Origin: Hormoscilla sp.
GTDB taxonomy: Bacteria > Cyanobacteriota > Cyanobacteriia > Cyanobacteriales > Desertifilaceae
Direction of reading: 5' to 3'
Assembly: GCA_051439505.1 (NCBI GenBank)
Contig: JBFRWI010000158.1
Location: forward strand, 1 to 64,000
Length of the DNA stretch: 64,000 nt
In this document: positions 1 to 64,000 of the stretch, one piece after another
How positions within the stretch are numbered: the stretch's first letter is position 1
Layout of the letters: every line of letters begins with the position of its first letter
Program-made: the position numbers and the translations under genes
The notes under the pieces: model-generated
What the model was told of the DNA's origin: nothing
Database searches by the model: none
The model's input: the letters and a program-made list of their open reading frames with translations, nothing else

Positions 1-258
1 CGGAAATAAAGCTATGACAATCAAGTCTGGTTCAATTTCAAAGCATAAATTCAATAGTATCGAGTCAACTGGACGATCGTAATTCAGTTTGTACTCATCG
101 TAGTACAGTTTGGCGATTGTTGCTAAACCCGTCACTTCAAGCAGACTCAACTGTTGATCTATATCTGGAGGTGGCAAATTCGGGTCGCCTCCCCACCACT
201 TGGTTAGCAAAAGCAATATATGTGGCTTGTCTTTAGGTACATTTTTTCGTTTGTTCAC
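1..258 (-). CDS. Partial CDS running off the window start; hypothetical, possibly a glycosyltransferase of the polysaccharide locus
   Basis: Read manually: GTG at 258-256, open frame MNKRKNVPKDKPHILLLLTKWWGGDP...EPDLIVIALFP to base 1; same strand as the wzm/wzt operon. Confidence 0.55.
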   Translation of the reverse strand, partial: MNKRKNVPKDKPHILLLLTKWWGGDPNLPPPDIDQQLSLLEVTGLATIAKLYYDEYKLNYDRPVDSILLNLCFEIEPDLIVIALFP

Positions 259-464
259 TTTTCTAATTTTTTTTCTATTATGATCTATTTCGGCAATTAC
301 CAACCTAGCATGTTTTCATAGCCCATGGTGGTTTCAACTTCTGCGCCTTGCAAATGCCAGTCCCTCTAGATCTGCAACAACCTCAAAACCCAGACGAAGC
401 AATAGCTTGAGGCTATGCATGATAGCAATGAACCCATACCATTTGCATGTTTAGTCACCATTTC

Positions 465-1742
465 CTAATTTTTCACCATCGTTGCCTCAGTCCATGTTGA
501 CTTCAACCAAACCAACCCTGGTTGAGTGTTCAACAGCGATGATTCATCCTCAGCCCTTGGATAAATCACAATCTTTATTGTTTCAGACAACCAGTCTAAA
601 CCTTTAGTTGGAGTTCCCGCGCCAATCAATAATTTATAAGTTCCTGGTCTCAGAGGGTTCGGATCGAGAGTTCCTTTGCTTGTATACACGCCTATTTCTG
701 AAAAACAAGTTGGTGGCATTGATTGAATATTCATACAATCAACCACTCGTGTTGAATCCAAAGTTTCAATAGAAAAGCTCCAGACAACATCCTTCAATGG
801 TTTATTTACTTGAAACACTATTCTAACTGTTAGAGGGCTCCCAAACCAGATCACCCCCTTTTCAGAAGCAGATTCAACTTTTATTTTAACTATTCGCAGG
901 TCTGTTCCATAGTCCTCTATATGGCGCTTTACCTTATCCGTTTCCAGTTCTGCTACATCATGAAGCGATACACTCGATAAGTATTTATCAATGCAATCAT
1001 TTGCATTCCCTCTATAAACAATTTTACCAGATTCTAGCAAAATTCCCTGCTGACATAATCTTCTTACACTAGGCAGGTTGTGACTAACAAACAGCACTGT
1101 CCTTCCTTCTTTTTCTGCTACATCACCCATTTTCCCCAAACACTTCTTTTGAAACTCTACATCCCCTACTGCTAGCACTTCATCTACAATTAATATTTCT
1201 GGTTCCAAGTGCGCAGCGACTGCAAAAGCAAGACGCACATACATTCCTGAAGAATAACGTTTAACTGGAGTATCTATAAATTTTTCTACCTCTGAAAACG
1301 CTACAATTTCATCAAATTTTTTGCTAATTTCTTGTTTCCCCATTCCGAGTATCGCACCATTGAGAAATATATTTTCTCTTCCTGTTAAATCCCCATGAAA
1401 ACCCGTACCTACTTCTAACAGGCTTGCTACTCGTCCTTTTATGCTAATCTTACCACAGGTTGGTTCTGTAATCCTGCTCAAAATTTTCAGTAGCGTTGAT
1501 TTTCCAGCACCATTTTTACCGATAATTCCAATCACCTCTCCCTGGTTAACATCAAAAGATATATCTTTCAATGCCCAAAATTCTTTGTAAGCTGGATTAT
1601 TAGTGTTTTTACCCAATATTTTTCTGATTAAGTTTTTCGATCCATAACTCATCGCATCTCTCAGCGTGTTATGGCGTGTCTGCTGATGTCCAATAATGTA
1701 TTTTTTTCCCAAACTTTCAACCCGAATTATTCGATCAAACAC
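465..1742 (-). CDS. wzt: Polysaccharide ABC transporter ATP-binding protein (Wzt/RfbB) with C-terminal carbohydrate-binding domain, copy 2
   Basis: Walker A GKNGAGKST, signature YSSGM, Walker B ILIVDE, H-loop FVSH, ~170 aa C-terminal extension; GTG start. Confidence 0.92.
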   Translation of the reverse strand: MFDRIIRVESLGKKYIIGHQQTRHNTLRDAMSYGSKNLIRKILGKNTNNPAYKEFWALKDISFDVNQGEVIGIIGKNGAGKSTLLKILSRITEPTCGKISIKGRVASLLEVGTGFHGDLTGRENIFLNGAILGMGKQEISKKFDEIVAFSEVEKFIDTPVKRYSSGMYVRLAFAVAAHLEPEILIVDEVLAVGDVEFQKKCLGKMGDVAEKEGRTVLFVSHNLPSVRRLCQQGILLESGKIVYRGNANDCIDKYLSSVSLHDVAELETDKVKRHIEDYGTDLRIVKIKVESASEKGVIWFGSPLTVRIVFQVNKPLKDVVWSFSIETLDSTRVVDCMNIQSMPPTCFSEIGVYTSKGTLDPNPLRPGTYKLLIGAGTPTKGLDWLSETIKIVIYPRAEDESSLLNTQPGLVWLKSTWTEATMVKN

Positions 1743-1755
1743 AGGTTTTTACTCC

Positions 1756-1824
1756 TTAAATCACATCAGCAAACGTGCGTTCCATCTTGTGGAAATACCA
1801 GATTCCACTGGATCAAAGCAAAAG
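1756..1824 (-). pseudogene. Remnant of a duplicated wzm 3' end
   Basis: Near-identical to 4150-4218; translates LLL*SSGIWYFHKMERTFADVI* versus LLILSSGIWYFRKMERTFADVI* in wzm. Confidence 0.85.
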
Positions 1825-1933
1825 TCCGAAATTATCGAACAGCAAATCAAACTCCTCGGGATTTATGCGTTGATTACTTATATAGGTCACCTAATAATAA
1901 GCTACTCCTCCAGTAAGTCATTTACACCTGTAG

Positions 1934-2815
1934 TCATTCCGTTTCAAGTTCCTCACTATATTTCTTTCCTCTTATATAGTACCAACCAAATTTTACCATT
2001 TCATACCGTGGAGTACCGAGCAGGTTTTTTGTCGATTTCAACAGATTCACTTTTAGTACAACAACTTGGAATTTCAGCTCATCAAGTATCCTTTGCAACC
2101 ACATTCTCATCTGTGCTCTCCAACTCGAATATAATGGTCTGTTTATCACCTTTGGATCTCGAGGCATTCCCGTTCCCAATTTTTCATGCCAGCGATTTAA
2201 AAATGTTTCTATGTCTTTGTCTAGATACTTGCTCGTATTGCCTTGTTCTACTATCTCTATACTCCCCAATTCTTTTGGATCTGAAATCAACCATGCGCTG
2301 GGACAAGTAGAAACTTGTCCTCCCTTCTCCCAGGTTCTCAAGCTCAGATCTGGATCTGACCAGAAACTCTTGAAAACTGGGTCAAGATACCCACCAACCC
2401 TAGTAATCGTATTTCTCGATGTGCAACCAAAACAAACCTGTAACTTTCCATAGATTAACCATTGTGGCTCTTCCACTCCATTTTTTCTTTTTACTCTAAA
2501 CACTCCAATAAATGGATCTGGCTTTCCTTTAACAAAATTCAACATTTCAACTAAACAATTGTTGGTTGGAGAGATGTCATCTGTCCAAATGACTATGTAC
2601 TTCCCCGATGAATTTGCATAAGCCATATTCTGAGCACAAACACTTCCTTTTGGCTCATCTTCTAGAACATGAATTACCCTATCGCCTTCCACTACGAAGG
2701 GACTAACAACTATAATTTCATAATCTACTTCTCCATTCGTCTGAGAAAACTCCTCAATTCTTTTGATTGTGTTCTCTCGCCTAAGCGAGGGGAGCAAGAT
2801 GCTTAATTCTGGCAT
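1934..2815 (-). CDS. Glycosyltransferase family 2 protein
   Basis: N-terminal LSILLPS, YEIIVV, DxD-like WTDDI, D.DL motif (WSDPDLSLR); lies within the wzm/wzt operon. Confidence 0.8.
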   Translation of the reverse strand: MPELSILLPSLRRENTIKRIEEFSQTNGEVDYEIIVVSPFVVEGDRVIHVLEDEPKGSVCAQNMAYANSSGKYIVIWTDDISPTNNCLVEMLNFVKGKPDPFIGVFRVKRKNGVEEPQWLIYGKLQVCFGCTSRNTITRVGGYLDPVFKSFWSDPDLSLRTWEKGGQVSTCPSAWLISDPKELGSIEIVEQGNTSKYLDKDIETFLNRWHEKLGTGMPRDPKVINRPLYSSWRAQMRMWLQRILDELKFQVVVLKVNLLKSTKNLLGTPRYEMVKFGWYYIRGKKYSEELETE

Positions 2816-2827
2816 TTTTCTTCTTAA

Positions 2828-4135
2828 TTAGTTATACTCAGCGAAAGACTGTCCAATTACAAAGAATCCTTGCTCGTAATCTGCTCTGATTACACAATCC
2901 GTTCCAAATGGACGGCAATCAACGATTTGAAAACCCACTGCTTTTTTCCATTCATCGAGTCTTTCAATTTTGGCGATATAGTCTTTTTGTTTTCTATAAA
3001 TTAAACAAAGGGTCATTGTATATTCCCCTTCACTAAGGGTGAGTGGAGTTATCTCTATTTTTACTTTTCTTACTTCCTTACTAAAATATCTATTGTGATG
3101 ATCTCCTGAACCCATACAAACCAGTTGCTCTATTACTCCGCAATGAGCTATGTAAAACTCTAGACTAAATATTCCTTCTTCAATCTGTCCTCCCAATTCA
3201 ACAATTAATGCTAAGCTTTGACCATATTTAAATTCATTATTATGCTTTCTTTCTTCCCTATTTATAATTTCGACAGATTTTATGTAAAAGTTCAAACATT
3301 CAATATCTTTCACCGATCTTTCGGCAACCCTGGCAGATTTATCCCAATTACCAACCTCACGCTGTGAGTAATCTTTGATTACCTCTGGTGTGAGCCCAAT
3401 CTTCACTATTTCTCCTTTATCTAAATAAATAGTTTTTTCACACAATTTAGCTACTGCATCCATATTATGACTAACAAATAGCACTGTTCGTCCGCCCTGT
3501 CTTACCTCCCCTATCTTACCTAGACATTTTTTTTGAAAAGATATATCTCCAACAGCTAAAACTTCATCCACAATCAAAATTTCAGGCTCCAAATGAGCTG
3601 CTACAGCAAATGCTAATCTCACATACATCCCGCTAGAATAACGCTTAACTGGAGTATCTATAAACTGTTCAATCTCTGAAAATGCTACAATTTCGTCAAA
3701 CTTATTTTTAATTTCTTTTTTGCTCATTCCTAGGATCGCCCCATTGAGAAATATATTTTCTCTTCCTGTTAAATCGCCATGAAACCCAGTTCCCACTTCT
3801 AATAGACTTGCTACTCGACCTTTCATATCAATCCTGCCACGAGTAGGATCTGTAATCCTACTCAATATTTTTAGTAAAGTAGACTTTCCTGCACCATTGC
3901 GACCGATAATTCCTACAACTTCACCCCGCTTAATCTCAAACGATACATCTTTCAATGCCCAAAATTCTTCGCGAGCTGGATTTGGAATGTTTTTGCTAAA
4001 ATATTTTCGTAGATGGCGACTTATGTTTTTTGCTCCGTAACTCATCGCATCTCTCAGGGTGTTATGACGTGACTGCTGATGTCCAATAATGTATTTTTTC
4101 CCCAAATTCTCTACCTGGATTACTCTATCAGACAC
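2828..4135 (-). CDS. wzt: Polysaccharide ABC transporter ATP-binding protein (Wzt/RfbB) with C-terminal domain, copy 1
   Basis: GRNGAGKST, YSSGM, ILIVDE, FVSH; directly downstream of wzm. Confidence 0.93.
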   Translation of the reverse strand: MSDRVIQVENLGKKYIIGHQQSRHNTLRDAMSYGAKNISRHLRKYFSKNIPNPAREEFWALKDVSFEIKRGEVVGIIGRNGAGKSTLLKILSRITDPTRGRIDMKGRVASLLEVGTGFHGDLTGRENIFLNGAILGMSKKEIKNKFDEIVAFSEIEQFIDTPVKRYSSGMYVRLAFAVAAHLEPEILIVDEVLAVGDISFQKKCLGKIGEVRQGGRTVLFVSHNMDAVAKLCEKTIYLDKGEIVKIGLTPEVIKDYSQREVGNWDKSARVAERSVKDIECLNFYIKSVEIINREERKHNNEFKYGQSLALIVELGGQIEEGIFSLEFYIAHCGVIEQLVCMGSGDHHNRYFSKEVRKVKIEITPLTLSEGEYTMTLCLIYRKQKDYIAKIERLDEWKKAVGFQIVDCRPFGTDCVIRADYEQGFFVIGQSFAEYN

Positions 4136-4149
4136 AAGTTTTTCCCTCC

Positions 4150-4983
4150 CTAAATCACATCAGCAAACGTGCGTTCCATCTTGCGGAAATACCAGATTCC
4201 ACTAGATAAAATCAAAAGCACTAATCCTAACGAAAGTGCAAAACCTGGCAAGTACAGCATTGATTTTCCCCCCAGTATAGCCCAGCGAAAGCCATCTATT
4301 ACTCCCACCATTGGATTGATAGAATATATCAACCGCCACTGTTGTGGAACAACGTTGCTACTGAAGCCTACTGGAGATATATATAAACCAAATTGAACTA
4401 AGAATCCTACTATATAACGAAAATCTCTATATTTAACGTTTAGGGATGCTATCCACAGTCCTCCTCCCATTGCTGCTGCAAATGCGATCGCCATAAAAAA
4501 CGGCAGTGTCAGGATGCGCCAACTAGGGATGAAGTTGTACCAAGCCATTAGCCCCAACAATATCATTCCCGAGACTAAGAAGTCCACGAAGCTGACTATG
4601 ACTGCACTGGCAGGTACAATCAAGCGGGGAAAATATACTTTAGAAATCAGATGAGCATTGCTCAGCAAACTATTGCTACATTCTGAAAGCGCATTCGCAA
4701 AGAACTGCCAAGGCAGCATTGCCGCAAATACTAAAATTGGATAGGGCACTCCATCTGAGGGCAGTTTGGCTAGCTTGCCAAATACCACCGTGAATACAAC
4801 CATCGTTAAAAACGGTCTGATCAATGCCCATGCCATCCCGATCGCGGTTTGCTTGTATCTTACTAATATATCCCGCCATGCCAGGAAGTAAAATAACTCT
4901 CTGTAGCGCCACAGGTCTTGCCAATACTGGCGTTCCGTGCGTCCCGCCTCAATCACCAATTCTGTTTGACTGGAATTACTCAT
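4150..4983 (-). CDS. wzm: ABC-2 polysaccharide export permease (Wzm)
   Basis: RDILVRYKQT.IG..W motif, multiple hydrophobic segments, NP..G.IDGFR, C-terminal FADVI. Confidence 0.93.
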   Translation of the reverse strand: MSNSSQTELVIEAGRTERQYWQDLWRYRELFYFLAWRDILVRYKQTAIGMAWALIRPFLTMVVFTVVFGKLAKLPSDGVPYPILVFAAMLPWQFFANALSECSNSLLSNAHLISKVYFPRLIVPASAVIVSFVDFLVSGMILLGLMAWYNFIPSWRILTLPFFMAIAFAAAMGGGLWIASLNVKYRDFRYIVGFLVQFGLYISPVGFSSNVVPQQWRLIYSINPMVGVIDGFRWAILGGKSMLYLPGFALSLGLVLLILSSGIWYFRKMERTFADVI

Positions 4984-5179
4984 GTGTCAATTGATGTTTT
5001 CTAGATCAAAATGTTGAGGCTGATGCTACAGACACTTACCTTAGCCCACTCATCTTGCAATCTGTTAATGGCTACAGGGGCATATTTTAATATTCCCGAT
5101 CGCATTTCCCTTTTTTCTGGAACAATAGGTATATATCCCAACGGGATATCCCTATTGATTTTATCGTGGAGACGGCGTA

Positions 5180-6547
5180 ATGCCTATTGCTACCATCAAC
5201 CCCGCCACCGGCGAAACACTCAAAACCTTTACACCCCTGACAGACGCTGAACTTGAGGAGAAGCTAGCCAACTCTCAACAAGCTTATCAAAACTACCGGC
5301 ACATACCCTTCGCCCAAAAAGCCCAATGGTTGAACCATGCAGCTGATATCCTAGAGCAGGATGCCTCAAATTTTGGCAAAATCATGACCACGGAAATGGG
5401 TAAGCCCCTCAAGTCCGCGATCGCGGAAGCCCAAAAATGCGCCTTAGTCTGCCGCTACTACGCTGAAAACGCCCCAACTTTCCTAGCAGACACGCCCACA
5501 TCCACGGATGCTAGCACCAGTTTTCTGCGCTACCAGCCTCTCGGTCCCATTTTAGCGGTCATGCCCTGGAATTTTCCCTTTTGGCAGGTGTTTCGCTTTG
5601 CGGCACCGGCACTGATGGCTGGCAATGTGGGTTTACTGAAACATGCCTCTAATGTACCCCAATCTGCTCTCGCGATCCAGGACATTATACAAAAGGCTGG
5701 CTTTCCATCAGGAGTTTTCCAAACTTTGTTAGTTGGTGCTGACAAGGTTGCTCAGATCGTAGCAGACGATCGCGTGAAGGCTGCTACCCTCACTGGCTCG
5801 GAAGCTGCCGGTGCCAGTCTCGCTGCCGCTGCTGGCAAGCATATTAAAAAGACCGTGCTGGAATTGGGTGGATCAGATCCATATATAGTATTACCCAGTG
5901 CTGACCTGGATGCCGCGATCGCCACTGCTGTAACCGCGAGAATGCTCAATAATGGCCAATCCTGCATTGCTGCTAAGCGCTTTATTCTCGCAGAGGCGAT
6001 CGCGGATGAATTCCAGCAAGGCTTGCACCAGCGGTTTGAGTCTCTTAAGGTGGGAGATCCCATGGATGAGTCTACAGATGTTGGCCCCCTGGCAACCCCC
6101 GGTATTTTATCAGAATTAGATGGTCTAGTTCAAGACTGTGTCAAGAAAGGGGCCAAAGTTATAACCGGTGGACAGCCTTTGTCCGATCGCCCTGGCAACT
6201 TCTATCCCCCTACCATCATCACTGATATTCCGCCAGGGACACCGGCAGATACAGAAGAATTTTTTGGACCGGTGGCACTACTGTTCCGAGTTCCCGATAT
6301 TGATGCAGCTATTCGCCTCGCCAATGCCACGCCCTTGGGACTGGGTGCCAGTGCCTGGACAAATGACCCCCAAGAACAGGAACGCCTGATCTCAGAACTG
6401 GAAGCGGGTGCCGTGTTCGTCAACGGTATGGTAAAATCAGATCCTCGCGTCCCCTTTGGCGGCATCAAGCGTTCTGGCTACGGTCGCGAATTAGGCATCC
6501 AAGGGATTCACGAATTTGTCAACATTAAAACGGTCTGGGTAAAATAG
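5180..6547 (+). CDS. gabD: NAD(P)-dependent succinate-semialdehyde dehydrogenase
   Basis: ALDH motifs PWNFP, LTGS, LELGG, catalytic GQSCIA, EEFFGP, PFGGIKRSG; paired with a ThDP decarboxylase as in the cyanobacterial TCA bypass. Confidence 0.9.
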   Translation: MPIATINPATGETLKTFTPLTDAELEEKLANSQQAYQNYRHIPFAQKAQWLNHAADILEQDASNFGKIMTTEMGKPLKSAIAEAQKCALVCRYYAENAPTFLADTPTSTDASTSFLRYQPLGPILAVMPWNFPFWQVFRFAAPALMAGNVGLLKHASNVPQSALAIQDIIQKAGFPSGVFQTLLVGADKVAQIVADDRVKAATLTGSEAAGASLAAAAGKHIKKTVLELGGSDPYIVLPSADLDAAIATAVTARMLNNGQSCIAAKRFILAEAIADEFQQGLHQRFESLKVGDPMDESTDVGPLATPGILSELDGLVQDCVKKGAKVITGGQPLSDRPGNFYPPTIITDIPPGTPADTEEFFGPVALLFRVPDIDAAIRLANATPLGLGASAWTNDPQEQERLISELEAGAVFVNGMVKSDPRVPFGGIKRSGYGRELGIQGIHEFVNIKTVWVK

Positions 6548-6552
6548 CTACT

Positions 6553-6580
6553 TTAGGGGCAATTCATGAATTGCCCCAAA
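6553..6580. repeat. REP-like palindrome TAGGGGCAATTCATGAATTGCCCC
   Basis: Perfect palindromic core GGGGCAATTCATGAATTGCCCC just after the gabD stop. Confidence 0.7.
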
Positions 6581-6603
6581 CCCCGATGGCCAATCACAAA
6601 TTA

Positions 6604-6730
6604 TCATCTGTCGCGCATTGAAACTGAAACGTTCGCCTGATGGCAAAATAGTGACAACCCTGTGACTTGCAAGCGTTTCAGCCATGAACGTCATTTTGTC
6701 AATAGGTAATTTAAATGCGCTCACAGGTGA
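6604..6730. mobile_element. MITE-like element with imperfect terminal inverted repeats
   Basis: TCATCTGTCGCGCATT ... AATGCGCTCACAGGTGA; same terminal family as 9470-9592. Confidence 0.5.
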
Positions 6731-6754
6731 AATTACCAATCAGAAATCACGATT

Positions 6755-8392
6755 ATGAACACAGCGGAATTATTGGTCAAGTGCTTAGAAAACGAAGGCG
6801 TCGAGTACGTCTTTGGACTTCCTGGAGAAGAAAACATGGAAGTCCTCAAATTCATGAGCAAGTCTTCTATTAAATTTATCACCACGCGCCACGAACAAGG
6901 TGCGGCTTTCATGGCAGATGTATACGGGCGTCTGACTGGCAAAGCTGGTGTCTGTCTGTCTACCCTCGGTCCTGGTGCTACTAACCTCATGACTGGGGTG
7001 GCAGATGCTAACCTTGATGGTGCCCCTGTGGTAGCTATTACCGGTCAGGTGGGCACGGACCGGATGCACATCGAATCCCATCAATACTTGGATTTGGTGG
7101 CGATGTTTACACCGGTGACAAAATGGAACACCCAAATTGTGCGACCCAGCATTACGCCGGAAATTGTGCGTAAGGCGTTTAAGCGCGCTCAAAGCGAAAA
7201 GCCAGGAGCCGTTCACATCGATTTGCCCGAAAATATCGCTGCTATGCCGGTCGAGGGTAAACCTCTCAATAAGGACAAACAGGAAAAATCATTTGCCGCC
7301 TACCATGGCATCAACGAAGCTGCTGTTGCGATCTCGAAATCCTCCCATCCCCTGATTCTCGTAGGAAATGGGGCAATTCGTGGCTCTGCAAGTGAGGCAC
7401 TGATGGAATTTGCTACCCAGCTGAAGATTCCCGTGGGTAATACGTTTATGGGTAAAGGTGCCATCCCCTATACTCATCCTCTGTCACTCTGGACTACGGG
7501 ACTCAAACAACGAGATTATATCAGTTGTGCTTTTGACCGCACGGATTTGGTAATCGCGGTGGGCTACGATTTGATTGAGTTTTCCCCGAAAAAATGGAAT
7601 CCTGAAGGCAAGATTCCGATTATTCATATTGGGGCGACTCCTGCTGAGATTGATAGCAGCTATATCCCGAGCGTGGAAGTGGTGGGGGATATTTCTGATT
7701 CCCTCAATGAAATTTTGCGCCGCGCTGAACGATCGGTCAAACCTGACCCCTATATAGCTGAGTTACGCTCGGAAATTCGGGCAGATTACGAACAGTATGC
7801 GGACGATGATGGGTTTCCTATCAAGCCCCAGAAGTTAATCTACGACCTGCGCCAGGTGATGGGACCTGATGATATTGCTATCTCTGATGTGGGCGCTCAC
7901 AAAATGTGGATGGCCCGCCATTATCACTGCGATCGCCCTAATACCTGCATTATTTCTAATGGTTTTGCTGCCATGGGGATCGCGATTCCTGGGGCGATCG
8001 CTGCTAAACTGGTTTACCCCGATCGCAAGGTGGTAGCGGTGACTGGGGATGGCGGTTTTATGATGAACTGTCAGGAGTTGGAAACTGCCCTGCGGGTGGG
8101 AAATCCTTTTGTGACCATCATATTTAATGATGGGGGCTACGGTTTAATCGAGTGGAAGCAGCAAGACCATTATGGCGAGTCTGCTTTCATTAAGTTTGGC
8201 AATCCTGATTTTGTCAAGTTCGCAGAAAGTATGGGCTTAAAGGGATATAGAATCGAATCTGCTGCTGATTTGATTCCTACTCTGAAAGATGCACTCGTCC
8301 AAGAGGTTCCTGCTGTGATTGATTGTCCTGTGGACTACCGCGAAAATATCCGGTTTAGTCAAAAATCTGGGGGGTTAAGCTGCCCTATTTAA
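6755..8392 (+). CDS. ThDP-dependent acetolactate-synthase-like enzyme, most likely 2-oxoglutarate decarboxylase (OgdA)
   Basis: FGLPGEEN, RHEQGAAFMAD, TLGPGATN, ThDP motif GDGGF..N; adjacency to succinic semialdehyde dehydrogenase matches the known cyanobacterial ogdA-ssaD arrangement. Confidence 0.85.
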   Translation: MNTAELLVKCLENEGVEYVFGLPGEENMEVLKFMSKSSIKFITTRHEQGAAFMADVYGRLTGKAGVCLSTLGPGATNLMTGVADANLDGAPVVAITGQVGTDRMHIESHQYLDLVAMFTPVTKWNTQIVRPSITPEIVRKAFKRAQSEKPGAVHIDLPENIAAMPVEGKPLNKDKQEKSFAAYHGINEAAVAISKSSHPLILVGNGAIRGSASEALMEFATQLKIPVGNTFMGKGAIPYTHPLSLWTTGLKQRDYISCAFDRTDLVIAVGYDLIEFSPKKWNPEGKIPIIHIGATPAEIDSSYIPSVEVVGDISDSLNEILRRAERSVKPDPYIAELRSEIRADYEQYADDDGFPIKPQKLIYDLRQVMGPDDIAISDVGAHKMWMARHYHCDRPNTCIISNGFAAMGIAIPGAIAAKLVYPDRKVVAVTGDGGFMMNCQELETALRVGNPFVTIIFNDGGYGLIEWKQQDHYGESAFIKFGNPDFVKFAESMGLKGYRIESAADLIPTLKDALVQEVPAVIDCPVDYRENIRFSQKSGGLSCPI

Positions 8393-8424
8393 CAGCCAAA
8401 AGTTATTAGAGAACAATTATTAGT

Positions 8425-8470
8425 GATAAGCAATGCTAAATTTCAATTCGGCATTGCTTATCCTATTTTT
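8425..8470 (+). terminator. Probable intrinsic terminator after the decarboxylase gene
   Basis: Stem GATAAGCAATGC / GCATTGCTTATC followed by CTATTTTT. Confidence 0.55.
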
Positions 8471-8526
8471 ACAAGAACATGCTACAATTAGTTGCAGCGT
8501 CATTTTATTAGTCGGTTTTAACTTGC

Positions 8527-8692
8527 GATCTTGCACCATTCTCGATTAGAAAATCGATAAGTCCGTAGTCGTCCTCACCCGTTCCCAGGCATATCCGTGG
8601 GAACGAGGGTGGGGCGAGACAAACCTTCGCCGCCTGCGCGGGCTATATTACAGGCATTATCGTTGCACCCGCCCCATCGTGAGATGCACCCG
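8527..8692. mobile_element. Short dispersed repeat/MITE (GATCTTGCACCATT...GAGATGCACCCG ends)
   Basis: Ends resemble a common cyanobacterial short mobile repeat (recalled); contains an internal CGTTCCCA..TGGGAACG palindrome. Confidence 0.45.
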
Positions 8693-8693
8693 T

Positions 8694-8840
8694 TCACTTT
8701 TCGCCTCTGAGATGACACCTCCGATGGACTAACCCGGAATTTTGAGGATTAACAACTGTCGGAGTTGCTGTCAGCACTACCACTCCTTCTGAATTAACAT
8801 ACCATCCTTGGGCTTCGACAATCTCTGGAGATCTCGTATT
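8694..8840 (-). pseudogene. C-terminal remnant of a filamentous-haemagglutinin-family protein
   Basis: Manual translation SPEIVEAQGWYVNSEGVVVLTATPTVVNPQNSGLVHRRCHLRGEK*; IVEAQGW...VVLTA is the typical C-terminus of cyanobacterial FHA-like exoproteins; in-frame stop upstream, no start. Confidence 0.6.
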
Positions 8841-9260
8841 TTATTCTGCGAGCGATCGGCGATCGGGTCTGCACAATAAATTGACATAACAAATTCTTAT
8901 GAGGGCAAGCGCATCTAATTTTGTATAACTGATAACAGAAAAATTTTCACTTAGACTAGACTATTTTGTCACGCGATGTGCAAATTTCTACGGCAGAACA
9001 ACGGTTTGGATCTCTTTTGCGGAAAATGTTGTTCTCAAAACTCTCCTTATGTCGTGGACACCGAAAAGTTACACAGGGCGTAACATATTAGCATAGCTTA
9101 TATAAAATATAATTTATTTAAATAACTCGCTGCTTGGGAAAATGCTATGTTGTTATTAGTTATATATATATAACATGGCTCTTCTGGGTTTTTATTAAAA
9201 ATGGATCACAAAATACCAAATTAAGTAGCCGAAAAAGGCTGAAACCCTTGATTTGGCGTA

Positions 9261-9386
9261 TATATAGCGTTTGTCAGAATGATGTGATATGATGATATCC
9301 GATAGATGTGATACGGCAAAGGGTATGTCCCATAAGGGTTTGAGCTATTTTACCAGAGATCGCACCAATTTGAGAAATGCTATATA
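9261..9386. mobile_element. MITE with ~28-bp imperfect terminal inverted repeats
   Basis: Left TATATAGCGTTTGTCAGAATGATGTGAT; reverse complement of right end TATATAGCATTTCTCAAATTGGTGCGAT; related copy at 19540-19734. Confidence 0.7.
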
Positions 9387-9469
9387 AGTTGTACTTATCA
9401 CTATAAGTACAGGAGACACTAAAAAATTGCCTACGCTAGTTCTACAGAGTGACAAAAGAGTGCTATAGT

Positions 9470-9592
9470 TAAGCTGTGATGCATTGAAATTGCATAGTCA
9501 AAATTGCCATCATGGCAGAAACGCTTATGGGTCGAGAGTTACCTCGATTCTACCGGAGGCCCCAATATGCAGTTTAGATGCGCGACAGCTTA
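9470..9592. mobile_element. MITE (TAAGCTGT..GCAT / ATGCGCGACAGCTTA ends)
   Basis: Imperfect terminal inverted repeats; a similar right end recurs at ~17093-17112. Confidence 0.65.
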
Positions 9593-9640
9593 TATAGTCT
9601 AAAACTCTCCGCTGTTCGCTGTCCCCTATTCCAAATAGCC

Positions 9641-10600
9641 ATGACCTCATTATCTCCCAATGTCAAAAACTTTGATGCTTCCGAGTATTTAGCTGCTTAT
9701 CAGAATAAACGAGTGCGAAGACCGATTTATCTTAATTTTAATGAAAATACCTGCCCTCTAGAAGCTGATTGCCAGGAGTCGGTACTGTCAAGTGGCTTTA
9801 GAGCGTTTGCCAGACTGGCGTTGCAGATGAAGGTGAAAGACTTTTTAGCCCTTGGCACAGGTAACGGACTAGATGCCTTAGGTGCAATTGAAATATTTGA
9901 CCTAGATTCAGTCACTATTACAGATGTGCTGCCAGAAATTGTTGCTGCTGCACGAGAGAATATAGAGTTGAATCTAGAGCCGGGAACTAAAGTAAAAATC
10001 TACGATTATGTCGGTAGTTTGCTTTCCTGTATTCCAGCGGAACAGAAATTTTCCCTGATATACGAGAACCTTCCTGTACTGCAAAAGCCGCAAGACGTAG
10101 ATTTGAAAGAGGGAATAAATTCAACAATATTCTTCGATAGGGAACAGGAGGAAGTGCCGGAGATTTTAGACAGTTACTTGCTTGGTTCTCACTATCTTTG
10201 CTTACAGCAAGCTTATGAACGATTGTATCCAGGAGGAGGCGTCATAACCGGAATTAGCGGACGGGTGCCACTGGAAATAGTCTTCAATTTACATCAAACT
10301 TGTGGTTATACTCCCGAACTAATAGTATTTGATGTAAAAATTCAGAGTGCGCCGGAAACAATTTTGCCTGGATACTCTCAGGTAGAAGAAGAGAAAAACA
10401 TAGAATTTAAATACTATGCCACTGAGGCGATCGCCATTGTAGAAGCAGCTCGAAGTGAAGGATTAGAAGGACAAGAAATACTTAACGCCGTACAATCTGA
10501 TATCGATCGCTATGCTATGTCAGCAAAGGAAGCTTGGCATCAAGTCGGCAAAGGCAAAAAAATTGCCCAAGGTGAGTGGATGGTTTTTGGCAAGCGTTAA
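9641..10600 (+). CDS. Class I SAM-dependent methyltransferase, resembling methionine S-methyltransferase (MmtN / plant MMT N-terminal domain)
   Basis: Motif I LGTGNG, acidic end of beta2 (ITDV), IYENLP, GGGVITGISGR, C-terminal SAKEAW..GKKI; start set at ATG 9641 because ATG 9578 lies in a MITE end. Confidence 0.75.
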   Translation: MTSLSPNVKNFDASEYLAAYQNKRVRRPIYLNFNENTCPLEADCQESVLSSGFRAFARLALQMKVKDFLALGTGNGLDALGAIEIFDLDSVTITDVLPEIVAAARENIELNLEPGTKVKIYDYVGSLLSCIPAEQKFSLIYENLPVLQKPQDVDLKEGINSTIFFDREQEEVPEILDSYLLGSHYLCLQQAYERLYPGGGVITGISGRVPLEIVFNLHQTCGYTPELIVFDVKIQSAPETILPGYSQVEEEKNIEFKYYATEAIAIVEAARSEGLEGQEILNAVQSDIDRYAMSAKEAWHQVGKGKKIAQGEWMVFGKR

Positions 10601-10692
10601 AAAAAGCGTTTGTACTTCTTCTATTTCTTGCGCCTAAAAGCTGTCGGATGCTCATCAGGAAGTGCGATAATCTACCAACAGGATAAAAGTTA

Positions 10693-11736
10693 ATGGTTCC
10701 AGAGTTTTTTCGCCCTCAAATAAACCATAATCCTCTGTTTCCCAATCCGACCCTTTTGGATGTTACATTACGGGATGGAAGTTATGCCGTTAACTTTCAA
10801 TGGCAGGAGTCTTCAATTAGGTGTATTGTTCGCGCTCTAGTCCAGGCAGGTTTTTCTTTCATAGAACTTGGTTATTATGGAGGAATGTCAGATTTACAAA
10901 AAATCCATGGTATCGATTCACCAGGGATTACAAGTGATTTTCCCTTAAGTCTGGCTCAAGAATTAACCTCGGAATATCCAGATGTCAATTTTGCACTGAT
11001 GATCCATCCCACAGGGCTGAATAAAAAACCTGATTTTGAAAAAATTAAACAAGCAGGAATTTCTTTATTGCGGTTTGTTTATTTACCGAAATGGTGGGAG
11101 CAGTTGGAAAAACACATTCCAGCAGCCAAAGCAGCCGGTCTATCGATTTCAATCAATCTTGTTTGTTCCTCAAGATATAGCCAAGACGAACTTGAGGCCA
11201 ACTGTGACAAACTGGTTAAAAAACTATCTCCAAACCTGATTTACTTAGCCGATACTTGTTCGGCTTTCTATCCCAGCCAACTGAAAGCTATTTATAGTCA
11301 TCTCAGGTCAATCATTGAGGTTACCCTAGGATTTCATGCCCATGATTTTCTTTCACTAGCATTTGCTAACTCCTTAGCAGCAGCTGAGTCAGGAGCAACA
11401 TATATAGACTCTTCCATCTTAGGCATTGGGCGGAGTGCAGGCAATCTCCGTTCAGAATTATGGTGTCTTTCTGCTAGGGCCCAAGGCGATGGAGAATATC
11501 ATTTAGAACCATTACTAACAGCAATTGCAGAGATCGGTAAATACAAGAGCATTCCTCAAGCAGAAGATCTGCTATCTCAAACTGTTGGGGCTTATAATTT
11601 AATTCCCCCTGAAGATGAACTCTTACATAAAATTGCCCAAGAGCGAGGGTTGACAAAGAGTTTAGCTGCTTCGAGGTTTACCCAAAATTGGAGTAAAATT
11701 CAAGAAAACTTTCATTCGCTTCACGAATTACTATAA
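10693..11736 (+). CDS. DRE-TIM metallolyase (4-hydroxy-2-oxovalerate aldolase / HMG-CoA lyase-like)
   Basis: LLDVTLRDG, IELGY, YLADT, GFHAHD metal motif, GIGRSAGN. Confidence 0.85.
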   Translation: MVPEFFRPQINHNPLFPNPTLLDVTLRDGSYAVNFQWQESSIRCIVRALVQAGFSFIELGYYGGMSDLQKIHGIDSPGITSDFPLSLAQELTSEYPDVNFALMIHPTGLNKKPDFEKIKQAGISLLRFVYLPKWWEQLEKHIPAAKAAGLSISINLVCSSRYSQDELEANCDKLVKKLSPNLIYLADTCSAFYPSQLKAIYSHLRSIIEVTLGFHAHDFLSLAFANSLAAAESGATYIDSSILGIGRSAGNLRSELWCLSARAQGDGEYHLEPLLTAIAEIGKYKSIPQAEDLLSQTVGAYNLIPPEDELLHKIAQERGLTKSLAASRFTQNWSKIQENFHSLHELL

Positions 11737-11744
11737 ATTGTCAG

Positions 11745-13232
11745 ATGGAAATTAAACAAGTTGGCATCATTGGTGCAGGAATAAGTGGCTTAGTCACAGC
11801 AAAAACCTTCCTAGAAGAGGGTTACCAAGTTACAGTATTTGAGAAGCAAAAGGGACTTGGTGGGGTTTGGGAAAAGTCACGGACTTACCCAGAACTGGCG
11901 ACCCAAACCCCCGGTAATATCTACTCTTTTTCCGACTATCCCATGCCCCAATCTTACCCGCTGCGACCAACGGCGGAACATATAAGGGATTACTTAAAAT
12001 CCTACGCTCAGCACTTTGGTGTTTTAGATAGAATTAAGTATGGGGCTAATGTAATTAAAGTTGAAAAACGGACTGACAATCAACCAGGATGGGAAGTTAA
12101 CGTCAGGTTTCAGGATGAAAATGAGGGACAAATCAAAGATGTAAAGTACTTCTTTGATTTTATAGTCGTCTGTAACGGTGTATTCAGTACGCCCAAAATG
12201 CCTACTTTACCCGGTGTGGAAGAATTTAAGGCTAATGGTGGAGTAGTGTTGCATTCCACCGAATTCAACGATGCTTCTGTGATTTCGGGTAAGCGCGTCG
12301 CCGTCGTAGGTTTTGGCAATTCCTCTGCTGATATCGCCGCCTATGCTGTGGGTAAAGCGCAAGAATGTACTCTCATTTTCCGTAAAACCACGTGGAAGTT
12401 ACCTGAGTATATTTTAGGTTTGTTCCACGTCCAGTATATTGTATTATCCCGTTTTTCTCAATTTGTTCATGGGGCTGAAAGTCAACTGTATCAGAGAACA
12501 AAGCCTTTATCGCGGGCTTTATCGTGGGCTTTTTGGCGGCTATTAGAAATTTGTCTCCGCCTCCAATTCCGTATTGATAGTTGTGGAATGCGTCCCGAAC
12601 AAGCCATTGATAAATTAGTTAACTGTCGTTTATATATCAGGCTATCTAGTGTAGACTTCTACAAATACATCCGCTCAGGCAAACTCAAAACTCAGAAGAC
12701 GGAAATTGAACGATTCGTTCCGGGTGGTGTAAAACTGGCAAATGGCGAAAGTTTGCAGGCAGATGTGGTGATTTTCGGGACGGGATTTCGTAAAGACATT
12801 CCTTTTCTTTCACCGGAGTACCGCCAAAAGATACTTGATGACCGGGGACTTGTTTTAATGTACCGCAACATGATACATCCTGACATTCCTCGGATGGGTT
12901 TTAATGGCTACAACGGCGGCATATTTGGTTCTTTAATGTCAGAGGTGAGCGCCCGTTGGTTAACGGAGTATCTCAAAGGGAATCTGAAAGTCCCCTCGCG
13001 CGAACAGATGCTAGAGACGATTGAAAGTACCTATGATTCGATAGATCCTAACAAATGTACACCTCAGTCAATGTTTAAACCGATCGATCAACTGATGACT
13101 GACTTGGGGGCTAATCCTCATAGATATGGCTGGAATCTAATTGCCGAATATCTATTACCGATTAACCCTTCTGGTTACCATAATCTCCAACAGGAATTGT
13201 TAACTAAAAATTTGCAAATGGAACACAAATAA
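11745..13232 (+). CDS. Class B flavin-containing monooxygenase (FMO-like)
   Basis: FAD motif GAGISG, GGVW, FMO fingerprint F...GG..LHSTEF, NADPH motif VGFGNS, FGTGF. Confidence 0.9.
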   Translation: MEIKQVGIIGAGISGLVTAKTFLEEGYQVTVFEKQKGLGGVWEKSRTYPELATQTPGNIYSFSDYPMPQSYPLRPTAEHIRDYLKSYAQHFGVLDRIKYGANVIKVEKRTDNQPGWEVNVRFQDENEGQIKDVKYFFDFIVVCNGVFSTPKMPTLPGVEEFKANGGVVLHSTEFNDASVISGKRVAVVGFGNSSADIAAYAVGKAQECTLIFRKTTWKLPEYILGLFHVQYIVLSRFSQFVHGAESQLYQRTKPLSRALSWAFWRLLEICLRLQFRIDSCGMRPEQAIDKLVNCRLYIRLSSVDFYKYIRSGKLKTQKTEIERFVPGGVKLANGESLQADVVIFGTGFRKDIPFLSPEYRQKILDDRGLVLMYRNMIHPDIPRMGFNGYNGGIFGSLMSEVSARWLTEYLKGNLKVPSREQMLETIESTYDSIDPNKCTPQSMFKPIDQLMTDLGANPHRYGWNLIAEYLLPINPSGYHNLQQELLTKNLQMEHK

Positions 13233-14095
13233 TGACTCAGCATTTGTTAGATATCGAGAAGAATATACGCTATCTTGAAGCCCACCAACAAGCGTTTAAA
13301 ATCCCAGATATTTATCCTCTGGAACTCTTCAAGCATTTGGTGGAGAAAGCAGGGGGTTACACAATTGAGTGTTCTTGCAAAATTGCCGGAGATCTGCTTT
13401 ATCCTGCTCGCTTTAACCTCTGGTTTCGAGATCTGCAATATTTTCCTAAGGAAATCAACGGGGTTTTGGAGTTCTTCCGAGCAGTGGAAGCAATGGATAG
13501 GGCGAAGTTAGATTATAGTCTCTTCCAGAAATTTTATAGCGATCGCTTTGACTGGAGGAAAGTCAAAAAGATTGCTGCTGGAGTCGATTTGCGCCCAGAA
13601 AAAGCCAATTCTCGGTTAAAAATCTGGTTTATTATTGAGGATTATCCAGAAAAGCTGGAAGCAGCAATATCTCTGCATGGAGAAAGGGAAGATGTGCGCA
13701 CATTGATTGTAAATAACAAGCTGCTCATCGGTTTTGATTTTTTCTTAGATGGTCATAGCACCATCAAACTTTATCCTGAAATTGACTCTCAAGAATGGCA
13801 GCAGGTAGATGTGCAACAGAGGCTGAGGAAAGTTTTGTCACCCCAGGCTCTGCAACTATTAAATGCTTGTGATGAACTGACAGTTGCTTTTAGTAAAGGC
13901 GATCGAGATAAAACATTGCATTTAGATTTACTTGATGCTAATAGCTTTATCAATAAGTTAGGGCATGAAATGGCAAGTAAAGTCCATGCTCATTATCAGG
14001 ATAAACACGTGGAACGTATTCATGTATCGTTGAGCGAACAGGAATTACTCGCGGGGTCAATTGAGAACCTGAATATGTATTACCTGATGCCATAG
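13232..14095 (+). CDS. LynF/TruF/PatF-family (ABBA-fold) prenyltransferase
   Basis: IECSCKI, PARFNL, GVDLR, SRLKIW, IGFDF, KLYP, terminal NMYY and ~290 aa length are hallmarks of cyanobactin F-family prenyltransferases; overlaps the FMO stop (TAATG). Confidence 0.85.
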   Translation: MTQHLLDIEKNIRYLEAHQQAFKIPDIYPLELFKHLVEKAGGYTIECSCKIAGDLLYPARFNLWFRDLQYFPKEINGVLEFFRAVEAMDRAKLDYSLFQKFYSDRFDWRKVKKIAAGVDLRPEKANSRLKIWFIIEDYPEKLEAAISLHGEREDVRTLIVNNKLLIGFDFFLDGHSTIKLYPEIDSQEWQQVDVQQRLRKVLSPQALQLLNACDELTVAFSKGDRDKTLHLDLLDANSFINKLGHEMASKVHAHYQDKHVERIHVSLSEQELLAGSIENLNMYYLMP

Positions 14096-14138
14096 TACCG
14101 ATAGTTTATATTACCCGTGTAGCGATCGCCCTTTTGTT

Positions 14139-15266
14139 ATGAATCAATATATCGATAGCATTCTCACCAGTTTTCAAACCAATTTCAAGGGTTATCCCAC
14201 ATCTGTGGCAACAGACCTTTCTAGAACAGACCTCGTAGATTTGTCTATTGGGGAGATTCAGCTTGACCAGCCTAACTGGATTAAAGAGCTAATTTTCATT
14301 AGTATGAAAGAAGCACCGTTAGGTTATGTTGATTCCCAAGGGATGAAAAGCTTACGCTCTGCATACGCCAGTTACCTCTTCAAAGCAGGTCATAGTATTA
14401 ATGAAGAGCAAATAATGATTACATCTGGAGCTAAAGAAGCTTTGTGGATGGCTTTTTTGATTAGCTTGCAGCCAAAGGATACAATCCTTTTACCAAAACC
14501 TGGCTGGTCTCCTTATTATATGTGGGCGCAAGCTTTAGGAGCAGTAATTCGCACCTACGATCCCAGAGATAAAAACGTCGCCGATGTGATTATTAATGAA
14601 ATTTCAAGTTACCAACCTTCTGTTTTAGTTGTGAATTTTCCTAACAATCCCACGGGTGCAGAACTATCTCAGATAGAACTTAATCGAATAGTAGACAGCG
14701 CTCAAGACTCTCAGGTTAAAGTGATATCGGATGAGGTATATCGGGTTTTTGCTAGCACAAAGGAATCAGCAGCTACTATTTTAGGAAGAATCAATTCATC
14801 TCAAAGCCAAAACTTGATCCATGTTGATTCCATGACCAAAATGTTAGGTTTGGGAGGTCTGAGAATTGGTTTTTTTGTTTCTGATGAAAGCACTATAGAG
14901 AAAATACGAAATTTTCGCGCCAGTTATGCTTCTTGCGTTAGTTCAATTGCCCAGTGCGCTTCAGCTTCAATTCTTGAGGATGAGCGTTTAATTAATCATA
15001 TCCAATCTTTAGTTAGGGTGACGAAACAAAATCTTAAATCTACAGTTGACCAACTATTGAAGCATCAGTATCCTGTTGAAAGTTCTGGCGCTGTTTATGT
15101 TTGGGCTAAGTATCAAGACTCAGAAGCTAAAGCGGCTCCTAGCAAAGACATTATTATAAATGGCCGCCATGTAAAAGCCGCCCTTGGTAGTATATTTGGA
15201 GCGCCAGAATATTTCCGTTTGTGTCCTGTAAGACCGCAATATCTACTCAATTCTATTTTCAATTAA
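14139..15266 (+). CDS. PLP-dependent aminotransferase class I/II
   Basis: DLSIGE, GY..SQG...LR, ITSGAKEA, NFPNNPTG, SDEVY, S.TK..GL.GLRIG. Confidence 0.88.
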   Translation: MNQYIDSILTSFQTNFKGYPTSVATDLSRTDLVDLSIGEIQLDQPNWIKELIFISMKEAPLGYVDSQGMKSLRSAYASYLFKAGHSINEEQIMITSGAKEALWMAFLISLQPKDTILLPKPGWSPYYMWAQALGAVIRTYDPRDKNVADVIINEISSYQPSVLVVNFPNNPTGAELSQIELNRIVDSAQDSQVKVISDEVYRVFASTKESAATILGRINSSQSQNLIHVDSMTKMLGLGGLRIGFFVSDESTIEKIRNFRASYASCVSSIAQCASASILEDERLINHIQSLVRVTKQNLKSTVDQLLKHQYPVESSGAVYVWAKYQDSEAKAAPSKDIIINGRHVKAALGSIFGAPEYFRLCPVRPQYLLNSIFN

Positions 15267-15442
15267 CCCATTCAATTAAGCCTGGAATTAGTTAATTTTC
15301 AATAAAAATACTACCACAAGCCTCACAAGCCTAAAAGTCCTGGCGATTTGTCTGGAGGATTAAATGGGGCAAGCAAATTAGCAATTAGCCATAATTTTTG
15401 GTTAATTGCATTGCATAATTGAGATAATTGAGATGCCCTCAA

Positions 15443-16300
15443 CTAACATTCACTTATAGACTTTAAGGCTTTTTCAGTGGCATCAGGCATTAATCTTATA
15501 GCAACTTCCTTGAAAATATTTGAATATAATGTTATTGATTGATAGCAATGAAGAAGTTTAATATCCCTCAATTGAGGAAGGTTTGGTTTTAATTTATTGA
15601 GCTGCTCGATCTTTTCTATCTGACTGATATTTAAGATATTGAAAATAAAAGGGATCGGATAATTATAAGCAGATGGTATATGTGCAATTTTAGTTTTAGT
15701 TTCCTGAATTGCTCGGCTTAAAGCTAATTGATCTTGCTGCTTAAATCTGCTCCATTCTTTATGCCAAGTTTCAAATAAAGTATTGCAATCAGAAGTATTT
15801 CTCCAAAGTATTAATCCACCGTTAAACTGAACAGAATCAGCAGCACAAATTTTTGAGGTATAAGTTCTTTCTACTTGAGCGATATGGCTGGACTGAGAAA
15901 TTGACTGAGAAATTGTAGGATATGGATCGATTGTCATAGCAGTATTGGCAAATTGTAAAAAACTCCAAATTTCATCAATTGGTTTTACAGGTAGAATATC
16001 AGCATCTAAATATAGAGTTTCATCAAACTCTGTGAACGTATTCAAGCGGGTTTTGATCCACCTTGATATCATTACATTACTCTGCCTCTCTTTTTCAGGG
16101 ATAAGAATTGATTGGATGACAATATTAAATTCATACAATTGCTTTTGAAGTTCTGTATTTTTTAGATTTGACAGGATGACGATCGGTAGCTTAGGCGATA
16201 CCTGACGAAGAGCAAAAGCACTGATTACAGCAGATTCTAAATATGACCATGAGTCAACAGCACAATATATTACGCCTTGAGTTAGTGGTTGGGTTTTCAT
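15443..16300 (-). CDS. GT-A nucleotide-diphospho-sugar transferase (GT8-like)
   Basis: GVIYCA, K..L, TLYLDAD DxD, FNGG, DQ.AL, YN, H motifs. Confidence 0.8.
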   Translation of the reverse strand: MKTQPLTQGVIYCAVDSWSYLESAVISAFALRQVSPKLPIVILSNLKNTELQKQLYEFNIVIQSILIPEKERQSNVMISRWIKTRLNTFTEFDETLYLDADILPVKPIDEIWSFLQFANTAMTIDPYPTISQSISQSSHIAQVERTYTSKICAADSVQFNGGLILWRNTSDCNTLFETWHKEWSRFKQQDQLALSRAIQETKTKIAHIPSAYNYPIPFIFNILNISQIEKIEQLNKLKPNLPQLRDIKLLHCYQSITLYSNIFKEVAIRLMPDATEKALKSISEC

Positions 16301-16427
16301 GAGACGTCAGGTTTGACTATAAACAACAGCCGAAAATAGGTAAAATTGATATTACATTGATTAAAATTATAGGGTTATATTCCGGAGATGACAAATGTTA
16401 ATTCAACCAGTTTCCTAAACTCTGTTA

Positions 16428-17036
16428 TTAATTTGCGTTTCTACTTTGACTCATCACATCTAACTGCGATTCATTGGCTAGATTTTTATGGGGAAATGGT
16501 TGGTCAGGGATAGAACATTTTAGAAAAGAACATAAATGTTCCCATCCATCCCCACCAGTAATATTCATAATTAGTAAATCTTCAGGTCTATGGGCAAAGT
16601 AATTTTGTACGTGCTGCACATGTCTGTGATATGCTTCTTGAAAAAAAACCGCGTCATAAACTAACGTGCCAAAGATTTTTAGCCTATGATTATGAATAAT
16701 TTCTCTGAATTTTGGTGAAAATTCGTCTAGATTGATTCTCTGCTCAAAGTGGTACTTACAGGACTGTAACCACTGGTTTAACTCTCTCACCGTTAAGATG
16801 AACTTAGAGCCAGGATAGAACCGATCTAATTCTTCAAAACAACAGGCAACGGAGATATCCATAGCTGCATCATAACGATCGATTTCTTCCCATGTTACAG
16901 GGTAATGCACGCTAGCGTATCCCAGAATATCCAGGGCAGCGTGTAAGCTAGTTGTTCCAGTCCTAGATAACCCAATACCAAAAATCTTTGTAGTCATAGA
17001 GTCTTTGATAAAATTACTCAATAATAATTGTATCAT
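16428..17036 (-). CDS. Sulfotransferase family protein (Sulfotransfer_4 type)
   Basis: KIFGIGLSRTGTTSL PAPS loop, SKFILTVR..W.QS, GDGWE.LC.FL, PFP..N; probable start MTTKIF at 16997. Confidence 0.85.
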   Translation of the reverse strand: MIQLLLSNFIKDSMTTKIFGIGLSRTGTTSLHAALDILGYASVHYPVTWEEIDRYDAAMDISVACCFEELDRFYPGSKFILTVRELNQWLQSCKYHFEQRINLDEFSPKFREIIHNHRLKIFGTLVYDAVFFQEAYHRHVQHVQNYFAHRPEDLLIMNITGGDGWEHLCSFLKCSIPDQPFPHKNLANESQLDVMSQSRNAN

Positions 17037-17113
17037 AGGTTGCCAGGATTTAATCTTATGATCGCCAAATAGGCAGTTTAGATGTTTAGATGTTTAGATG
17101 CGCGACAACTTAT

Positions 17114-17249
17114 CAGGGCAAACGCATCTAAATTATTAAAGCCTTACTTTACTCAGAAAATCAGAAAAGATTTAACTTATTAAGTAAAAATACTTATAGT
17201 ATGAATCTCATATCCAGTAAACATTTCAAAATAAGATGCGTTTACCCTG
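17114..17249. mobile_element. MITE with CAGGG(C/T)AAACGCATCT terminal inverted repeats
   Basis: Left CAGGGCAAACGCATCT, right AGATGCGTTTACCCTG; a similar single end at ~8902. Confidence 0.7.
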
Positions 17250-17318
17250 GACAAATTACTAGATAAGATGAGTTTGCCATGTTAAGATAATCTAGAGCTA
17301 TAATTGAGGTAGAATCAG

Positions 17319-18158
17319 TTGGCAAGAATTAATCAAAAGGTTGGTTTTATCTGTGGCGCTGGTCATTCGGGATCGACGCTTTTGGGGCTGATTTTGGGAA
17401 GTCATCGGGATTGTTTTTATTGTGGAGAGGCTAATAAAACCAGATATTTCCAAGATTTGGATAAACCAAAGAGAAAAAGAACTTGCAAAATTTGCGGTAT
17501 AAACTGTCCGGTTTGGGGGAATTTTGTGGTTAGCGATCGCCTCGATCTCTACGAACAATTATCCCGCAAAACCGGAAAAGCGATCGTTATCGATTCGACC
17601 AAAGAAATCAAGTGGATAACAGAACAGATAACCGCGATAGAAAATACAAATTCTCATATTTTTTTGCTTTTTATGCAAAGAGATGGTCGAGCAGTTATCA
17701 ATTCTTACCTGAGAAAATATCCAGAAAACAATGTAGAGCAAAGAATTAATAGCTGGGTTGAAAAAATCAAGAATACCCAAAAATTCTACGAGCAATTTAG
17801 GGGTAAAAAAAGCAAAGTTAAATATGAAGAATTAGCTAGTAATCCCGCAGAAGTAACCAAAAGGTTGTGCGATTTTTTCGAGATCGAATATCAACCGGAT
17901 ATGCTCGATTATTACCTGCACGAACATCATCCCATTGGCGGTAACAGCGGGACTCAGTTTTTAGTAGCCAAAGCACAAAATAAAAACTTAGATGCCTCTT
18001 TTGTTAAAGTTTCCGAAAATCGCCGGGATTATTACCAGAATCACGGCTTAGAAATTAGCTTAGATTTGCGTTGGCGAGAAGAACTAGACCCTGGAGTAGA
18101 GCGTTTATTTGTGAAAATTGCTGGTAAAATTAATGAAGAATTTAAGTGGGAAGTGTAG
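17319..18158 (+). CDS. Sulfotransferase
   Basis: GAGHSGSTLL 5'-PSB loop, IDSTK, RDGRAV..S 3'-PB, VKYEEL. Confidence 0.85.
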   Translation: MARINQKVGFICGAGHSGSTLLGLILGSHRDCFYCGEANKTRYFQDLDKPKRKRTCKICGINCPVWGNFVVSDRLDLYEQLSRKTGKAIVIDSTKEIKWITEQITAIENTNSHIFLLFMQRDGRAVINSYLRKYPENNVEQRINSWVEKIKNTQKFYEQFRGKKSKVKYEELASNPAEVTKRLCDFFEIEYQPDMLDYYLHEHHPIGGNSGTQFLVAKAQNKNLDASFVKVSENRRDYYQNHGLEISLDLRWREELDPGVERLFVKIAGKINEEFKWEV

Positions 18159-18160
18159 AG

Positions 18161-19534
18161 ATGAAAAAAATAGACTTAGTATTTAGAACTGTCGGAGAAC
18201 GAACCTCGGATGCGGCGCTAGAATTGGCGGTGAAAAATATTCAGCCCCAACAGGTGCATATTATCGAAAATGTTAAACCATTTTCTAAAGCTGTGCAGCA
18301 AATGTTGGCAATAAATTACGATTGTGATTTTGTTGTATTTGCGGATGCTGATTGTTTGATTTTTGAGGATATGGTACCATTTCTCCAGGACAATAACCTT
18401 CCTTATGTAGACTGTTACGTTCTCGATCAATTCCGAGGTCACATCCATTGTGGGGTTCATATTACCAGAATTGATGTAGTGCGAACGATGCAAAAAATAA
18501 AAACTCCCGAAGGCGATCGCCAATACGTGCTGCGACCAGAGTCTAGCACTCGGAATTTAGCCCTACGTCAGCTAAACCAAGGCAAGGCTTTTAAGCATTT
18601 TCAAATCTTTCACGACTTTTTTCAGTATTACCGAGATATTTTTGTGAAATATGTTATCAGGGAACTAAGAGATCGTAAAGGTTATTTGGAAGCTAAATTA
18701 AAAGTTAATCAAGCTGATTGGAAAAAGCAAAGCGAGGATAGGGAGGAACGAGATTTTATTGTGGCTAACTATGCTGTCAACTACAGTCTAAAATTCCTTA
18801 AAGGAAACCCAAAAGAAATTGATAAATTAATTGCCGATTTACCGCAGATTGCGATTCGCGAGTTAGAAAAGTTAAATATTGCCGAAAAAGAAGCATTGAC
18901 TTTACAACAAGTCTTGGAATTATCCGCTAAGATTAATCCGAAAAAATGGCAGCGAAGTAAGCGGATGAAAGTATTTGGGATTGGCTTAAGTCGCACGGGG
19001 ACAAAAAGCTTAACGGTGGCATTAAATATGCTGGGTATCAATGTCGTTCATTATCCAAATGATGAAACAACTATGCAAGAATTGATATCAGGAAATTATG
19101 AGTTTTCCTTATTGAATAGTTGGGATGGCATTACTGATATTACTGTTGCTCCTTATTATGCTCAGTTAGATAAAATTTATCCTGATAGTAAGTTCATTCT
19201 GACGGTGCGGGAAAAAGAATCTTGGCTCAAATCAATGGAAGCACATTGGAGCAAAAAACCTATCTTTGACGATGCACCGGAAGAAAAAAGTAAAATGCAG
19301 TTGAGGAGATTACTACGGAGTGCTGTGTACGGAACTTATCAGTTTAATGCTGACAGATTATCTTATGTTTACGACCTCCACTATAAAAATGTGCTGGAAT
19401 ATTTCCGCGATCGCCCAGACTCTTTATTAGTTATTAATATTTGCCAAGGCGAAGGATGGGAAAAGTTATTTCCCTTCTTTGATTTTCCAGTAGGGTGCAA
19501 CGAACCATTCCCCTACAATAAAAGAAAGATATGA
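18161..19534 (+). CDS. Fusion of a glycosyltransferase-like N-terminal domain and a C-terminal sulfotransferase domain
   Basis: N-terminal VFADAD DxD motif; C-terminal KVFGIGLSRTGTKSL, SKFILTVR, GEGWE, PFP; ATG 3 nt after the upstream stop. Confidence 0.75.
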   Translation: MKKIDLVFRTVGERTSDAALELAVKNIQPQQVHIIENVKPFSKAVQQMLAINYDCDFVVFADADCLIFEDMVPFLQDNNLPYVDCYVLDQFRGHIHCGVHITRIDVVRTMQKIKTPEGDRQYVLRPESSTRNLALRQLNQGKAFKHFQIFHDFFQYYRDIFVKYVIRELRDRKGYLEAKLKVNQADWKKQSEDREERDFIVANYAVNYSLKFLKGNPKEIDKLIADLPQIAIRELEKLNIAEKEALTLQQVLELSAKINPKKWQRSKRMKVFGIGLSRTGTKSLTVALNMLGINVVHYPNDETTMQELISGNYEFSLLNSWDGITDITVAPYYAQLDKIYPDSKFILTVREKESWLKSMEAHWSKKPIFDDAPEEKSKMQLRRLLRSAVYGTYQFNADRLSYVYDLHYKNVLEYFRDRPDSLLVINICQGEGWEKLFPFFDFPVGCNEPFPYNKRKI

Positions 19535-19539
19535 AGATA

Positions 19540-19734
19540 TGAAACATTTCTCAAATAGGTGAGGTACACAAGTTTGGGATTTTAGGGAACAGGGAACAGC
19601 AGATCACCGGAACAGAGAACAGGGAAAAATACTGTACCTTATGTTAATGAGGTACAGTAAATAGCAGACAGCATAAGGAGTATAAGGGTTTCTGCCATTT
19701 TCCGCATATCACACTAATAAGAGCAAATGCTATA
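19540..19734. mobile_element. MITE related to 9261-9386 with internal (AGGGAAC)n heptamers
   Basis: CATTTCTCAAATAGGTGAGGTACA ... AAATGCTATA; GGGAACAGGGAACAG repeats inside. Confidence 0.55.
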
Positions 19735-19833
19735 AAAGAAATGCTCCCATTACAGATTTAAATTTTCCTTTCCCGGAAAAACCAGTCCTTGCCGTGACAG
19801 AATAAAAATAAGACAGATTCGGAGTTAGGATAA

Positions 19834-21684
19834 GTGACAACAAGCAACATAGTTCTAAAAATTGCCCTAAGTGATGCTGGTAAATTAGATACAAACAGAG
19901 CAGTAAAAAAGCTGTTCCAGCGAATATTTAAATATGTTTGGCAAAACAAGTTACCCTTCTTTGTCGCCTTAGTGGTAATTATTTGTCTGTCAATTATGCA
20001 GGCTCTCATTCCCCAGGTTACTCGCTACACGATTGACGTTGTTATCCCCACCAAACAATTGAATTTATTACCTTGGATAGCAGCCGCAATTTTTTTGATT
20101 TCCATCCTTACGGGGGTGCTTAATTACGCTCGCACCTATCTGATGTCTTTGTTTGGTGAAAGAATAATTGACAGCATCCGCAACGATATGTACAAACATA
20201 TTCAGGGACTATCAATTAGCTTTTTTGAAAATCAGCGGACGGGGGATTTAATGTCACGGCTGGCGAAAGATGTCAATGCAATTGGTACTTTAGTTACTAC
20301 TGACATTGCGGAAATTTTAGTAGATGCTTTCACCGTGATTGTCATTATTGTTTATCTGTTGACTGCTGATTGGCAATTGAGTCTACTGCTGTTTTTTACC
20401 TGGCCCCTGACGATTTATATGACGCAAGTTTTTGGCAAATTAATGCGGGGTGCTTACCGAAAGGTGGAACAGCAAGCCGCAGCGGTTAACAATCATCTCC
20501 AAGATACAATTTCCAATATTCAGGTCATCAAATCTTTTGGTAACGAACGGTACGAAATTGACCGTTTTTTTGAACAAAGCCGTAGCTATATGGAGGCAAA
20601 TATTCGCGCTACTCGTCTTTGGTCAATTTTCTTTCCGGTTATTGATGTCCTCAACAACATTGGGAGTGCGATAGTTTTGGTTTTCGGTTCCTGGGAAGTA
20701 ATAGTTGGTCGTCTGACTATTGGTGAACTAGCTGCTTTTTTAGCCTATATCAATCAAGTTAATAGACCAATCCGACGTTTTAGCAAAATGATTCAGCTCG
20801 TGCAAAGAGCGCTTGTTGGTTCGGAGCGAGTCTTTGAAATTTTGGAAATGGAACCAGAAGTAAAAGAAAAGGAAGATGCAGTTGTATTAACTTCCGTAGA
20901 AGGTAACCTGAAATTTGAAAATGTCGAGTTTGGTTATAAGGAAGGGGAGACAGTTTTGCATGACTTTACTCTGGAGATCAAACCGGGAATGACTGTGGCA
21001 TTAGTGGGTTCTTCTGGTGCGGGAAAAAGCACCGTGGCGAAACTAGCTGCTCGTTTTTACGACCCTCAAAAAGGGGAAATTTTAATTGCCGAACGCAATT
21101 TGCGGGATATCAGTTTGGAGTCTCTGCGATCGCACCTCGGAATTGTTTCCCAAGAAACTTTACTCCTTTACGGCACGGTACGAGATAATATTGCTTATGG
21201 CAAGATTGATGCTACGGATGCGGAAATTGAAGCCGCCGCTAAAGCAGCTAATGCCCATGATTTTATTATCAACTTTCCGGAGGGTTACAACTCAATAATT
21301 GGCGAACGCGGTGTGAAACTTTCGGGAGGACAAAGACAGCGTTTAGCTATTGCTCGCATTCTCCTTAAAAATCCCCAATTTGTCATCCTTGACGAAGCAA
21401 CTTCTGCTCTGGATACCGAGTCCGAACAACTCATCCAAGAGTCTTTGCAGCAACTATTAAAAGACCGCACAAGCTTAGTTATTGCTCACCGACTTTCCAC
21501 GATTGAAAAGGCAGATAAAATTGTTGTTTTAGAGTCCGGATGCATTTTGGAAACAGGAACGCACCCAGAATTAATTGCTAAAGGGGGAAGGTATGCTTCT
21601 CTGCACTCCCGGCAATTTCCGCAAAAATCCAGTCAGTTAGAACCACTAGACATTCAGGACAAAAAACTAGAATATGTTTCATAA
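19834..21684 (+). CDS. ABC exporter, fused permease/ATPase (MsbA/Sav1866-like)
   Basis: N-terminal TM domain, GSSGAGKST, LSGGQRQR, ILDEATSALD, IAHRLST. Confidence 0.93.
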   Translation: MTTSNIVLKIALSDAGKLDTNRAVKKLFQRIFKYVWQNKLPFFVALVVIICLSIMQALIPQVTRYTIDVVIPTKQLNLLPWIAAAIFLISILTGVLNYARTYLMSLFGERIIDSIRNDMYKHIQGLSISFFENQRTGDLMSRLAKDVNAIGTLVTTDIAEILVDAFTVIVIIVYLLTADWQLSLLLFFTWPLTIYMTQVFGKLMRGAYRKVEQQAAAVNNHLQDTISNIQVIKSFGNERYEIDRFFEQSRSYMEANIRATRLWSIFFPVIDVLNNIGSAIVLVFGSWEVIVGRLTIGELAAFLAYINQVNRPIRRFSKMIQLVQRALVGSERVFEILEMEPEVKEKEDAVVLTSVEGNLKFENVEFGYKEGETVLHDFTLEIKPGMTVALVGSSGAGKSTVAKLAARFYDPQKGEILIAERNLRDISLESLRSHLGIVSQETLLLYGTVRDNIAYGKIDATDAEIEAAAKAANAHDFIINFPEGYNSIIGERGVKLSGGQRQRLAIARILLKNPQFVILDEATSALDTESEQLIQESLQQLLKDRTSLVIAHRLSTIEKADKIVVLESGCILETGTHPELIAKGGRYASLHSRQFPQKSSQLEPLDIQDKKLEYVS

Positions 21685-22529
21685 CCATAACGGTTGAGGT
21701 AATCGCTAGTTATTGTTTCAATTGTTTCTAATTCTTGGTCGGTAAAACATCCTTGTTTCTGCCACTGTTGAATTAATTCCGGGTTAAAGGGGGTTTGGGT
21801 GTGGGGATGAATGTCTTTAGTCACCCCCAGCAAGCGGGAACCCCCTTTGTTTAGTTCGTAAAAATTCAACATCTGCTTGTCGAAGGAAATATCCAAAAAG
21901 GCGCATATTTGGCTGCAAACTTTTTCTGGTGCTAAAATCAGGTTTTCATAACGGACTACGAATACAGCTTCGGGAAAGTTTTCCTTCATTTCCCAGATCC
22001 CCTGACCGCGACTTTGGCAAATTGTTGCTGCTTCTCCTAGAGATTTTACAAAATATATATTATCGAGCATTGAGCGAACTATATCTCTGGGGTCTCTGAC
22101 AATATAGATAAATCGAGCATCGGGGAAGACTTTTTGGGTATAATCTGTATAAGGTTTCTTAGCGTAACAGCCTTTTTTGTTGCCTAGATAGTCTGTACCG
22201 CTATTGTTTTGGCAAGCAAAAAAATTAAAGAGAGAGTCAAGAAGCTGACTGATGGTTAAGTCGGTTTCCCAGGAAACGGTGGCGATAAATTGGTCGAGGT
22301 TAAAATTTGGCCAACTGTTTAGTTTTTTGTCCGATCGCATTAAGGCGATCGCCACCTCTTTCTGTTCTCGATTTAACTGTTTGGTAGTAAAATTTTTGGC
22401 AAATAATTGCTCAATAAAAAGCGTTTCGGGCGTTACGGTAATCTGGGGATGTGCAGACAAAACTAGCTGTAGCAAGGTTGTTCCCGAGCGCGGCGCACCG
22501 GAGACAAACAAATGATTACTTTCTTTCAT
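21654..22529 (-). CDS. Sulfotransferase
   Basis: SGAPRSGTTLL, PET, IVRDPRD..S, VRYENL. Confidence 0.88.
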   Translation of the reverse strand: MKESNHLFVSGAPRSGTTLLQLVLSAHPQITVTPETLFIEQLFAKNFTTKQLNREQKEVAIALMRSDKKLNSWPNFNLDQFIATVSWETDLTISQLLDSLFNFFACQNNSGTDYLGNKKGCYAKKPYTDYTQKVFPDARFIYIVRDPRDIVRSMLDNIYFVKSLGEAATICQSRGQGIWEMKENFPEAVFVVRYENLILAPEKVCSQICAFLDISFDKQMLNFYELNKGGSRLLGVTKDIHPHTQTPFNPELIQQWQKQGCFTDQELETIETITSDYLNRYGYETYSSFLS

Positions 22530-23311
22530 ACCTCATAACCATAAAAAACTGACAGACTTTCTTTCATTATACAATTGAGATAATCAATATCGGCTGTACT
22601 CAAGTTGTCTTTAAATCCACCTACTTTACCTCTGCGAGTTTTGTAAGAGTTGATATCTCCAGGATCTACCGCACTGATGCGCGGCGAATTAAATTTATTT
22701 TCAACTTCCATTTTGCGCATATTCTCAAAACTAGCATATTCTCCTGCTTCTGCAATCAAATCGTCGGCAATTTCTGGTAAACCTAAGAAATGTAACATCC
22801 GACGCAATTCTTTTTGGCGATCGCGATGGATATCTTCATAGCGAACCAGTAAAAAATCTTGGGGTACCTCTCGATTTTCTGCCCAGATATTATAAAAAAC
22901 GATAAGTGTGGCGAAACTACCATTCTCTTCGCGAATAAATTCCGATAAACTACCGTCATAAGCTTGGCGACGTTTGGTTTTCTGGTAATAGTTAGAGACG
23001 ATCGCATCTCTGGGATCTCGGACTAAAAAAATTACCCGTTTGTCTTGATATTCAGCTTTTGAGGTTACCAACTCATCCGGTTTTTTCCATTGCGGTTTGT
23101 CGTCGTGGGATACACAAATGTTGGGAATATCGGGATGTAATTCTCTAAAATTGTCTAGTTAGAAAATATTAGCATCCTTTAACTTAAAGTGCATTTGTAA
23201 AACTCTTCCTAACATCAATCGCAGCCAAGTTCGACCGCATTTAGGAAATGAAATAAGGAAAAAATCAGACTCTTTTTTCGCTTTCAATCGTTTTTCTTTC
23301 TCTGGTGTCAT
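22526..23311 (-). pseudogene. Sulfotransferase domain protein interrupted by one in-frame stop
   Basis: ATG 23311 gives MTPEK...ISFPKCGRTWLRLM...DANIF, TAA at 23161-23159, then continues in frame LDNFRELHP...ELVTSKAEY into the tracked 181-aa ORF (RDPRD, RRGKVG). Confidence 0.85.
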
Positions 23312-23371
23312 TGTCCGTTATTGTACTACTAATAAAATATTGAAAATAAATACTAGAGAAATAGTTGGCGA

Positions 23372-23539
23372 TCAAAAGGCATCTTCTTCACCAACATATG
23401 GCCATAAACGAGTTGCTCCCATAGCTTTTCCTGGGCTTGTATCGTGGAGCGCTATGATGGCCCTTAAATCTACCTTTCGATCCTGATAAAATAATACTTG
23501 CTCGTGACCCATTTCTGCAATCGTTTCAAACAGTTTCAT
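23372..23539 (-). pseudogene. N-terminal stub of a Glu/Leu/Phe/Val dehydrogenase (ScyB/tryptophan dehydrogenase-like)
   Basis: Manual translation MKLFETIAEMGHEQVLFYQDRKVDLRAIIALHDTSPGKAMGATRLWPYVGEEDAF* (55 aa); starts 17 nt after the GT1 stop; no continuation found. Confidence 0.8.
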
Positions 23540-23555
23540 ACAGATATCCTCATAT

Positions 23556-24815
23556 CTAATAATTTGGTAAATGGCGATGGAAAATTTCTACTGCCCTGGC
23601 GACGCCATCTTCTGAACGAATCTTTTCCCCTAAAACACGAGCGCGATCCTTCATATCTTCATCACCGGTGGCAGTGCGAATTGCAGCAACTAATTTCTCT
23701 GCTGTTAAGTCTTTGCGTGGGATCTGCGACGTACCAACACCCAAGGAAGCCACCCTTCGCCCCCAAAAAGGTTGATCTACAGCAAAAGGAACAATTATTG
23801 ATGGTACGCCAGCCCGCAAAACCGCTGCCGTTGTACCAACACCACCATGATGAACTACTGCCGCCATTTGGGGAAACAGCCAATCATGGGGAACTGAATC
23901 AATCTTGAAGACATTATCCGGTAAATCGATATTACTCAAACCTCCCCATCCTGTTAACAGAATACCTCGCTGTCCAGTCTGAGTCAAAGCATTCAACACC
24001 AATTGAGTTAGTGCTTTTGCTTCCAGATCGCTCATACTGCCGAAGCCAATAGATATTGGGGGCGAACCAGCGGCTATGAAATCTACCAGTTCTTTTGGGG
24101 GTTGCCAGTCTGAAGGCCGATCTAAAAACCAGTATCCCGTGACATATGCCCGAGAGAGCCAATCATCAGGCTTTGGAATCACGCTAGGACTGAAGCAATG
24201 GAGGAGGGGAAGTTGTTGCTTTTGCTGCTGAGAATATAGACCTGTAATGGGAACTGCAGGTAATTTGAGAATTTCCTCTCGGCAGCGATTAATTATTTTT
24301 CGAGTCAATTGCCAACGGAATTGTTCTTCAAAAACATAAGTCAGCCTGTTGTTGAGTCCTCCCAAATTGAAAGTTGATGTATGCAGTGGGTGAGGAAAAG
24401 CACGAGTAGGAGTAATTGGATTTTTATAAGCTGCGTAGCAAGGAACGCCTAATTTTTCAGCAATATGATATCCAGGCAGTGCTAGGGTAGAATAAATGAT
24501 TGCTTGTGTATCCTGAGAGCAATGGAAAGCATCAGTCATCATCTGTTCAACAGTGGAGCCAACAATACGCCAAAGAATGGCTTTTTTCGCCAAAGCTGAC
24601 TTCTTCCTACTGGTTTGTTCGTTAAACTGTTTTACCCATTCTTGAGGGTTGTCTCCCACTGGCGCAAAGTCTAAACCTCGGGTCTTAACAAAGTCCTTGA
24701 ATATAGGATTGCTAGCTAGTTGCACTTTGTGACCAGCTGATTGTAAACCCAGCCCTAGAGCAATGAAAGGTTGTACGTCACCTCGCGTTCCAACTGCTAA
24801 AATCGTAATTCGCAT
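23556..24815 (-). CDS. Family 1 (GT-B) glycosyltransferase, sterol/aglycone glucosyltransferase-like
   Basis: GTRGDVQP, GFGSM, VPHDWLFP, HHGG.GT, DQPFWG. Confidence 0.9.
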   Translation of the reverse strand: MRITILAVGTRGDVQPFIALGLGLQSAGHKVQLASNPIFKDFVKTRGLDFAPVGDNPQEWVKQFNEQTSRKKSALAKKAILWRIVGSTVEQMMTDAFHCSQDTQAIIYSTLALPGYHIAEKLGVPCYAAYKNPITPTRAFPHPLHTSTFNLGGLNNRLTYVFEEQFRWQLTRKIINRCREEILKLPAVPITGLYSQQQKQQLPLLHCFSPSVIPKPDDWLSRAYVTGYWFLDRPSDWQPPKELVDFIAAGSPPISIGFGSMSDLEAKALTQLVLNALTQTGQRGILLTGWGGLSNIDLPDNVFKIDSVPHDWLFPQMAAVVHHGGVGTTAAVLRAGVPSIIVPFAVDQPFWGRRVASLGVGTSQIPRKDLTAEKLVAAIRTATGDEDMKDRARVLGEKIRSEDGVARAVEIFHRHLPNY

Positions 24816-24961
24816 ATTCTATTTTGAGATAAACCACATAAACATCAGTTGTCAGTTGTTAATTTGTAATTTTCAGCGCCACTTTTTATAGTAGGCGATC
24901 CTGTCAGAGAGCAAAAATACTTATAAATCTCTCTGGACCTAGTCTCAAATATCTTTTTTTA

Positions 24962-26254
24962 CTAACTACTCTCTAAAATTTTCTGATTTGACTTTTTAAC
25001 TTTAGAAAGCCAAGCTTTAGCAGAATAAAAAATTTCTGAATAAGGAACTGTCGTTTCTGCTATTAAATCTAAAAAAAATGGTGCGAAAAACTGGGGGAAA
25101 AGCTTGTTCATTGTTCTAGCGAACTTACGCCTTAAAATCAATTGCACGAATAATGTCTTAGATATAGGAAAACTGTTCTCCGCCAGGTTCTTCAAGGCAT
25201 TGCCATCTCGTCCCCTGCGATCTGTAAACTGTGGTATCGCCTTAGTATAGTCATCATCATACTCATCCAAAATGCGATCGAACACAATTGCATCTTCTAA
25301 GGCTGAATTGCAACCTTGAGCTATAGTTGGGGGTACGGCATGGGCAGCATCTCCAACTATCAATACACTATCACCGTGATGATAACGATTGCAGCGAATT
25401 GTCACGAAGCTCCATACTGGCCTTTGTACAAAAGCTTCCGCTTCTGATTCGGAGAGTAGCTTGGCAACTTCTGGAAAATTTTGTTCAAAAAATTTCCTTA
25501 CCTCTGACTTACTAGAAAGACCGATTACTTGATTGTTTTTGTGGTTAAAAACCAGACCGCAACTTAGGGTATTGTCGCGCTGAGGCACTGCCAATAATCG
25601 CGTTCCATCGTCTAATTTCCATGAATGTAGCTTGTTTGGTTCTAAGTTAATTCCTAACTTCTCATTAACTCGCGATAAGTATACTGTTTTGTAGACATCA
25701 TGAATATAACTTTGTTCAAACTCGAACCTTGCTGTATTTAAAAAGTGAGATCTTACTACCGATCGCACCCCATCAGCACCGATCAAGACATCATAGTCAA
25801 CAGTAATTTGCTCTTCTGTTTCTTTGATAAATTTTACTTTTTTCTGTTTAAGATCTACCCCGGTACATTGGTAATTAAAGTAAATGTTGACTTGGCTGTT
25901 TTTATCTTTTTCTTTCAGCGTCTCTAAAAGAGTAGTTACCAGTTGGTTACGGTCAACAGTAAGTATTGATTTTCTTCTTTGTAATTCCTGCGGCTTGCTG
26001 TTTTTTGAATAATTAATCATTCCCATGTTTTCGAGTCCATGAGATTTTACCGCATCCTCTAATTCGATATTCCTTAAAGCGTTCAATCCTCTTTCAGAAA
26101 GGAGAAGGGGGAAAGTTCTGTATTTAGAGAAAGATATTTTTCGGGGATCTGGGCGGCTATCATAGATGTCGATTTGGTATTGACCGCGACGTAACAAATA
26201 ATGAGCAAGTAAGGAACCGGCTGGCCCAGCACCAACGATTGTAACTTTTATCAT
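24962..26254 (-). CDS. FAD-dependent monooxygenase (kynurenine 3-monooxygenase-like aromatic hydroxylase)
   Basis: IVGAGPAG, IGADG.RS.VR, VGDAAH...P..AQGCN.ALED; start at ATG 26254 preceded by AAGGGAG. Confidence 0.85.
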   Translation of the reverse strand: MIKVTIVGAGPAGSLLAHYLLRRGQYQIDIYDSRPDPRKISFSKYRTFPLLLSERGLNALRNIELEDAVKSHGLENMGMINYSKNSKPQELQRRKSILTVDRNQLVTTLLETLKEKDKNSQVNIYFNYQCTGVDLKQKKVKFIKETEEQITVDYDVLIGADGVRSVVRSHFLNTARFEFEQSYIHDVYKTVYLSRVNEKLGINLEPNKLHSWKLDDGTRLLAVPQRDNTLSCGLVFNHKNNQVIGLSSKSEVRKFFEQNFPEVAKLLSESEAEAFVQRPVWSFVTIRCNRYHHGDSVLIVGDAAHAVPPTIAQGCNSALEDAIVFDRILDEYDDDYTKAIPQFTDRRGRDGNALKNLAENSFPISKTLFVQLILRRKFARTMNKLFPQFFAPFFLDLIAETTVPYSEIFYSAKAWLSKVKKSNQKILESS

Positions 26255-26879
26255 AAAAACTCCCTTGACATTCCAATCATGTAATAGTTTCCTGACAAGA
26301 TTACTGCGCAAGGACTTGCTACTGGTCTTTGTAGCAGAGTTCGAGCGCCTATCTCTATAGGTGTGGCCCGAGCAGTAACATTTTTTATGATTCTGCTTTG
26401 ATCTCAACCTCGTCAAATAGCACTTTAACATAAATAAAGAACAGAAACAAAAAAATTTACTTACTTTAACAATTTTTTGCTCTTCGCGAAATGGTATGCT
26501 AAATCCCTCTTCATAGCTTCAAACCCATGATACCCATGATATACCTAGATTTGATGTTTTTATCAAACAGGATCTGCGGCAAAAGCAAAGCGCAGGTGTT
26601 GAAACCCCCATGGCTAAAGGGTTTCAGGTATATTAGCTATAAGGGGGATGTCCAAGTAAATAATCATCCTCCAAGATTATCCAGTAGTTACGCAAGCTTC
26701 TGTACAGCGCGAGGGGCGTGAGCCATTAATCTGGTACCGGCTAGAATGACAACCGATATCGCTAACCGAGAAGTGTTGCCACAGGGCCAGAGCATGAAAG
26801 CGGGAAATGAGTAGAAGAACGATTTTCCGTAAAAACACAGATTGCCAAATTTGTCAAGCATAATGGACCGACGTTACCG

Positions 26880-27090
26880 ACGCTCTAGGGTACGGCAGTA
26901 ACCTGACATGAAAAAAACAAGAGCATTTCGTCGAAAACGTCTTGGGTGTCCCATCTCCCAAGGGAGTTTAGCCAAGATGCACCGGTTGTTTACAGAAAGT
27001 TTGGAGCCAAGTTATCAACAGTAGCTCGCCTATGTATGTACAACAACCCGGTGTACAGTGTGTAGACGAGACCACTTGGATCTCCTGGAT
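26880..27090 (+). pseudogene. Degraded IS66-family transposase fragment
   Basis: Manual translation across stops and frameshifts: GYGSNLT*KKQEHFVENVLGV / ISQGSLAKMHRLFTESLEPSYQQ* / VQQPGVQCVDETTW (DET motif). Confidence 0.6.
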
Positions 27091-27232
27091 TTTGGGAGTA
27101 TTTATGTCCCCAAAAAGGCTAAAAGCCTTGATTAAGCGTATATATAAGTAAAACTTATCACCAAAATCCAAGGAGACCCGTTCAAATTACCGTTAGAGAT
27201 AAGTAATACAAACTACGAACTACGAACTACTT

Positions 27233-28582
27233 ATGACGATCCAGTTCGAGCGTATTAATCAACCAGCGACAGTAGCCAAAGGAATGCGTGTCTTCACACT
27301 GCTGTGGTTGGGGTTGATAACTTCCCAGGTTGGTTCGGGTCTGACAAGTTTTGCTCTGGATGTTTGGGTCTATCAACACACTGGCTCAGTCACCCAATTT
27401 GCCCTGCTCACGATTTGTATAGCCTTACCGCGTGTATTGATTTCCCCCATTGCGGGAACCTTGGTGGACCGGTGGAGCCGCCGCTGGACTATGTTGATAA
27501 GCAACATCTTCTCTGGCCTATGTATATTATGTGTTGGTTTATTATATATGGGATCACGCCTGGAAATCTGGCATATATACCTGGCTACAGCAGGGTTTTC
27601 CACCTTTATGGGCTTCCATTTGCCCGCTTTTAAAGCCTCAATTACACTGATGGTTCCTAAAGAACAGCTAAGTCGTGCAAGTGGTATGACTGAAATGGGG
27701 AATGCTATCACGCATTTGATCTCACCCGCCTTGGGAGGAGTCTTGTTAGGGCTTATACAACTTAAAGGAGTCATTGCACTAGACTTGTCCACACTGTTGT
27801 TTGCGCTTATTCCCCTGATTGTGTTTCGGCTTCCAGAAGTTGACTCCAAAGAGGTAAGAAATGATGAAGAGAAGCAACCTCTGATTAATGATACTGTCGA
27901 AGGCTGGACTTATCTTGCCCGGCGACCGGGACTGGTAGGTCTGATTGTGCTTAAAGCTAGCTACATTCTGATGCTCGAATGCATTGTAGTGCTATTTACA
28001 CCATTAATGATCACATTAACCACGCCGACTAGATTCGGTGTCATATCGTCGATCGCGGGCTTGGGAATGTTTGCAGGAAGTCTGTTTTTGGGTATTTGGG
28101 ACAACCGTCAACAGCACTTTATCGATACGATCGTGGTGTGCTCGCTCCTCAGCGGATTTGCCATGATATGCGGTGGCGCAAGTTCCTCTCTTTTACTATT
28201 TACAATTTCAATTTTCTGTATTGCCTTAACAGTGCCATTGGTCAACGGTTTGAGTCAGGTACTCTTTCAAAGAAAGGTCACCCCTGAGATTCAGGGAAGA
28301 GTTTTTGCAGTCAATAATATGTTCATGGGTGTAGCCCCTCCCTTTGCTGCTGTAGCCATAGGTCCAATGGTTGACTATATTTTTGAACCACGTTTGAACT
28401 TTAATGGCGACTGGGCAGATAGTATCATCGGACAGATAATTGGCTCCGGTCCGGGTCGGGGAATTGGTTTTACGTTCATCCTGATAGGAATACTGATGAT
28501 TATCATAACGGTTACTGCCTACCAGTACACTCCCCTCAGATTGCTCGAAAGTGAATTGCCCGATGCCGACGATGTAGTTTAA
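27233..28582 (+). CDS. MFS transporter (DHA3/macrolide-efflux-like)
   Basis: About 12 hydrophobic segments, motif A G.LVDRWSRR, QGRVFA, terminal E.ELPD. Confidence 0.9.
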   Translation: MTIQFERINQPATVAKGMRVFTLLWLGLITSQVGSGLTSFALDVWVYQHTGSVTQFALLTICIALPRVLISPIAGTLVDRWSRRWTMLISNIFSGLCILCVGLLYMGSRLEIWHIYLATAGFSTFMGFHLPAFKASITLMVPKEQLSRASGMTEMGNAITHLISPALGGVLLGLIQLKGVIALDLSTLLFALIPLIVFRLPEVDSKEVRNDEEKQPLINDTVEGWTYLARRPGLVGLIVLKASYILMLECIVVLFTPLMITLTTPTRFGVISSIAGLGMFAGSLFLGIWDNRQQHFIDTIVVCSLLSGFAMICGGASSSLLLFTISIFCIALTVPLVNGLSQVLFQRKVTPEIQGRVFAVNNMFMGVAPPFAAVAIGPMVDYIFEPRLNFNGDWADSIIGQIIGSGPGRGIGFTFILIGILMIIITVTAYQYTPLRLLESELPDADDVV

Positions 28583-28734
28583 TTGAAACCTACATTCCGC
28601 ACGACAACTGTACTATACCTTAAAATACCCAAAAACTTATATATATACCAGATAGGCTCTCAACCCTGGTTCTGTGAGTATAGGTAAAAACTTCACCCGC
28701 GGAACGTTCATGTTTTCTTTATTCCCTCTTGCTA

Positions 28735-30564
28735 TTAGTTTTCCTGATGATAGTAGGTTTTCCTGATTGTAGTCCCGATGTCAAAATTTGGGGCAATGCT
28801 CAACTCCTCAATGTTCCAGAATGGTCCACCATTTGCTGAAAATTTAATATTCTGTACCCGATCGCGCACCGCCTGCATATATAGTTGATTCACCAGGAAA
28901 AACACGGGTAACTGTTCGGCGACTATTTGCTGAAATCTGCCGTAAATCTGCTGGCGTTTGTTCTCATCCAGTTCGGCGGCTCCCGCCGCGAACAGACTGT
29001 CTATCTCTCGTTCCCAGTCTGAAACTAGCCAACCGGAGATCGGGGGTTGTCCTGGTTGAGGGCCAAGGTTAAAGGCATGAAATGGACCGCCACTAGACCA
29101 TAACGAGGATAGCAGATGAGGTTCAACATCCGCACCAAAAGCACCAAAACTAATTGCAACCGATTCCCACTTTCTGGTAGCCAAAAGACTTCTGAGGACC
29201 AGGTTTAAGTTGAGTACCTGTAAATCCACTTTTATGCCAATATGATCCAGATTTTCTTTAATCTGAACTGCCGTGTCGATCATCATGTTATCCCCTGACC
29301 CGACCATCATAGTAAATTGTACCTGATTTCCGTCCCAATCCAATAGTTGTTGTTGCCCATTGTACTGAAACCCAGCCTGACGCAGCAGTTTTTTTGCCTT
29401 CTGAGGATCGTAGTTATACAGCTTTAACTCTTCCAGATAATAAGGGCTTTGCACGGGAATAGGCGAAATTTGGACTTCACTCAGTCCCCGATAAATATTG
29501 TTTTTCATCCGTTCGCGATCGATCGCATAGGCAACAGCTTGCCTAAAAGCTAAGTTGTTGAACCAGCGAGACTTGATTGGGTCTACCAAAGGCTCGCCGT
29601 CAGTATTGCGACCTCGATTGAGATTGAAACTCAAAACGCGAAAACCAATCGACGGTCCGCCATTATAAATGGTATATTTTCCTCGTTTTGACTCTCGTTT
29701 CAGTAACCTAAAAGCCTCCGGGTTCACATTGATACTATCCAATGATCCAGAGCGGAATTTTATCAACTGGTTATCAGTAGAGGAGATGATTTGTATCACC
29801 AGGCGATCGATGTAGGGCATGGGATTTCCCCGATCGTCTTTTTGCCAGTAATAGGGGTTCCGTTCCAAGACTACCCGTTCTCCTGGTCTGTAGCTGACGA
29901 GGCGGTAGGGACCGTTGCTAATAATGTTTTTGGGATCTGTGGAAGTTCCCCACATGTAAATAAATTGAGGCTTTCCCTGACTATCGAGCGATCGCACGGA
30001 GTCCTGCAAAGCATGAGCGGGCATAATTGCCATTTTTGTCATGTATCTCACAAAGGGGGCAAAGGGTTCGGGTAAGATAAACTCAACTCGGCGATCGTCT
30101 AGTTTCCGCACCGTTGGGAAAGTGCTGCCAATACGCAGAAAATCTCGATATACAGTAGGGATTTTGGGATTCAGATAAATTTCCTTAAAGGTAAAGACTA
30201 CATCATCTGCCGTGAGGGGTTCTCCATCTGACCATTTTAGTCCTGGGCGTAGGGTAAAGGTAATTCGTCTTCCCCGATCGTCACCAAACACCCAGGACTC
30301 AGCCAGTGCGGGTTCCAACTCGGCAGTGATGCCATTTTCAGCCACTAATCCTTCGTAAATGTAACGAAAAGGATCGTAGAGCGTTTTATCGATAGGTAAG
30401 TTAAAAGTGCTGGGGCCCCTGGACTTGACTAATACTAATTGATCACCCTGATTTACCTCGGTTGTCAGGCTACAACCGCCTATGAAAATTAACAGACAAG
30501 ACAAGGCCTAGGGAACTAGGAGGCGCAAAGGTCGAACCACAGCGGTGTTGAAATTCAAAGACAT
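28735..30564 (-). CDS. Family 5 ABC substrate-binding lipoprotein (OppA/DppA-like); probable nonsense lesion in the signal peptide
   Basis: PALAESW, LKWSDG, GPY, NPYYW, FRQAVAYAIDR; ATG 30564 is in frame but TAG at 30510-30508 precedes the lipobox IGGC (tracked ORF starts at TTG 30504). Confidence 0.8.
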
Positions 30565-31175
30565 GATTTGTGCTAGTGCAATGAGGTGCGATCGTTCTGG
30601 TATCACCGGCACCTACTCGCAATTTGAAAAAATTTCAGGTGTACTGATACCTAAATTGTCATCTGTATACCGGTAACCGGTAATACCGGTAATAAAAGTG
30701 GCCACGAGAATATGTCATAGTTCTCTTTGACCGGTTCTAACAGCTAAACAGTATCATTTCCCGCTGCAGCTTCTGACGGTAATCTTTTAGCTTCACCGGT
30801 TAATAGAACTGGAGAGTGCGAAGTTCTCACAGAATACGACGAGCGCCCTTAAGCTGAAACCCATGCTGTGAGGGGCTTACAGCCGGTAATCCCCTAGAAC
30901 ATTGTCCCCAGAGGGTCGAGCTGTCCCAAACCCTCTTGTGACAAGTAGTTCTTCAAAGAACTTCGCACTGTCCAGTAATAGGAGCGATCTTCCTTATAGT
31001 ACTAATACATTCAGCAGTTGGCAACCCCCAGTCAGCAAAAGTTTGTCCCAGACGACCGGTCTAGGGGATCGATTTAACGGTGTGATTTCTCTGAAAGTTC
31101 TTTCTCTGTATATACGGGTTTTGACCGCACCCTTGCCCCAGAGTGAACAGCCTAGGCATTGCCCACCTAAGTCTA

Positions 31176-32138
31176 TCAACGCCAATGGCGCATCGGTAAA
31201 CCGGGAATTGGCGACTTAAAGGTGACCAAATGGGGCATCTCCAGAGAACCCAAATACACCGTCTGTAAATCCTTGCCAGCAAAGGTAACGCCAGCGAGTA
31301 ACTGTAAAGTCTTGCCCGCGCAAGCTATCAAGTTCTCCCTGTCTAAAATACCCGCTTCTACCTTGGCAACAAAGTTTTCTAAAGCTGGTTGGTTTACCTC
31401 TTCAAATACTACGTGATAATCGCCACCCGCTGTGAGGATCGCCAGACTATTTCTGACAGGGAGAGTCAACCAGATATTTCCCTCAGCATCGAAGGCGAAA
31501 CCATCCACAAATCCACAGAAACCGAGATTATCTGGTCCAAAAACTTCACTCTCTCCTAGACAGCCGTCTCCTTGCACCTTGTAGCGCAACATGCGGCATC
31601 CCATGGTCTCAGCAACATAGAGATATTCTTCTCGGGCATCTAGGCGAATTTCGTTAGTGAAATAGATACCATCAGCGACCATGCGATAACCCTTTTCATC
31701 TAGCAGAATGATGTAGCCATCGGGGCGGGGCTTAGCAACAGCTTCTTGCCAGGATGGATTGAGAGTGGCAATGGAGATCCACAGGCGATCGCGACTATCA
31801 ATGAAAACGTAGTTAACAGCCCCAAGAGGTTTCCCGTCTATCTCCCTGAGAATTACCTCGTAGTTGCCATCTGGGTAAAGCTTGTAAAGCTTGCCATCGC
31901 CGACATTAGTAATATAAATATTACCCGATCGATCCATTGCCAAACCACTAGGTTCGCGACCGACGTCACCTAGCAGAGTCTGGGTACCATCTGGATGAAT
32001 GCGGGTCACCAAACCGCGATTATCTGATATCCACAGAGTGCCATCAGGTGAAGCTAATACGCTTTCTGGGCCACTTAAATTATTGCCGACAAAGCGTATT
32101 TCTGAAAGATTGAGGGTAAAGTCTTTGATTGCACTCAT
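31176..32138 (-). CDS. SMP-30/gluconolactonase/LRE family beta-propeller
   Basis: GPE, N(Y/E) repeats, LYVAET, DGFAFDAEGNIW, F.G.DL.T.Y. Confidence 0.88.
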   Translation of the reverse strand: MSAIKDFTLNLSEIRFVGNNLSGPESVLASPDGTLWISDNRGLVTRIHPDGTQTLLGDVGREPSGLAMDRSGNIYITNVGDGKLYKLYPDGNYEVILREIDGKPLGAVNYVFIDSRDRLWISIATLNPSWQEAVAKPRPDGYIILLDEKGYRMVADGIYFTNEIRLDAREEYLYVAETMGCRMLRYKVQGDGCLGESEVFGPDNLGFCGFVDGFAFDAEGNIWLTLPVRNSLAILTAGGDYHVVFEEVNQPALENFVAKVEAGILDRENLIACAGKTLQLLAGVTFAGKDLQTVYLGSLEMPHLVTFKSPIPGLPMRHWR

Positions 32139-32288
32139 AATTGATATCTTCCTATTAACAATACTCCGGACAGTTTTTCAGGGGAGCTTGTAGGAAAGCT
32201 ATCCACCGTGTAGACTGCGGTAGTAAACTTTCATACGAGCTACACAGATGGATAGCCTCAAGAGGATTATAACCGATCTGCTGGAGAA

Positions 32289-32340
32289 TCAATTACCTCC
32301 TATGATAATCAAGGATGACCAATATGCTGGATGCCGATGG
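32289..32340 (-). repeat. Duplicated 3' end of the TPR-CHAT gene
   Basis: AATTACCTCCTATGATAATCAAGGATGACCAATATGCTGGATGCCGAT matches 32491-32538; encodes HRHPAYWSSLIIIGGN*. Confidence 0.85.
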
Positions 32341-32345
32341 TATTT

Positions 32346-32471
32346 GTTGGGTTTTGTGCCTCAACCCAACCTACAACTATCTTACCACACCGATTAAATT
32401 AATTAGGGTGTGGTAAAAACCAGTTGGTAAAAAATGCCACAACTGCTTCTGGTGGGCGGTGCCCACCCTAC
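32346..32471. repeat. Two GTAG-family REP-like palindromes
   Basis: GTTGGG..CCCAACCTAC (32346-32374) and GGTGGGCGGTGCCCACCCTAC (32451-32471); same families recur at ~41293, 53548, 53640, ~54036, 63379-63482. Confidence 0.75.
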
Positions 32472-32488
32472 GAATACAACTGATTAAA

Positions 32489-35400
32489 TTAATTACCTCC
32501 TATGAGAATCAATGATGACCAATATGCTGGATGCCGATCGATCGCACTCAGTTTTGCTTGCTGCAATGCTTGAGGAGGACTCATCCCCTGCTTGATATTC
32601 TGATAAAAGGCGATCGCGATCTTCCCCTGCTGCCCATCTTCACTTGACCAGAGATTCCCGATCGTCCCTTTCGCCCCTGCCATTTTCCACAGATAAGCAA
32701 GTCCTGAAATTTCCGGCCCTGGGGGGATAACCATGCTAATGAGTTCGGTTTTTTCCAGTCCCAGAAGTGCTACATTGCCAATGGGGAAAGTTTGATTGTT
32801 AGCAAATAGCAAGGTATTCTCTTCCATGCCTAAATTGGCACAGCCTCCGGGTTGGAAACAACCGTGAGTTTCTAGGTGCAGAAACAGATATCGGGGCCCT
32901 TGACTTTTGAACCGATCGAGAGTTGCTTGACTGCCAATATATGCTTTACTATTGGGAAAAATTCTGCTAATTTCTCTCGCTGTTACTTCTGGTAGATTAA
33001 CTGGCGCGGGCGAAGGGTTGGCGACTGCTAAGAGATATACATTCTGGTGCATCAGCAACCATAGGGCCCCGCTACCCCACAGCAGCAGCAATGCCCCACT
33101 CAGAATTATCCCTGGTTTCCGCCACAACCAAATTGCCACGCTGCCCACTATTATTACTACTACTAGAGATATCAGGATCTGTAAGGCGATCGCCCTTATA
33201 TCTACCAGGTTCAAAGCTTCTGTCCGTTCCCCAGTCAAACCCTCTACCCGAGTCAGATAGTTGACGACATATTTCTCAATCAAGTATTCGTCCCCAGAAG
33301 CCCGATCGCACTCTTTCCTTGACTCACTCTCACTCTCACATAAAATTTCCCAGGGAATCTTCCCCAAGTTTCCCCTGGCGATAATACTCAACTGCTGGGG
33401 CGCTGCTGCTTGAATTTCCCCTGCCACTGGACCTATCAATATCTCGTACAATTTCACACTGGTTTCCCGATATTTTCTGTCCTTGGGGTCCGATATTTGC
33501 TGGCGGTAATCTTGCAGCAACCGATCTAATTCCTCTGGCTTTATCTTTTCTTTTCTAACATTTATTCCCTCTTTTGTCAACACAAATATTGCTAAACTCG
33601 GGGAGACATTTTCTACTCCCGTCAGCAACACCGGATGCACGATCGCCCTTTCTCCCGGGATCTTCGAGAGCAGTTGTTCGCTCTCAATCGGAGTCCTATA
33701 TAATAGTTCTGCTACTTCTGGGAATTGACTGGCGAACGCTGCCTCTTGCTGGGACAATGATGCTTGCGAGTTCTGCAGTTCTTGGGCTACTCCTACATCG
33801 TAATTCTGGGCTAACTGTTGTTCGAGTAAATTAATTTCCTCATGCTTGCCCTGCCACCGGGCCATTGCTGCTTCCGCTTCCGGGTTGGCCACCCGCCCCT
33901 CAATCCTTCTAAAATAGTCAGCTAGGTCTACAATAGTTGCTAAATTCACCCATTCATAGGCCCGAGATACTTGCTTTTGTTCGATCAGCAGATCCAACAG
34001 CGGGATCAGCAGTTGGCGGTATTCTCTTGACTTCAGCATCCCTGCCTGTTGCATCTGTATGCTAATCTTTACAGCTTCTTCTAAAGGCCCGATCGCCTCT
34101 GCCGGTCGGTCCAATACTTGGTAGAGGATCGCTATATTTTTCAGAGTCTTGACTATGGGCGATCGCACCCCCACTTCCTTGTCCACTACCAAAGCTTGCT
34201 GAAAGAAACTCAATGCCCGTTCTGCTTCTCCCAAGTCTCCGTAGACGGCGGCGATATTATTTAGAGTTGTCGCTACCACCGATCTATCTGCCAACTTTTG
34301 GGCGATCGGCAAGGCTTGTTGGTAGGATTGTAAGGCCCGTTCTGGTAGTTCCAGATCTCCGTAGGCCGCTGCCATATGATTCAAGGTCGCAACTTCCCTT
34401 TCTCTATCTCGAAGTTGCCTAATTATCGGTAATGCCCCACTGAAGGACTGCAATGCTTTATACCTTTGCCCGATCGCCCTATAGGCCACGCCGATATTAT
34501 ACAGCACCTCTACCTCTCCCGGGCGATCGCCCATCTGCTGGCGCAGGGGTAAAGCTTGTTGATAGTAATTCAACGCCTGTCGATCTTGTCCCAGATTTCT
34601 GTATGCTGCCCCCAGTCCCGTCAGTGTCGCCGCTTTTGATGACCGATCTCCCACCTCTTTTAATATCGACCAAGCTGACGAGTAATTCTTCAATGCCTGC
34701 TGAGAGTCTTCCCTATCTAAGTATACCGCCCCGATATTACTTAGGGCGATCGCTTCTGAGATGCGATCGCCCACTTCCCTACTTATCTGTAAAGCTCGAT
34801 CGTAGAATTCCAGCGCCCTGGTTGCTTCTCCCTGTTGCTTATATACCGCCCCGATATTATTCAGCGTCGTCCCTAACTCTCTGCTGCTTCCCCGATCTCT
34901 TTCAATTGACAGTCCTTGCTGGTAATATGCTAACGCCTCTTGCCATTTTCCCTCTTCGTAGTATATCGTACCCATAGCATTCAGAGTCGCCGCTTCTGTC
35001 GAACTGTCTGCCAACTCCCGAGACATCAGCAACAATTCCTGATAGGACTCCAACGCCTTTTCCCCTTGTCCCAGTTCTTTCTCTAGCCCCGCGATCTGCT
35101 TGAGAATCTTTACCTTGAGCGCTACCCGCACTTCGTATTCGGCACCATCCCCTAACTCTGCTATTATTTTCCTGACTCTATTATAGTAATCCAAGGCTTT
35201 TTTTCGGGATCCTTGTCCTCTGTATAAACCCCCAATGTTTTGCAAGACGATCGCGATTCCTGCCCGATCGCCCCCTTCCTCGTACCGCCTCAAGGCCAGG
35301 TTGTAGAACTCCAATGCCCTTCCTTCTTCCCCTAGCTTTTTATATACTAAACCCATATTATTCAGAGCCGTAGCCGACCCCGATTCATCCCCCAAGATAT

Positions 35401-35764
35401 AATAGTTCAAATACGCCGCTTCGTTATAATAATACAAGGCTTCATCTGTGCGACCAATATTATTATAGTTCACTCCCAACCCCAGCATGGCGTTGGCTTC
35501 TAGATCCCGTCGCCCCTGTTTTTTTGACTCTGACAAAACTTGCTGCCAAGTCCCGATCGCCTCAGTATATTTACCTTGCTGGGTTTGCTGCCATGCTTGC
35601 TGTTGCCGTCGCAATATTTCTCGTTCCTGTATATTGGCCGTCACTCCCCAACTAGGTGAGTACATCAACATTATGTTCCCAGGAGCAAAACATATACTAG
35701 CAACTATTAGGCTGCCTAAAATACTTTTCATTATTTGTTCTTGCTCATCGCTGCTATTTTCCAT
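32489..35764 (-). CDS. Tetratricopeptide-repeat protein with C-terminal CHAT domain
   Basis: Many 40-aa TPRs (A.TLNNIG.VY...G....AL.YYQQAL); CHAT motifs L..IPWE.L, YLIEKY, LHLETHG, GA..IG.LW, HPAYWS. Confidence 0.9.
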   Translation of the reverse strand: MENSSDEQEQIMKSILGSLIVASICFAPGNIMLMYSPSWGVTANIQEREILRRQQQAWQQTQQGKYTEAIGTWQQVLSESKKQGRRDLEANAMLGLGVNYNNIGRTDEALYYYNEAAYLNYYILGDESGSATALNNMGLVYKKLGEEGRALEFYNLALRRYEEGGDRAGIAIVLQNIGGLYRGQGSRKKALDYYNRVRKIIAELGDGAEYEVRVALKVKILKQIAGLEKELGQGEKALESYQELLLMSRELADSSTEAATLNAMGTIYYEEGKWQEALAYYQQGLSIERDRGSSRELGTTLNNIGAVYKQQGEATRALEFYDRALQISREVGDRISEAIALSNIGAVYLDREDSQQALKNYSSAWSILKEVGDRSSKAATLTGLGAAYRNLGQDRQALNYYQQALPLRQQMGDRPGEVEVLYNIGVAYRAIGQRYKALQSFSGALPIIRQLRDREREVATLNHMAAAYGDLELPERALQSYQQALPIAQKLADRSVVATTLNNIAAVYGDLGEAERALSFFQQALVVDKEVGVRSPIVKTLKNIAILYQVLDRPAEAIGPLEEAVKISIQMQQAGMLKSREYRQLLIPLLDLLIEQKQVSRAYEWVNLATIVDLADYFRRIEGRVANPEAEAAMARWQGKHEEINLLEQQLAQNYDVGVAQELQNSQASLSQQEAAFASQFPEVAELLYRTPIESEQLLSKIPGERAIVHPVLLTGVENVSPSLAIFVLTKEGINVRKEKIKPEELDRLLQDYRQQISDPKDRKYRETSVKLYEILIGPVAGEIQAAAPQQLSIIARGNLGKIPWEILCESESESRKECDRASGDEYLIEKYVVNYLTRVEGLTGERTEALNLVDIRAIALQILISLVVVIIVGSVAIWLWRKPGIILSGALLLLWGSGALWLLMHQNVYLLAVANPSPAPVNLPEVTAREISRIFPNSKAYIGSQATLDRFKSQGPRYLFLHLETHGCFQPGGCANLGMEENTLLFANNQTFPIGNVALLGLEKTELISMVIPPGPEISGLAYLWKMAGAKGTIGNLWSSEDGQQGKIAIAFYQNIKQGMSPPQALQQAKLSAIDRHPAYWSSLILIGGN

Positions 35765-36447
35765 CCTAAACGGGTTGGCTGCTGATAAACTCGCTTTAAT
35801 GTGTTAACATCTCTAGCAGAAATCCTCGGAGGATGGCGCAGCTGGGAAAAATACATCACGTCCGACTGATTAGGAGAATGTCCCCATATTCCCAATGCAT
35901 GACCCATTTCGTGACGCGCCGTTGCTGTCGTGTATTCCGATGTCTGGTTCGGACTTAACCAGATCGTAAACTTATGTGACAAGACCCCCGAGGCATTATT
36001 ATATAGCTTAAAGCGCGCTAAAGCTGCTCGCACCCGACCTAACTCTCCGTTGGGCCCCAACTGCAACGGCGGATTTTTGCGTTTAATGGTTATATCTGCC
36101 ATTTCTTGTCGTTCTACCATTTCTAAGGGCAGATACACTTGCCATTCTTTTACCCCAACCCATACGGCCTCTCTCCATGCTTGCCCGCGAATATCTTCTC
36201 CTGATGAATCTAGATAAATTTTAATCGGAAAGGACGACCATACTAGATAACCTACCTCCGTTTGCTCCACGCGATCGAAATAATCGCCACTGTCATCTTT
36301 ATCTTGCCATTGGGCTAGACTGGGCGGTAGGGGATGCACTGCCAGAGGTGCTTGCTGTCCCGCCCATAAGGGCGGAAAATGAGTGGCGATCGCGAGGATC
36401 AAAGATGCGATCGCCACTCTCAAAACTAGCCATAACTGCCGCATCAA
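35731..36447 (-). CDS. Secreted zinc metallopeptidase (matrixin/M10-like)
   Basis: Signal peptide, HEMGHALGIWGHS zinc motif, Met-turn DVMY. Confidence 0.85.
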   Translation of the reverse strand: MMRQLWLVLRVAIASLILAIATHFPPLWAGQQAPLAVHPLPPSLAQWQDKDDSGDYFDRVEQTEVGYLVWSSFPIKIYLDSSGEDIRGQAWREAVWVGVKEWQVYLPLEMVERQEMADITIKRKNPPLQLGPNGELGRVRAALARFKLYNNASGVLSHKFTIWLSPNQTSEYTTATARHEMGHALGIWGHSPNQSDVMYFSQLRHPPRISARDVNTLKRVYQQPTRLGWKIAAMSKNK

Positions 36448-36674
36448 CCTAACCAGTTGGCGCTCAAAATCACAGTTAAGCCGATAAACATTACCGTCAG
36501 GGTCCAGGTAATGCGGTTGAGGGCAGTTTCGGCACTTTTGGTACTGGTAAACAGTTGCGCTTGTCCGCCAATGCCGCCCAGGCCATCTCCTTTGGGACTA
36601 TGCAGCAATACTAAGACGATCAAACCCACGGCAGATACGGCCCAAATTATTTCCAGGATGTCGTTAACATTCAT
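36444..36674 (-). CDS. secG: Preprotein translocase subunit SecG
   Basis: VLLHSPKGDGLGGIGG..F.S.KSAE..LNR.TW. Confidence 0.95.
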   Translation of the reverse strand: MNVNDILEIIWAVSAVGLIVLVLLHSPKGDGLGGIGGQAQLFTSTKSAETALNRITWTLTVMFIGLTVILSANWLG

Positions 36675-36676
36675 AG

Positions 36677-36850
36677 GTCAGTGGTTATTTGTCAGTGGTT
36701 AGTGGTTAGTTGTCAGTGGTTATTTGTCAGTGGTTAGTGGTTAGTTGTTAGTGGTTAGTTGTCATGGGAGTTGTTAACAGAAGCAGGTAATCAAATTAAC
36801 TAACAACCCACAACTGACCACCTACAACTGACCACCTACAACTGACAACT
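36677..36850. repeat. Short tandem heptamer repeats (STRR-type) in two opposed blocks
   Basis: (GTCAGTG/GTTAGTG/GTTAGTT)n at 36677-36762 and (CAACTGA/CAACTAA)-like units at ~36797-36850. Confidence 0.8.
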
Positions 36851-38448
36851 TACAGAGATATTCGGACCGGAGAACGATTTTCTCGCACTTGATAGGCAGG
36901 TAATCGCAACATGGATTTACCTGTCATTTCCAAGGGCTGCGGTAGCCTTAAAATATCCAGGATGGTCGGCGCGATGTCTGCTAAACAACCGTCACTCCTG
37001 AGACCGACTTCCGCCCCATGTCCGGGGATTTTTAGTCCTTCCCCTTCTATCAGGATAAACGGAACTGGATTGGTCGTGTGAGCTGTCCAGGGGTTGCCCG
37101 CTTCGTCTTGCATCAGTTCCGCATTGCCGTGATCTGCTGTAATGATTACCGTCCCTCCCACTCGGTTGATCGTTTCCACTAGCTGTCCCAAACATCGATC
37201 GACCGTTTCTATGGCTATTACTGCCGCTGGTTGCATGCCCGTGTGACCGACCATGTCCGGGTTGGCGTAGTTGATCACTATTAGAGAGTATATCTGTTGG
37301 GCGATCGCCTCACAGGCTTCCTCCGTGACTTCATCTGCCGACATTTCCGGTTCTTGGTCGTAGGTCGGCACCATGGGACTCTGGACCAGATGGCGATCCT
37401 CTCCAGGAAAGGGTTCCTCTAAACCGCCATTAAAGAAATAGGTCACGTGGGCGTACTTTTCCGTTTCCGCAGTTCTAAACTGTTTCAGTCCGTGCTGGGC
37501 GATCGCTTCTCCGAGAATATTGCTCAGGTTCTGGGGTTCAAAGGCTACCAATACTGACAAACTCGGATCGTACTGGGTAAAGGTGGCAAAGGTCAAAGGA
37601 TCGATCCGCTGCCTGGAAAACCCTGTAAACTCCGGGTCTACAAAGACTTGAGTTAACTGTCGGGCCCTGTCTGGGCGGAAGTTAAAGAAGATCACCCCGT
37701 CTCCGGGTGCCACGGCACCGGGCGCTATCCGCATCGGCACCACGAACTCATCTGTTACTCCTCCATCATAGGATGCTTGCAATACTTCTACGGCACTGCG
37801 ATCGCATCCCGGGCCATCGGTGGTCATCAGGTCGTAGGCTTTTTGGATCCGGTCCCAGCGCTTGTCCCGGTCCATGGCATAGTAACGACCGCTGAGGGTG
37901 ACGATGCGCCCGACTCCGATTTTTTCTATATAGTCTTGAAGGCGCCCGATCGCCTTCACGCCATCGGTAGGATAGGTATCCCTGCCATCGGTAATAGCAT
38001 GGATGCAAACCTGGGAAATCTTTTGGGTAGCTGCCATATCCAGCAGTCCCAATAAATGGTCCAGATGGGAATGCACGCCCCCTTCCGAACATAGCCCTAC
38101 CAAATGTAGTTTACCGTCGCGCCTGCGCAGTTCGGAACACAGTTTAGTCAGAGCCAGATTTTCTTTTAGGGAACCATCTTCTACTGCATCCGAGATCCGG
38201 ACTAATTCCTGCTTGACTATCCGACCTGCGCCGATATTGACGTGACCCACTTCCGAATTGCCCATTTGACCCTCTGGCAGTCCCACATCCTTGCCGGAGG
38301 TTCTGATTAAGGTACTTGGATAAGCCGCCCACAGGCTATCCATGACCGGAGTTTTCGCGGCAGCAATGGCGTTGCCGTCACGGGCTTCGCGGTAACCCCA
38401 GCCATCTAAAATGACTAGCACTACAGGGGATACAGGTGCTTGCGCCAT
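36850..38448 (-). CDS. gpmI: 2,3-bisphosphoglycerate-independent phosphoglycerate mutase
   Basis: ILDGWG, GNSEVGH, GRYYAMDRD, NFRPDRARQ, DMVGHTG, TADHGN. Confidence 0.97.
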   Translation of the reverse strand: MAQAPVSPVVLVILDGWGYREARDGNAIAAAKTPVMDSLWAAYPSTLIRTSGKDVGLPEGQMGNSEVGHVNIGAGRIVKQELVRISDAVEDGSLKENLALTKLCSELRRRDGKLHLVGLCSEGGVHSHLDHLLGLLDMAATQKISQVCIHAITDGRDTYPTDGVKAIGRLQDYIEKIGVGRIVTLSGRYYAMDRDKRWDRIQKAYDLMTTDGPGCDRSAVEVLQASYDGGVTDEFVVPMRIAPGAVAPGDGVIFFNFRPDRARQLTQVFVDPEFTGFSRQRIDPLTFATFTQYDPSLSVLVAFEPQNLSNILGEAIAQHGLKQFRTAETEKYAHVTYFFNGGLEEPFPGEDRHLVQSPMVPTYDQEPEMSADEVTEEACEAIAQQIYSLIVINYANPDMVGHTGMQPAAVIAIETVDRCLGQLVETINRVGGTVIITADHGNAELMQDEAGNPWTAHTTNPVPFILIEGEGLKIPGHGAEVGLRSDGCLADIAPTILDILRLPQPLEMTGKSMLRLPAYQVRENRSPVRISL

Positions 38449-38680
38449 ACTCGTTCACCTTGATTTAGTCTCATTTCTCCCGCCCATCTTACCATCTGAT
38501 TTTGCAATGAGCTGGCAATAGTTGCTAATATAATCATTAAGATAATCCTAAGCATGTCCTGCATTCCCTGTGACAAATTCTTTATGACAAATTCAAAGAT
38601 TACAGATAGATAACGGACGCGGGACGGGCACCGACGCCTGTAGAACGCATCTGACAACTGACGGTGGTGGGTAAGGCATT

Positions 38681-39473
38681 ATGAGTTTATCTTTCAAGCA
38701 ATTAACGATCTATCTGAGTTTGCTGACAATTGGTGGCACTGCTGGATTGTTCGGCAGTCGCTATCTGTTCGGGCCAAGTCCCGATCGCCCGTCGGCGGTC
38801 CTCCAACCTTTGGCCCTGCCAACCCCTGCCCTCCGGGACAATAGCGATCCTAATTTTATTGCTTCCGCAGTGTCCAAAACTGGGCCCGCTGTGGTGCGCA
38901 TTGATGCCACTCGCCAAGTGGTCTCCGACCTGCCGGATAACTTGCCGGCACCCCTGAGGCGGTTTTTGGGAGGTAGGTTGTCTCCCAGACGAGAAAGGTT
39001 GGCCCGGGGCACGGGGTCGGGATTTATCCTCACCCCTGATGGTAATATTATGACCAACGCTCATGTGGTGGCAGCTGCCGAGATGGTAAATGTCACCCTT
39101 AAAGACGGTCGCAGCTTCTCGGGTGAAGTGCTGGGCGCAGACCCTGTTACGGATGTGGCCGTGGTGAAAATTGCGGCCACAAATCTGCCGACGGTGCAGT
39201 TGGGCAGTTCTGCTGACCTGGTTCCCGGAGAATGGGCGATCGCGATCGGGAATCCTCTGGGTTTGGACAATACGGTCACTGCGGGGATTATCAGCGCTAC
39301 GGGTCGTTCCAGTTCTCAGGTGGGCGCACCGGATAAAAGAGTCAGGTTTATCCAAACCGATGCGGCCATCAATCCCGGTAACTCTGGCGGCCCTTTACTG
39401 AATTCCCGGGGGGAGGTGATTGGCATGAATACGGCCATTCGTGCTGATGCTCAAGGCTTGAGTTTTGCCATCC
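38681..39473 (+). pseudogene. HtrA/HhoB-family serine protease interrupted by an IS607-like element; PDZ domain missing
   Basis: [40 protein letters not shown]; homology ends at GLSFAI where the IS end begins. Confidence 0.85.
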
Positions 39474-40798
39474 GCTCTAAAAAACTTACCCAAAGTTGGA
39501 CAAATCCCGGCAAAGCTGAATGTGGCCCTCATTTGGCGTTCTTTTCCTGCTTCGACGCATCCGTCCTGCCTCGGCAGGACGTTGGCTAGATGCTCCACAG
39601 GCCGACGCGGAAGAGCTTCCCGCCTTCTGTAAATTAATTGCCGCATTCCAATCGCGGTCTAGGAAGAAGCCGCAGTTAGGGCAGCCTATAGTTCTGTCCT
39701 GCAGCTTTAAGCCTTTATGAACGTGGCCGCAATGGGAACAGGTTTTAGATGACGGATAGAACCTGTCAACTACCGTTAAGAAGCTGCCGTACCATTGGCA
39801 CTTGTACTCTAGCTGTCGGCGAAACTCGTAAAAGCCGCCATCCGCTATAGCCTGTGCCAAGCGGTGGTTCTTCATCATTCCGCTAACATTCAAGTCTTCA
39901 ATTACAACCTCGCCGTGGTTCTTGGCGAGGTATGTAGTTAGCTTGTGAGTGGCATCGTTCCTGATGCAAGCAACGCGGTGATGCGCTTTTTGCAGCTTCC
40001 TTATGGCCTTCTTGCGATTGTTGGAACCCTTGACCTTTCGGCTAACCGAGCGTTGTAAGCGGGCAATTTTACGTTTTGCTTTGCGGTACGCTTTGACTGC
40101 CGGGAAGGTCTTGCCATCGCTTAAGGTCGCTAGGGTTTTGACCCCCAAATCGACGCCGACGCATCCATTTGGATGCTCTACCGGCTGAGGGTCAACATCT
40201 ACCTTATAGGAAATAAACCACCGACCGGCTTTGCAACTAATGGTTGCGTTGCTGGTGGATTTGGCCAGTATTGGCGGCAGGTGTTTCTCGTAAGTTTTCA
40301 CCCAACCAATTCTGGGCAACTTGATTCTGTTGCCCGAGGCTTTGATGGTTCCTTCCAGGTAAAAACTATCGTTGCGGCCTTTCTTCTTAAAGCGAGGAAA
40401 TCCCCGACCTTGGACTGTAAAGAAATTTTTAAATGCCCTGTCTAAGTCCCTCAAAGCCTGCTGGGGCGCGCATTTGGATACCTCGTAATACCAGGGATTG
40501 GCCGTTTTTACCTCGGCTACTAGCCGCTTGTGCAGGTCTATTGCAGTAGGACGCTTTTCTCCGTTTTTATGGGCATCTATGCAAGCAGCCAATCCCCAAT
40601 TGTACGCATGACGTGCAACGCCAGCGTGTTTGGCCATCATGGTTCGCGCTTCATTATTGAGTTTTAGCTCTGTTTTGAATGACTTCATTCGATTTGACTA
40701 TGACCCTTGCTGCGTACAGCTAAAGTTAGACATATTTTTATCAAATTGCACTTTTTGTCTAACTTTGCTCAAAATTGTCCAATTTATCGTTTTCTGCC
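39472..40798 (-). mobile_element. Non-autonomous IS607-like element carrying tnpB
   Basis: Minus-strand right end ...GGGTAAGTTTTTTAGAGCGG, probable left end GGCAGAAAACG.. at 40798 (GG at both ends); inverted repeat AAAGTTAGACA/TGTCTAACTTT at 40721-40766; no intact tnpA. Confidence 0.7.
39486..40688 (-). CDS. tnpB: RNA-guided endonuclease TnpB
   Basis: HTH N-terminus, FPRFKKK, RuvC GVDLG / VIEDL / DRDWNAA, zinc ribbon CSHC..CPNC. Confidence 0.93.
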
Positions 40799-40861
40799 GG
40801 AAGCCCTCACATATGAAGATTGATGCTTTCCTGTGGCAGGCAAGATGCCTGCCCTAGGACT

Positions 40862-41188
40862 TTACGGTTCTTTTTCGAGGGCCGTATCTAGCTGCATACG
40901 CTGTTCCATCTGCCGCAAGAAATAACCGCTCATCATGGCAGAAGCTAGCAAATTGGCCAGATTTTCCTTTTCGGTGACTATCTGCATGTCAAAGTTTTCC
41001 GGGGGTAAGTTTCCCACCAGTCCGTACACGTTTTGGGAAATGATATCTTTTACTTCTGGCGCGATCGACTTGGCAACTCGGGCTAAAATGTCGGGATCCT
41101 GTTTTTTAATGTATTTCAGCAAATCGTTGCCTTGCTCTTGTGTTGCATCGTCAGAGAAGAATTCCGAGTCCTCAAGGGAAAAAACCAT
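40862..41188 (-). CDS. DUF760 domain protein
   Basis: N.LL.Y, G.LP...F..I...ENLA.LLASAMM.GYFLRQMEQR; usual neighbour of scpB in cyanobacteria. Confidence 0.85.
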   Translation of the reverse strand: MVFSLEDSEFFSDDATQEQGNDLLKYIKKQDPDILARVAKSIAPEVKDIISQNVYGLVGNLPPENFDMQIVTEKENLANLLASAMMSGYFLRQMEQRMQLDTALEKEP

Positions 41189-41330
41189 GAAACTGGTGAA
41201 TACCTGATTGGTGGCTACTGTTCCAGTATAGCATCGCTCTGGTATTTGGGGCTCCGATCGGGCCCCTGGGAACTAGGAAGGTCGAAGGGACTGTTGGGTA
41301 ACGTTGCGCAAACCCAACTGCACGGATGCT

Positions 41331-41825
41331 TCATTCCTTTACCTCCTCGCCTAGTAAGGGATTGGGCAGTTGCTCGATCTGGAAGTATTGATGAAATTTG
41401 TTGGTGACTTGCAAGGAGTACGATCGCCCATTTGCTTGCCGCTGTCGCTTCACTAACCCTAATTCTACCAGTTGACCCACGTGCTGATAGGCGCCGCTGC
41501 CTCGCAGATCGATCAGGTCGCTTTGCACGATCTTATCACTGAGGGCGATCGCGGCTAATGTTCGCAAGGCCCCGACTCCCAATTCTGCTGGCAGTAAGTT
41601 GTAGGCGATCTCCTGAAATTCCGATCGCAGTTGCAGAGAATATCCTGCGGGGGTCTCTACCACTTCTAAGGCGCTGGATCGACTGGCATAGTCGGCCATG
41701 AGTTCTTTCATCGCTGCTTTTGCCTGGCGCTTGTTGCATTTAGCATAGTTGGCGATCTCGGCCATCGACAGGGCTTTTCCCTTTAGGTATAGTATCGCTT
41801 CTATCTTTGTTGCTAAACGCTCCAT
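41331..41825 (-). CDS. scpB: SMC-Scp complex subunit ScpB
   Basis: IEAILY, ALRTLA.IA, DLRGSGAYQH, T.KF..YF; start at ATG 41825. Confidence 0.92.
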   Translation of the reverse strand: MERLATKIEAILYLKGKALSMAEIANYAKCNKRQAKAAMKELMADYASRSSALEVVETPAGYSLQLRSEFQEIAYNLLPAELGVGALRTLAAIALSDKIVQSDLIDLRGSGAYQHVGQLVELGLVKRQRQANGRSYSLQVTNKFHQYFQIEQLPNPLLGEEVKE

Positions 41826-42134
41826 TGGCTGAGGGCTTTTTTTCTGGACTCGCGGGCGATCGGGTATCCTTCTCACTTGACTATACCATAACCTCAATTC
41901 TCTGGCTACCTTCGCTGGCGCCAAAAAATTTGCCAGTCCTCCCACCAGCGGACTAAGCCTTGAGACCGGCGTTAAGAGCCCGAGTCCTGACTCACGTTAA
42001 AGGAAGGTTTTAACCGACTAATAAAATGATGCTTCAACTAATTGTCGCATTGTTTTGACAAAATGATCTAATAGCTAATGGAAATGAACAAAGAACTAGC
42101 CATTAGCCATTAGCCGATCGATCGTCTGTGCAAC

Positions 42135-43262
42135 CTATTTTTTCCCGGGTATCAAGCTGCCACTCAAACGCTTGAGCGCCGTACCTGCCACCTCTGCGTA
42201 ACTAAGTTGTCCGCAGAGGATTTTGATCATTACTTGGGTAGCAATGGGTTGCTTGACCATTTTATAGCCCACACCAGAAAATCGGTAAAAGGCCCCAGCT
42301 ATGCGCCCGGCCATCTTCATATCTGCTCCCCATTCTGCCGATATTACCTGAGTGTATTTCTCTAAGGCGTCACCTTCACCTCCTAGGGCCCGATCGATCG
42401 CCTCTGCTGCTTTCATGCCACTAAAGATGGAGGGGCGAATGCCTTCACCCATCAGCGGATCGACAATACTAGCAGCTTCGCCAGCTACAACCGCATTTTG
42501 GGCGTGCAGCTTGCGATCGCCATCCCACAAAAGCAGAGGATGTTCGTACCGCTGACTATTGCTAATCTCGATAGTAGCTGTCTGGGCGTATTCAGTCAGA
42601 AGAGACTGCAAGTCTTTGGGTTCGCCACCGACAAAGGTCGCGACGCTGATGGAATAGCCCTCTGCATGGGGAAAGTTCCAGATAAAACCATTTTTGTTTT
42701 TCTTCCCGCCAAAATCAAAGTGCATCTTGGGGTCATCTGGGGGGTTTTTTGCTTGTACCTCCAAGACCGCAGACATTCGCTGTTTACCCCCTTTGAAACC
42801 TAGCCATTTGGCCATTGGACCTTTGGCACCGTCAGCGGCAATTAGATAGCGACCCGTAACTGGTTCTTTGTCAGTATTTACTTGCCAACTGTCCTGGGAA
42901 AACTTGATGCCAGTAACTTCTGTATTGTCTCGCAGTTCGGCTCCCTGCTGCTGACCTTGCTGGATTAGAAAATGGTCGAATTTGTCTCGCCTTACCATCC
43001 ACATTGGTTCGCCTTTGATCTTGGCGTCCACTTCGTCTCCCATCTGCCAGCTGTAATGTATTTTGTCTACTCTCAGGGATATGGCCGGGGAAAAGTCAAA
43101 ATCAAACCATTGCCCGATCGCGGGTGAGACCCCGCCGCTACAGGGTTTATACCGAGGCAATGTTTCTTTTTCCAGAATCAATACCGAGCGTCCCCGCTTT
43201 GCCAAATGATAGGCTGCTGTTCCACCAGCTGGTCCAGCACCGACGATAATGCAATCATACAT
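42135..43262 (-). CDS. Geranylgeranyl reductase family FAD oxidoreductase
   Basis: YDCIIVGAGPAG, PRYKPCSGG, AADGA, W.FP, GEAA..VDP..GEGI. Confidence 0.88.
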   Translation of the reverse strand: MYDCIIVGAGPAGGTAAYHLAKRGRSVLILEKETLPRYKPCSGGVSPAIGQWFDFDFSPAISLRVDKIHYSWQMGDEVDAKIKGEPMWMVRRDKFDHFLIQQGQQQGAELRDNTEVTGIKFSQDSWQVNTDKEPVTGRYLIAADGAKGPMAKWLGFKGGKQRMSAVLEVQAKNPPDDPKMHFDFGGKKNKNGFIWNFPHAEGYSISVATFVGGEPKDLQSLLTEYAQTATIEISNSQRYEHPLLLWDGDRKLHAQNAVVAGEAASIVDPLMGEGIRPSIFSGMKAAEAIDRALGGEGDALEKYTQVISAEWGADMKMAGRIAGAFYRFSGVGYKMVKQPIATQVMIKILCGQLSYAEVAGTALKRLSGSLIPGKK

Positions 43263-43367
43263 AATACTGATTTTTGGCTCTCCTTTAACAACAATTCTCT
43301 GGCAGCTTATGAAGTATAATCTCGGGTCTTTCGCTTCCCTTCTCGGGGTTAAAATGACATGTTACAC

Positions 43368-43430
43368 GAACAATTAACAATTAACAACTAACAACTAACA
43401 ACTGACAACTGACAACTGACAACTGACAAT
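43368..43430. repeat. Heptamer tandem repeat (ACAATTA/ACAACTA/ACAACTG)n
   Basis: About 8 consecutive 7-bp units. Confidence 0.8.
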
Positions 43431-43490
43431 TTTTTCTTAAAGGATTATGATAGTTTATTATCATATTTAATCCATCGGGGTGGTGCTACT

Positions 43491-43670
43491 ATGAACTGGC
43501 AAGTTCTCATTCTCTACGCTAACGGCAATCAGGAAGTGCTGCACTCTTTCAATCAGCGAGAAGCTGCAATTAGATGTGTTGATGCAATTTACGCTGCTTG
43601 GGGCTATCCGATGCACCTTGCCTATGTCGTTCGTCCCGCAGATCCTGCTACTGTCAGAGTCTCTGCATGA
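43491..43670 (+). CDS. Small hypothetical protein (59 aa)
   Basis: Manual ORF MNWQVLILYANGNQEVLHSFNQREAAIRCVDAIYAAWGYPMHLAYVVRPADPATVRVSA*, below the track cut-off. Confidence 0.6.
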   Translation: MNWQVLILYANGNQEVLHSFNQREAAIRCVDAIYAAWGYPMHLAYVVRPADPATVRVSA

Positions 43671-43878
43671 CTTCTAACGCCAAGTTTTTTATCTCCCATT
43701 TTCTGTTTTCCGAAGGTGGGGAAGATCGCTGCGCCTCCCTACAGATCATCACCCCTAATACCTTTCACCCCTAATGTCTTTCACCCCTCCGACTACTGGT
43801 ACTTTCCAAAAGATGCAGCCGTTAGCTGTCAATGCTCACAACTGCATCTTGGCCTTAGCTAAGGGTAGAAGATCGCCA

Positions 43879-44427
43879 TCAAACTGTAGTAATTTCTTTT
43901 TCTTTTTTGGCCAGTAATTCATCAATTTGGGCGATATACTTGTTAGTTAGCTTTTGAATTTCTTCCTGCAAGTCTCGCCCTTGATCTTCAGAAATATCAC
44001 CGTTTTTTTCTTGTTTGCGGACAGACTCTACCGCCTCCCTGCGGTTGTTCCGAATTGAGACCTTGCCTTCTTCAGCGTACCTAGCGGCGAGTCTCACAAA
44101 TTCTTTGCGTCGTTCGCTCGTTAGGGGGGGAATATTCAGTCTAATTACATTTCCATCATTATTCGGTGTCAAACCCACATCTGATAGAGAAATTCCTTTT
44201 TCTATCAGATTTAGCGTACCCTTGTCATAGGGTTGAATCAAAAGCGTACTGGCATCGGGCGTACTCACGTTCGCCAGAGACTTGAGAGGTGTTGGGGTCT
44301 CGTAGTAATCTACCATCACCTTGTCCAGTAGGCTGGGATTAGCCCGACCCGTGCGGATGGTATTAAAAGCTCGTTGAGTCGCCTCAACTGCGCTGTCCAT
44401 CATAATTTCAGCTTCATCTAAATCCAT
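43879..44427 (-). CDS. frr: Ribosome recycling factor
   Basis: [30 protein letters not shown]; downstream of pyrH; start probably ATG 44427. Confidence 0.96.
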
Positions 44428-44478
44428 GCTAACCTCCATTTCTCTAATCACATTCATAGCACGGGGTGGGATTTTTTT

Positions 44479-45210
<732 letters not shown>

Positions 45211-45294
45211 TCACTATTTTCTTAACTCAAATAACCTCCCACCGATTATTACAGATCCGATCTTGCAATTTGTCAAGCCAAGCTTGATAATTCT

Positions 45295-45852
45295 TTAGTG
45301 CCGCCGCCATTTAATCTCGCTGCCCACTGGATCTGTCGAGGCGATCGTGACTGGTTGGCCCTCAAGTACCTGGCCGATCGCCTGACGTAGGTAAGACACC
45401 TGCACTGCGGCTGCATCTTCTGGATTATCATCAATCAGCCCCCGATAGCGCAGTATTCCCTGATGGTCTAGCACGAAAGCCTCTGGCGTCCTGCTGGCGC
45501 CGAAGCTGCGAGCCACATCCTGAGTCACGTCTCGTAGATAAGGAAAGTTCATTCCGCCGGAGGTAGCAAATATTTTCATTAGCTCCATGCTTTCTGCCCG
45601 GTCTTGGGTCGTATCATTGGCGTTCATCCCGATCAGGGTTACCCCCATGGAAGCCAATTCAGTCTGGAGTTGTTTTAGCCTTTCCAGGTAATGCTGCACG
45701 TAGGGGCAGTTATTGCTGATAAATATGACAGCTACCACCTGATATTCTTCCAGATATCTGGCCAGGTGGTGAACTTCATCATCTACCCCAGGCACCTCAA
45801 AATCTGGTGCATAGCTGCTAATGGGAGTACCCGCCAAATTCATTACGCTCAT
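45295..45852 (-). CDS. Thioredoxin-family (AhpC/TSA-like) protein
   Basis: APDF, N.CPYV, MNFPYL.D.TQ.VA, TPEAF, YRG.IDD. Confidence 0.85.
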   Translation of the reverse strand: MSVMNLAGTPISSYAPDFEVPGVDDEVHHLARYLEEYQVVAVIFISNNCPYVQHYLERLKQLQTELASMGVTLIGMNANDTTQDRAESMELMKIFATSGGMNFPYLRDVTQDVARSFGASRTPEAFVLDHQGILRYRGLIDDNPEDAAAVQVSYLRQAIGQVLEGQPVTIASTDPVGSEIKWRRH

Positions 45853-45872
45853 TTCCCTTCTGCTACATAAGA

Positions 45873-46300
45873 ATTACCCAAAGCTGCCCACAAGTAGACA
45901 CCTCTGTAACTTACTTCCTGTTTCACTCTGATAGTGTCGGCACTGACCAGTCCACAGGCGTTCCACCGCCTAACTGGCGGCTATTTCCAAATTAATGGAG
46001 GCATGTCTGATCTCGATCTATCTCTAGACCACTGTTGTCACACCGGAAGATTCTTTCCGATAACGGCATGGAGTCTTTTTTGGTGTGACATCTAGAACAG
46101 GTCTTAGTTGAAGGATACCATTGGTCAAGCACGACTAAGGTCGAGCCATACAACTCACACTTGTACTCCAGTTGCCGTCTGAACTCGTAGAAACCCATGT
46201 CACCAATAGCTTTCGCCAGCTGGCGATGGGCCATCATCCCGGACACATTCAAGTCTTCAATTCCTATTCGGCTGTGGTTCTTGGCCAAATATGTCGTTCG
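45873..46300 (-). pseudogene. 3' fragment of a second tnpB with element right end
   Basis: [37 protein letters not shown] then frameshift; N-terminus absent; end TACCCAAAG similar to the 39486 element. Confidence 0.85.
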
Positions 46301-46834
46301 ATTATCAATTATCAATTATTAACCGAGTTTCCCACGGAAGCCAGTTCCATTATGTCACAGCCAATCACTCGATCTGACTCAAAACAACGCCGCAGTCGGC
46401 TAGTCAGGGGGTATGGCCTGAAATGCCCTTGCCATCCAATCTGGTTGGGGGACAATTTCCCGCGCCCCGATCGCCGGCAGTTGTTGGGCCTTAATCAGAT
46501 CCGCCTCTTTGTCGGGTGGGCAATCCCATCTCCAGTATCCGGCCCATGACCCAATTTTGCAACGAGCCTTCATATTCATAGCGCAAATCTCCGCGATCGT
46601 CAATTTGAATTACGGTAAAGAGTGCGTCGGGATCTGCTGGTACGAGAATGAGCGCAAACATAGTCTTTTGGGTGGCTTGCAACATTTTCCATAGAGTTGT
46701 TAATTGCTAATTGTCAATGGTTATTTGACATTACTTTTATTCGTGACTGAAATCACAATTATTTATGTCAAAGATTACATATATAAATAGGAAGGATAAG
46801 ATATAAGAATAGAAGCCGAAATGGGAAAGCAAGT

Positions 46835-49800
46835 ATGATTAATATAAGTATAAGTGGCTATAAGCTGATAGAAAAAATCCATGACAGCACCAGAACGATC
46901 GTTTATCGAGGGATACGTGAAGATGACCAAAAAAGGGCGATATTAAAGCTGCTGAAGGCAGAGTATCCTACATTTGCGGAACTGGTGCAGTTGAGAAATC
47001 AGTACGTGATCGCCCTTAACTTGGACCTGCCGGGGGTGGTCACCCCTCTGGCCCTGGAGAACTACCGCCATGGCTTTGCCCTGGTGATGGCAGATGATGA
47101 AAGCATATCTCTGAAGGAGTATACTGGTGATAACCCTCTCAAGATAGAGGAATTTTTCCCGATCGCTATTTATCTGGTGAATACCCTGGAAGGATTATAT
47201 CAAAATCGGGTAATTCATAAAGATATCAAACCCCACAATATCCTGATTAACCCGGAAACCCAGCAGGTAAAACTGATAGACTTCTCGATTTCTTCCCTCT
47301 TGCCTAGAGAAACTACGGAAATTCAAAACCCGAACATTTTGGAAGGAACCCTCGCTTATATCTCTCCAGAACAGACGGGGCGCATGAACCGAGGCATAGA
47401 TTATCGCAGTGATTTTTATTCTTTGGGCGTTACCTGGTACGAACTGCTGACGGGACAGTTGCCTTTCGAGTCGAAGGATCCAATGGAGTTAGTCCACTGT
47501 CACATTGCCAAACAACCAACTCCACTCCACGAGATAGCACCGGATATTCCCAAAACTCTCTCCCTCGTCGTGATGAAGTTGATGGCCAAGACGGCAGAAG
47601 ACCGCTATCAAAGTGCCAGGGGGATCCGTCACGACCTGGAAATCTGTTGGCAGCAATGGCAGCAGCAGGGTAGCATTACAGCTTTTACTTTGGGAACCCA
47701 CGATAGAAGCGATCGCTTTATCATCCCGGAAAAGCTTTACGGGCGGGAAAGGGAAGTCGAAACATTGCTGGCAGCATTCGATCGCATTTCTGAGGGCAGG
47801 ACGGAAATGATGCTAGTGGCAGGTTTTTCGGGAATTGGGAAAACCGCTGTGGTCAATGAAGTCCACAAACCCATTGTCCGCCAACGGGGTTATTTCATCA
47901 AGGGCAAATTCGACCAATTCCAGCGAAATGTTCCTTTTGTAGCCCTGGTGCAAGCTTTCTCTAACCTGATGGGGCAATTACTCACCGAAAGTGCAGCCAA
48001 ATTGCAAGAGTGGCAAAATAAAATTATCATAGCTTTGGGAGAAAACGCTCAAGTAATTATTGATGTCATCCCGGAACTGGAACGGGTAATTGGCAAGCAA
48101 CCACCGGTGCCAGAACTGAGTGGTAGCGCGGCCCAGAATCGGTTTAATCTGCTGTTTGGCAAGTTTATGCAGGTGTTTGCTACGCAAGAACATCCTCTGG
48201 TAATTTTTCTGGATGACTTGCAATGGGCGGACTCCGCTTCCCTGAAGTTGATGCAGCTATTGATGAGCGCCAGGGATAGTCCCTATCTACTGTTAATTGG
48301 GGCTTATCGGGATAATGAAGTGAGTCCCGCGCATCCGTTAATGCTGACTTTAGATGAGATTGGCAAAACTGAGGCGACTGTTAATCAAATTACCCTCGCC
48401 CCCCTAGGTATAAATGCTCTCAACCGCCTGGTTGCCGATAGCTTTATTTGTCCGCCAGAACTAGCATTGCCCTTGACGGAACTGGTGTATCAGAAAACCA
48501 AAGGCAATCCTTTCTTTAGCAATCAGTTCCTGAAATCCCTGTACGAAGAGGGACTGATTATCTTTAATGCAGATGCTGGTTATTGGCAGTGCGACATGAC
48601 CGGCGTTAAGGAACTGTCTCTGACGGATGATGTGGTGGAGTTTATGGCCCGGCAACTGCAAAAAATGCCCTCGTCAACTCAAAATGTATTGGAATTGGCG
48701 GCTTGTATTGGCAATCAGTTTGACTTAGAAACTCTGGCGATCGTCTCCTCAAAGTCTCAAGGGGAAACGGCAGCATCCTTGTGGAAAGCGTTGCAAGAAG
48801 GGTTGATTATACCTATCAGTCAAACCTACAAGTTCTTTCAGTCCGCAGAGGAAGGGGCTGAGGGGTCGGAGAATTTATCGGTTGAGTACAAGTTTTTGCA
48901 CGATCGGGTGCAGCAAGCGGCTTATTCCCTGATTCCGGAAGAGGAAAAAAAGACTACGCACTTGCAAATCGGGCAATTGTTGTTGCGCAACATCCCAGAA
49001 ACACAACGAGAAGAGAAAATCTTCGATCTGGTCAATCAGTTAAATTATGGAGTGGAGTTAATCACTCAACCCATTGAACGGGAACAGTTAGCAAGGTTTA
49101 ATTTAGCGGCGGGCACCAAGGCAAAAGCGGCAACGGCTTACAGTGCTGCCGTTGGCTATTTCGCGATCGGTCGAGAACTGCTGGTAATCGACTGTTGGCA
49201 GAGTCAGTACGAACTCACTTTAGCATTGTACGAGTCTGCGGCAGAAGCAACATATCTCAACGGCCAGTATGGGGAAATGGAAGCCTTGGTATCTGTGGTA
49301 TTAGAACGGGCCCGAACTCTGTTGCACAAGGTGAAAGCCTATGAAGTTCAAATCCAAGCCAAGATAGCACATAACCAGATGCTATCTGCGGTGCAAACTG
49401 CCCGAGAAGTGTTGAAATTGTTAGACGTTACTTTCCCAGATGCACCAGAATTTGCAGACATTGAGAATGCCTTGCAGGAAACAGGGTCAAATTTAGCCGG
49501 AACAACTATTTCAGAACTAATAGAACTCCCGGAAATGACCGATCGGAACGTGCTGGCAGCTATGCAACTCTCCAACAGTATATTTGGCGCTGCCTATTTA
49601 GCCGTTCCTACCCTGATGCCCCTAATTGTCTTTAAGCAAGTGAATTTGTCTGTGAAATACGGCAATACTTCCGTCTCGGCTTTTGCTTATGTTAATTATG
49701 GTTTACTTTTGTGTGCTTTGGTGGGGGATCTAGATGCGGGTTGGGAATTTGGCAAGCTTTCCTTGAAAGTGCTGTCAAATTTGAATGCTAAGAATTTTCA

Positions 49801-52231
49801 AGCTCGGGTGATGGCAAATTTTAATATATTTGTCAGGCATTGGAAAGAACATCTGCATTCGACCTTAACACCTTTGCTAGAGGCTTACTCTTGCGGCTTG
49901 GAGACGGGAGATTTAGAATTCGCCGCCTATTCGGCTTACAATTATTGCCGGAATCTATATTTGAGCGGCCAACCCCTATCAGATGTAAAAAAAGAGTTAT
50001 TAAACTACAATAGCGCTCTGGTGCAGATCAAGCAAGAAACAACTCTGAATTATGGAAAGATCTGCTTGCAAGTCGTCTGCAACTTGATAGATAAAGTCGC
50101 AGATTTTTCCCAAATCACCGGGGAAGTATACGAGGAACAGGCGATGCTGCCAATGCATCAGCAAGGGAACGATCGCTACGCGCTGTTCTGCTTGTCTTTC
50201 CACAAACTTATCGGATGCTATCTGTTTCGGCAGTACGATCGAGCTGTTACCCAAGGTGACTTGGCAGAAAGTTGTTTGGATGGCGCGACGGGAATGCCAG
50301 ATGTGGCCGTATTCTATTTCTACGATTCTCTGGCAAGGTTGGCGGTATCGGATTTGGCGGCAGTTTCAGAACAAAAAGAGTTTCTCCGCAAGGTGGAGGG
50401 AAATCAAGAAAAAATGCAAAAATGGGCCCATCACGCGCCCATGAACCATTTGCACAAATTCCATCTAGTAGCAGCGGAGCGACATCGGGTGTTAGGTGAA
50501 AAGATGGAGGCCATGGAGATGTTCGATCGGGCGATCGCGGGCGCCCAGGAAAACGGGTACGTACAAGAAGAAGCCTTGGCCAACGAACTGGCTGGCAAAT
50601 TCTACTTAGAATGGGGCAAGGAAACCATTGCCGAAGCCTATCTGAAGAAAGCCTACTACTGCTATGCCCGCTGGGGTGCGAAGGCCAAAGTAGAAGACCT
50701 GGAAAAACGCTATCCGCAATATCTAGTGCCGATATTAAACCTGGAAGAAACTAGCTTGACTACCAGAGAAACTATATCCCGCCTGACTGCTGGGACCGTG
50801 ACTTCCACAAGTACCAGTGGCATCAGTGCGGTTCTGGAGTTAGAAACAGTCATGAAAGCTGGGCAAGCTATTTCTGGGGAAATTCAGCTAGATAAGTTGC
50901 TGGCAATTTTGATGCAGGTGGTGATGGAGAATGGGGGAGCATCAAAAGGGGCTCTGATTTTACCATCCGGAGAGAACCTGATGCTAGCAGTGAGCTGTGT
51001 AAACAATCAAGCCTGTAAGATATTTTCTCCAACCGTTGTCAGTTCCAGTGAAGTTCCTCTCAGTCTGCTCAACTATGTCCAACGCACAATGGAAACTGTA
51101 GTTATTAAGGATGCTAGCAAAGAAACTACCTGGGCAGGCGACCCCTACATGATAGAGCATGAACCCAAATCTGTCCTCTGTACTCCGATTATTCGTCAAG
51201 GTAAGACTATCGGGATCCTGTACCTGGAAAATAATCTGGTAACTGGAGCCTTTACCCCCGATCGGGTGGAAGTTCTGAACATCCTCTGCGCTCAAGCTGC
51301 CATCTCCTTAGAGAACGCCCAACTTTACCAGCAGTCACAAGACTACGCCTACAAGCTAGAACAATCACTGCAACAACTTCAAGAAATGCAACTTCAACTT
51401 GTGCAAGGTGAAAAGATGGCGTCTCTGGGTCAATTAGCAGCAGGGGTTGCCCACGAAATCAACAATCCCGTCAGCTTCATCGCGGGTAATATCAACCATG
51501 CCCGGGAGTATGTCCGGGATCTGATTAACCTGATCGATCTGTACCAAGAACATTATCCCCAGCCCCTGCCAGAAATATCGGAGGAGATCGAAGCTATTGA
51601 CTTAGAGTATCTAGTCAAAGATTTGCCGGAACTGATTTCTTCCATGGAAACAGGGACAAACCGCATTACTCAAATTAGCCACTCCATGAGAACCTTCTCC
51701 CGTGCGGATACTGTTAGCAAGGTGTTGTTTAACATCCATGACGGACTAGATAGTACCCTGATGATTTTAAGTCATCGCCTGAAAGCAAACCCAAACCGCC
51801 CGGAGATTCAGATCGTCAAAAACTATGGGGAGTTGCCGGAAATCCCATGCTATCCCGGGCAACTCAATCAGGTGTTTATGAATCTGATGGCCAATGCCAT
51901 TGATGCCCTGGAGGAGTATAATCAGGGACGGAGTTACTCCGAAATTAAGGATAACCCCAATCAAATTACCATTAGCACGGAAATTCTGGAGAACAGTCAA
52001 GATATAGCGATCGGGATTAAAGATAATGGCCCGGGCATGTCAGAGGAGGTACAACGCAAGGTATTCGAGCATTTGTTCACTACTAAACCCCCTGGCAAGG
52101 GGACGGGGTTGGGGTTGTCTATCTCTCGGCAGATTGTCGAGGATAAACATGGTGGTAAACTTAAGTGTAGTTCCCAAGTTGGTGTTGGTACAGAGTTTGT
52201 TATTGAGATTCCTCTCGGGGGCGATCGTTGA
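46835..52231 (+). CDS. Ser/Thr kinase - AAA ATPase - GAF - histidine kinase (HstK-type hybrid)
   Basis: HKDIKPHN, GTLAYISPE, GFSGIGKT, FLDDLQWAD, GAF (YLENNL), H-box AHEINNP, N/G boxes QVFMN, DNGPG, GTGLGL. Confidence 0.95.
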   Translation: MINISISGYKLIEKIHDSTRTIVYRGIREDDQKRAILKLLKAEYPTFAELVQLRNQYVIALNLDLPGVVTPLALENYRHGFALVMADDESISLKEYTGDNPLKIEEFFPIAIYLVNTLEGLYQNRVIHKDIKPHNILINPETQQVKLIDFSISSLLPRETTEIQNPNILEGTLAYISPEQTGRMNRGIDYRSDFYSLGVTWYELLTGQLPFESKDPMELVHCHIAKQPTPLHEIAPDIPKTLSLVVMKLMAKTAEDRYQSARGIRHDLEICWQQWQQQGSITAFTLGTHDRSDRFIIPEKLYGREREVETLLAAFDRISEGRTEMMLVAGFSGIGKTAVVNEVHKPIVRQRGYFIKGKFDQFQRNVPFVALVQAFSNLMGQLLTESAAKLQEWQNKIIIALGENAQVIIDVIPELERVIGKQPPVPELSGSAAQNRFNLLFGKFMQVFATQEHPLVIFLDDLQWADSASLKLMQLLMSARDSPYLLLIGAYRDNEVSPAHPLMLTLDEIGKTEATVNQITLAPLGINALNRLVADSFICPPELALPLTELVYQKTKGNPFFSNQFLKSLYEEGLIIFNADAGYWQCDMTGVKELSLTDDVVEFMARQLQKMPSSTQNVLELAACIGNQFDLETLAIVSSKSQGETAASLWKALQEGLIIPISQTYKFFQSAEEGAEGSENLSVEYKFLHDRVQQAAYSLIPEEEKKTTHLQIGQLLLRNIPETQREEKIFDLVNQLNYGVELITQPIEREQLARFNLAAGTKAKAATAYSAAVGYFAIGRELLVIDCWQSQYELTLALYESAAEATYLNGQYGEMEALVSVVLERARTLLHKVKAYEVQIQAKIAHNQMLSAVQTAREVLKLLDVTFPDAPEFADIENALQETGSNLAGTTISELIELPEMTDRNVLAAMQLSNSIFGAAYLAVPTLMPLIVFKQVNLSVKYGNTSVSAFAYVNYGLLLCALVGDLDAGWEFGKLSLKVLSNLNAKNFQARVMANFNIFVRHWKEHLHSTLTPLLEAYSCGLETGDLEFAAYSAYNYCRNLYLSGQPLSDVKKELLNYNSALVQIKQETTLNYGKICLQVVCNLIDKVADFSQITGEVYEEQAMLPMHQQGNDRYALFCLSFHKLIGCYLFRQYDRAVTQGDLAESCLDGATGMPDVAVFYFYDSLARLAVSDLAAVSEQKEFLRKVEGNQEKMQKWAHHAPMNHLHKFHLVAAERHRVLGEKMEAMEMFDRAIAGAQENGYVQEEALANELAGKFYLEWGKETIAEAYLKKAYYCYARWGAKAKVEDLEKRYPQYLVPILNLEETSLTTRETISRLTAGTVTSTSTSGISAVLELETVMKAGQAISGEIQLDKLLAILMQVVMENGGASKGALILPSGENLMLAVSCVNNQACKIFSPTVVSSSEVPLSLLNYVQRTMETVVIKDASKETTWAGDPYMIEHEPKSVLCTPIIRQGKTIGILYLENNLVTGAFTPDRVEVLNILCAQAAISLENAQLYQQSQDYAYKLEQSLQQLQEMQLQLVQGEKMASLGQLAAGVAHEINNPVSFIAGNINHAREYVRDLINLIDLYQEHYPQPLPEISEEIEAIDLEYLVKDLPELISSMETGTNRITQISHSMRTFSRADTVSKVLFNIHDGLDSTLMILSHRLKANPNRPEIQIVKNYGELPEIPCYPGQLNQVFMNLMANAIDALEEYNQGRSYSEIKDNPNQITISTEILENSQDIAIGIKDNGPGMSEEVQRKVFEHLFTTKPPGKGTGLGLSISRQIVEDKHGGKLKCSSQVGVGTEFVIEIPLGGDR

Positions 52232-52278
52232 CAATAGGTGAGTGTGATAAGATTGTTATATGATACCATGGATTAGCT

Positions 52279-52368
52279 ATGAAGACAGAAACCATCACTT
52301 TTTAAGTTCCTATTAATCTACTGGCAGCCTTAAAATTAGGCAGCGCCGAATCGGAACTAGAGGTTTAA
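52279..52368 (+). pseudogene. Possible UPF0175-like antitoxin remnant
   Basis: MKTETITF*VPINLLAALKLGSAESELEV*; short and interrupted. Confidence 0.3.
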
Positions 52369-52405
52369 TTAAGGGGAATCATTTGCGAGGCGACATTAGT
52401 ATAAG

Positions 52406-53551
52406 ATGAAAGAACCTATCCCTAAGAATTTAGTGCTAATTGGTGGCGGCCACTCTCACGCGATCGCATTGCGCCTTTTTGGCATCAACCCATTACCAGG
52501 GGTAAACCTCACTCTGATCACGGACTGTTCCCATACTCCCTATTCTGGCATGCTTCCGGGTCACGTGGCCGGCTTTTATAATTTCGATGAATGTCACATT
52601 GACTTGCCACATCTTTGTCAGTTTGCTCAAGCCCAGATATATATCGATCGGGCAATTGGTTTAGACTTAGAAAATAATCGGGTACTCTGTGCCGAAGGCC
52701 CAGCAGTAAGCTTTGATTTGCTATCCATTGACATTGGCAGCACGCCAGCCCAAATATCCGTACCCGGTGCTGCAAAATACGCTATTGCCGCAAAACCCGT
52801 ACCGCAATTTTTGCAAGCTTGGAATCAACTAATATCTGAGACCGCAGAACTGAGAAAACCGATAATTATTAGTATTGTTGGTGGTGGGGCCGGGGGTGTA
52901 GAACTAGCGCTGACAATGCAACAACGGCTGAGAAAAGTTATCGGCATAGAAAATGTGAAGATTCATTTATTCCATCGGGGCAGGGAATTGATGAATTCTC
53001 ACAATCTCTGGGTACGCCAACGCCTGGAGAAAATTCTGATTCAGCGCGGTATCCAACTGCACTTACAAGAAAATGTTTGCGAAGTCAAACCCGGAGAGGT
53101 GCGGTGCGAGTCGGGTTTGACCGTTGAGTGCGATCGCATATTTTGGGTAACGCAAGCATCAGCACCCAGTTGGTTGGGGGAATCGGGGTTGACAACGGAC
53201 TCGTCAGGTTTTATCCTCGTAGAAGATACCCTGCGATCGGTCTCTCACGGGCAGGTATTTGCCGCTGGGGACATTGCCACGATGAAGAATTATCAGCGTC
53301 CGAAAGCGGGAGTATTTGCAGTCCGTCAGGGAAAACCATTGTTTGAGAATTTGCAGCAGATGTTGCTGTCCAAACCTCTACAACCCTATCGACCTCAGCA
53401 GGAGATTTTGGGTTTGATTGGCACCGGTGATGGACGGGCGATCGCCTCTCGGGGGAACTGGGGTTGCGGTCCCTCGAAGCTGCTGTGGGTTTGGAAAGAT
53501 CATATCGATCGCAAGTTTATGCGCCTGTTCAGCGACTTGCCGCGAAGGTAG
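52406..53551 (+). CDS. FAD-dependent pyridine nucleotide-disulphide oxidoreductase (SelD-associated N-terminal type), no SelD domain
   Basis: LIGGGHSH, PYSGMLPG, VGGGAGGVE, FAAGD, RPKAGVFAVRQG, WKD.IDRKFM. Confidence 0.85.
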   Translation: MKEPIPKNLVLIGGGHSHAIALRLFGINPLPGVNLTLITDCSHTPYSGMLPGHVAGFYNFDECHIDLPHLCQFAQAQIYIDRAIGLDLENNRVLCAEGPAVSFDLLSIDIGSTPAQISVPGAAKYAIAAKPVPQFLQAWNQLISETAELRKPIIISIVGGGAGGVELALTMQQRLRKVIGIENVKIHLFHRGRELMNSHNLWVRQRLEKILIQRGIQLHLQENVCEVKPGEVRCESGLTVECDRIFWVTQASAPSWLGESGLTTDSSGFILVEDTLRSVSHGQVFAAGDIATMKNYQRPKAGVFAVRQGKPLFENLQQMLLSKPLQPYRPQQEILGLIGTGDGRAIASRGNWGCGPSKLLWVWKDHIDRKFMRLFSDLPRR

Positions 53552-53731
53552 GGTGGGCACTGCCCACCATCCCTTACTGGTCGTGTAAAAAATTATGCTG
53601 TAAACATGGAAGAATATTTACAATAAAATATGTCAGAACGTAGGGTGGGCACCGCCCACCATCCGCTACCGGTTGTGTAAAAAAATCTGCTGTAAACATG
53701 CCACTAAATTTATAATTCAGTATGTCAGAAG
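53548..53731. repeat. Tandem pair of ~92-bp units each starting with a GTAG REP (BIME-like)
   Basis: GTAGGGTGGGCAC(T/C)GCCCACCATCC...GTGTAAAAAA...GCTGTAAACATG...TATGTCAGAA at 53548 and 53640. Confidence 0.8.
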
Positions 53732-53934
53732 CTGCAAGTATTAAAGTAGTCTCCGGTAGCGATCGCACCCTGGATAAACAGGAAATAGACTCTCATGAAA
53801 GGCTAGTTTTGTCCGATCGCGATCGGGATTTTTTTATATCAGTGATGTCAAACCATCCTAAACTGAATAGTAAACTAAAAGATGCGATCGCAGAATATCA
53901 AGAACAGTACGGAAATATAATGGGTGCATCATAG
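53722..53934 (+). pseudogene. DUF1778 (TacA-like) antitoxin remnant, partner GNAT toxin absent
   Basis: HERLVLSDRDRDFF...PKLN.KL..A matches the C-terminal half of DUF1778 antitoxins (recalled); N-terminal RHH missing. Confidence 0.6.
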
Positions 53935-54103
53935 TACAGTAATTTCTCTCGTTCCCTGACTCTGGCAGGGAACGTCCATAGGAGGTTCTGCCTCCAATGA
54001 ACTAAACACAAATCGCCAGTCTCGAAATCACCGATGTTGGGTTTCCGCACGAAACCAAACCTACGGCTACCGGTTGAGTACAAAAGGTAAAGAAAATTGG
54101 GAG

Positions 54104-54166
54104 TTGACTTTTTATTCAAGTTGAGCTATAGTAGATCTATGTGGATTTTGCATAAATACCGGGAGG
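54104..54166 (+). promoter_or_regulatory. Sigma70-type promoter and RBS of the pPIWI-RE operon
   Basis: TTGACT (54104-54109), 17-bp spacer, TATAGT (54127-54132); GGGAGG at 54161-54166 before ATG 54171. Confidence 0.65.
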
Positions 54167-54170
54167 TGGA

Positions 54171-55280
54171 ATGACTGCTACCTACAATGAACCAACACTA
54201 TCGTTCGACGAGTTGACGTTACATCTAATTGCCAGTGGCGTTATTAAACTCTACGAAAAAGTCAAAGATGGCGCTCCGCCAACCCTTCCTTATCCCAAAG
54301 AACTCCAGCGCGGTCTCGATCGACTCGTGTTAAGCTGTTTGCGTCAAGGAGAAAAACCGCCACAGGGAGTTCCCGACTTACTTGCCTGGTGCCAAAAACC
54401 CCTGTCAGAGTGGCCAATTCAATTGCCAGAAGATGCTGGCACGGCAGACAAACTGCTTGACGAGCAGATTCCTACAGGCATTTGCGAAGAATGGGCGATC
54501 GCGAGTGGAGATGTGGAAGCGGAAGCGATCCAGAAACAGTTGTTGCTAAATGTGATGCAGGTGTGCAAATCAGATGAGGCACCTAATTCTTATGTTGCTT
54601 TCCGGGAATTGCTGATTAGCAAACCCGTACTAACAGAATTTGAACTGCTACAGCATTGTCTTGATGATCCGTTGCAAATACTGGAAGCACAGATTAAAAC
54701 AGCCTACGAACCGGCACCTGAATCTTATGCGGTTAATGGTCAGTTCCACTGTTGCTCGAATTGCGGTAATATTCTGCTCCGCACTGTCAAAGGAGATTTG
54801 ATTTGTGCTGAAGATCGCTGTCGTACTCAAGGGTTTAAAGTTGGGCGTCAGGTTCCCCAAAAAGAGGGAGTGCTTTGGTTGAAGCGAGGACCACGGCGGT
54901 TTGTAGCGGCACCCGGTCGCGCCGAACTGCGATTGGCAGATAAACTGAAAGAGTTGGAACTGGAAGTGGAACTATGGCCCAATTTTGACAGCTACGATCT
55001 GCGGATTGTTTTCCCAGATGGAGATGCCTGGGCGATCGATGTTAAAGATTGGAAGGATCCTTTCTTGTTGGCACGGAAAGTTAAGCAGCAAGAGCCGCCA
55101 ATTGCCAGCGACCCACCTTGGACCCAAGCTTACTTTGTCTTCCCAGACGATCGCCAGCAACAACGTTCCGATTATAAACGAGCATTTTGCAACCATACAG
55201 GGCTTCCCAAGCAGATTAAGGCCAAGTTTGAGAAGGAGTTAATTAAAGATGTCAAACGCAAGCTAGGGGTAAATAATTAA
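54171..55280 (+). CDS. pPIWI-RE-associated restriction-endonuclease-fold protein (pPIWI_RE_Y + zinc finger + PD-(D/E)xK)
   Basis: Cys cluster CSNCG...C...C, PG..E..L, FDSYDL...WAIDVKDW nuclease motif; first gene of the operon. Confidence 0.85.
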   Translation: MTATYNEPTLSFDELTLHLIASGVIKLYEKVKDGAPPTLPYPKELQRGLDRLVLSCLRQGEKPPQGVPDLLAWCQKPLSEWPIQLPEDAGTADKLLDEQIPTGICEEWAIASGDVEAEAIQKQLLLNVMQVCKSDEAPNSYVAFRELLISKPVLTEFELLQHCLDDPLQILEAQIKTAYEPAPESYAVNGQFHCCSNCGNILLRTVKGDLICAEDRCRTQGFKVGRQVPQKEGVLWLKRGPRRFVAAPGRAELRLADKLKELELEVELWPNFDSYDLRIVFPDGDAWAIDVKDWKDPFLLARKVKQQEPPIASDPPWTQAYFVFPDDRQQQRSDYKRAFCNHTGLPKQIKAKFEKELIKDVKRKLGVNN

Positions 55281-58200
55281 ATGCGCGATACAACTCAATG
55301 GCGAGGGAGCCTGAAAGCAATAAGCGAGGACATAAAAAAAAGGGCAACAGAGCTAAATTTTACCACATTTTGCGATATCGAATTGGGACTTTATCTATTG
55401 TCTCAGTTGGCACCAAATGCTCCAGCTATTGCTCTCTGGGTGTTGCTGACGGGCTATCCGTTTCCCGTGGCGTCAGCAGCAAATTGGAGTGAAAAACAGC
55501 ATCGGATGCTCGGTAATGCCCGCCATATTCTCACCCAATTTAGAAGCAAATACAGTTGGGAGCGATCGTTGCAGCGATATCGTCAAGTAGACGAAATTGT
55601 GCGCGGTTTTGATGTAGACGAGAACCTAGAACAGTTTTCCTTCCGGGAAGTCAGCATTTGTTCTAAACGCAATGAAATCTACACAAAGACTCTTGAAGAA
55701 CCTCTACCCCATCGGAAAAACTCGGTTGAATGGGCTACTGCTGGTAAGTACGAATGTAGCGATGGCAAGTATAGAGTCACTGTCGATCTTGCCTCTGAGT
55801 TGGTATTTCCGCCACCGTCCGGTCACGACTTGAACTTGAAGGGGACAAATCAAAGACAGACAATTACTGTTACCTGGGAAGATTTGCTGGAGACTGCTCA
55901 ATGGATGGATACTCAGTCTGACGGAAAGTGGAAAGAACGTCTATCCAGGGTACGCCTAGACCTATTTGACTCCGATGACACCCTGACCCGTGCTGAGAAG
56001 TTAACATTTAATGGGTTGATGCATCTGATCGGGATGGTGTCTTCGGGGAAATCAACTTTAATGGATATCTTGGCAGTTTGGGCTGCTAAACATGAACTCC
56101 ACATAACGATCGTCGTCGGAGACGTGATCTCGGCCCTGAACCGCGCTAAACTATTCGATCGCTTAGGTATTCCCGTGGCTCCCATGTTGGGTGCATCCAA
56201 CCGCGATCGCCATACTAACCGCTTGCACCGTGCCTGGAATGCCGAACATCCCTTAGAAAAATTCAATCAGGAACACGTCGGTTTCCGGTGGCTGAGTACC
56301 GCTTGTCCTTTAAGCGAACTGCGTCGGGATGTGGCAAAACCTTTCTCAGCGGGCAAACAGCCTTGTATAACACTCTCTGGCATCAACGAACCAGATGATG
56401 AAGAGCAAGAACAACCAGATACAAGGAAAACTTATGTTTGTCCTATCTATAGTGCTTGCCCGTTTCATCAGGTACAGCGGGACTTGGTGGATGCCAAAAT
56501 TTGGATTGCTACCCCAGCTAGCTTAATTTACAGTCGGGTCGCGTCACAAATCAACCAGGAAAGTATTCGTTTTTCCGAGTTAGTATATCGTCGCAGCGAC
56601 CTGGTCATTGTTGATGAAGCGGACCAAGTGCAAGTACAACTCGACAATTTGTTCAGTCCCGGAGAAAAGTTATTCGGTCAGAAAGGAGATGGGTGGTTCA
56701 GTAAAGTTCAGCGACCGGTGGTGCAGCAGCTAAATCAAGGGGGACGGGGACAATTGATCGATCCGGATGTCGATCGCTGGTGCAAAGCCCATGATATGGT
56801 GCAGACAGCAACGAGTCGCATCTATGCCCTCATTCTGAGTCAACCACAACCAGCACTCAGCGAGTGGATCGATCGAGGAGAATACTTTACAGACTGGCTA
56901 ATTCTCAATAAGTTGGCGATGGCTCTTTCTGGCGCTCGCTACAAGACACGGGACAAGCATCAAGGTTATCGCCGACTGAGGGAATTATTTAATAATTACA
57001 TCGGAGACCCCCTCGGCGATCGCAGCAACAACCCTCTGTGCGAACTGACTCGACTGGCGATCGCGGTTATAGATGACGATCTGCTGCGCCTGCGCCTGGG
57101 TGAATGGATCGATGAGAATAAAGAACCTGATGTCACCTTGACAGAGGAACGACGAGAACATGCTATAGTCCAAATGGAGTTTGCACTCTTAGTGGCAGTG
57201 CTGCAAAACAGACTTAACCTGATGTTGCGGGACTGGAAACATGTGGAAGCGCCTCTGAAGTTACAAGAGCAAAGTTCGATGTTATTCTACAGTCCGCCCA
57301 GAGACTATGAAGGAATAATTCCCGTGGCTCCAATGGGTAACGTGCTAGCTTTCCAATATGTCAGTTATAGCGACAGCGGACCGGGAGATTTGCGGTTTTT
57401 CAAGTGCATGGGCGTGGGACGCTGGTTCTTACTGCACCTGCACGAACTATTTGCCAGTGATGCCATTGCTGGACCATCAGTCTTGTTGCTTTCAGGAACA
57501 AGTTGGGCCGGAAAAGCACCGGGATATCACGTACAGGTACCAGTGGCGGGAGTGCTGCGATCGCCCGAGGAAGAATTACAGGCAATTCAAGAGAGCTACT
57601 TTGAATTCAGTCCATTTTACGATCGAGAAAACAACCCAATTACTGTTTCTGGCAGCCACGACCGAGAAGGGGCACTCAAGGAACTGCTCAATCAATTAGC
57701 AAAACCAGGCGGTTTAGGCGGTCCGAGTAGACTAGAGCAAAAACGAGATGAACTAGAAGTTGGGCGTCAGCGCATCCTATTGCTTGTCGGTAGTTACGAT
57801 CAGGCGAAACTGGTCCAAACACATCTGGAAAACATTCAACCTGAGTGGCGCGGACAAGTTCTGCGTCTAGTTCGCGATGATGATGAGTTTGGCACGCAAT
57901 GGAGCAACAATAACCAAGGAATACAACGGGGACTCGTACATCAGTTTGCCAGTACGGATGCTTGGATTTTGATTGCACCCTTGATGGCGATCGAGCGCGG
58001 ACATAATATTCTCAATGATGAGGATAAAGCTGCCATTGGCGCGGCTTATTTTCTCGTGCGCCCCCATCCCCGTCCCGATGATATCAGCTATGCCCTTCAT
58101 TCTATCAATCGTTGGGCGATCGAACATTACGCCGACATCCCATGGCTGACCGCTCAATGTTCCGATGGGCAGGATGGTTCGCTTACACTAGATCGAGTGG

Positions 58201-58595
58201 GGGAGAAATTCCGTGAAAAGGCTTACGTTCGCTGGCGCCATCTCATGAGATTACCAATGATTTACAGCAGTCTGCCCCAAAACGAGCGAGAAGCTGTAAC
58301 ATGGAATCAGTTGGTTTCCATCTGGCAGGCGATCGGGCGTCTGATCAGGGGTGGCTGTCAAGCGGAAGTCTTTTTCTGCGATGCTGCTTTTGCTCGGCGC
58401 ACTGCATTCAATGACGATATAGGCGACGAACCAATAACCAGTCTGTTAGTCAGCATCAAAGAAGTGTTGCGTCCTTATTTTGCCACGGACTCTGACAGGG
58501 AAATCGCGCCCCGAGAACGGGAACTGGTGCAGGCACTCTATGGACCATTTTATACAGCTATTGAAAAGATAGGAGGCATAAATGCCGAGCTATGA
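55281..58595 (+). CDS. pPIWI-RE-associated DinG-like SF2 helicase (pPIWI_RE_Z)
   Basis: Walker A GMVSSGKST, Cys residues (ACPL, PC, CP..CP), VIVDEAD, LLSGTS, ERGHNILN, QAIGRLIRG, F.DAAF. Confidence 0.88.
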   Translation: MRDTTQWRGSLKAISEDIKKRATELNFTTFCDIELGLYLLSQLAPNAPAIALWVLLTGYPFPVASAANWSEKQHRMLGNARHILTQFRSKYSWERSLQRYRQVDEIVRGFDVDENLEQFSFREVSICSKRNEIYTKTLEEPLPHRKNSVEWATAGKYECSDGKYRVTVDLASELVFPPPSGHDLNLKGTNQRQTITVTWEDLLETAQWMDTQSDGKWKERLSRVRLDLFDSDDTLTRAEKLTFNGLMHLIGMVSSGKSTLMDILAVWAAKHELHITIVVGDVISALNRAKLFDRLGIPVAPMLGASNRDRHTNRLHRAWNAEHPLEKFNQEHVGFRWLSTACPLSELRRDVAKPFSAGKQPCITLSGINEPDDEEQEQPDTRKTYVCPIYSACPFHQVQRDLVDAKIWIATPASLIYSRVASQINQESIRFSELVYRRSDLVIVDEADQVQVQLDNLFSPGEKLFGQKGDGWFSKVQRPVVQQLNQGGRGQLIDPDVDRWCKAHDMVQTATSRIYALILSQPQPALSEWIDRGEYFTDWLILNKLAMALSGARYKTRDKHQGYRRLRELFNNYIGDPLGDRSNNPLCELTRLAIAVIDDDLLRLRLGEWIDENKEPDVTLTEERREHAIVQMEFALLVAVLQNRLNLMLRDWKHVEAPLKLQEQSSMLFYSPPRDYEGIIPVAPMGNVLAFQYVSYSDSGPGDLRFFKCMGVGRWFLLHLHELFASDAIAGPSVLLLSGTSWAGKAPGYHVQVPVAGVLRSPEEELQAIQESYFEFSPFYDRENNPITVSGSHDREGALKELLNQLAKPGGLGGPSRLEQKRDELEVGRQRILLLVGSYDQAKLVQTHLENIQPEWRGQVLRLVRDDDEFGTQWSNNNQGIQRGLVHQFASTDAWILIAPLMAIERGHNILNDEDKAAIGAAYFLVRPHPRPDDISYALHSINRWAIEHYADIPWLTAQCSDGQDGSLTLDRVGEKFREKAYVRWRHLMRLPMIYSSLPQNEREAVTWNQLVSIWQAIGRLIRGGCQAEVFFCDAAFARRTAFNDDIGDEPITSLLVSIKEVLRPYFATDSDREIAPRERELVQALYGPFYTAIEKIGGINAEL

Positions 58596-61296
58596 CCAAT
58601 TACGTACTCTTTCCTTTCGTCTGCCAGAGGGCAAACCCCTGAAACCGCAGACTTTTCAGATTCTCAAGTTTCCTGAAAAATGGAAATCAGAACTGCGGAA
58701 TTTACAGGCAGAGATTACGGGCCGTTCTGTAGATAAAACTAACGTGCCGATAAGTTCGCTGAACAAAGCCCTCCGCGCACTGGTGCCAGACCTGATCTAC
58801 ATTACTCCATACGCCGCTAAAAGTAACGTCCAACCTTGGCTGTACAGTGCAATGCCTATTGATATACAGGCGCTGTATTTAATTTTCAATGCCTGGGTAA
58901 AAACGCAATTTAAGAAGGCTTCTGAGAAACGAATTACCGCTTTGCTGAAAAAACTGCCAGTAGAGGATTTGCAGTGGGAACCCACGAAACTGAATGTAGG
59001 TAGCTGGACTACAGCAGACAACGGCACGGCAGAACTGGGAGGCGATAATAGCTTTATCTTGCTGCCCCACGTTTTGGCAGCAAAGTTGAGTCAAGACGAT
59101 ATATCGATTGAATTCGGTCCAAATATTCTCCGCTTTCGACGCGCACCGCTGTTTATTGGCAGCAAGGGAGCTGAACTGGTGTCTTGGCCGCCACTCGATT
59201 ATGCTGACAAGCGTGGCAGTTGGTACTGGTCTGTCGTCATTACGTTTACTCTTCAGACAGTACCTTTCCAAAGTTTCCCGGTACTCCACTGTGACCTGAG
59301 TCTGCGGCGCTGGGGAAGTATGCCAATCGAATTTTTACCTTCTGACAAAGAAACTAACGTTTATTTGTTGACTGAAGTGCCGTGGCTGAAAAATTTGCCA
59401 TATTCAAACAGCTTTCAAGTTGCCCCAATTCGTTCGGAGAAAGTACCAGCATCAGAAGGGCACAAGGATAAGTCAGAGTACCGCGTAACTTGGGGTAGCA
59501 ATTTAGTACCGTTACTCGATTGGCTCAAGGTGGGGGATCGATTTCCTACACCACAGAATATCAAAGATAACCCAGAGTCAACACTCAACCTCAACAACGA
59601 TAACCCCACTGCTGCGCTTGTTTTCCGTTATGGCATAAACCCGAAGCATGGGGTTGGTCCTGGTTTATCACCAGCAGACCGTCGCCAGCTTGCCGAACAG
59701 ATAGCGAAGCTGATAGCACCAGAATGGGAATTCGTTGAACTACTTCAAAGGGTTAAGTTCAAGTCTGAGGTTCCTACTAATATTTTTTTACCAGACTCAA
59801 AAGCGAAAAAAAAGACGAAGATTAGCGAATTTAACGCCCTACGGGTTCGCGCTATTCGTCAGGCAGTGGGAGATAGCCTAACTTTAGAAATATGGTATCA
59901 AAATGAAGCAAAACGCGCGGGGTTGATTAATGCTATTCGTGAAAGTTTGGGAATTCCTGATTCAGCATCCTTCCCTTACGAGTTTGCCGACTTGGACTTT
60001 ACCCTCAATCTCCGTTACCAGCCCTTGGGTGCGCTAGGTGATAAATTGGAAATTGACTCTGGTATTAAAGATGAAAAAGATCGACGCAGGCAGGCTATTA
60101 GGAAACGGGGAAAAGAAGTAGCAGAAAAAATTGAAAAAATTGAACAAGCTAGCGCCCCGCTAGCGCAATCAAAAGTGACTGCGGCATTGATCGAATTGGA
60201 TGGTGCGGACAGAAAAGATTTTGCCAATAACGCAGATCCCAAGTACGCTCTCCGTCGAGGATTTGCGTTGTGCGATCGCGTGACGCAATTTATTAGCACC
60301 GAATTAGATAAGTTATCGCATCGTGCCACCAGCAGTTTTCTAGATTTGTTGCGTCAGTTGGAAGTGCAACCTGCTTGTCCAAACATTGTCATCAAAAAAC
60401 ACAGTTTGCCTGATAAAATCAACTATGTTGGGTTGTGGTTGGTTAAGCATAATTCGCCAACGTCTGCTGATGGTAGTACTCAGCGAGTGCCTGTGATGGT
60501 TTACATGGCATCAGATACGACAGAAATTAAAGCGATCGCTCCTGGTTTTGACAATCAGTGGTTGCCCTATAGAGAGGCGCTGCTCAAAATTGGCAAAGAA
60601 GAAGTCAAAGGCTTTAAACGCCCAGAAGAAGCGATGCTCAAGTTTATCAAGCCTAAACTGCACGATGTTATATATCAGGATCGGTCGCCAAAAGATACAG
60701 TATTATTTTGTCACGCACAGAACACAAGACATGCTTGGAAATGGCTCAATAATGGAAATATTGCACTGGACATGGTATTTTTAGGCAAGGAAAAACCACA
60801 GCCAATTAACCGTTATTTTCCAGGACTTCGTATTGTGCGTATTCGCGATAGTCAGAGTCACGAAACACCAGAGTGGTACGCACAAAACAAGTTGTTGGCT
60901 GAAAAGGACAAGGAGCAGGGGTGGGCTCAGGGCATCTTTAAAATGGGCGATCGAGTATTTGCTAGCACTTACAATAAGCCGAAACAGTTTCAAAATCTCA
61001 GCCCTAAACAATCAAAAGTATCGCCTTGGACTACTGTAAACAAAACAACAAAGGAAGAGCATGTCCACGCTCCATCGCCGGATACTTATGTCTGGAATCC
61101 TGGTTTAGTCGAACTAACTGTTGCCTGTCTTCAATCTGGGGATGATCCATTTCCCTGGGTCGCGCTGACACACGAACTGCGACATATTGCACTCCAATAT
61201 GACGAACCTCTCAAACTTCCCTTACCTCTGCACTTGGCAAAGCAAATTGAGGAGTACGTCTTGTTGATGGAGAATGAGGACATAGAGGATGAGTAA
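58582..61296 (+). CDS. pPIWI-RE protein (N-terminal X domain, MID, PIWI/RNase H-fold)
   Basis: N-terminal P.SSLN.ALRALVPD..PWLYS, ELVSWPP; MID DPK.A.R.GFA...R.TQF; GLR.VR.R..ETP.W; C-terminal LPLPLHLAK..EY. Confidence 0.88.
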   Translation: MPSYDQLRTLSFRLPEGKPLKPQTFQILKFPEKWKSELRNLQAEITGRSVDKTNVPISSLNKALRALVPDLIYITPYAAKSNVQPWLYSAMPIDIQALYLIFNAWVKTQFKKASEKRITALLKKLPVEDLQWEPTKLNVGSWTTADNGTAELGGDNSFILLPHVLAAKLSQDDISIEFGPNILRFRRAPLFIGSKGAELVSWPPLDYADKRGSWYWSVVITFTLQTVPFQSFPVLHCDLSLRRWGSMPIEFLPSDKETNVYLLTEVPWLKNLPYSNSFQVAPIRSEKVPASEGHKDKSEYRVTWGSNLVPLLDWLKVGDRFPTPQNIKDNPESTLNLNNDNPTAALVFRYGINPKHGVGPGLSPADRRQLAEQIAKLIAPEWEFVELLQRVKFKSEVPTNIFLPDSKAKKKTKISEFNALRVRAIRQAVGDSLTLEIWYQNEAKRAGLINAIRESLGIPDSASFPYEFADLDFTLNLRYQPLGALGDKLEIDSGIKDEKDRRRQAIRKRGKEVAEKIEKIEQASAPLAQSKVTAALIELDGADRKDFANNADPKYALRRGFALCDRVTQFISTELDKLSHRATSSFLDLLRQLEVQPACPNIVIKKHSLPDKINYVGLWLVKHNSPTSADGSTQRVPVMVYMASDTTEIKAIAPGFDNQWLPYREALLKIGKEEVKGFKRPEEAMLKFIKPKLHDVIYQDRSPKDTVLFCHAQNTRHAWKWLNNGNIALDMVFLGKEKPQPINRYFPGLRIVRIRDSQSHETPEWYAQNKLLAEKDKEQGWAQGIFKMGDRVFASTYNKPKQFQNLSPKQSKVSPWTTVNKTTKEEHVHAPSPDTYVWNPGLVELTVACLQSGDDPFPWVALTHELRHIALQYDEPLKLPLPLHLAKQIEEYVLLMENEDIEDE

Positions 61297-61334
61297 TTGA
61301 TTCTACAACCGGAACAAGACTACGCATCGCACAT

Positions 61335-61529
61335 CTACATGGACTTTTCGGTATGGGCGATCGCCCTCGGCTCCATCGCCCACGTTAGCGTAAGTTTTTG
61401 TAGCCTTATCCTTGAGCGATCGCCAATTATCTCTGGACTTAGTTCGAGACTGGCAACAGCTTCCCAAAATAGATTGCAGAAAACTAATTTCAAGATTACA
61501 TCATTGTCTAGAAATACCAACCTTGCCAA
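61335..61529 (-). pseudogene. Truncated PIN-like protein N-terminus
   Basis: VFLDNDVILKL...L (PIN-type first strand and acidic motif), starts 3 nt after the peptidase stop, only 64 aa. Confidence 0.5.
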
Positions 61530-61531
61530 AA

Positions 61532-62552
61532 TTATACCTCAATTACTACTAATTCTAGATAATCCTGACTGTCTCTATCCAGTCTGTCTATATCCACATA
61601 CTTGCGGATATAATGATTAATTTCTTGAGGCGCGTCAGCATCACATTCCAGTAACTTTAATGCTTGAGACCCTGTTTGACAAGCAATTGCTTGTTTTTCC
61701 TTTGTCGCGGCTATCTTGCCCTTATGCCAAGCGTAGTAATGCGCTACAATGCCTGAGTAAACTCCATCTCTAGTTGAAATTTGTTTGGCATAAGCAGCCA
61801 ACTGCTCCCCTGTAAAATTTCGTGTAATATACCATATCTGGTTTGCCCAGTAAAAGTTCTAGAGCAAATTCGTTAGCTTCTATTTCTTCGGCGTCCTCTC
61901 TTTCTAGATTGATTTCATCATCAACAATGGCATCACCATGCAAGTGACCTTTGACAATATGTCCCAACTCATGTGCTAAGATTGACAGCAAGCGAGCTGG
62001 TGATTTGTGTTTGAGACTGATGACTATGACTGGTCGTTCATAAAAATAGGCTACCATGCCATCGAACTTACGAACAGCTTTGGGAAATTCAGCAAAATGA
62101 ACCACCGGTATTCCATAATTCCAGCAGAATTCGAGGAGTCCTGGAAGCTTGACAAACTCCCGACTCTCTAGAATAATATCTCGAATTTCCTTTGCTGATT
62201 TTGGCAAGGGTTTACAGGCTGGCGTACAAGCATATGCTATTATGTCAGCAATGTTTGCTGCCATGGCTTGCGCGAGAAAAAGCTGCTCTTTTTCAGTTCC
62301 AGGTTTAAGTTTGAACTTCGCCTGACAGGATCGCTTAAAAGTTGGCGTTCTCTCCGGTCTCAGCAACGATAATAGCTCCAGGTTTAAGCGACTGCAAATG
62401 TAGACCGCTGCCTCGATCGCGGCCCCGTTTATGGTTTCAACTTCATCATCCCACCAATCAGGTAATCCATAAGATCGCACGAAGTCTTTGGGAAAGCCCA
62501 GGGATGACAAGCGATCGTATAGGATATCCATATTCATTTCAGTTTGTGTCAT
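61532..62552 (-). pseudogene. ImmA/IrrE-family metallo-endopeptidase, frameshifted near 61820
   Basis: GIPVVH, DGM, LAHELGH, E.EAN.FA; frame 1 ends ..MVYYTKFYRG.., shifted frame continues RNFTGEQLAAYAKQ...VIEV* (tracked ORF 61532-61801). Confidence 0.8.
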
Positions 62553-62569
62553 GGTACGGCTCCTTTTGC

Positions 62570-62675
62570 CACAGGACCGCCGGGGGTTAAAACCCCCGGC
62601 TAATAGCTAAAGTCGGTTAAAACCGACTAATAATATAATCTTAAACTGATTGTAGCATTTTTTGACAAAATGGTA
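62570..62675. repeat. Dispersed palindromic repeat
   Basis: GCCGGGGGTTAAAACCCCCGGC and AGTCGGTTAAAACCGACT hairpins; downstream part resembles 42006-42066. Confidence 0.6.
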
Positions 62676-62777
62676 TTGTAGGGCGGCCCGATCGCCTCTC
62701 CTTTTCCGATAGCAGTAGTGCCATCACCGGTGACATGTACTGGCTGACGAAATTACCTTTTTTATTTTTGTTCAAGG

Positions 62778-63296
62778 GCGATCGCCTGCCCACCGAAGGT
62801 GCGATCGCGCGGTCGAAAATGTAGGGGCACGGCATCAACAAATGATCGGTAAAGATGAAAAATGTAATTACCGCCGTGCCCCGGCTGCCGGTGCCCAGAC
62901 GCGATCGCCCGCCAGGGAAGATCCGATCGCGCTATGGCCCCGGTGTACGGCAATAGATAAATTTCTGTTGATACCCATCTGTTATGGATGCCGTGCCCCT
63001 ACCATTGTTATTATATATTGGCTGGAACTGGCGCGATCGCCCGCCCACCGAAGGTGCGATCGCCCGCCAGAGAAAATGCGATCGCAGTCGAAAATGTAGG
63101 GGCACGGCATCAACAAATGATCGGAAAAGATGAAAAATGTAACTACCGCCGTGCCCAGACGCGATCGCCCGTAAAAATGCGATCGCGCTATGGCCCCGGT
63201 GTACGGCAATAGATAAATAAGAGTTGATACCCTGATGTTATCGATGCCGTACACCTACTATTGTGATTCTATATTGGCTGGAACTGGCGCGATCGC
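62778..63296. repeat. Two tandem ~255-bp HIP1-rich REPIN/BIME-like units
   Basis: Units 62778-63032 and 63033-63288; each contains GTAGGGGCACGGCATC ... GATGCCGT(GCC/ACA)CCTAC inverted repeats. Confidence 0.8.
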
Positions 63297-63378
63297 CGGG
63301 GCGGATGGGCGATCGCCCTGTAGCAGTGACTTCAGCAATTCAATTCTGTCGATCATATCGGGTAAAAATTGCGCTCGC

Positions 63379-63482
63379 GTAGGTTGGGTTTCCGCAACGT
63401 TACCCAACATCATTATCTCCCGCAGTTGGGTTTCCTGGCGTCAACCCAACCTACAAGGTCTGGTGGGCGGTGCCCACCCTAC
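63379..63482. repeat. Cluster of three GTAG-family REP palindromes
   Basis: GTAGGTTGGG..CCCAAC (63379), GTTGGG..CCCAACCTAC (63425), GGTGGGCGGTGCCCACCCTAC (63462). Confidence 0.75.
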
Positions 63483-64000
63483 GAACGGCGTCCCCAAGGC
63501 TGATGCATCAGCACGTAAAAGCAGGGGATGATAAATAATGTTAGCATTGTCGCTAAGGACAGTCCCGAGAATACTACTACTCCCAATGGTTGCAGAAATT
63601 CCGATCCTTCCCCTATTCCTAATGCTAGGGGAAATAATCCTAACACTGTGGTAATTGTTGTCATTAAGATCGGACGCAGGCGCTGAGGGGCGGCTTGCAA
63701 AATTGCCCTCTCATACCCTATCCCTTCTGCTTCCCGCATCTGGTTCGCTAATTCTATCATGATAATGGCATTGTTCACCACAATCCCTACCAGTAACACG
63801 ATCCCCACGATCGCGGTTGCCCCTAATGCTGTATCGGTCACGTACAGTCCCAGAATCCCTCCACAAATCGCGAGGGGCACTGTTAACATAATCACTAAGG
63901 GGTCGATCAAGGAATTGTACTGCACTGCCATGACTACGAAGACTAAAAATGCTGCTAAACTTCCTAGCAAAAGAAGCGATCGCTGCAATTGTTTGTTCGC
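63479..64000 (-). CDS. RND efflux permease (AcrB family), C-terminal part; begins beyond the window
   Basis: QYNS..DP..I..TVPL, GIVVNNAI, RLRPILMTT, G..F.QPLG.VVF.GL. Confidence 0.92.
   Translation of the reverse strand, partial: ANKQLQRSLLLLGSLAAFLVFVVMAVQYNSLIDPLVIMLTVPLAICGGILGLYVTDTALGATAIVGIVLLVGIVVNNAIIMIELANQMREAEGIGYERAILQAAPQRLRPILMTTITTVLGLFPLALGIGEGSEFLQPLGVVVFSGLSLATMLTLFIIPCFYVLMHQPWGRRS

What the first reader, a model, noticed from the sequence alone, without database searches (positions are those of the whole stretch)
9641..15266. Unrecognised five-gene biosynthetic operon: methyltransferase, DRE-TIM aldolase, FMO, F-family prenyltransferase and aminotransferase, with no NRPS, PKS or RiPP core
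Seen: five co-oriented genes with gaps of 92, 8, -1 and 43 nt, all enzyme classes that act on amino acids or keto acids. Established: DRE-TIM enzymes make or cleave C-C bonds on 2-oxo acids, class I aminotransferases interconvert oxo and amino acids, class B FMOs oxygenate N or S, and LynF/TruF/PatF enzymes prenylate Tyr/Ser/Thr/Trp/His/Arg. Inference: a scaffold-free route to a prenylated, methylated, oxidised non-proteinogenic amino-acid derivative. I do not recognise this combination as any characterised cluster, and assembly-line-centred tools might miss it. It is the best candidate here for an undescribed system.
Basis: partly seen in the sequence, partly recalled or inferred. Interest (0 to 1): 0.88.

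Follow-up and report, generated by a model that had tools for sequence, protein, structure and literature searches.

The report
Orphan prenylated amino-acid gene island
A Hormoscilla-type cyanobacterium carries a rare 17-kb gene island with no peptide or polyketide assembly line, in which a prenyltransferase of the cyanobactin peptide-modifying family sits with aldolase, aminotransferase, oxygenase and methyltransferase genes and likely helps make an undescribed prenylated, sulfated small molecule.

Summary
Five co-oriented genes lie at 9641-15266 with gaps of 92, 8, -1 and 43 nt. They encode a class I SAM-methyltransferase fold, a DmpG-like DRE-TIM aldolase, a class B FMO, a LynF/TruF/PatF prenyltransferase and a class I aminotransferase-fold enzyme. 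The unit is larger than reported. Comparison with a second Hormoscilla genome bounds a low-GC island at about 9430-26643. That island also holds two glycosyltransferases, two to five sulfotransferases, an ABC exporter and a VioC-like hydroxylase. No NRPS, PKS or cyanobactin gene lies in the window. One genome carries the prenyltransferase orthologue but showed no cyanobactin protease domain. The aldolase and aminotransferase form a module seen elsewhere, both as natural fusions and as apparent contig-mates. The full island was found only in 3 of 5 Hormoscilla genomes, plus a decayed remnant in a Scytonema-like genome. My library searches found no description of it. The most likely reading is an assembly-line-free pathway to a gamma-hydroxy amino-acid derivative that is prenylated, methylated, oxygenated, glycosylated and sulfated. 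Product, substrates and step order are all inferred. Interest is moderate to high.

The parts
9430..9640 (.). Left edge of the island. A 42-nt stretch (9430-9471) is identical to the DNA just upstream of g1 in the second genome, and continuous homology starts at 9590.
   Evidence: blastn of the window against L003. The upstream genes differ between the two genomes.
9641..10600 (+). g1: SAM-dependent methyltransferase fold of the HemK/MmtN type, from a family without a Pfam model. It carries GTGNGLD and YENLP motifs.
   Evidence: No Pfam hit passes threshold and the HemK hits are weak. 147 homologues were found; invariant motifs. Model pLDDT 92.3. Best fold matches are MmtN (Z 21.8, 241 aligned) and HemK2/N6AMT1 (Z 20.6-21.4, 188-201 aligned).
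10693..11736 (+). g2: DRE-TIM (HMGL-like) class II pyruvate-aldolase-type enzyme of a rare subfamily.
   Evidence: PF00682 104.5 bits. The closest solved relative is DmpG 1nvm, 78 bits. DVTLRDG and HAHD motifs were read. Only 70 representatives score E<=1e-30, and the best is 48% identical.
11745..13232 (+). g3: class B flavin-containing monooxygenase.
   Evidence: PF00743 181 bits. The closest solved relatives are ancestral animal FMO2/5/1 at about 126-130 bits. Two dinucleotide-binding motifs were read.
13232..14095 (+). g4: LynF/TruF/PatF (cyanobactin F-family, ABBA) prenyltransferase. Its start overlaps the g3 stop by one base.
   Evidence: TIGR04445 261.1 bits against a cutoff of 140. The closest solved relatives are SmiF (274 bits), 8ye0 (253) and DciF (230). 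The overlap was read.
14139..15266 (+). g5: fold-type I (class I/II aminotransferase) PLP enzyme.
   Evidence: PF00155 169.1 bits. It is closest to thermophile aspartate and aromatic aminotransferases at 97-98 bits, while GntC 8fft scores 61 bits. SMTK, NPTG and SDEVY motifs were read.
15443..16300 (-). GT8-like glycosyltransferase, convergent with g5.
   Evidence: Weak Mannosyl_trans3 and Glyco_transf_8 hits. It is 87% identical in L003. It is 76% identical and again convergent with g5 in the Scytonema-like remnant.
16428..17036 (-). Sulfotransferase (Sulfotransfer_4).
   Evidence: PF17784 132.6 bits. It is present in L003. dN/dS is about 1.09.
17319..18158 (+). Sulfotransferase (Sulfotransfer_3), present in this genome's copy only.
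   Evidence: PF13469 49.8 bits. No counterpart was found in L003.
18146..19534 (+). Protein with an unassigned 270-residue N-terminal part followed by a Sulfotransfer_4 domain.
   Evidence: PF17784 117.8 bits at residues 275-458. The N-terminal part has no Pfam hit. It is 93% identical in L003.
19834..21684 (+). ABC exporter (fused permease and ATPase, MsbA/HepA-like).
   Evidence: ABC_membrane 196 bits and ABC_tran 112 bits. In L003 a 61% identical paralogue sits in the opposite orientation.
21654..22529 (-). Sulfotransferase (Sulfotransfer_3/1), present in this genome's copy only.
   Evidence: PF13469 110.2 bits. No counterpart in L003.
22526..23071 (-). Short sulfotransferase ORF that matches only the C-terminal two thirds of the Pfam model. 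It may be truncated.
   Evidence: PF00685 80.7 bits, model positions 89-251 of 255.
23556..24815 (-). GT1-family glycosyltransferase of the natural-product type (macrolide and rifamycin glycosyltransferase relatives).
   Evidence: EryCIII-like_C and Glyco_transf_28. The best NCBIfam hits are Rgt at 143 bits and MGT at 88 bits, both below cutoff. It is 88% identical in L003.
24962..26431 (-). Group A FAD monooxygenase. The best match is the violacein oxygenase VioC, followed by aromatic hydroxylases.
   Evidence: FAD_binding_3 94.7 bits. VioC model 198.3 bits against a cutoff of 760. Homology with G401 ends at window position 26643.

Best explanation
The five genes are the left arm of a 17-kb, low-GC accessory island that likely encodes an assembly-line-free pathway to a small, decorated amino-acid-derived metabolite. 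All steps below are inferred. The DmpG-like aldolase (g2) would join pyruvate to an aldehyde to give a 4-hydroxy-2-oxo acid. [quoted passage not shown] The MmtN/HemK-like methyltransferase (g1) would methylate a heteroatom, and the FMO (g3) would oxygenate one (N or S). The cyanobactin-type prenyltransferase (g4) would add a prenyl group to this free, non-peptide substrate. The right arm would then act: a VioC-like hydroxylase, two glycosyltransferases and several PAPS-type sulfotransferases would hydroxylate, glycosylate and sulfate the product, and the ABC transporter would export it. The calls show directly the gene order, the families, the island boundaries, the distribution, and the recurrence of the aldolase-aminotransferase pairing. 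The substrates, the order of steps and the product are not shown.
For: Operon-like packing: gaps of 8, -1 and 43 nt between g2 and g5, with the g3 stop overlapping the g4 start.

Island boundaries: homology with G401/L003 runs from 9430/9590 to 26643, and the flanks differ on both sides.

Composition: island GC is 0.397 against 0.482 for the genome.

Selection: dN/dS of g1-g5 against the G401 copy is 0.20-0.48.

The aldolase-aminotransferase module recurs elsewhere:
- Two of the 7 g2 relatives scanned (P0149 and P0159, 36-38% identical to g2) are natural HMGL-like + Aminotran_1_2 fusions.
- Six g5 homologues (38-44% identical) lie on contigs of at least 4.9 kb.

g2 keeps the DRE-TIM metal and enolate motifs and is nearest to pyruvate aldolases rather than Claisen synthases.

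g4 is a full-scoring F-family prenyltransferase and keeps the Glu aligned with DciF E49. No cyanobactin gene lies in the window. G401 carries the g4 orthologue but gave no PatG_C match at 94% completeness.

The right arm has small-molecule tailoring types: a GT1 natural-product glycosyltransferase, a VioC-like hydroxylase and efflux genes.

The GT8-like gene stays convergent with g5 in the distant Scytonema-like remnant.
Against: No product, substrate or transcript was seen, and no RNA run was listed.

The complete five-gene set was found only in closely related genomes (93-98% protein identity), so its conservation says little about function. Outside them only a decayed remnant was found.

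For g1, 0 of the 80 metagenome loci fetched carry a g2, g3 or g4 relative. A weak terminator-like hairpin overlaps the g1 stop, so g1 may be a separate unit.

The contig-mate evidence for g2 and g5 rests on equal contig lengths and sources, not on sequence that I read. Whether those contigs carry an FMO or a prenyltransferase is unknown.

The aminotransferase domains of the fusion proteins are only 23-29% identical to g5.

Every characterised or solved F-family relative met in these calls and readings is described as a peptide enzyme.

One sulfotransferase shows dN/dS of about 1.09. The G403 copy is broken by frameshifts and stops.
Confidence: 0.42

Rival explanations
1. The island works in trans with the dysinosin (aeruginosin-type) NRPS pathway. 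It would either supply an unusual building block or carry out late tailoring (hydroxylation, glycosylation, sulfation, prenylation) of dysinosin-like peptides.
For: The FkbH-containing NRPS marker reported for the dys cluster (PMC6520454, passages read) is present in G000 and G401. These are the two genomes with an intact island. The marker was not found in G402 and G404, which lack the island. The right arm (glycosyltransferase, sulfotransferases, hydroxylase, ABC exporter) is the kind of gene set used to tailor aeruginosins (recalled, not tested).
Against: The two loci lie on different contigs in both assemblies, C58 against C158 in G000 and C2 against C5 in the 6-contig G401. G403 has a broken island but no FkbH hit. 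Co-occurrence across five related genomes is weak evidence. The dysinosin sulfate is attributed to a domain inside DysB. The pyrroline unit of dysinosins is attributed to Aer3 and AerC, a different prenyltransferase type (PMC12371840). An aldolase-transaminase module has no obvious role in the known dysinosin structures.
Confidence: 0.15
2. g4 is an ordinary RiPP peptide prenyltransferase that acts in trans on a ribosomal peptide, for instance the cyanobactin-like locus on contig C192. Its place in the operon would then be an accident of island assembly, and g2 and g5 would serve amino-acid metabolism.
For: g4 scores far above the family cutoff, and its nearest solved relatives include the peptide enzyme DciF. 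G000 has a PatA-type protease and a PatG-DUF protein on C192 with no prenyltransferase nearby, and g4 is the only family member in the genome. Of the three non-Hormoscilla relatives fetched, two (L005, L006) sit in canonical cyanobactin clusters with PatA, YcaO, ThcOx and PatG.
Against: G401 has the g4 orthologue but no PatG_C match, and the same holds for G403. The g3 stop overlaps the g4 start, which points to translational coupling with the FMO. The ORFs listed upstream of g1 include no cyanobactin-type precursor, judged by eye. That stretch is not shared with L003 except for 42 nt. Of DciF's three guanidine-contacting residues only E49 is kept.
Confidence: 0.12
3. The left arm makes a sulfonium or onium osmolyte-type compound. 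g1 would methylate methionine or a similar amino acid as MmtN does, g5 would transaminate the product, and the FMO would carry out an oxidative decarboxylation of the resulting 2-oxo acid. The result would be a DMSP- or gonyol-like route, with the aldolase extending the chain.
For: The best fold match of the g1 model, and the one covering most residues, is the methionine S-methyltransferase MmtN (Foldseek E 7.7e-12; Z 21.8 over 241 residues). A plant 'methionine S-methyltransferase-like' cluster appears among the language-model neighbours with score 0.96. Plant MMT joins an MmtN-like domain to an aminotransferase-like domain (PMC9135737, passages read).
Against: HemK2/N6AMT1 and PrmC matches are tied within one Z unit. 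The A1 profile finds MmtN only at E = 0.1. Conservation of MmtN's Met-binding residues was not tested. This reading gives no role to the prenyltransferase, glycosyltransferases or sulfotransferases. The FMO chemistry is assumed by analogy with plant YUCCA enzymes (recalled).
Confidence: 0.07
4. The island is a decaying, non-functional remnant of horizontally acquired genes and makes no product.
For: The G403 copy is fragmented with in-frame stops. The Scytonema-like copy is reduced to GT8, a g5 split by a TnpB-type element and a prenyltransferase tail. One sulfotransferase has dN/dS of about 1.09, and another ORF looks truncated.
Against: In this window all five genes and most of the right arm are intact ORFs with catalytic motifs. 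dN/dS of g1-g5 is 0.20-0.48.
Confidence: 0.06

Closest known systems
Cyanobactin F-family (LynF/TruF/PatF) peptide prenyltransferases, e.g. DciF, SmiF, LimF, PirF, PagF
   Same: g4 is a full-length member: TIGR04445 261 bits, and 230-274 bits to the solved DciF and SmiF. It keeps the Glu aligned with DciF E49.
   Different: No PatA/PatG protease, YcaO, oxidase or precursor gene lies beside it. It is translationally coupled to an FMO inside an aldolase-aminotransferase operon. Its orthologue occurs in a genome that gave no PatG_C match. At the positions of DciF H167 and the nearby Thr (cited as T134; T135 by my count) it has L and I. It has N where DciF has G65.
Aeruginoguanidine/microguanidine (agd) cluster of Microcystis
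   Same: According to the review PMC12371840 (passages read), this cyanobacterial cluster combines a prenyltransferase (AgdJ) of untested role with several sulfotransferases and a sulfatase, and makes prenylated, sulfated small molecules.
   Different: agd is built around an arginine-activating NRPS, and none is present here. I could not read the original paper, and I did not compare any agd protein with the island proteins.
Aldolase plus aminotransferase routes to gamma-hydroxy-alpha-amino acids, e.g. the hydroxypyridylhomothreonine branch of nikkomycin (NikA/NikB; gene roles recalled, not from a call)
   Same: A DmpG-type aldolase is followed by transamination. [quoted passage not shown] Here the pairing is supported by natural fusions and by apparent contig-mates.
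   Different: No DmpF/NikA-type acylating dehydrogenase and no DmpG communication domain were found with g2. g2 is below the curated 4-hydroxy-2-oxovalerate aldolase cutoffs. The aldehyde partner is unknown.
MmtN methionine S-methyltransferase and HemK/PrmC-type methyltransferases
   Same: The g1 model superposes best on MmtN (Z 21.8, 241 residues) and nearly as well on HemK2/N6AMT1 and PrmC. It has a GxGxG motif and an acidic residue at the end of strand 2.
   Different: Identity is 15-18%. Profile-to-sequence detection is not significant (E 0.0073-0.1). The motif IV equivalent is YENLP rather than NPPY, which I recall as the HemK motif.
Guanitoxin cyclodehydratase GntC
   Same: GntC_guanitoxin is the best NCBIfam model for g5, at 191 bits. 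Both are class I aminotransferase-fold enzymes.
   Different: The score is far below the cutoff of 415. In pairwise terms the solved GntC (8fft) scores 61 bits, against 97-98 bits for ordinary aspartate and aromatic aminotransferases.

Membership tests
LynF/TruF/PatF prenyltransferase family (TIGR04445 / PF19156) | Whole-protein score above the curated cutoff | tested here: met
   261.1 bits against cutoff 140, and 258.8 bits against cutoff 28.8, covering the full profile.
LynF/TruF/PatF prenyltransferase family (TIGR04445 / PF19156) | Conserved active-site Glu (DciF E49 equivalent) | tested here: met
   The E in 'TIECSCKI' aligns with DciF E49 in the HMMER alignment. The residue's role is taken from the review section read.
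Cyanobactin RiPP pathway (as a system) | PatA/PatG-type proteases and a precursor peptide gene in the same locus | tested here: not met
   No Peptidase_S8, PatG_C or PatG_D domain was found in the window ORFs scanned. The PatG_C hits of the genome lie on contig C192. No precursor-like ORF was seen upstream of g1, judged by eye only.
Cyanobactin RiPP pathway (as a system) | The prenyltransferase acts on a ribosomal peptide | not testable with these tools
   This needs an enzyme assay.
DRE-TIM metallolyase / HMGL-like (PF00682) | Pfam score above cutoff, plus the N-terminal DxxxRDG and HxH metal motifs | tested here: met
   104.5 bits against cutoff 29. 'DVTLRDG' and 'HAHD' were read in the translation. 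The motif definitions are recalled.
4-hydroxy-2-oxovalerate aldolase (DmpG/BphI equivalog) | Score above the NCBIfam cutoffs, a DmpG communication domain, and an adjacent acylating aldehyde dehydrogenase | tested here: not met
   119.8 bits against cutoff 229, and 103.6 bits against cutoff 286. No DmpG_comm hit. No DmpF-type gene lies in the island.
Class B flavin-containing monooxygenase (PF00743) | Pfam score above cutoff and two dinucleotide-binding motifs | tested here: met
   181 bits against cutoff 22. 'GAGISG' and 'GFGNSS' were read. The FMO signature motif (recalled as FxGxxxHxxxY/F) is only partly kept, as NGGVVLHSTEF.
Class I/II aminotransferase fold (PF00155) | Pfam score above cutoff and a PLP-lysine motif | tested here: met
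   169.1 bits against cutoff 19.7. 'SMTK' aligns with the 'SKS' lysine region of Thermotoga AspAT 1o4s.
GntC-type gamma-hydroxy-arginine cyclodehydratase | Score above the equivalog cutoff, and closer to GntC than to ordinary aminotransferases | tested here: not met
   191.2 bits against cutoff 415. 8fft scores 61.1 bits, against 97.7 bits for 1o4s.
MmtN family methionine S-methyltransferase | Sequence homology to MmtN and conservation of the Met-binding residues (E127, R132, E250 as given in PMC9135737) | tested here: inconclusive
   The fold match is the best and longest (Z 21.8, 241 residues), but it is tied within one Z unit with HemK2. The profile E-value to MmtN is 0.1. Residue correspondence was not worked out.

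The most novel reading that the evidence does not exclude
A cyanobactin-type peptide prenyltransferase has been recruited out of RiPP biosynthesis. It now prenylates a free gamma-hydroxy amino acid that is built from scratch by an aldolase-transaminase pair. The result would be a new class of assembly-line-free, prenylated, N/S-oxygenated, glycosylated and polysulfated amino-acid metabolites in sponge-associated-type cyanobacteria.
Probability: 0.3. Interest if true: 0.8.

Novelty: new variant of a known kind. Interest (0 to 1): 0.62.

Why it matters
Every characterised F-family prenyltransferase I met in these calls and readings is described as working on peptides. A member hard-wired into a small-molecule operon would widen the known substrate range of these biocatalysts. 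It would also give a route to prenylated non-canonical amino acids. Hormoscilla symbionts are the proposed makers of several sponge metabolites (PMC6520454). An orphan island that differs between symbiont lineages is therefore a concrete candidate for an unassigned sulfated or prenylated compound. The aldolase-aminotransferase module, seen both fused and paired in uncultured bacteria, may be a general and so far unnamed way of making gamma-hydroxy amino acids. The locus has no NRPS, PKS or RiPP core, so it is the kind of locus that tools built around assembly lines could overlook. I did not test that.

Tried and rejected
- **Pyrroline (Aeap) unit of dysinosins.** I considered whether the operon makes it. 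I rejected this because the review PMC12371840 attributes it to Aer3 and AerC.
- **GntC-like cyclase for g5.** Not supported. The score is below cutoff, and the solved GntC scores lower than ordinary aminotransferases.
- **Arginine specificity for g4 by analogy with DciF.** Not supported. Only E49 of the three cited contact residues is kept.
- **Upstream ALS-like and aldehyde dehydrogenase genes (5180-8392) as part of the pathway.** Rejected. They are absent from the G401 neighbourhood and have genome-like GC of 0.497.
- **Synteny search through g1.** One search confirmed 163 relatives in metagenome contigs and kept the best 80. None of the 80 carries a g2, g3 or g4 relative, and four have only 22-23% aminotransferase hits. 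The neighbours in seven loci were unrelated to each other.
- **Plasmid collection.** No g5 relative was found. There was one g2 relative at 35% identity on a Legionella adelaidensis plasmid, in an unrelated context.
- **Riboswitches and other RNA families** in 8000-27500: none at E<=1.
- **Promoter-like and terminator-like sites.** Counts were not above shuffled controls: 30 against 24.9, and 5 against 7.6.
- **RNA evidence.** No RNA holder was listed among 14 runs, so no reads were laid.
- **Earlier findings of this scan.** Nothing by place, by relatives, by sequence or for the full word set. The PatF-word hits concern other systems.
- **Literature.** No library paper held LynF + sulfotransferase + aminotransferase + cyanobacteri. 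None held SmiF + prenyltransferase or the PDB codes 8Z12, 8Z13 or 8Z17. The Hormoscilla genomics paper does not contain the word prenyltransferase, and the passages I read do not describe this locus. Its supplements were not read. The original aeruginoguanidine paper is not held.
- **Contexts of the 38-50% identical g2 and g5 pairs** could not be read.

Full report
**Observation**

The five ORFs exist as described: 9641-10600, 10693-11736, 11745-13232, 13232-14095 and 14139-15266. All are on the + strand, with gaps of 92, 8, -1 and 43 nt. The g3 stop and the g4 start share a base (TAATG), and the 8-nt g2-g3 spacer was read. The longest ORF for g1 starts at 9578. The orthologue in a second genome starts at the Met that corresponds to 9641, and the family alignment begins there too.

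The family assignments are as follows:
- g2: HMGL-like, 104.5 bits.
- g3: FMO-like, 181 bits.
- g4: DUF5838 at 258.8 bits, and LynF/TruF/PatF TIGR04445 at 261.1 bits against a cutoff of 140.
- g5: Aminotran_1_2, 169.1 bits.
- g1: no significant Pfam hit and only weak HemK-type hits.

An AlphaFold model of g1, built on 32 homologues, has pLDDT 92.3 and is a class I SAM-methyltransferase. The longest and top-ranked match is the methionine S-methyltransferase MmtN (Z 21.8, 241 residues). HemK2/N6AMT1 (Z 20.6-21.4, 188-201 residues) and PrmC (Z 20.1-20.3) are tied within about one to two Z units. A sequence profile of the family finds no solved methyltransferase at a convincing E-value; the best is 0.0073, and MmtN scores 0.1.

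**Surroundings and true extent**

Downstream of g5 lie:
- a GT8-like glycosyltransferase (convergent with g5);
- Sulfotransfer_4 and Sulfotransfer_3 genes;
- a protein with an unassigned N-terminal part plus Sulfotransfer_4;
- an MsbA/HepA-like ABC exporter;
- two more sulfotransferase ORFs, one of which matches only part of the model;
- a GT1 glycosyltransferase related to macrolide and rifamycin glycosyltransferases;
- a group A FAD monooxygenase whose best model is violacein VioC, at 198 bits and below cutoff.

The window's organism is a close relative of Hormoscilla MAGs. The prenyltransferase is 93-94% identical to two of them.

blastn against one of these genomes (L003 and L106, G401) shows homology from 9430/9590 to 26643. 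On both sides the flanking DNA is unrelated. The island has GC 0.397 against 0.482 for the genome, while the upstream ALS-like and aldehyde dehydrogenase pair has 0.497. The unit is therefore a roughly 17-kb accessory island, and the finding covers its left arm. The window copy has three sulfotransferase ORFs and an exporter arrangement that the G401 copy lacks or has in another form.

**No assembly line and no RiPP core**

I scanned 39 window ORFs with Pfam: 38 of the 45 ORFs of at least 150 aa, plus g1 read from 9578. None showed an NRPS, PKS or cyanobactin domain. All nine condensation-domain hits of the genome lie on other contigs.

The genome does hold a PatA-type protease and a PatG-DUF protein on contig C192, with no prenyltransferase beside them. 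g4 is the only F-family member in the genome.

G401 carries the g4 orthologue yet gave no PatG_C match at 94% completeness. The fragmented G403 also gave none. Two Nostoc relatives of g4 (40-42% identical) sit in canonical PatA-YcaO-ThcOx-PatG clusters. g4 is thus a cyanobactin-type enzyme in a non-cyanobactin setting.

Its nearest solved relatives are SmiF, 8ye0 and DciF. Of the guanidine-contacting residues that a review cites for DciF (E49, H167, T134), only E49 is kept. No substrate can therefore be read off.

**Distribution**

- g5 orthologues were found in 3 of 5 genomes of the genus. One of the three is broken by frameshifts and stops.
- In an order-level sample, g5 was found in 3 of 401 genomes, all of that genus.
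- In a family-level search around a Nostoc genome, g5 was found in 1 of 389 genomes.
- That single hit, in a genome whose g5 fragment is named Scytonema sp. HK-05 in the protein collection, is a remnant. It holds an intact GT8-like gene (76% identical), a g5 split by a TnpB/OrfB-type element, and the last 52 codons of the prenyltransferase.
- g2 was found only in G000 among 401 phylum-sampled genomes.
- g1 was found in 2 of 401, the second match being marginal.

These are samples, not censuses.

The protein collection also shows copies of g1 and g2 at 80-85% identity that share an 8997-bp NCBI contig. A somewhat more divergent version therefore exists, which I could not read.

dN/dS between the window and G401 copies is 0.20-0.48 for g1-g5, but about 1.09 for one sulfotransferase. 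Divergence is low, so these values are noisy.

**What travels together outside this lineage**

The g1 family has 147 hits, which listed the best 120 at 39-56% identity. In one search a metagenome scan confirmed 163 relatives and kept the best 80 loci. None of the 80 carries a g2, g3 or g4 relative, and the neighbours in seven loci were unrelated to each other.

g2 belongs to a small subfamily: 70 representatives at E<=1e-30, the best 48% identical. Two of the 7 relatives I scanned are natural fusions of this aldolase type with a class I/II aminotransferase domain. Those domains are only 23-29% identical to g5.

Thirteen of the 15 g5 homologues have 30-44% identity; the other two are 96% and 70% identical. 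Six of them lie on contigs of at least 4.9 kb that have exactly the length and source of contigs carrying g2 homologues at 45-50% identity: 150988, 29812, 14275, 14229, 11159 and 4976 bp. Six more lie on contigs of 3.5 kb or less with no match. One, at 30% identity on a 25,715-bp contig, has no match.

I take this as indirect evidence that the aldolase and the aminotransferase form a recurring two-enzyme module. I could not read those contigs, so I do not know whether an FMO or a prenyltransferase accompanies the pair.

**Mechanism**

g2 keeps the DRE-TIM motifs. It is nearest to the pyruvate aldolases DmpG and BphI rather than to Claisen-type synthases. It falls below their curated cutoffs and lacks the communication domain and the dehydrogenase partner. 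g5 has the usual PLP-lysine and cofactor motifs.

The most economical reading is as follows:
1. Pyruvate plus an aldehyde gives a 4-hydroxy-2-oxo acid.
2. [quoted passage not shown] I recall the same logic for the nikkomycin hydroxypyridylhomothreonine branch.
3. g1 methylates a heteroatom, and the FMO oxygenates one (N or S).
4. The F-family enzyme prenylates the free intermediate.
5. The right arm hydroxylates, glycosylates and sulfates the product, and the ABC transporter exports it.

The VioC-like hydroxylase, together with the usual preference of F-family enzymes for aromatic or guanidine nucleophiles, hints at an aromatic aldehyde partner. That is a guess. Every chemical step here is inferred.

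**Rivals**

1. *Trans-acting supply or tailoring for the dysinosin NRPS.* Its FkbH marker co-occurs with the intact island in G000 and G401 and was not found in the two island-free genomes. The loci are on separate contigs, and five related genomes prove little.
2. *A trans-acting RiPP prenyltransferase.* This is weakened by G401 and by the g3/g4 overlap.
3. *A sulfonium-type pathway suggested by the MmtN-like fold.* This leaves most genes without a role.
4. *A decaying island.* This is weakened by the intact ORFs and by purifying selection in this copy.

**Known or new**

The Hormoscilla comparative-genomics paper does not contain the word prenyltransferase, and the passages I read do not describe this locus. 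I did not read its supplements. My literature searches for this enzyme combination returned nothing.

The nearest described parallel is the Microcystis aeruginoguanidine cluster, which also combines an uncharacterised prenyltransferase with several sulfotransferases. It is NRPS-based, I know it only from a review, and no sequence comparison was made.

I rate the island as a new variant of a known kind: a biosynthetic island of familiar enzyme families in an undescribed combination, with an F-family prenyltransferase outside a RiPP context.

**Verdict**

The product is unknown. Interest is 0.62.

Noticed in passing
window 5180-8392: An aldehyde dehydrogenase sits next to an acetolactate-synthase-like ThDP enzyme. 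The first scores 694 bits on the NADP succinate-semialdehyde dehydrogenase model and the second 870 bits on PRK08322. Their GC is 0.497. I recall this pair as the 2-oxoglutarate decarboxylase / SSADH bypass of the cyanobacterial TCA cycle. It lies just outside the island and is absent from the G401 neighbourhood.
   Followed up: partly
window 54171-61296: A complete three-gene pPIWI-RE module: a Y-domain plus REase protein, a Z-domain protein of 1104 aa, and a pPIWI_RE X/MID/RNaseH protein of 904 aa. It is a prokaryotic Argonaute-like defence island.
   Followed up: no
L099 (G000:C192) 8410-12062: A cyanobactin-like locus without a prenyltransferase. It holds a PatA-type S8 protease with PatG_D and PatG_C domains, and a 293-aa protein with only those two domains. 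Each is followed by a small ORF sharing the stretch 'LL.IRM.LLHGAN.NDPPQF'. These may be unusual precursor peptides.
   Followed up: partly
L103/L104 (G548:C1 about 6848700-6852700): A decayed copy of part of the island in a Scytonema-like genome. It holds an intact GT8-like gene, a g5 interrupted by a TnpB/OrfB-type element that is itself frameshifted, and a prenyltransferase reduced to its last 52 codons. It sits next to an SBP_bac_5 gene that is 60% identical to window 28735-30504.
   Followed up: yes
window 39486-40688: An IS605-family OrfB/TnpB gene (OrfB_IS605 plus Cas12f1-like TNB domains) overlaps the end of a trypsin-like protease ORF on the other strand.
   Followed up: no
window 46835-52231: A 1798-aa protein that combines Ser/Thr kinase, AAA_16, GAF, HisKA and HATPase domains.
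   Followed up: no
window 32489-36447: A 1091-aa TPR-CHAT protein followed by a matrixin-like metalloprotease ORF.
   Followed up: no
window 465-4983: Two Wzt-type ABC ATPases, an ABC-2 permease and an unassigned 293-aa ORF on the minus strand. This is a polysaccharide-export-type locus that is not shared with the G401 copy of the island.
   Followed up: no
L004 (Leptospirales MAG contig) 107-8946: An F-family prenyltransferase (38% identical to g4) outside cyanobacteria. It sits next to a 2136-aa SpvB/RHS/FG-GAP repeat protein and a radical SAM gene, and no cyanobactin genes are nearby.
   Followed up: no
window 9500-15400: Near-identical DNA is held by runs labelled marine sediment metagenome (shares 0.70-0.96). 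Smaller shares are held by runs labelled sponge, plant, microbial mat and marine metagenome. No reads were laid, so no habitat is claimed.
   Followed up: no
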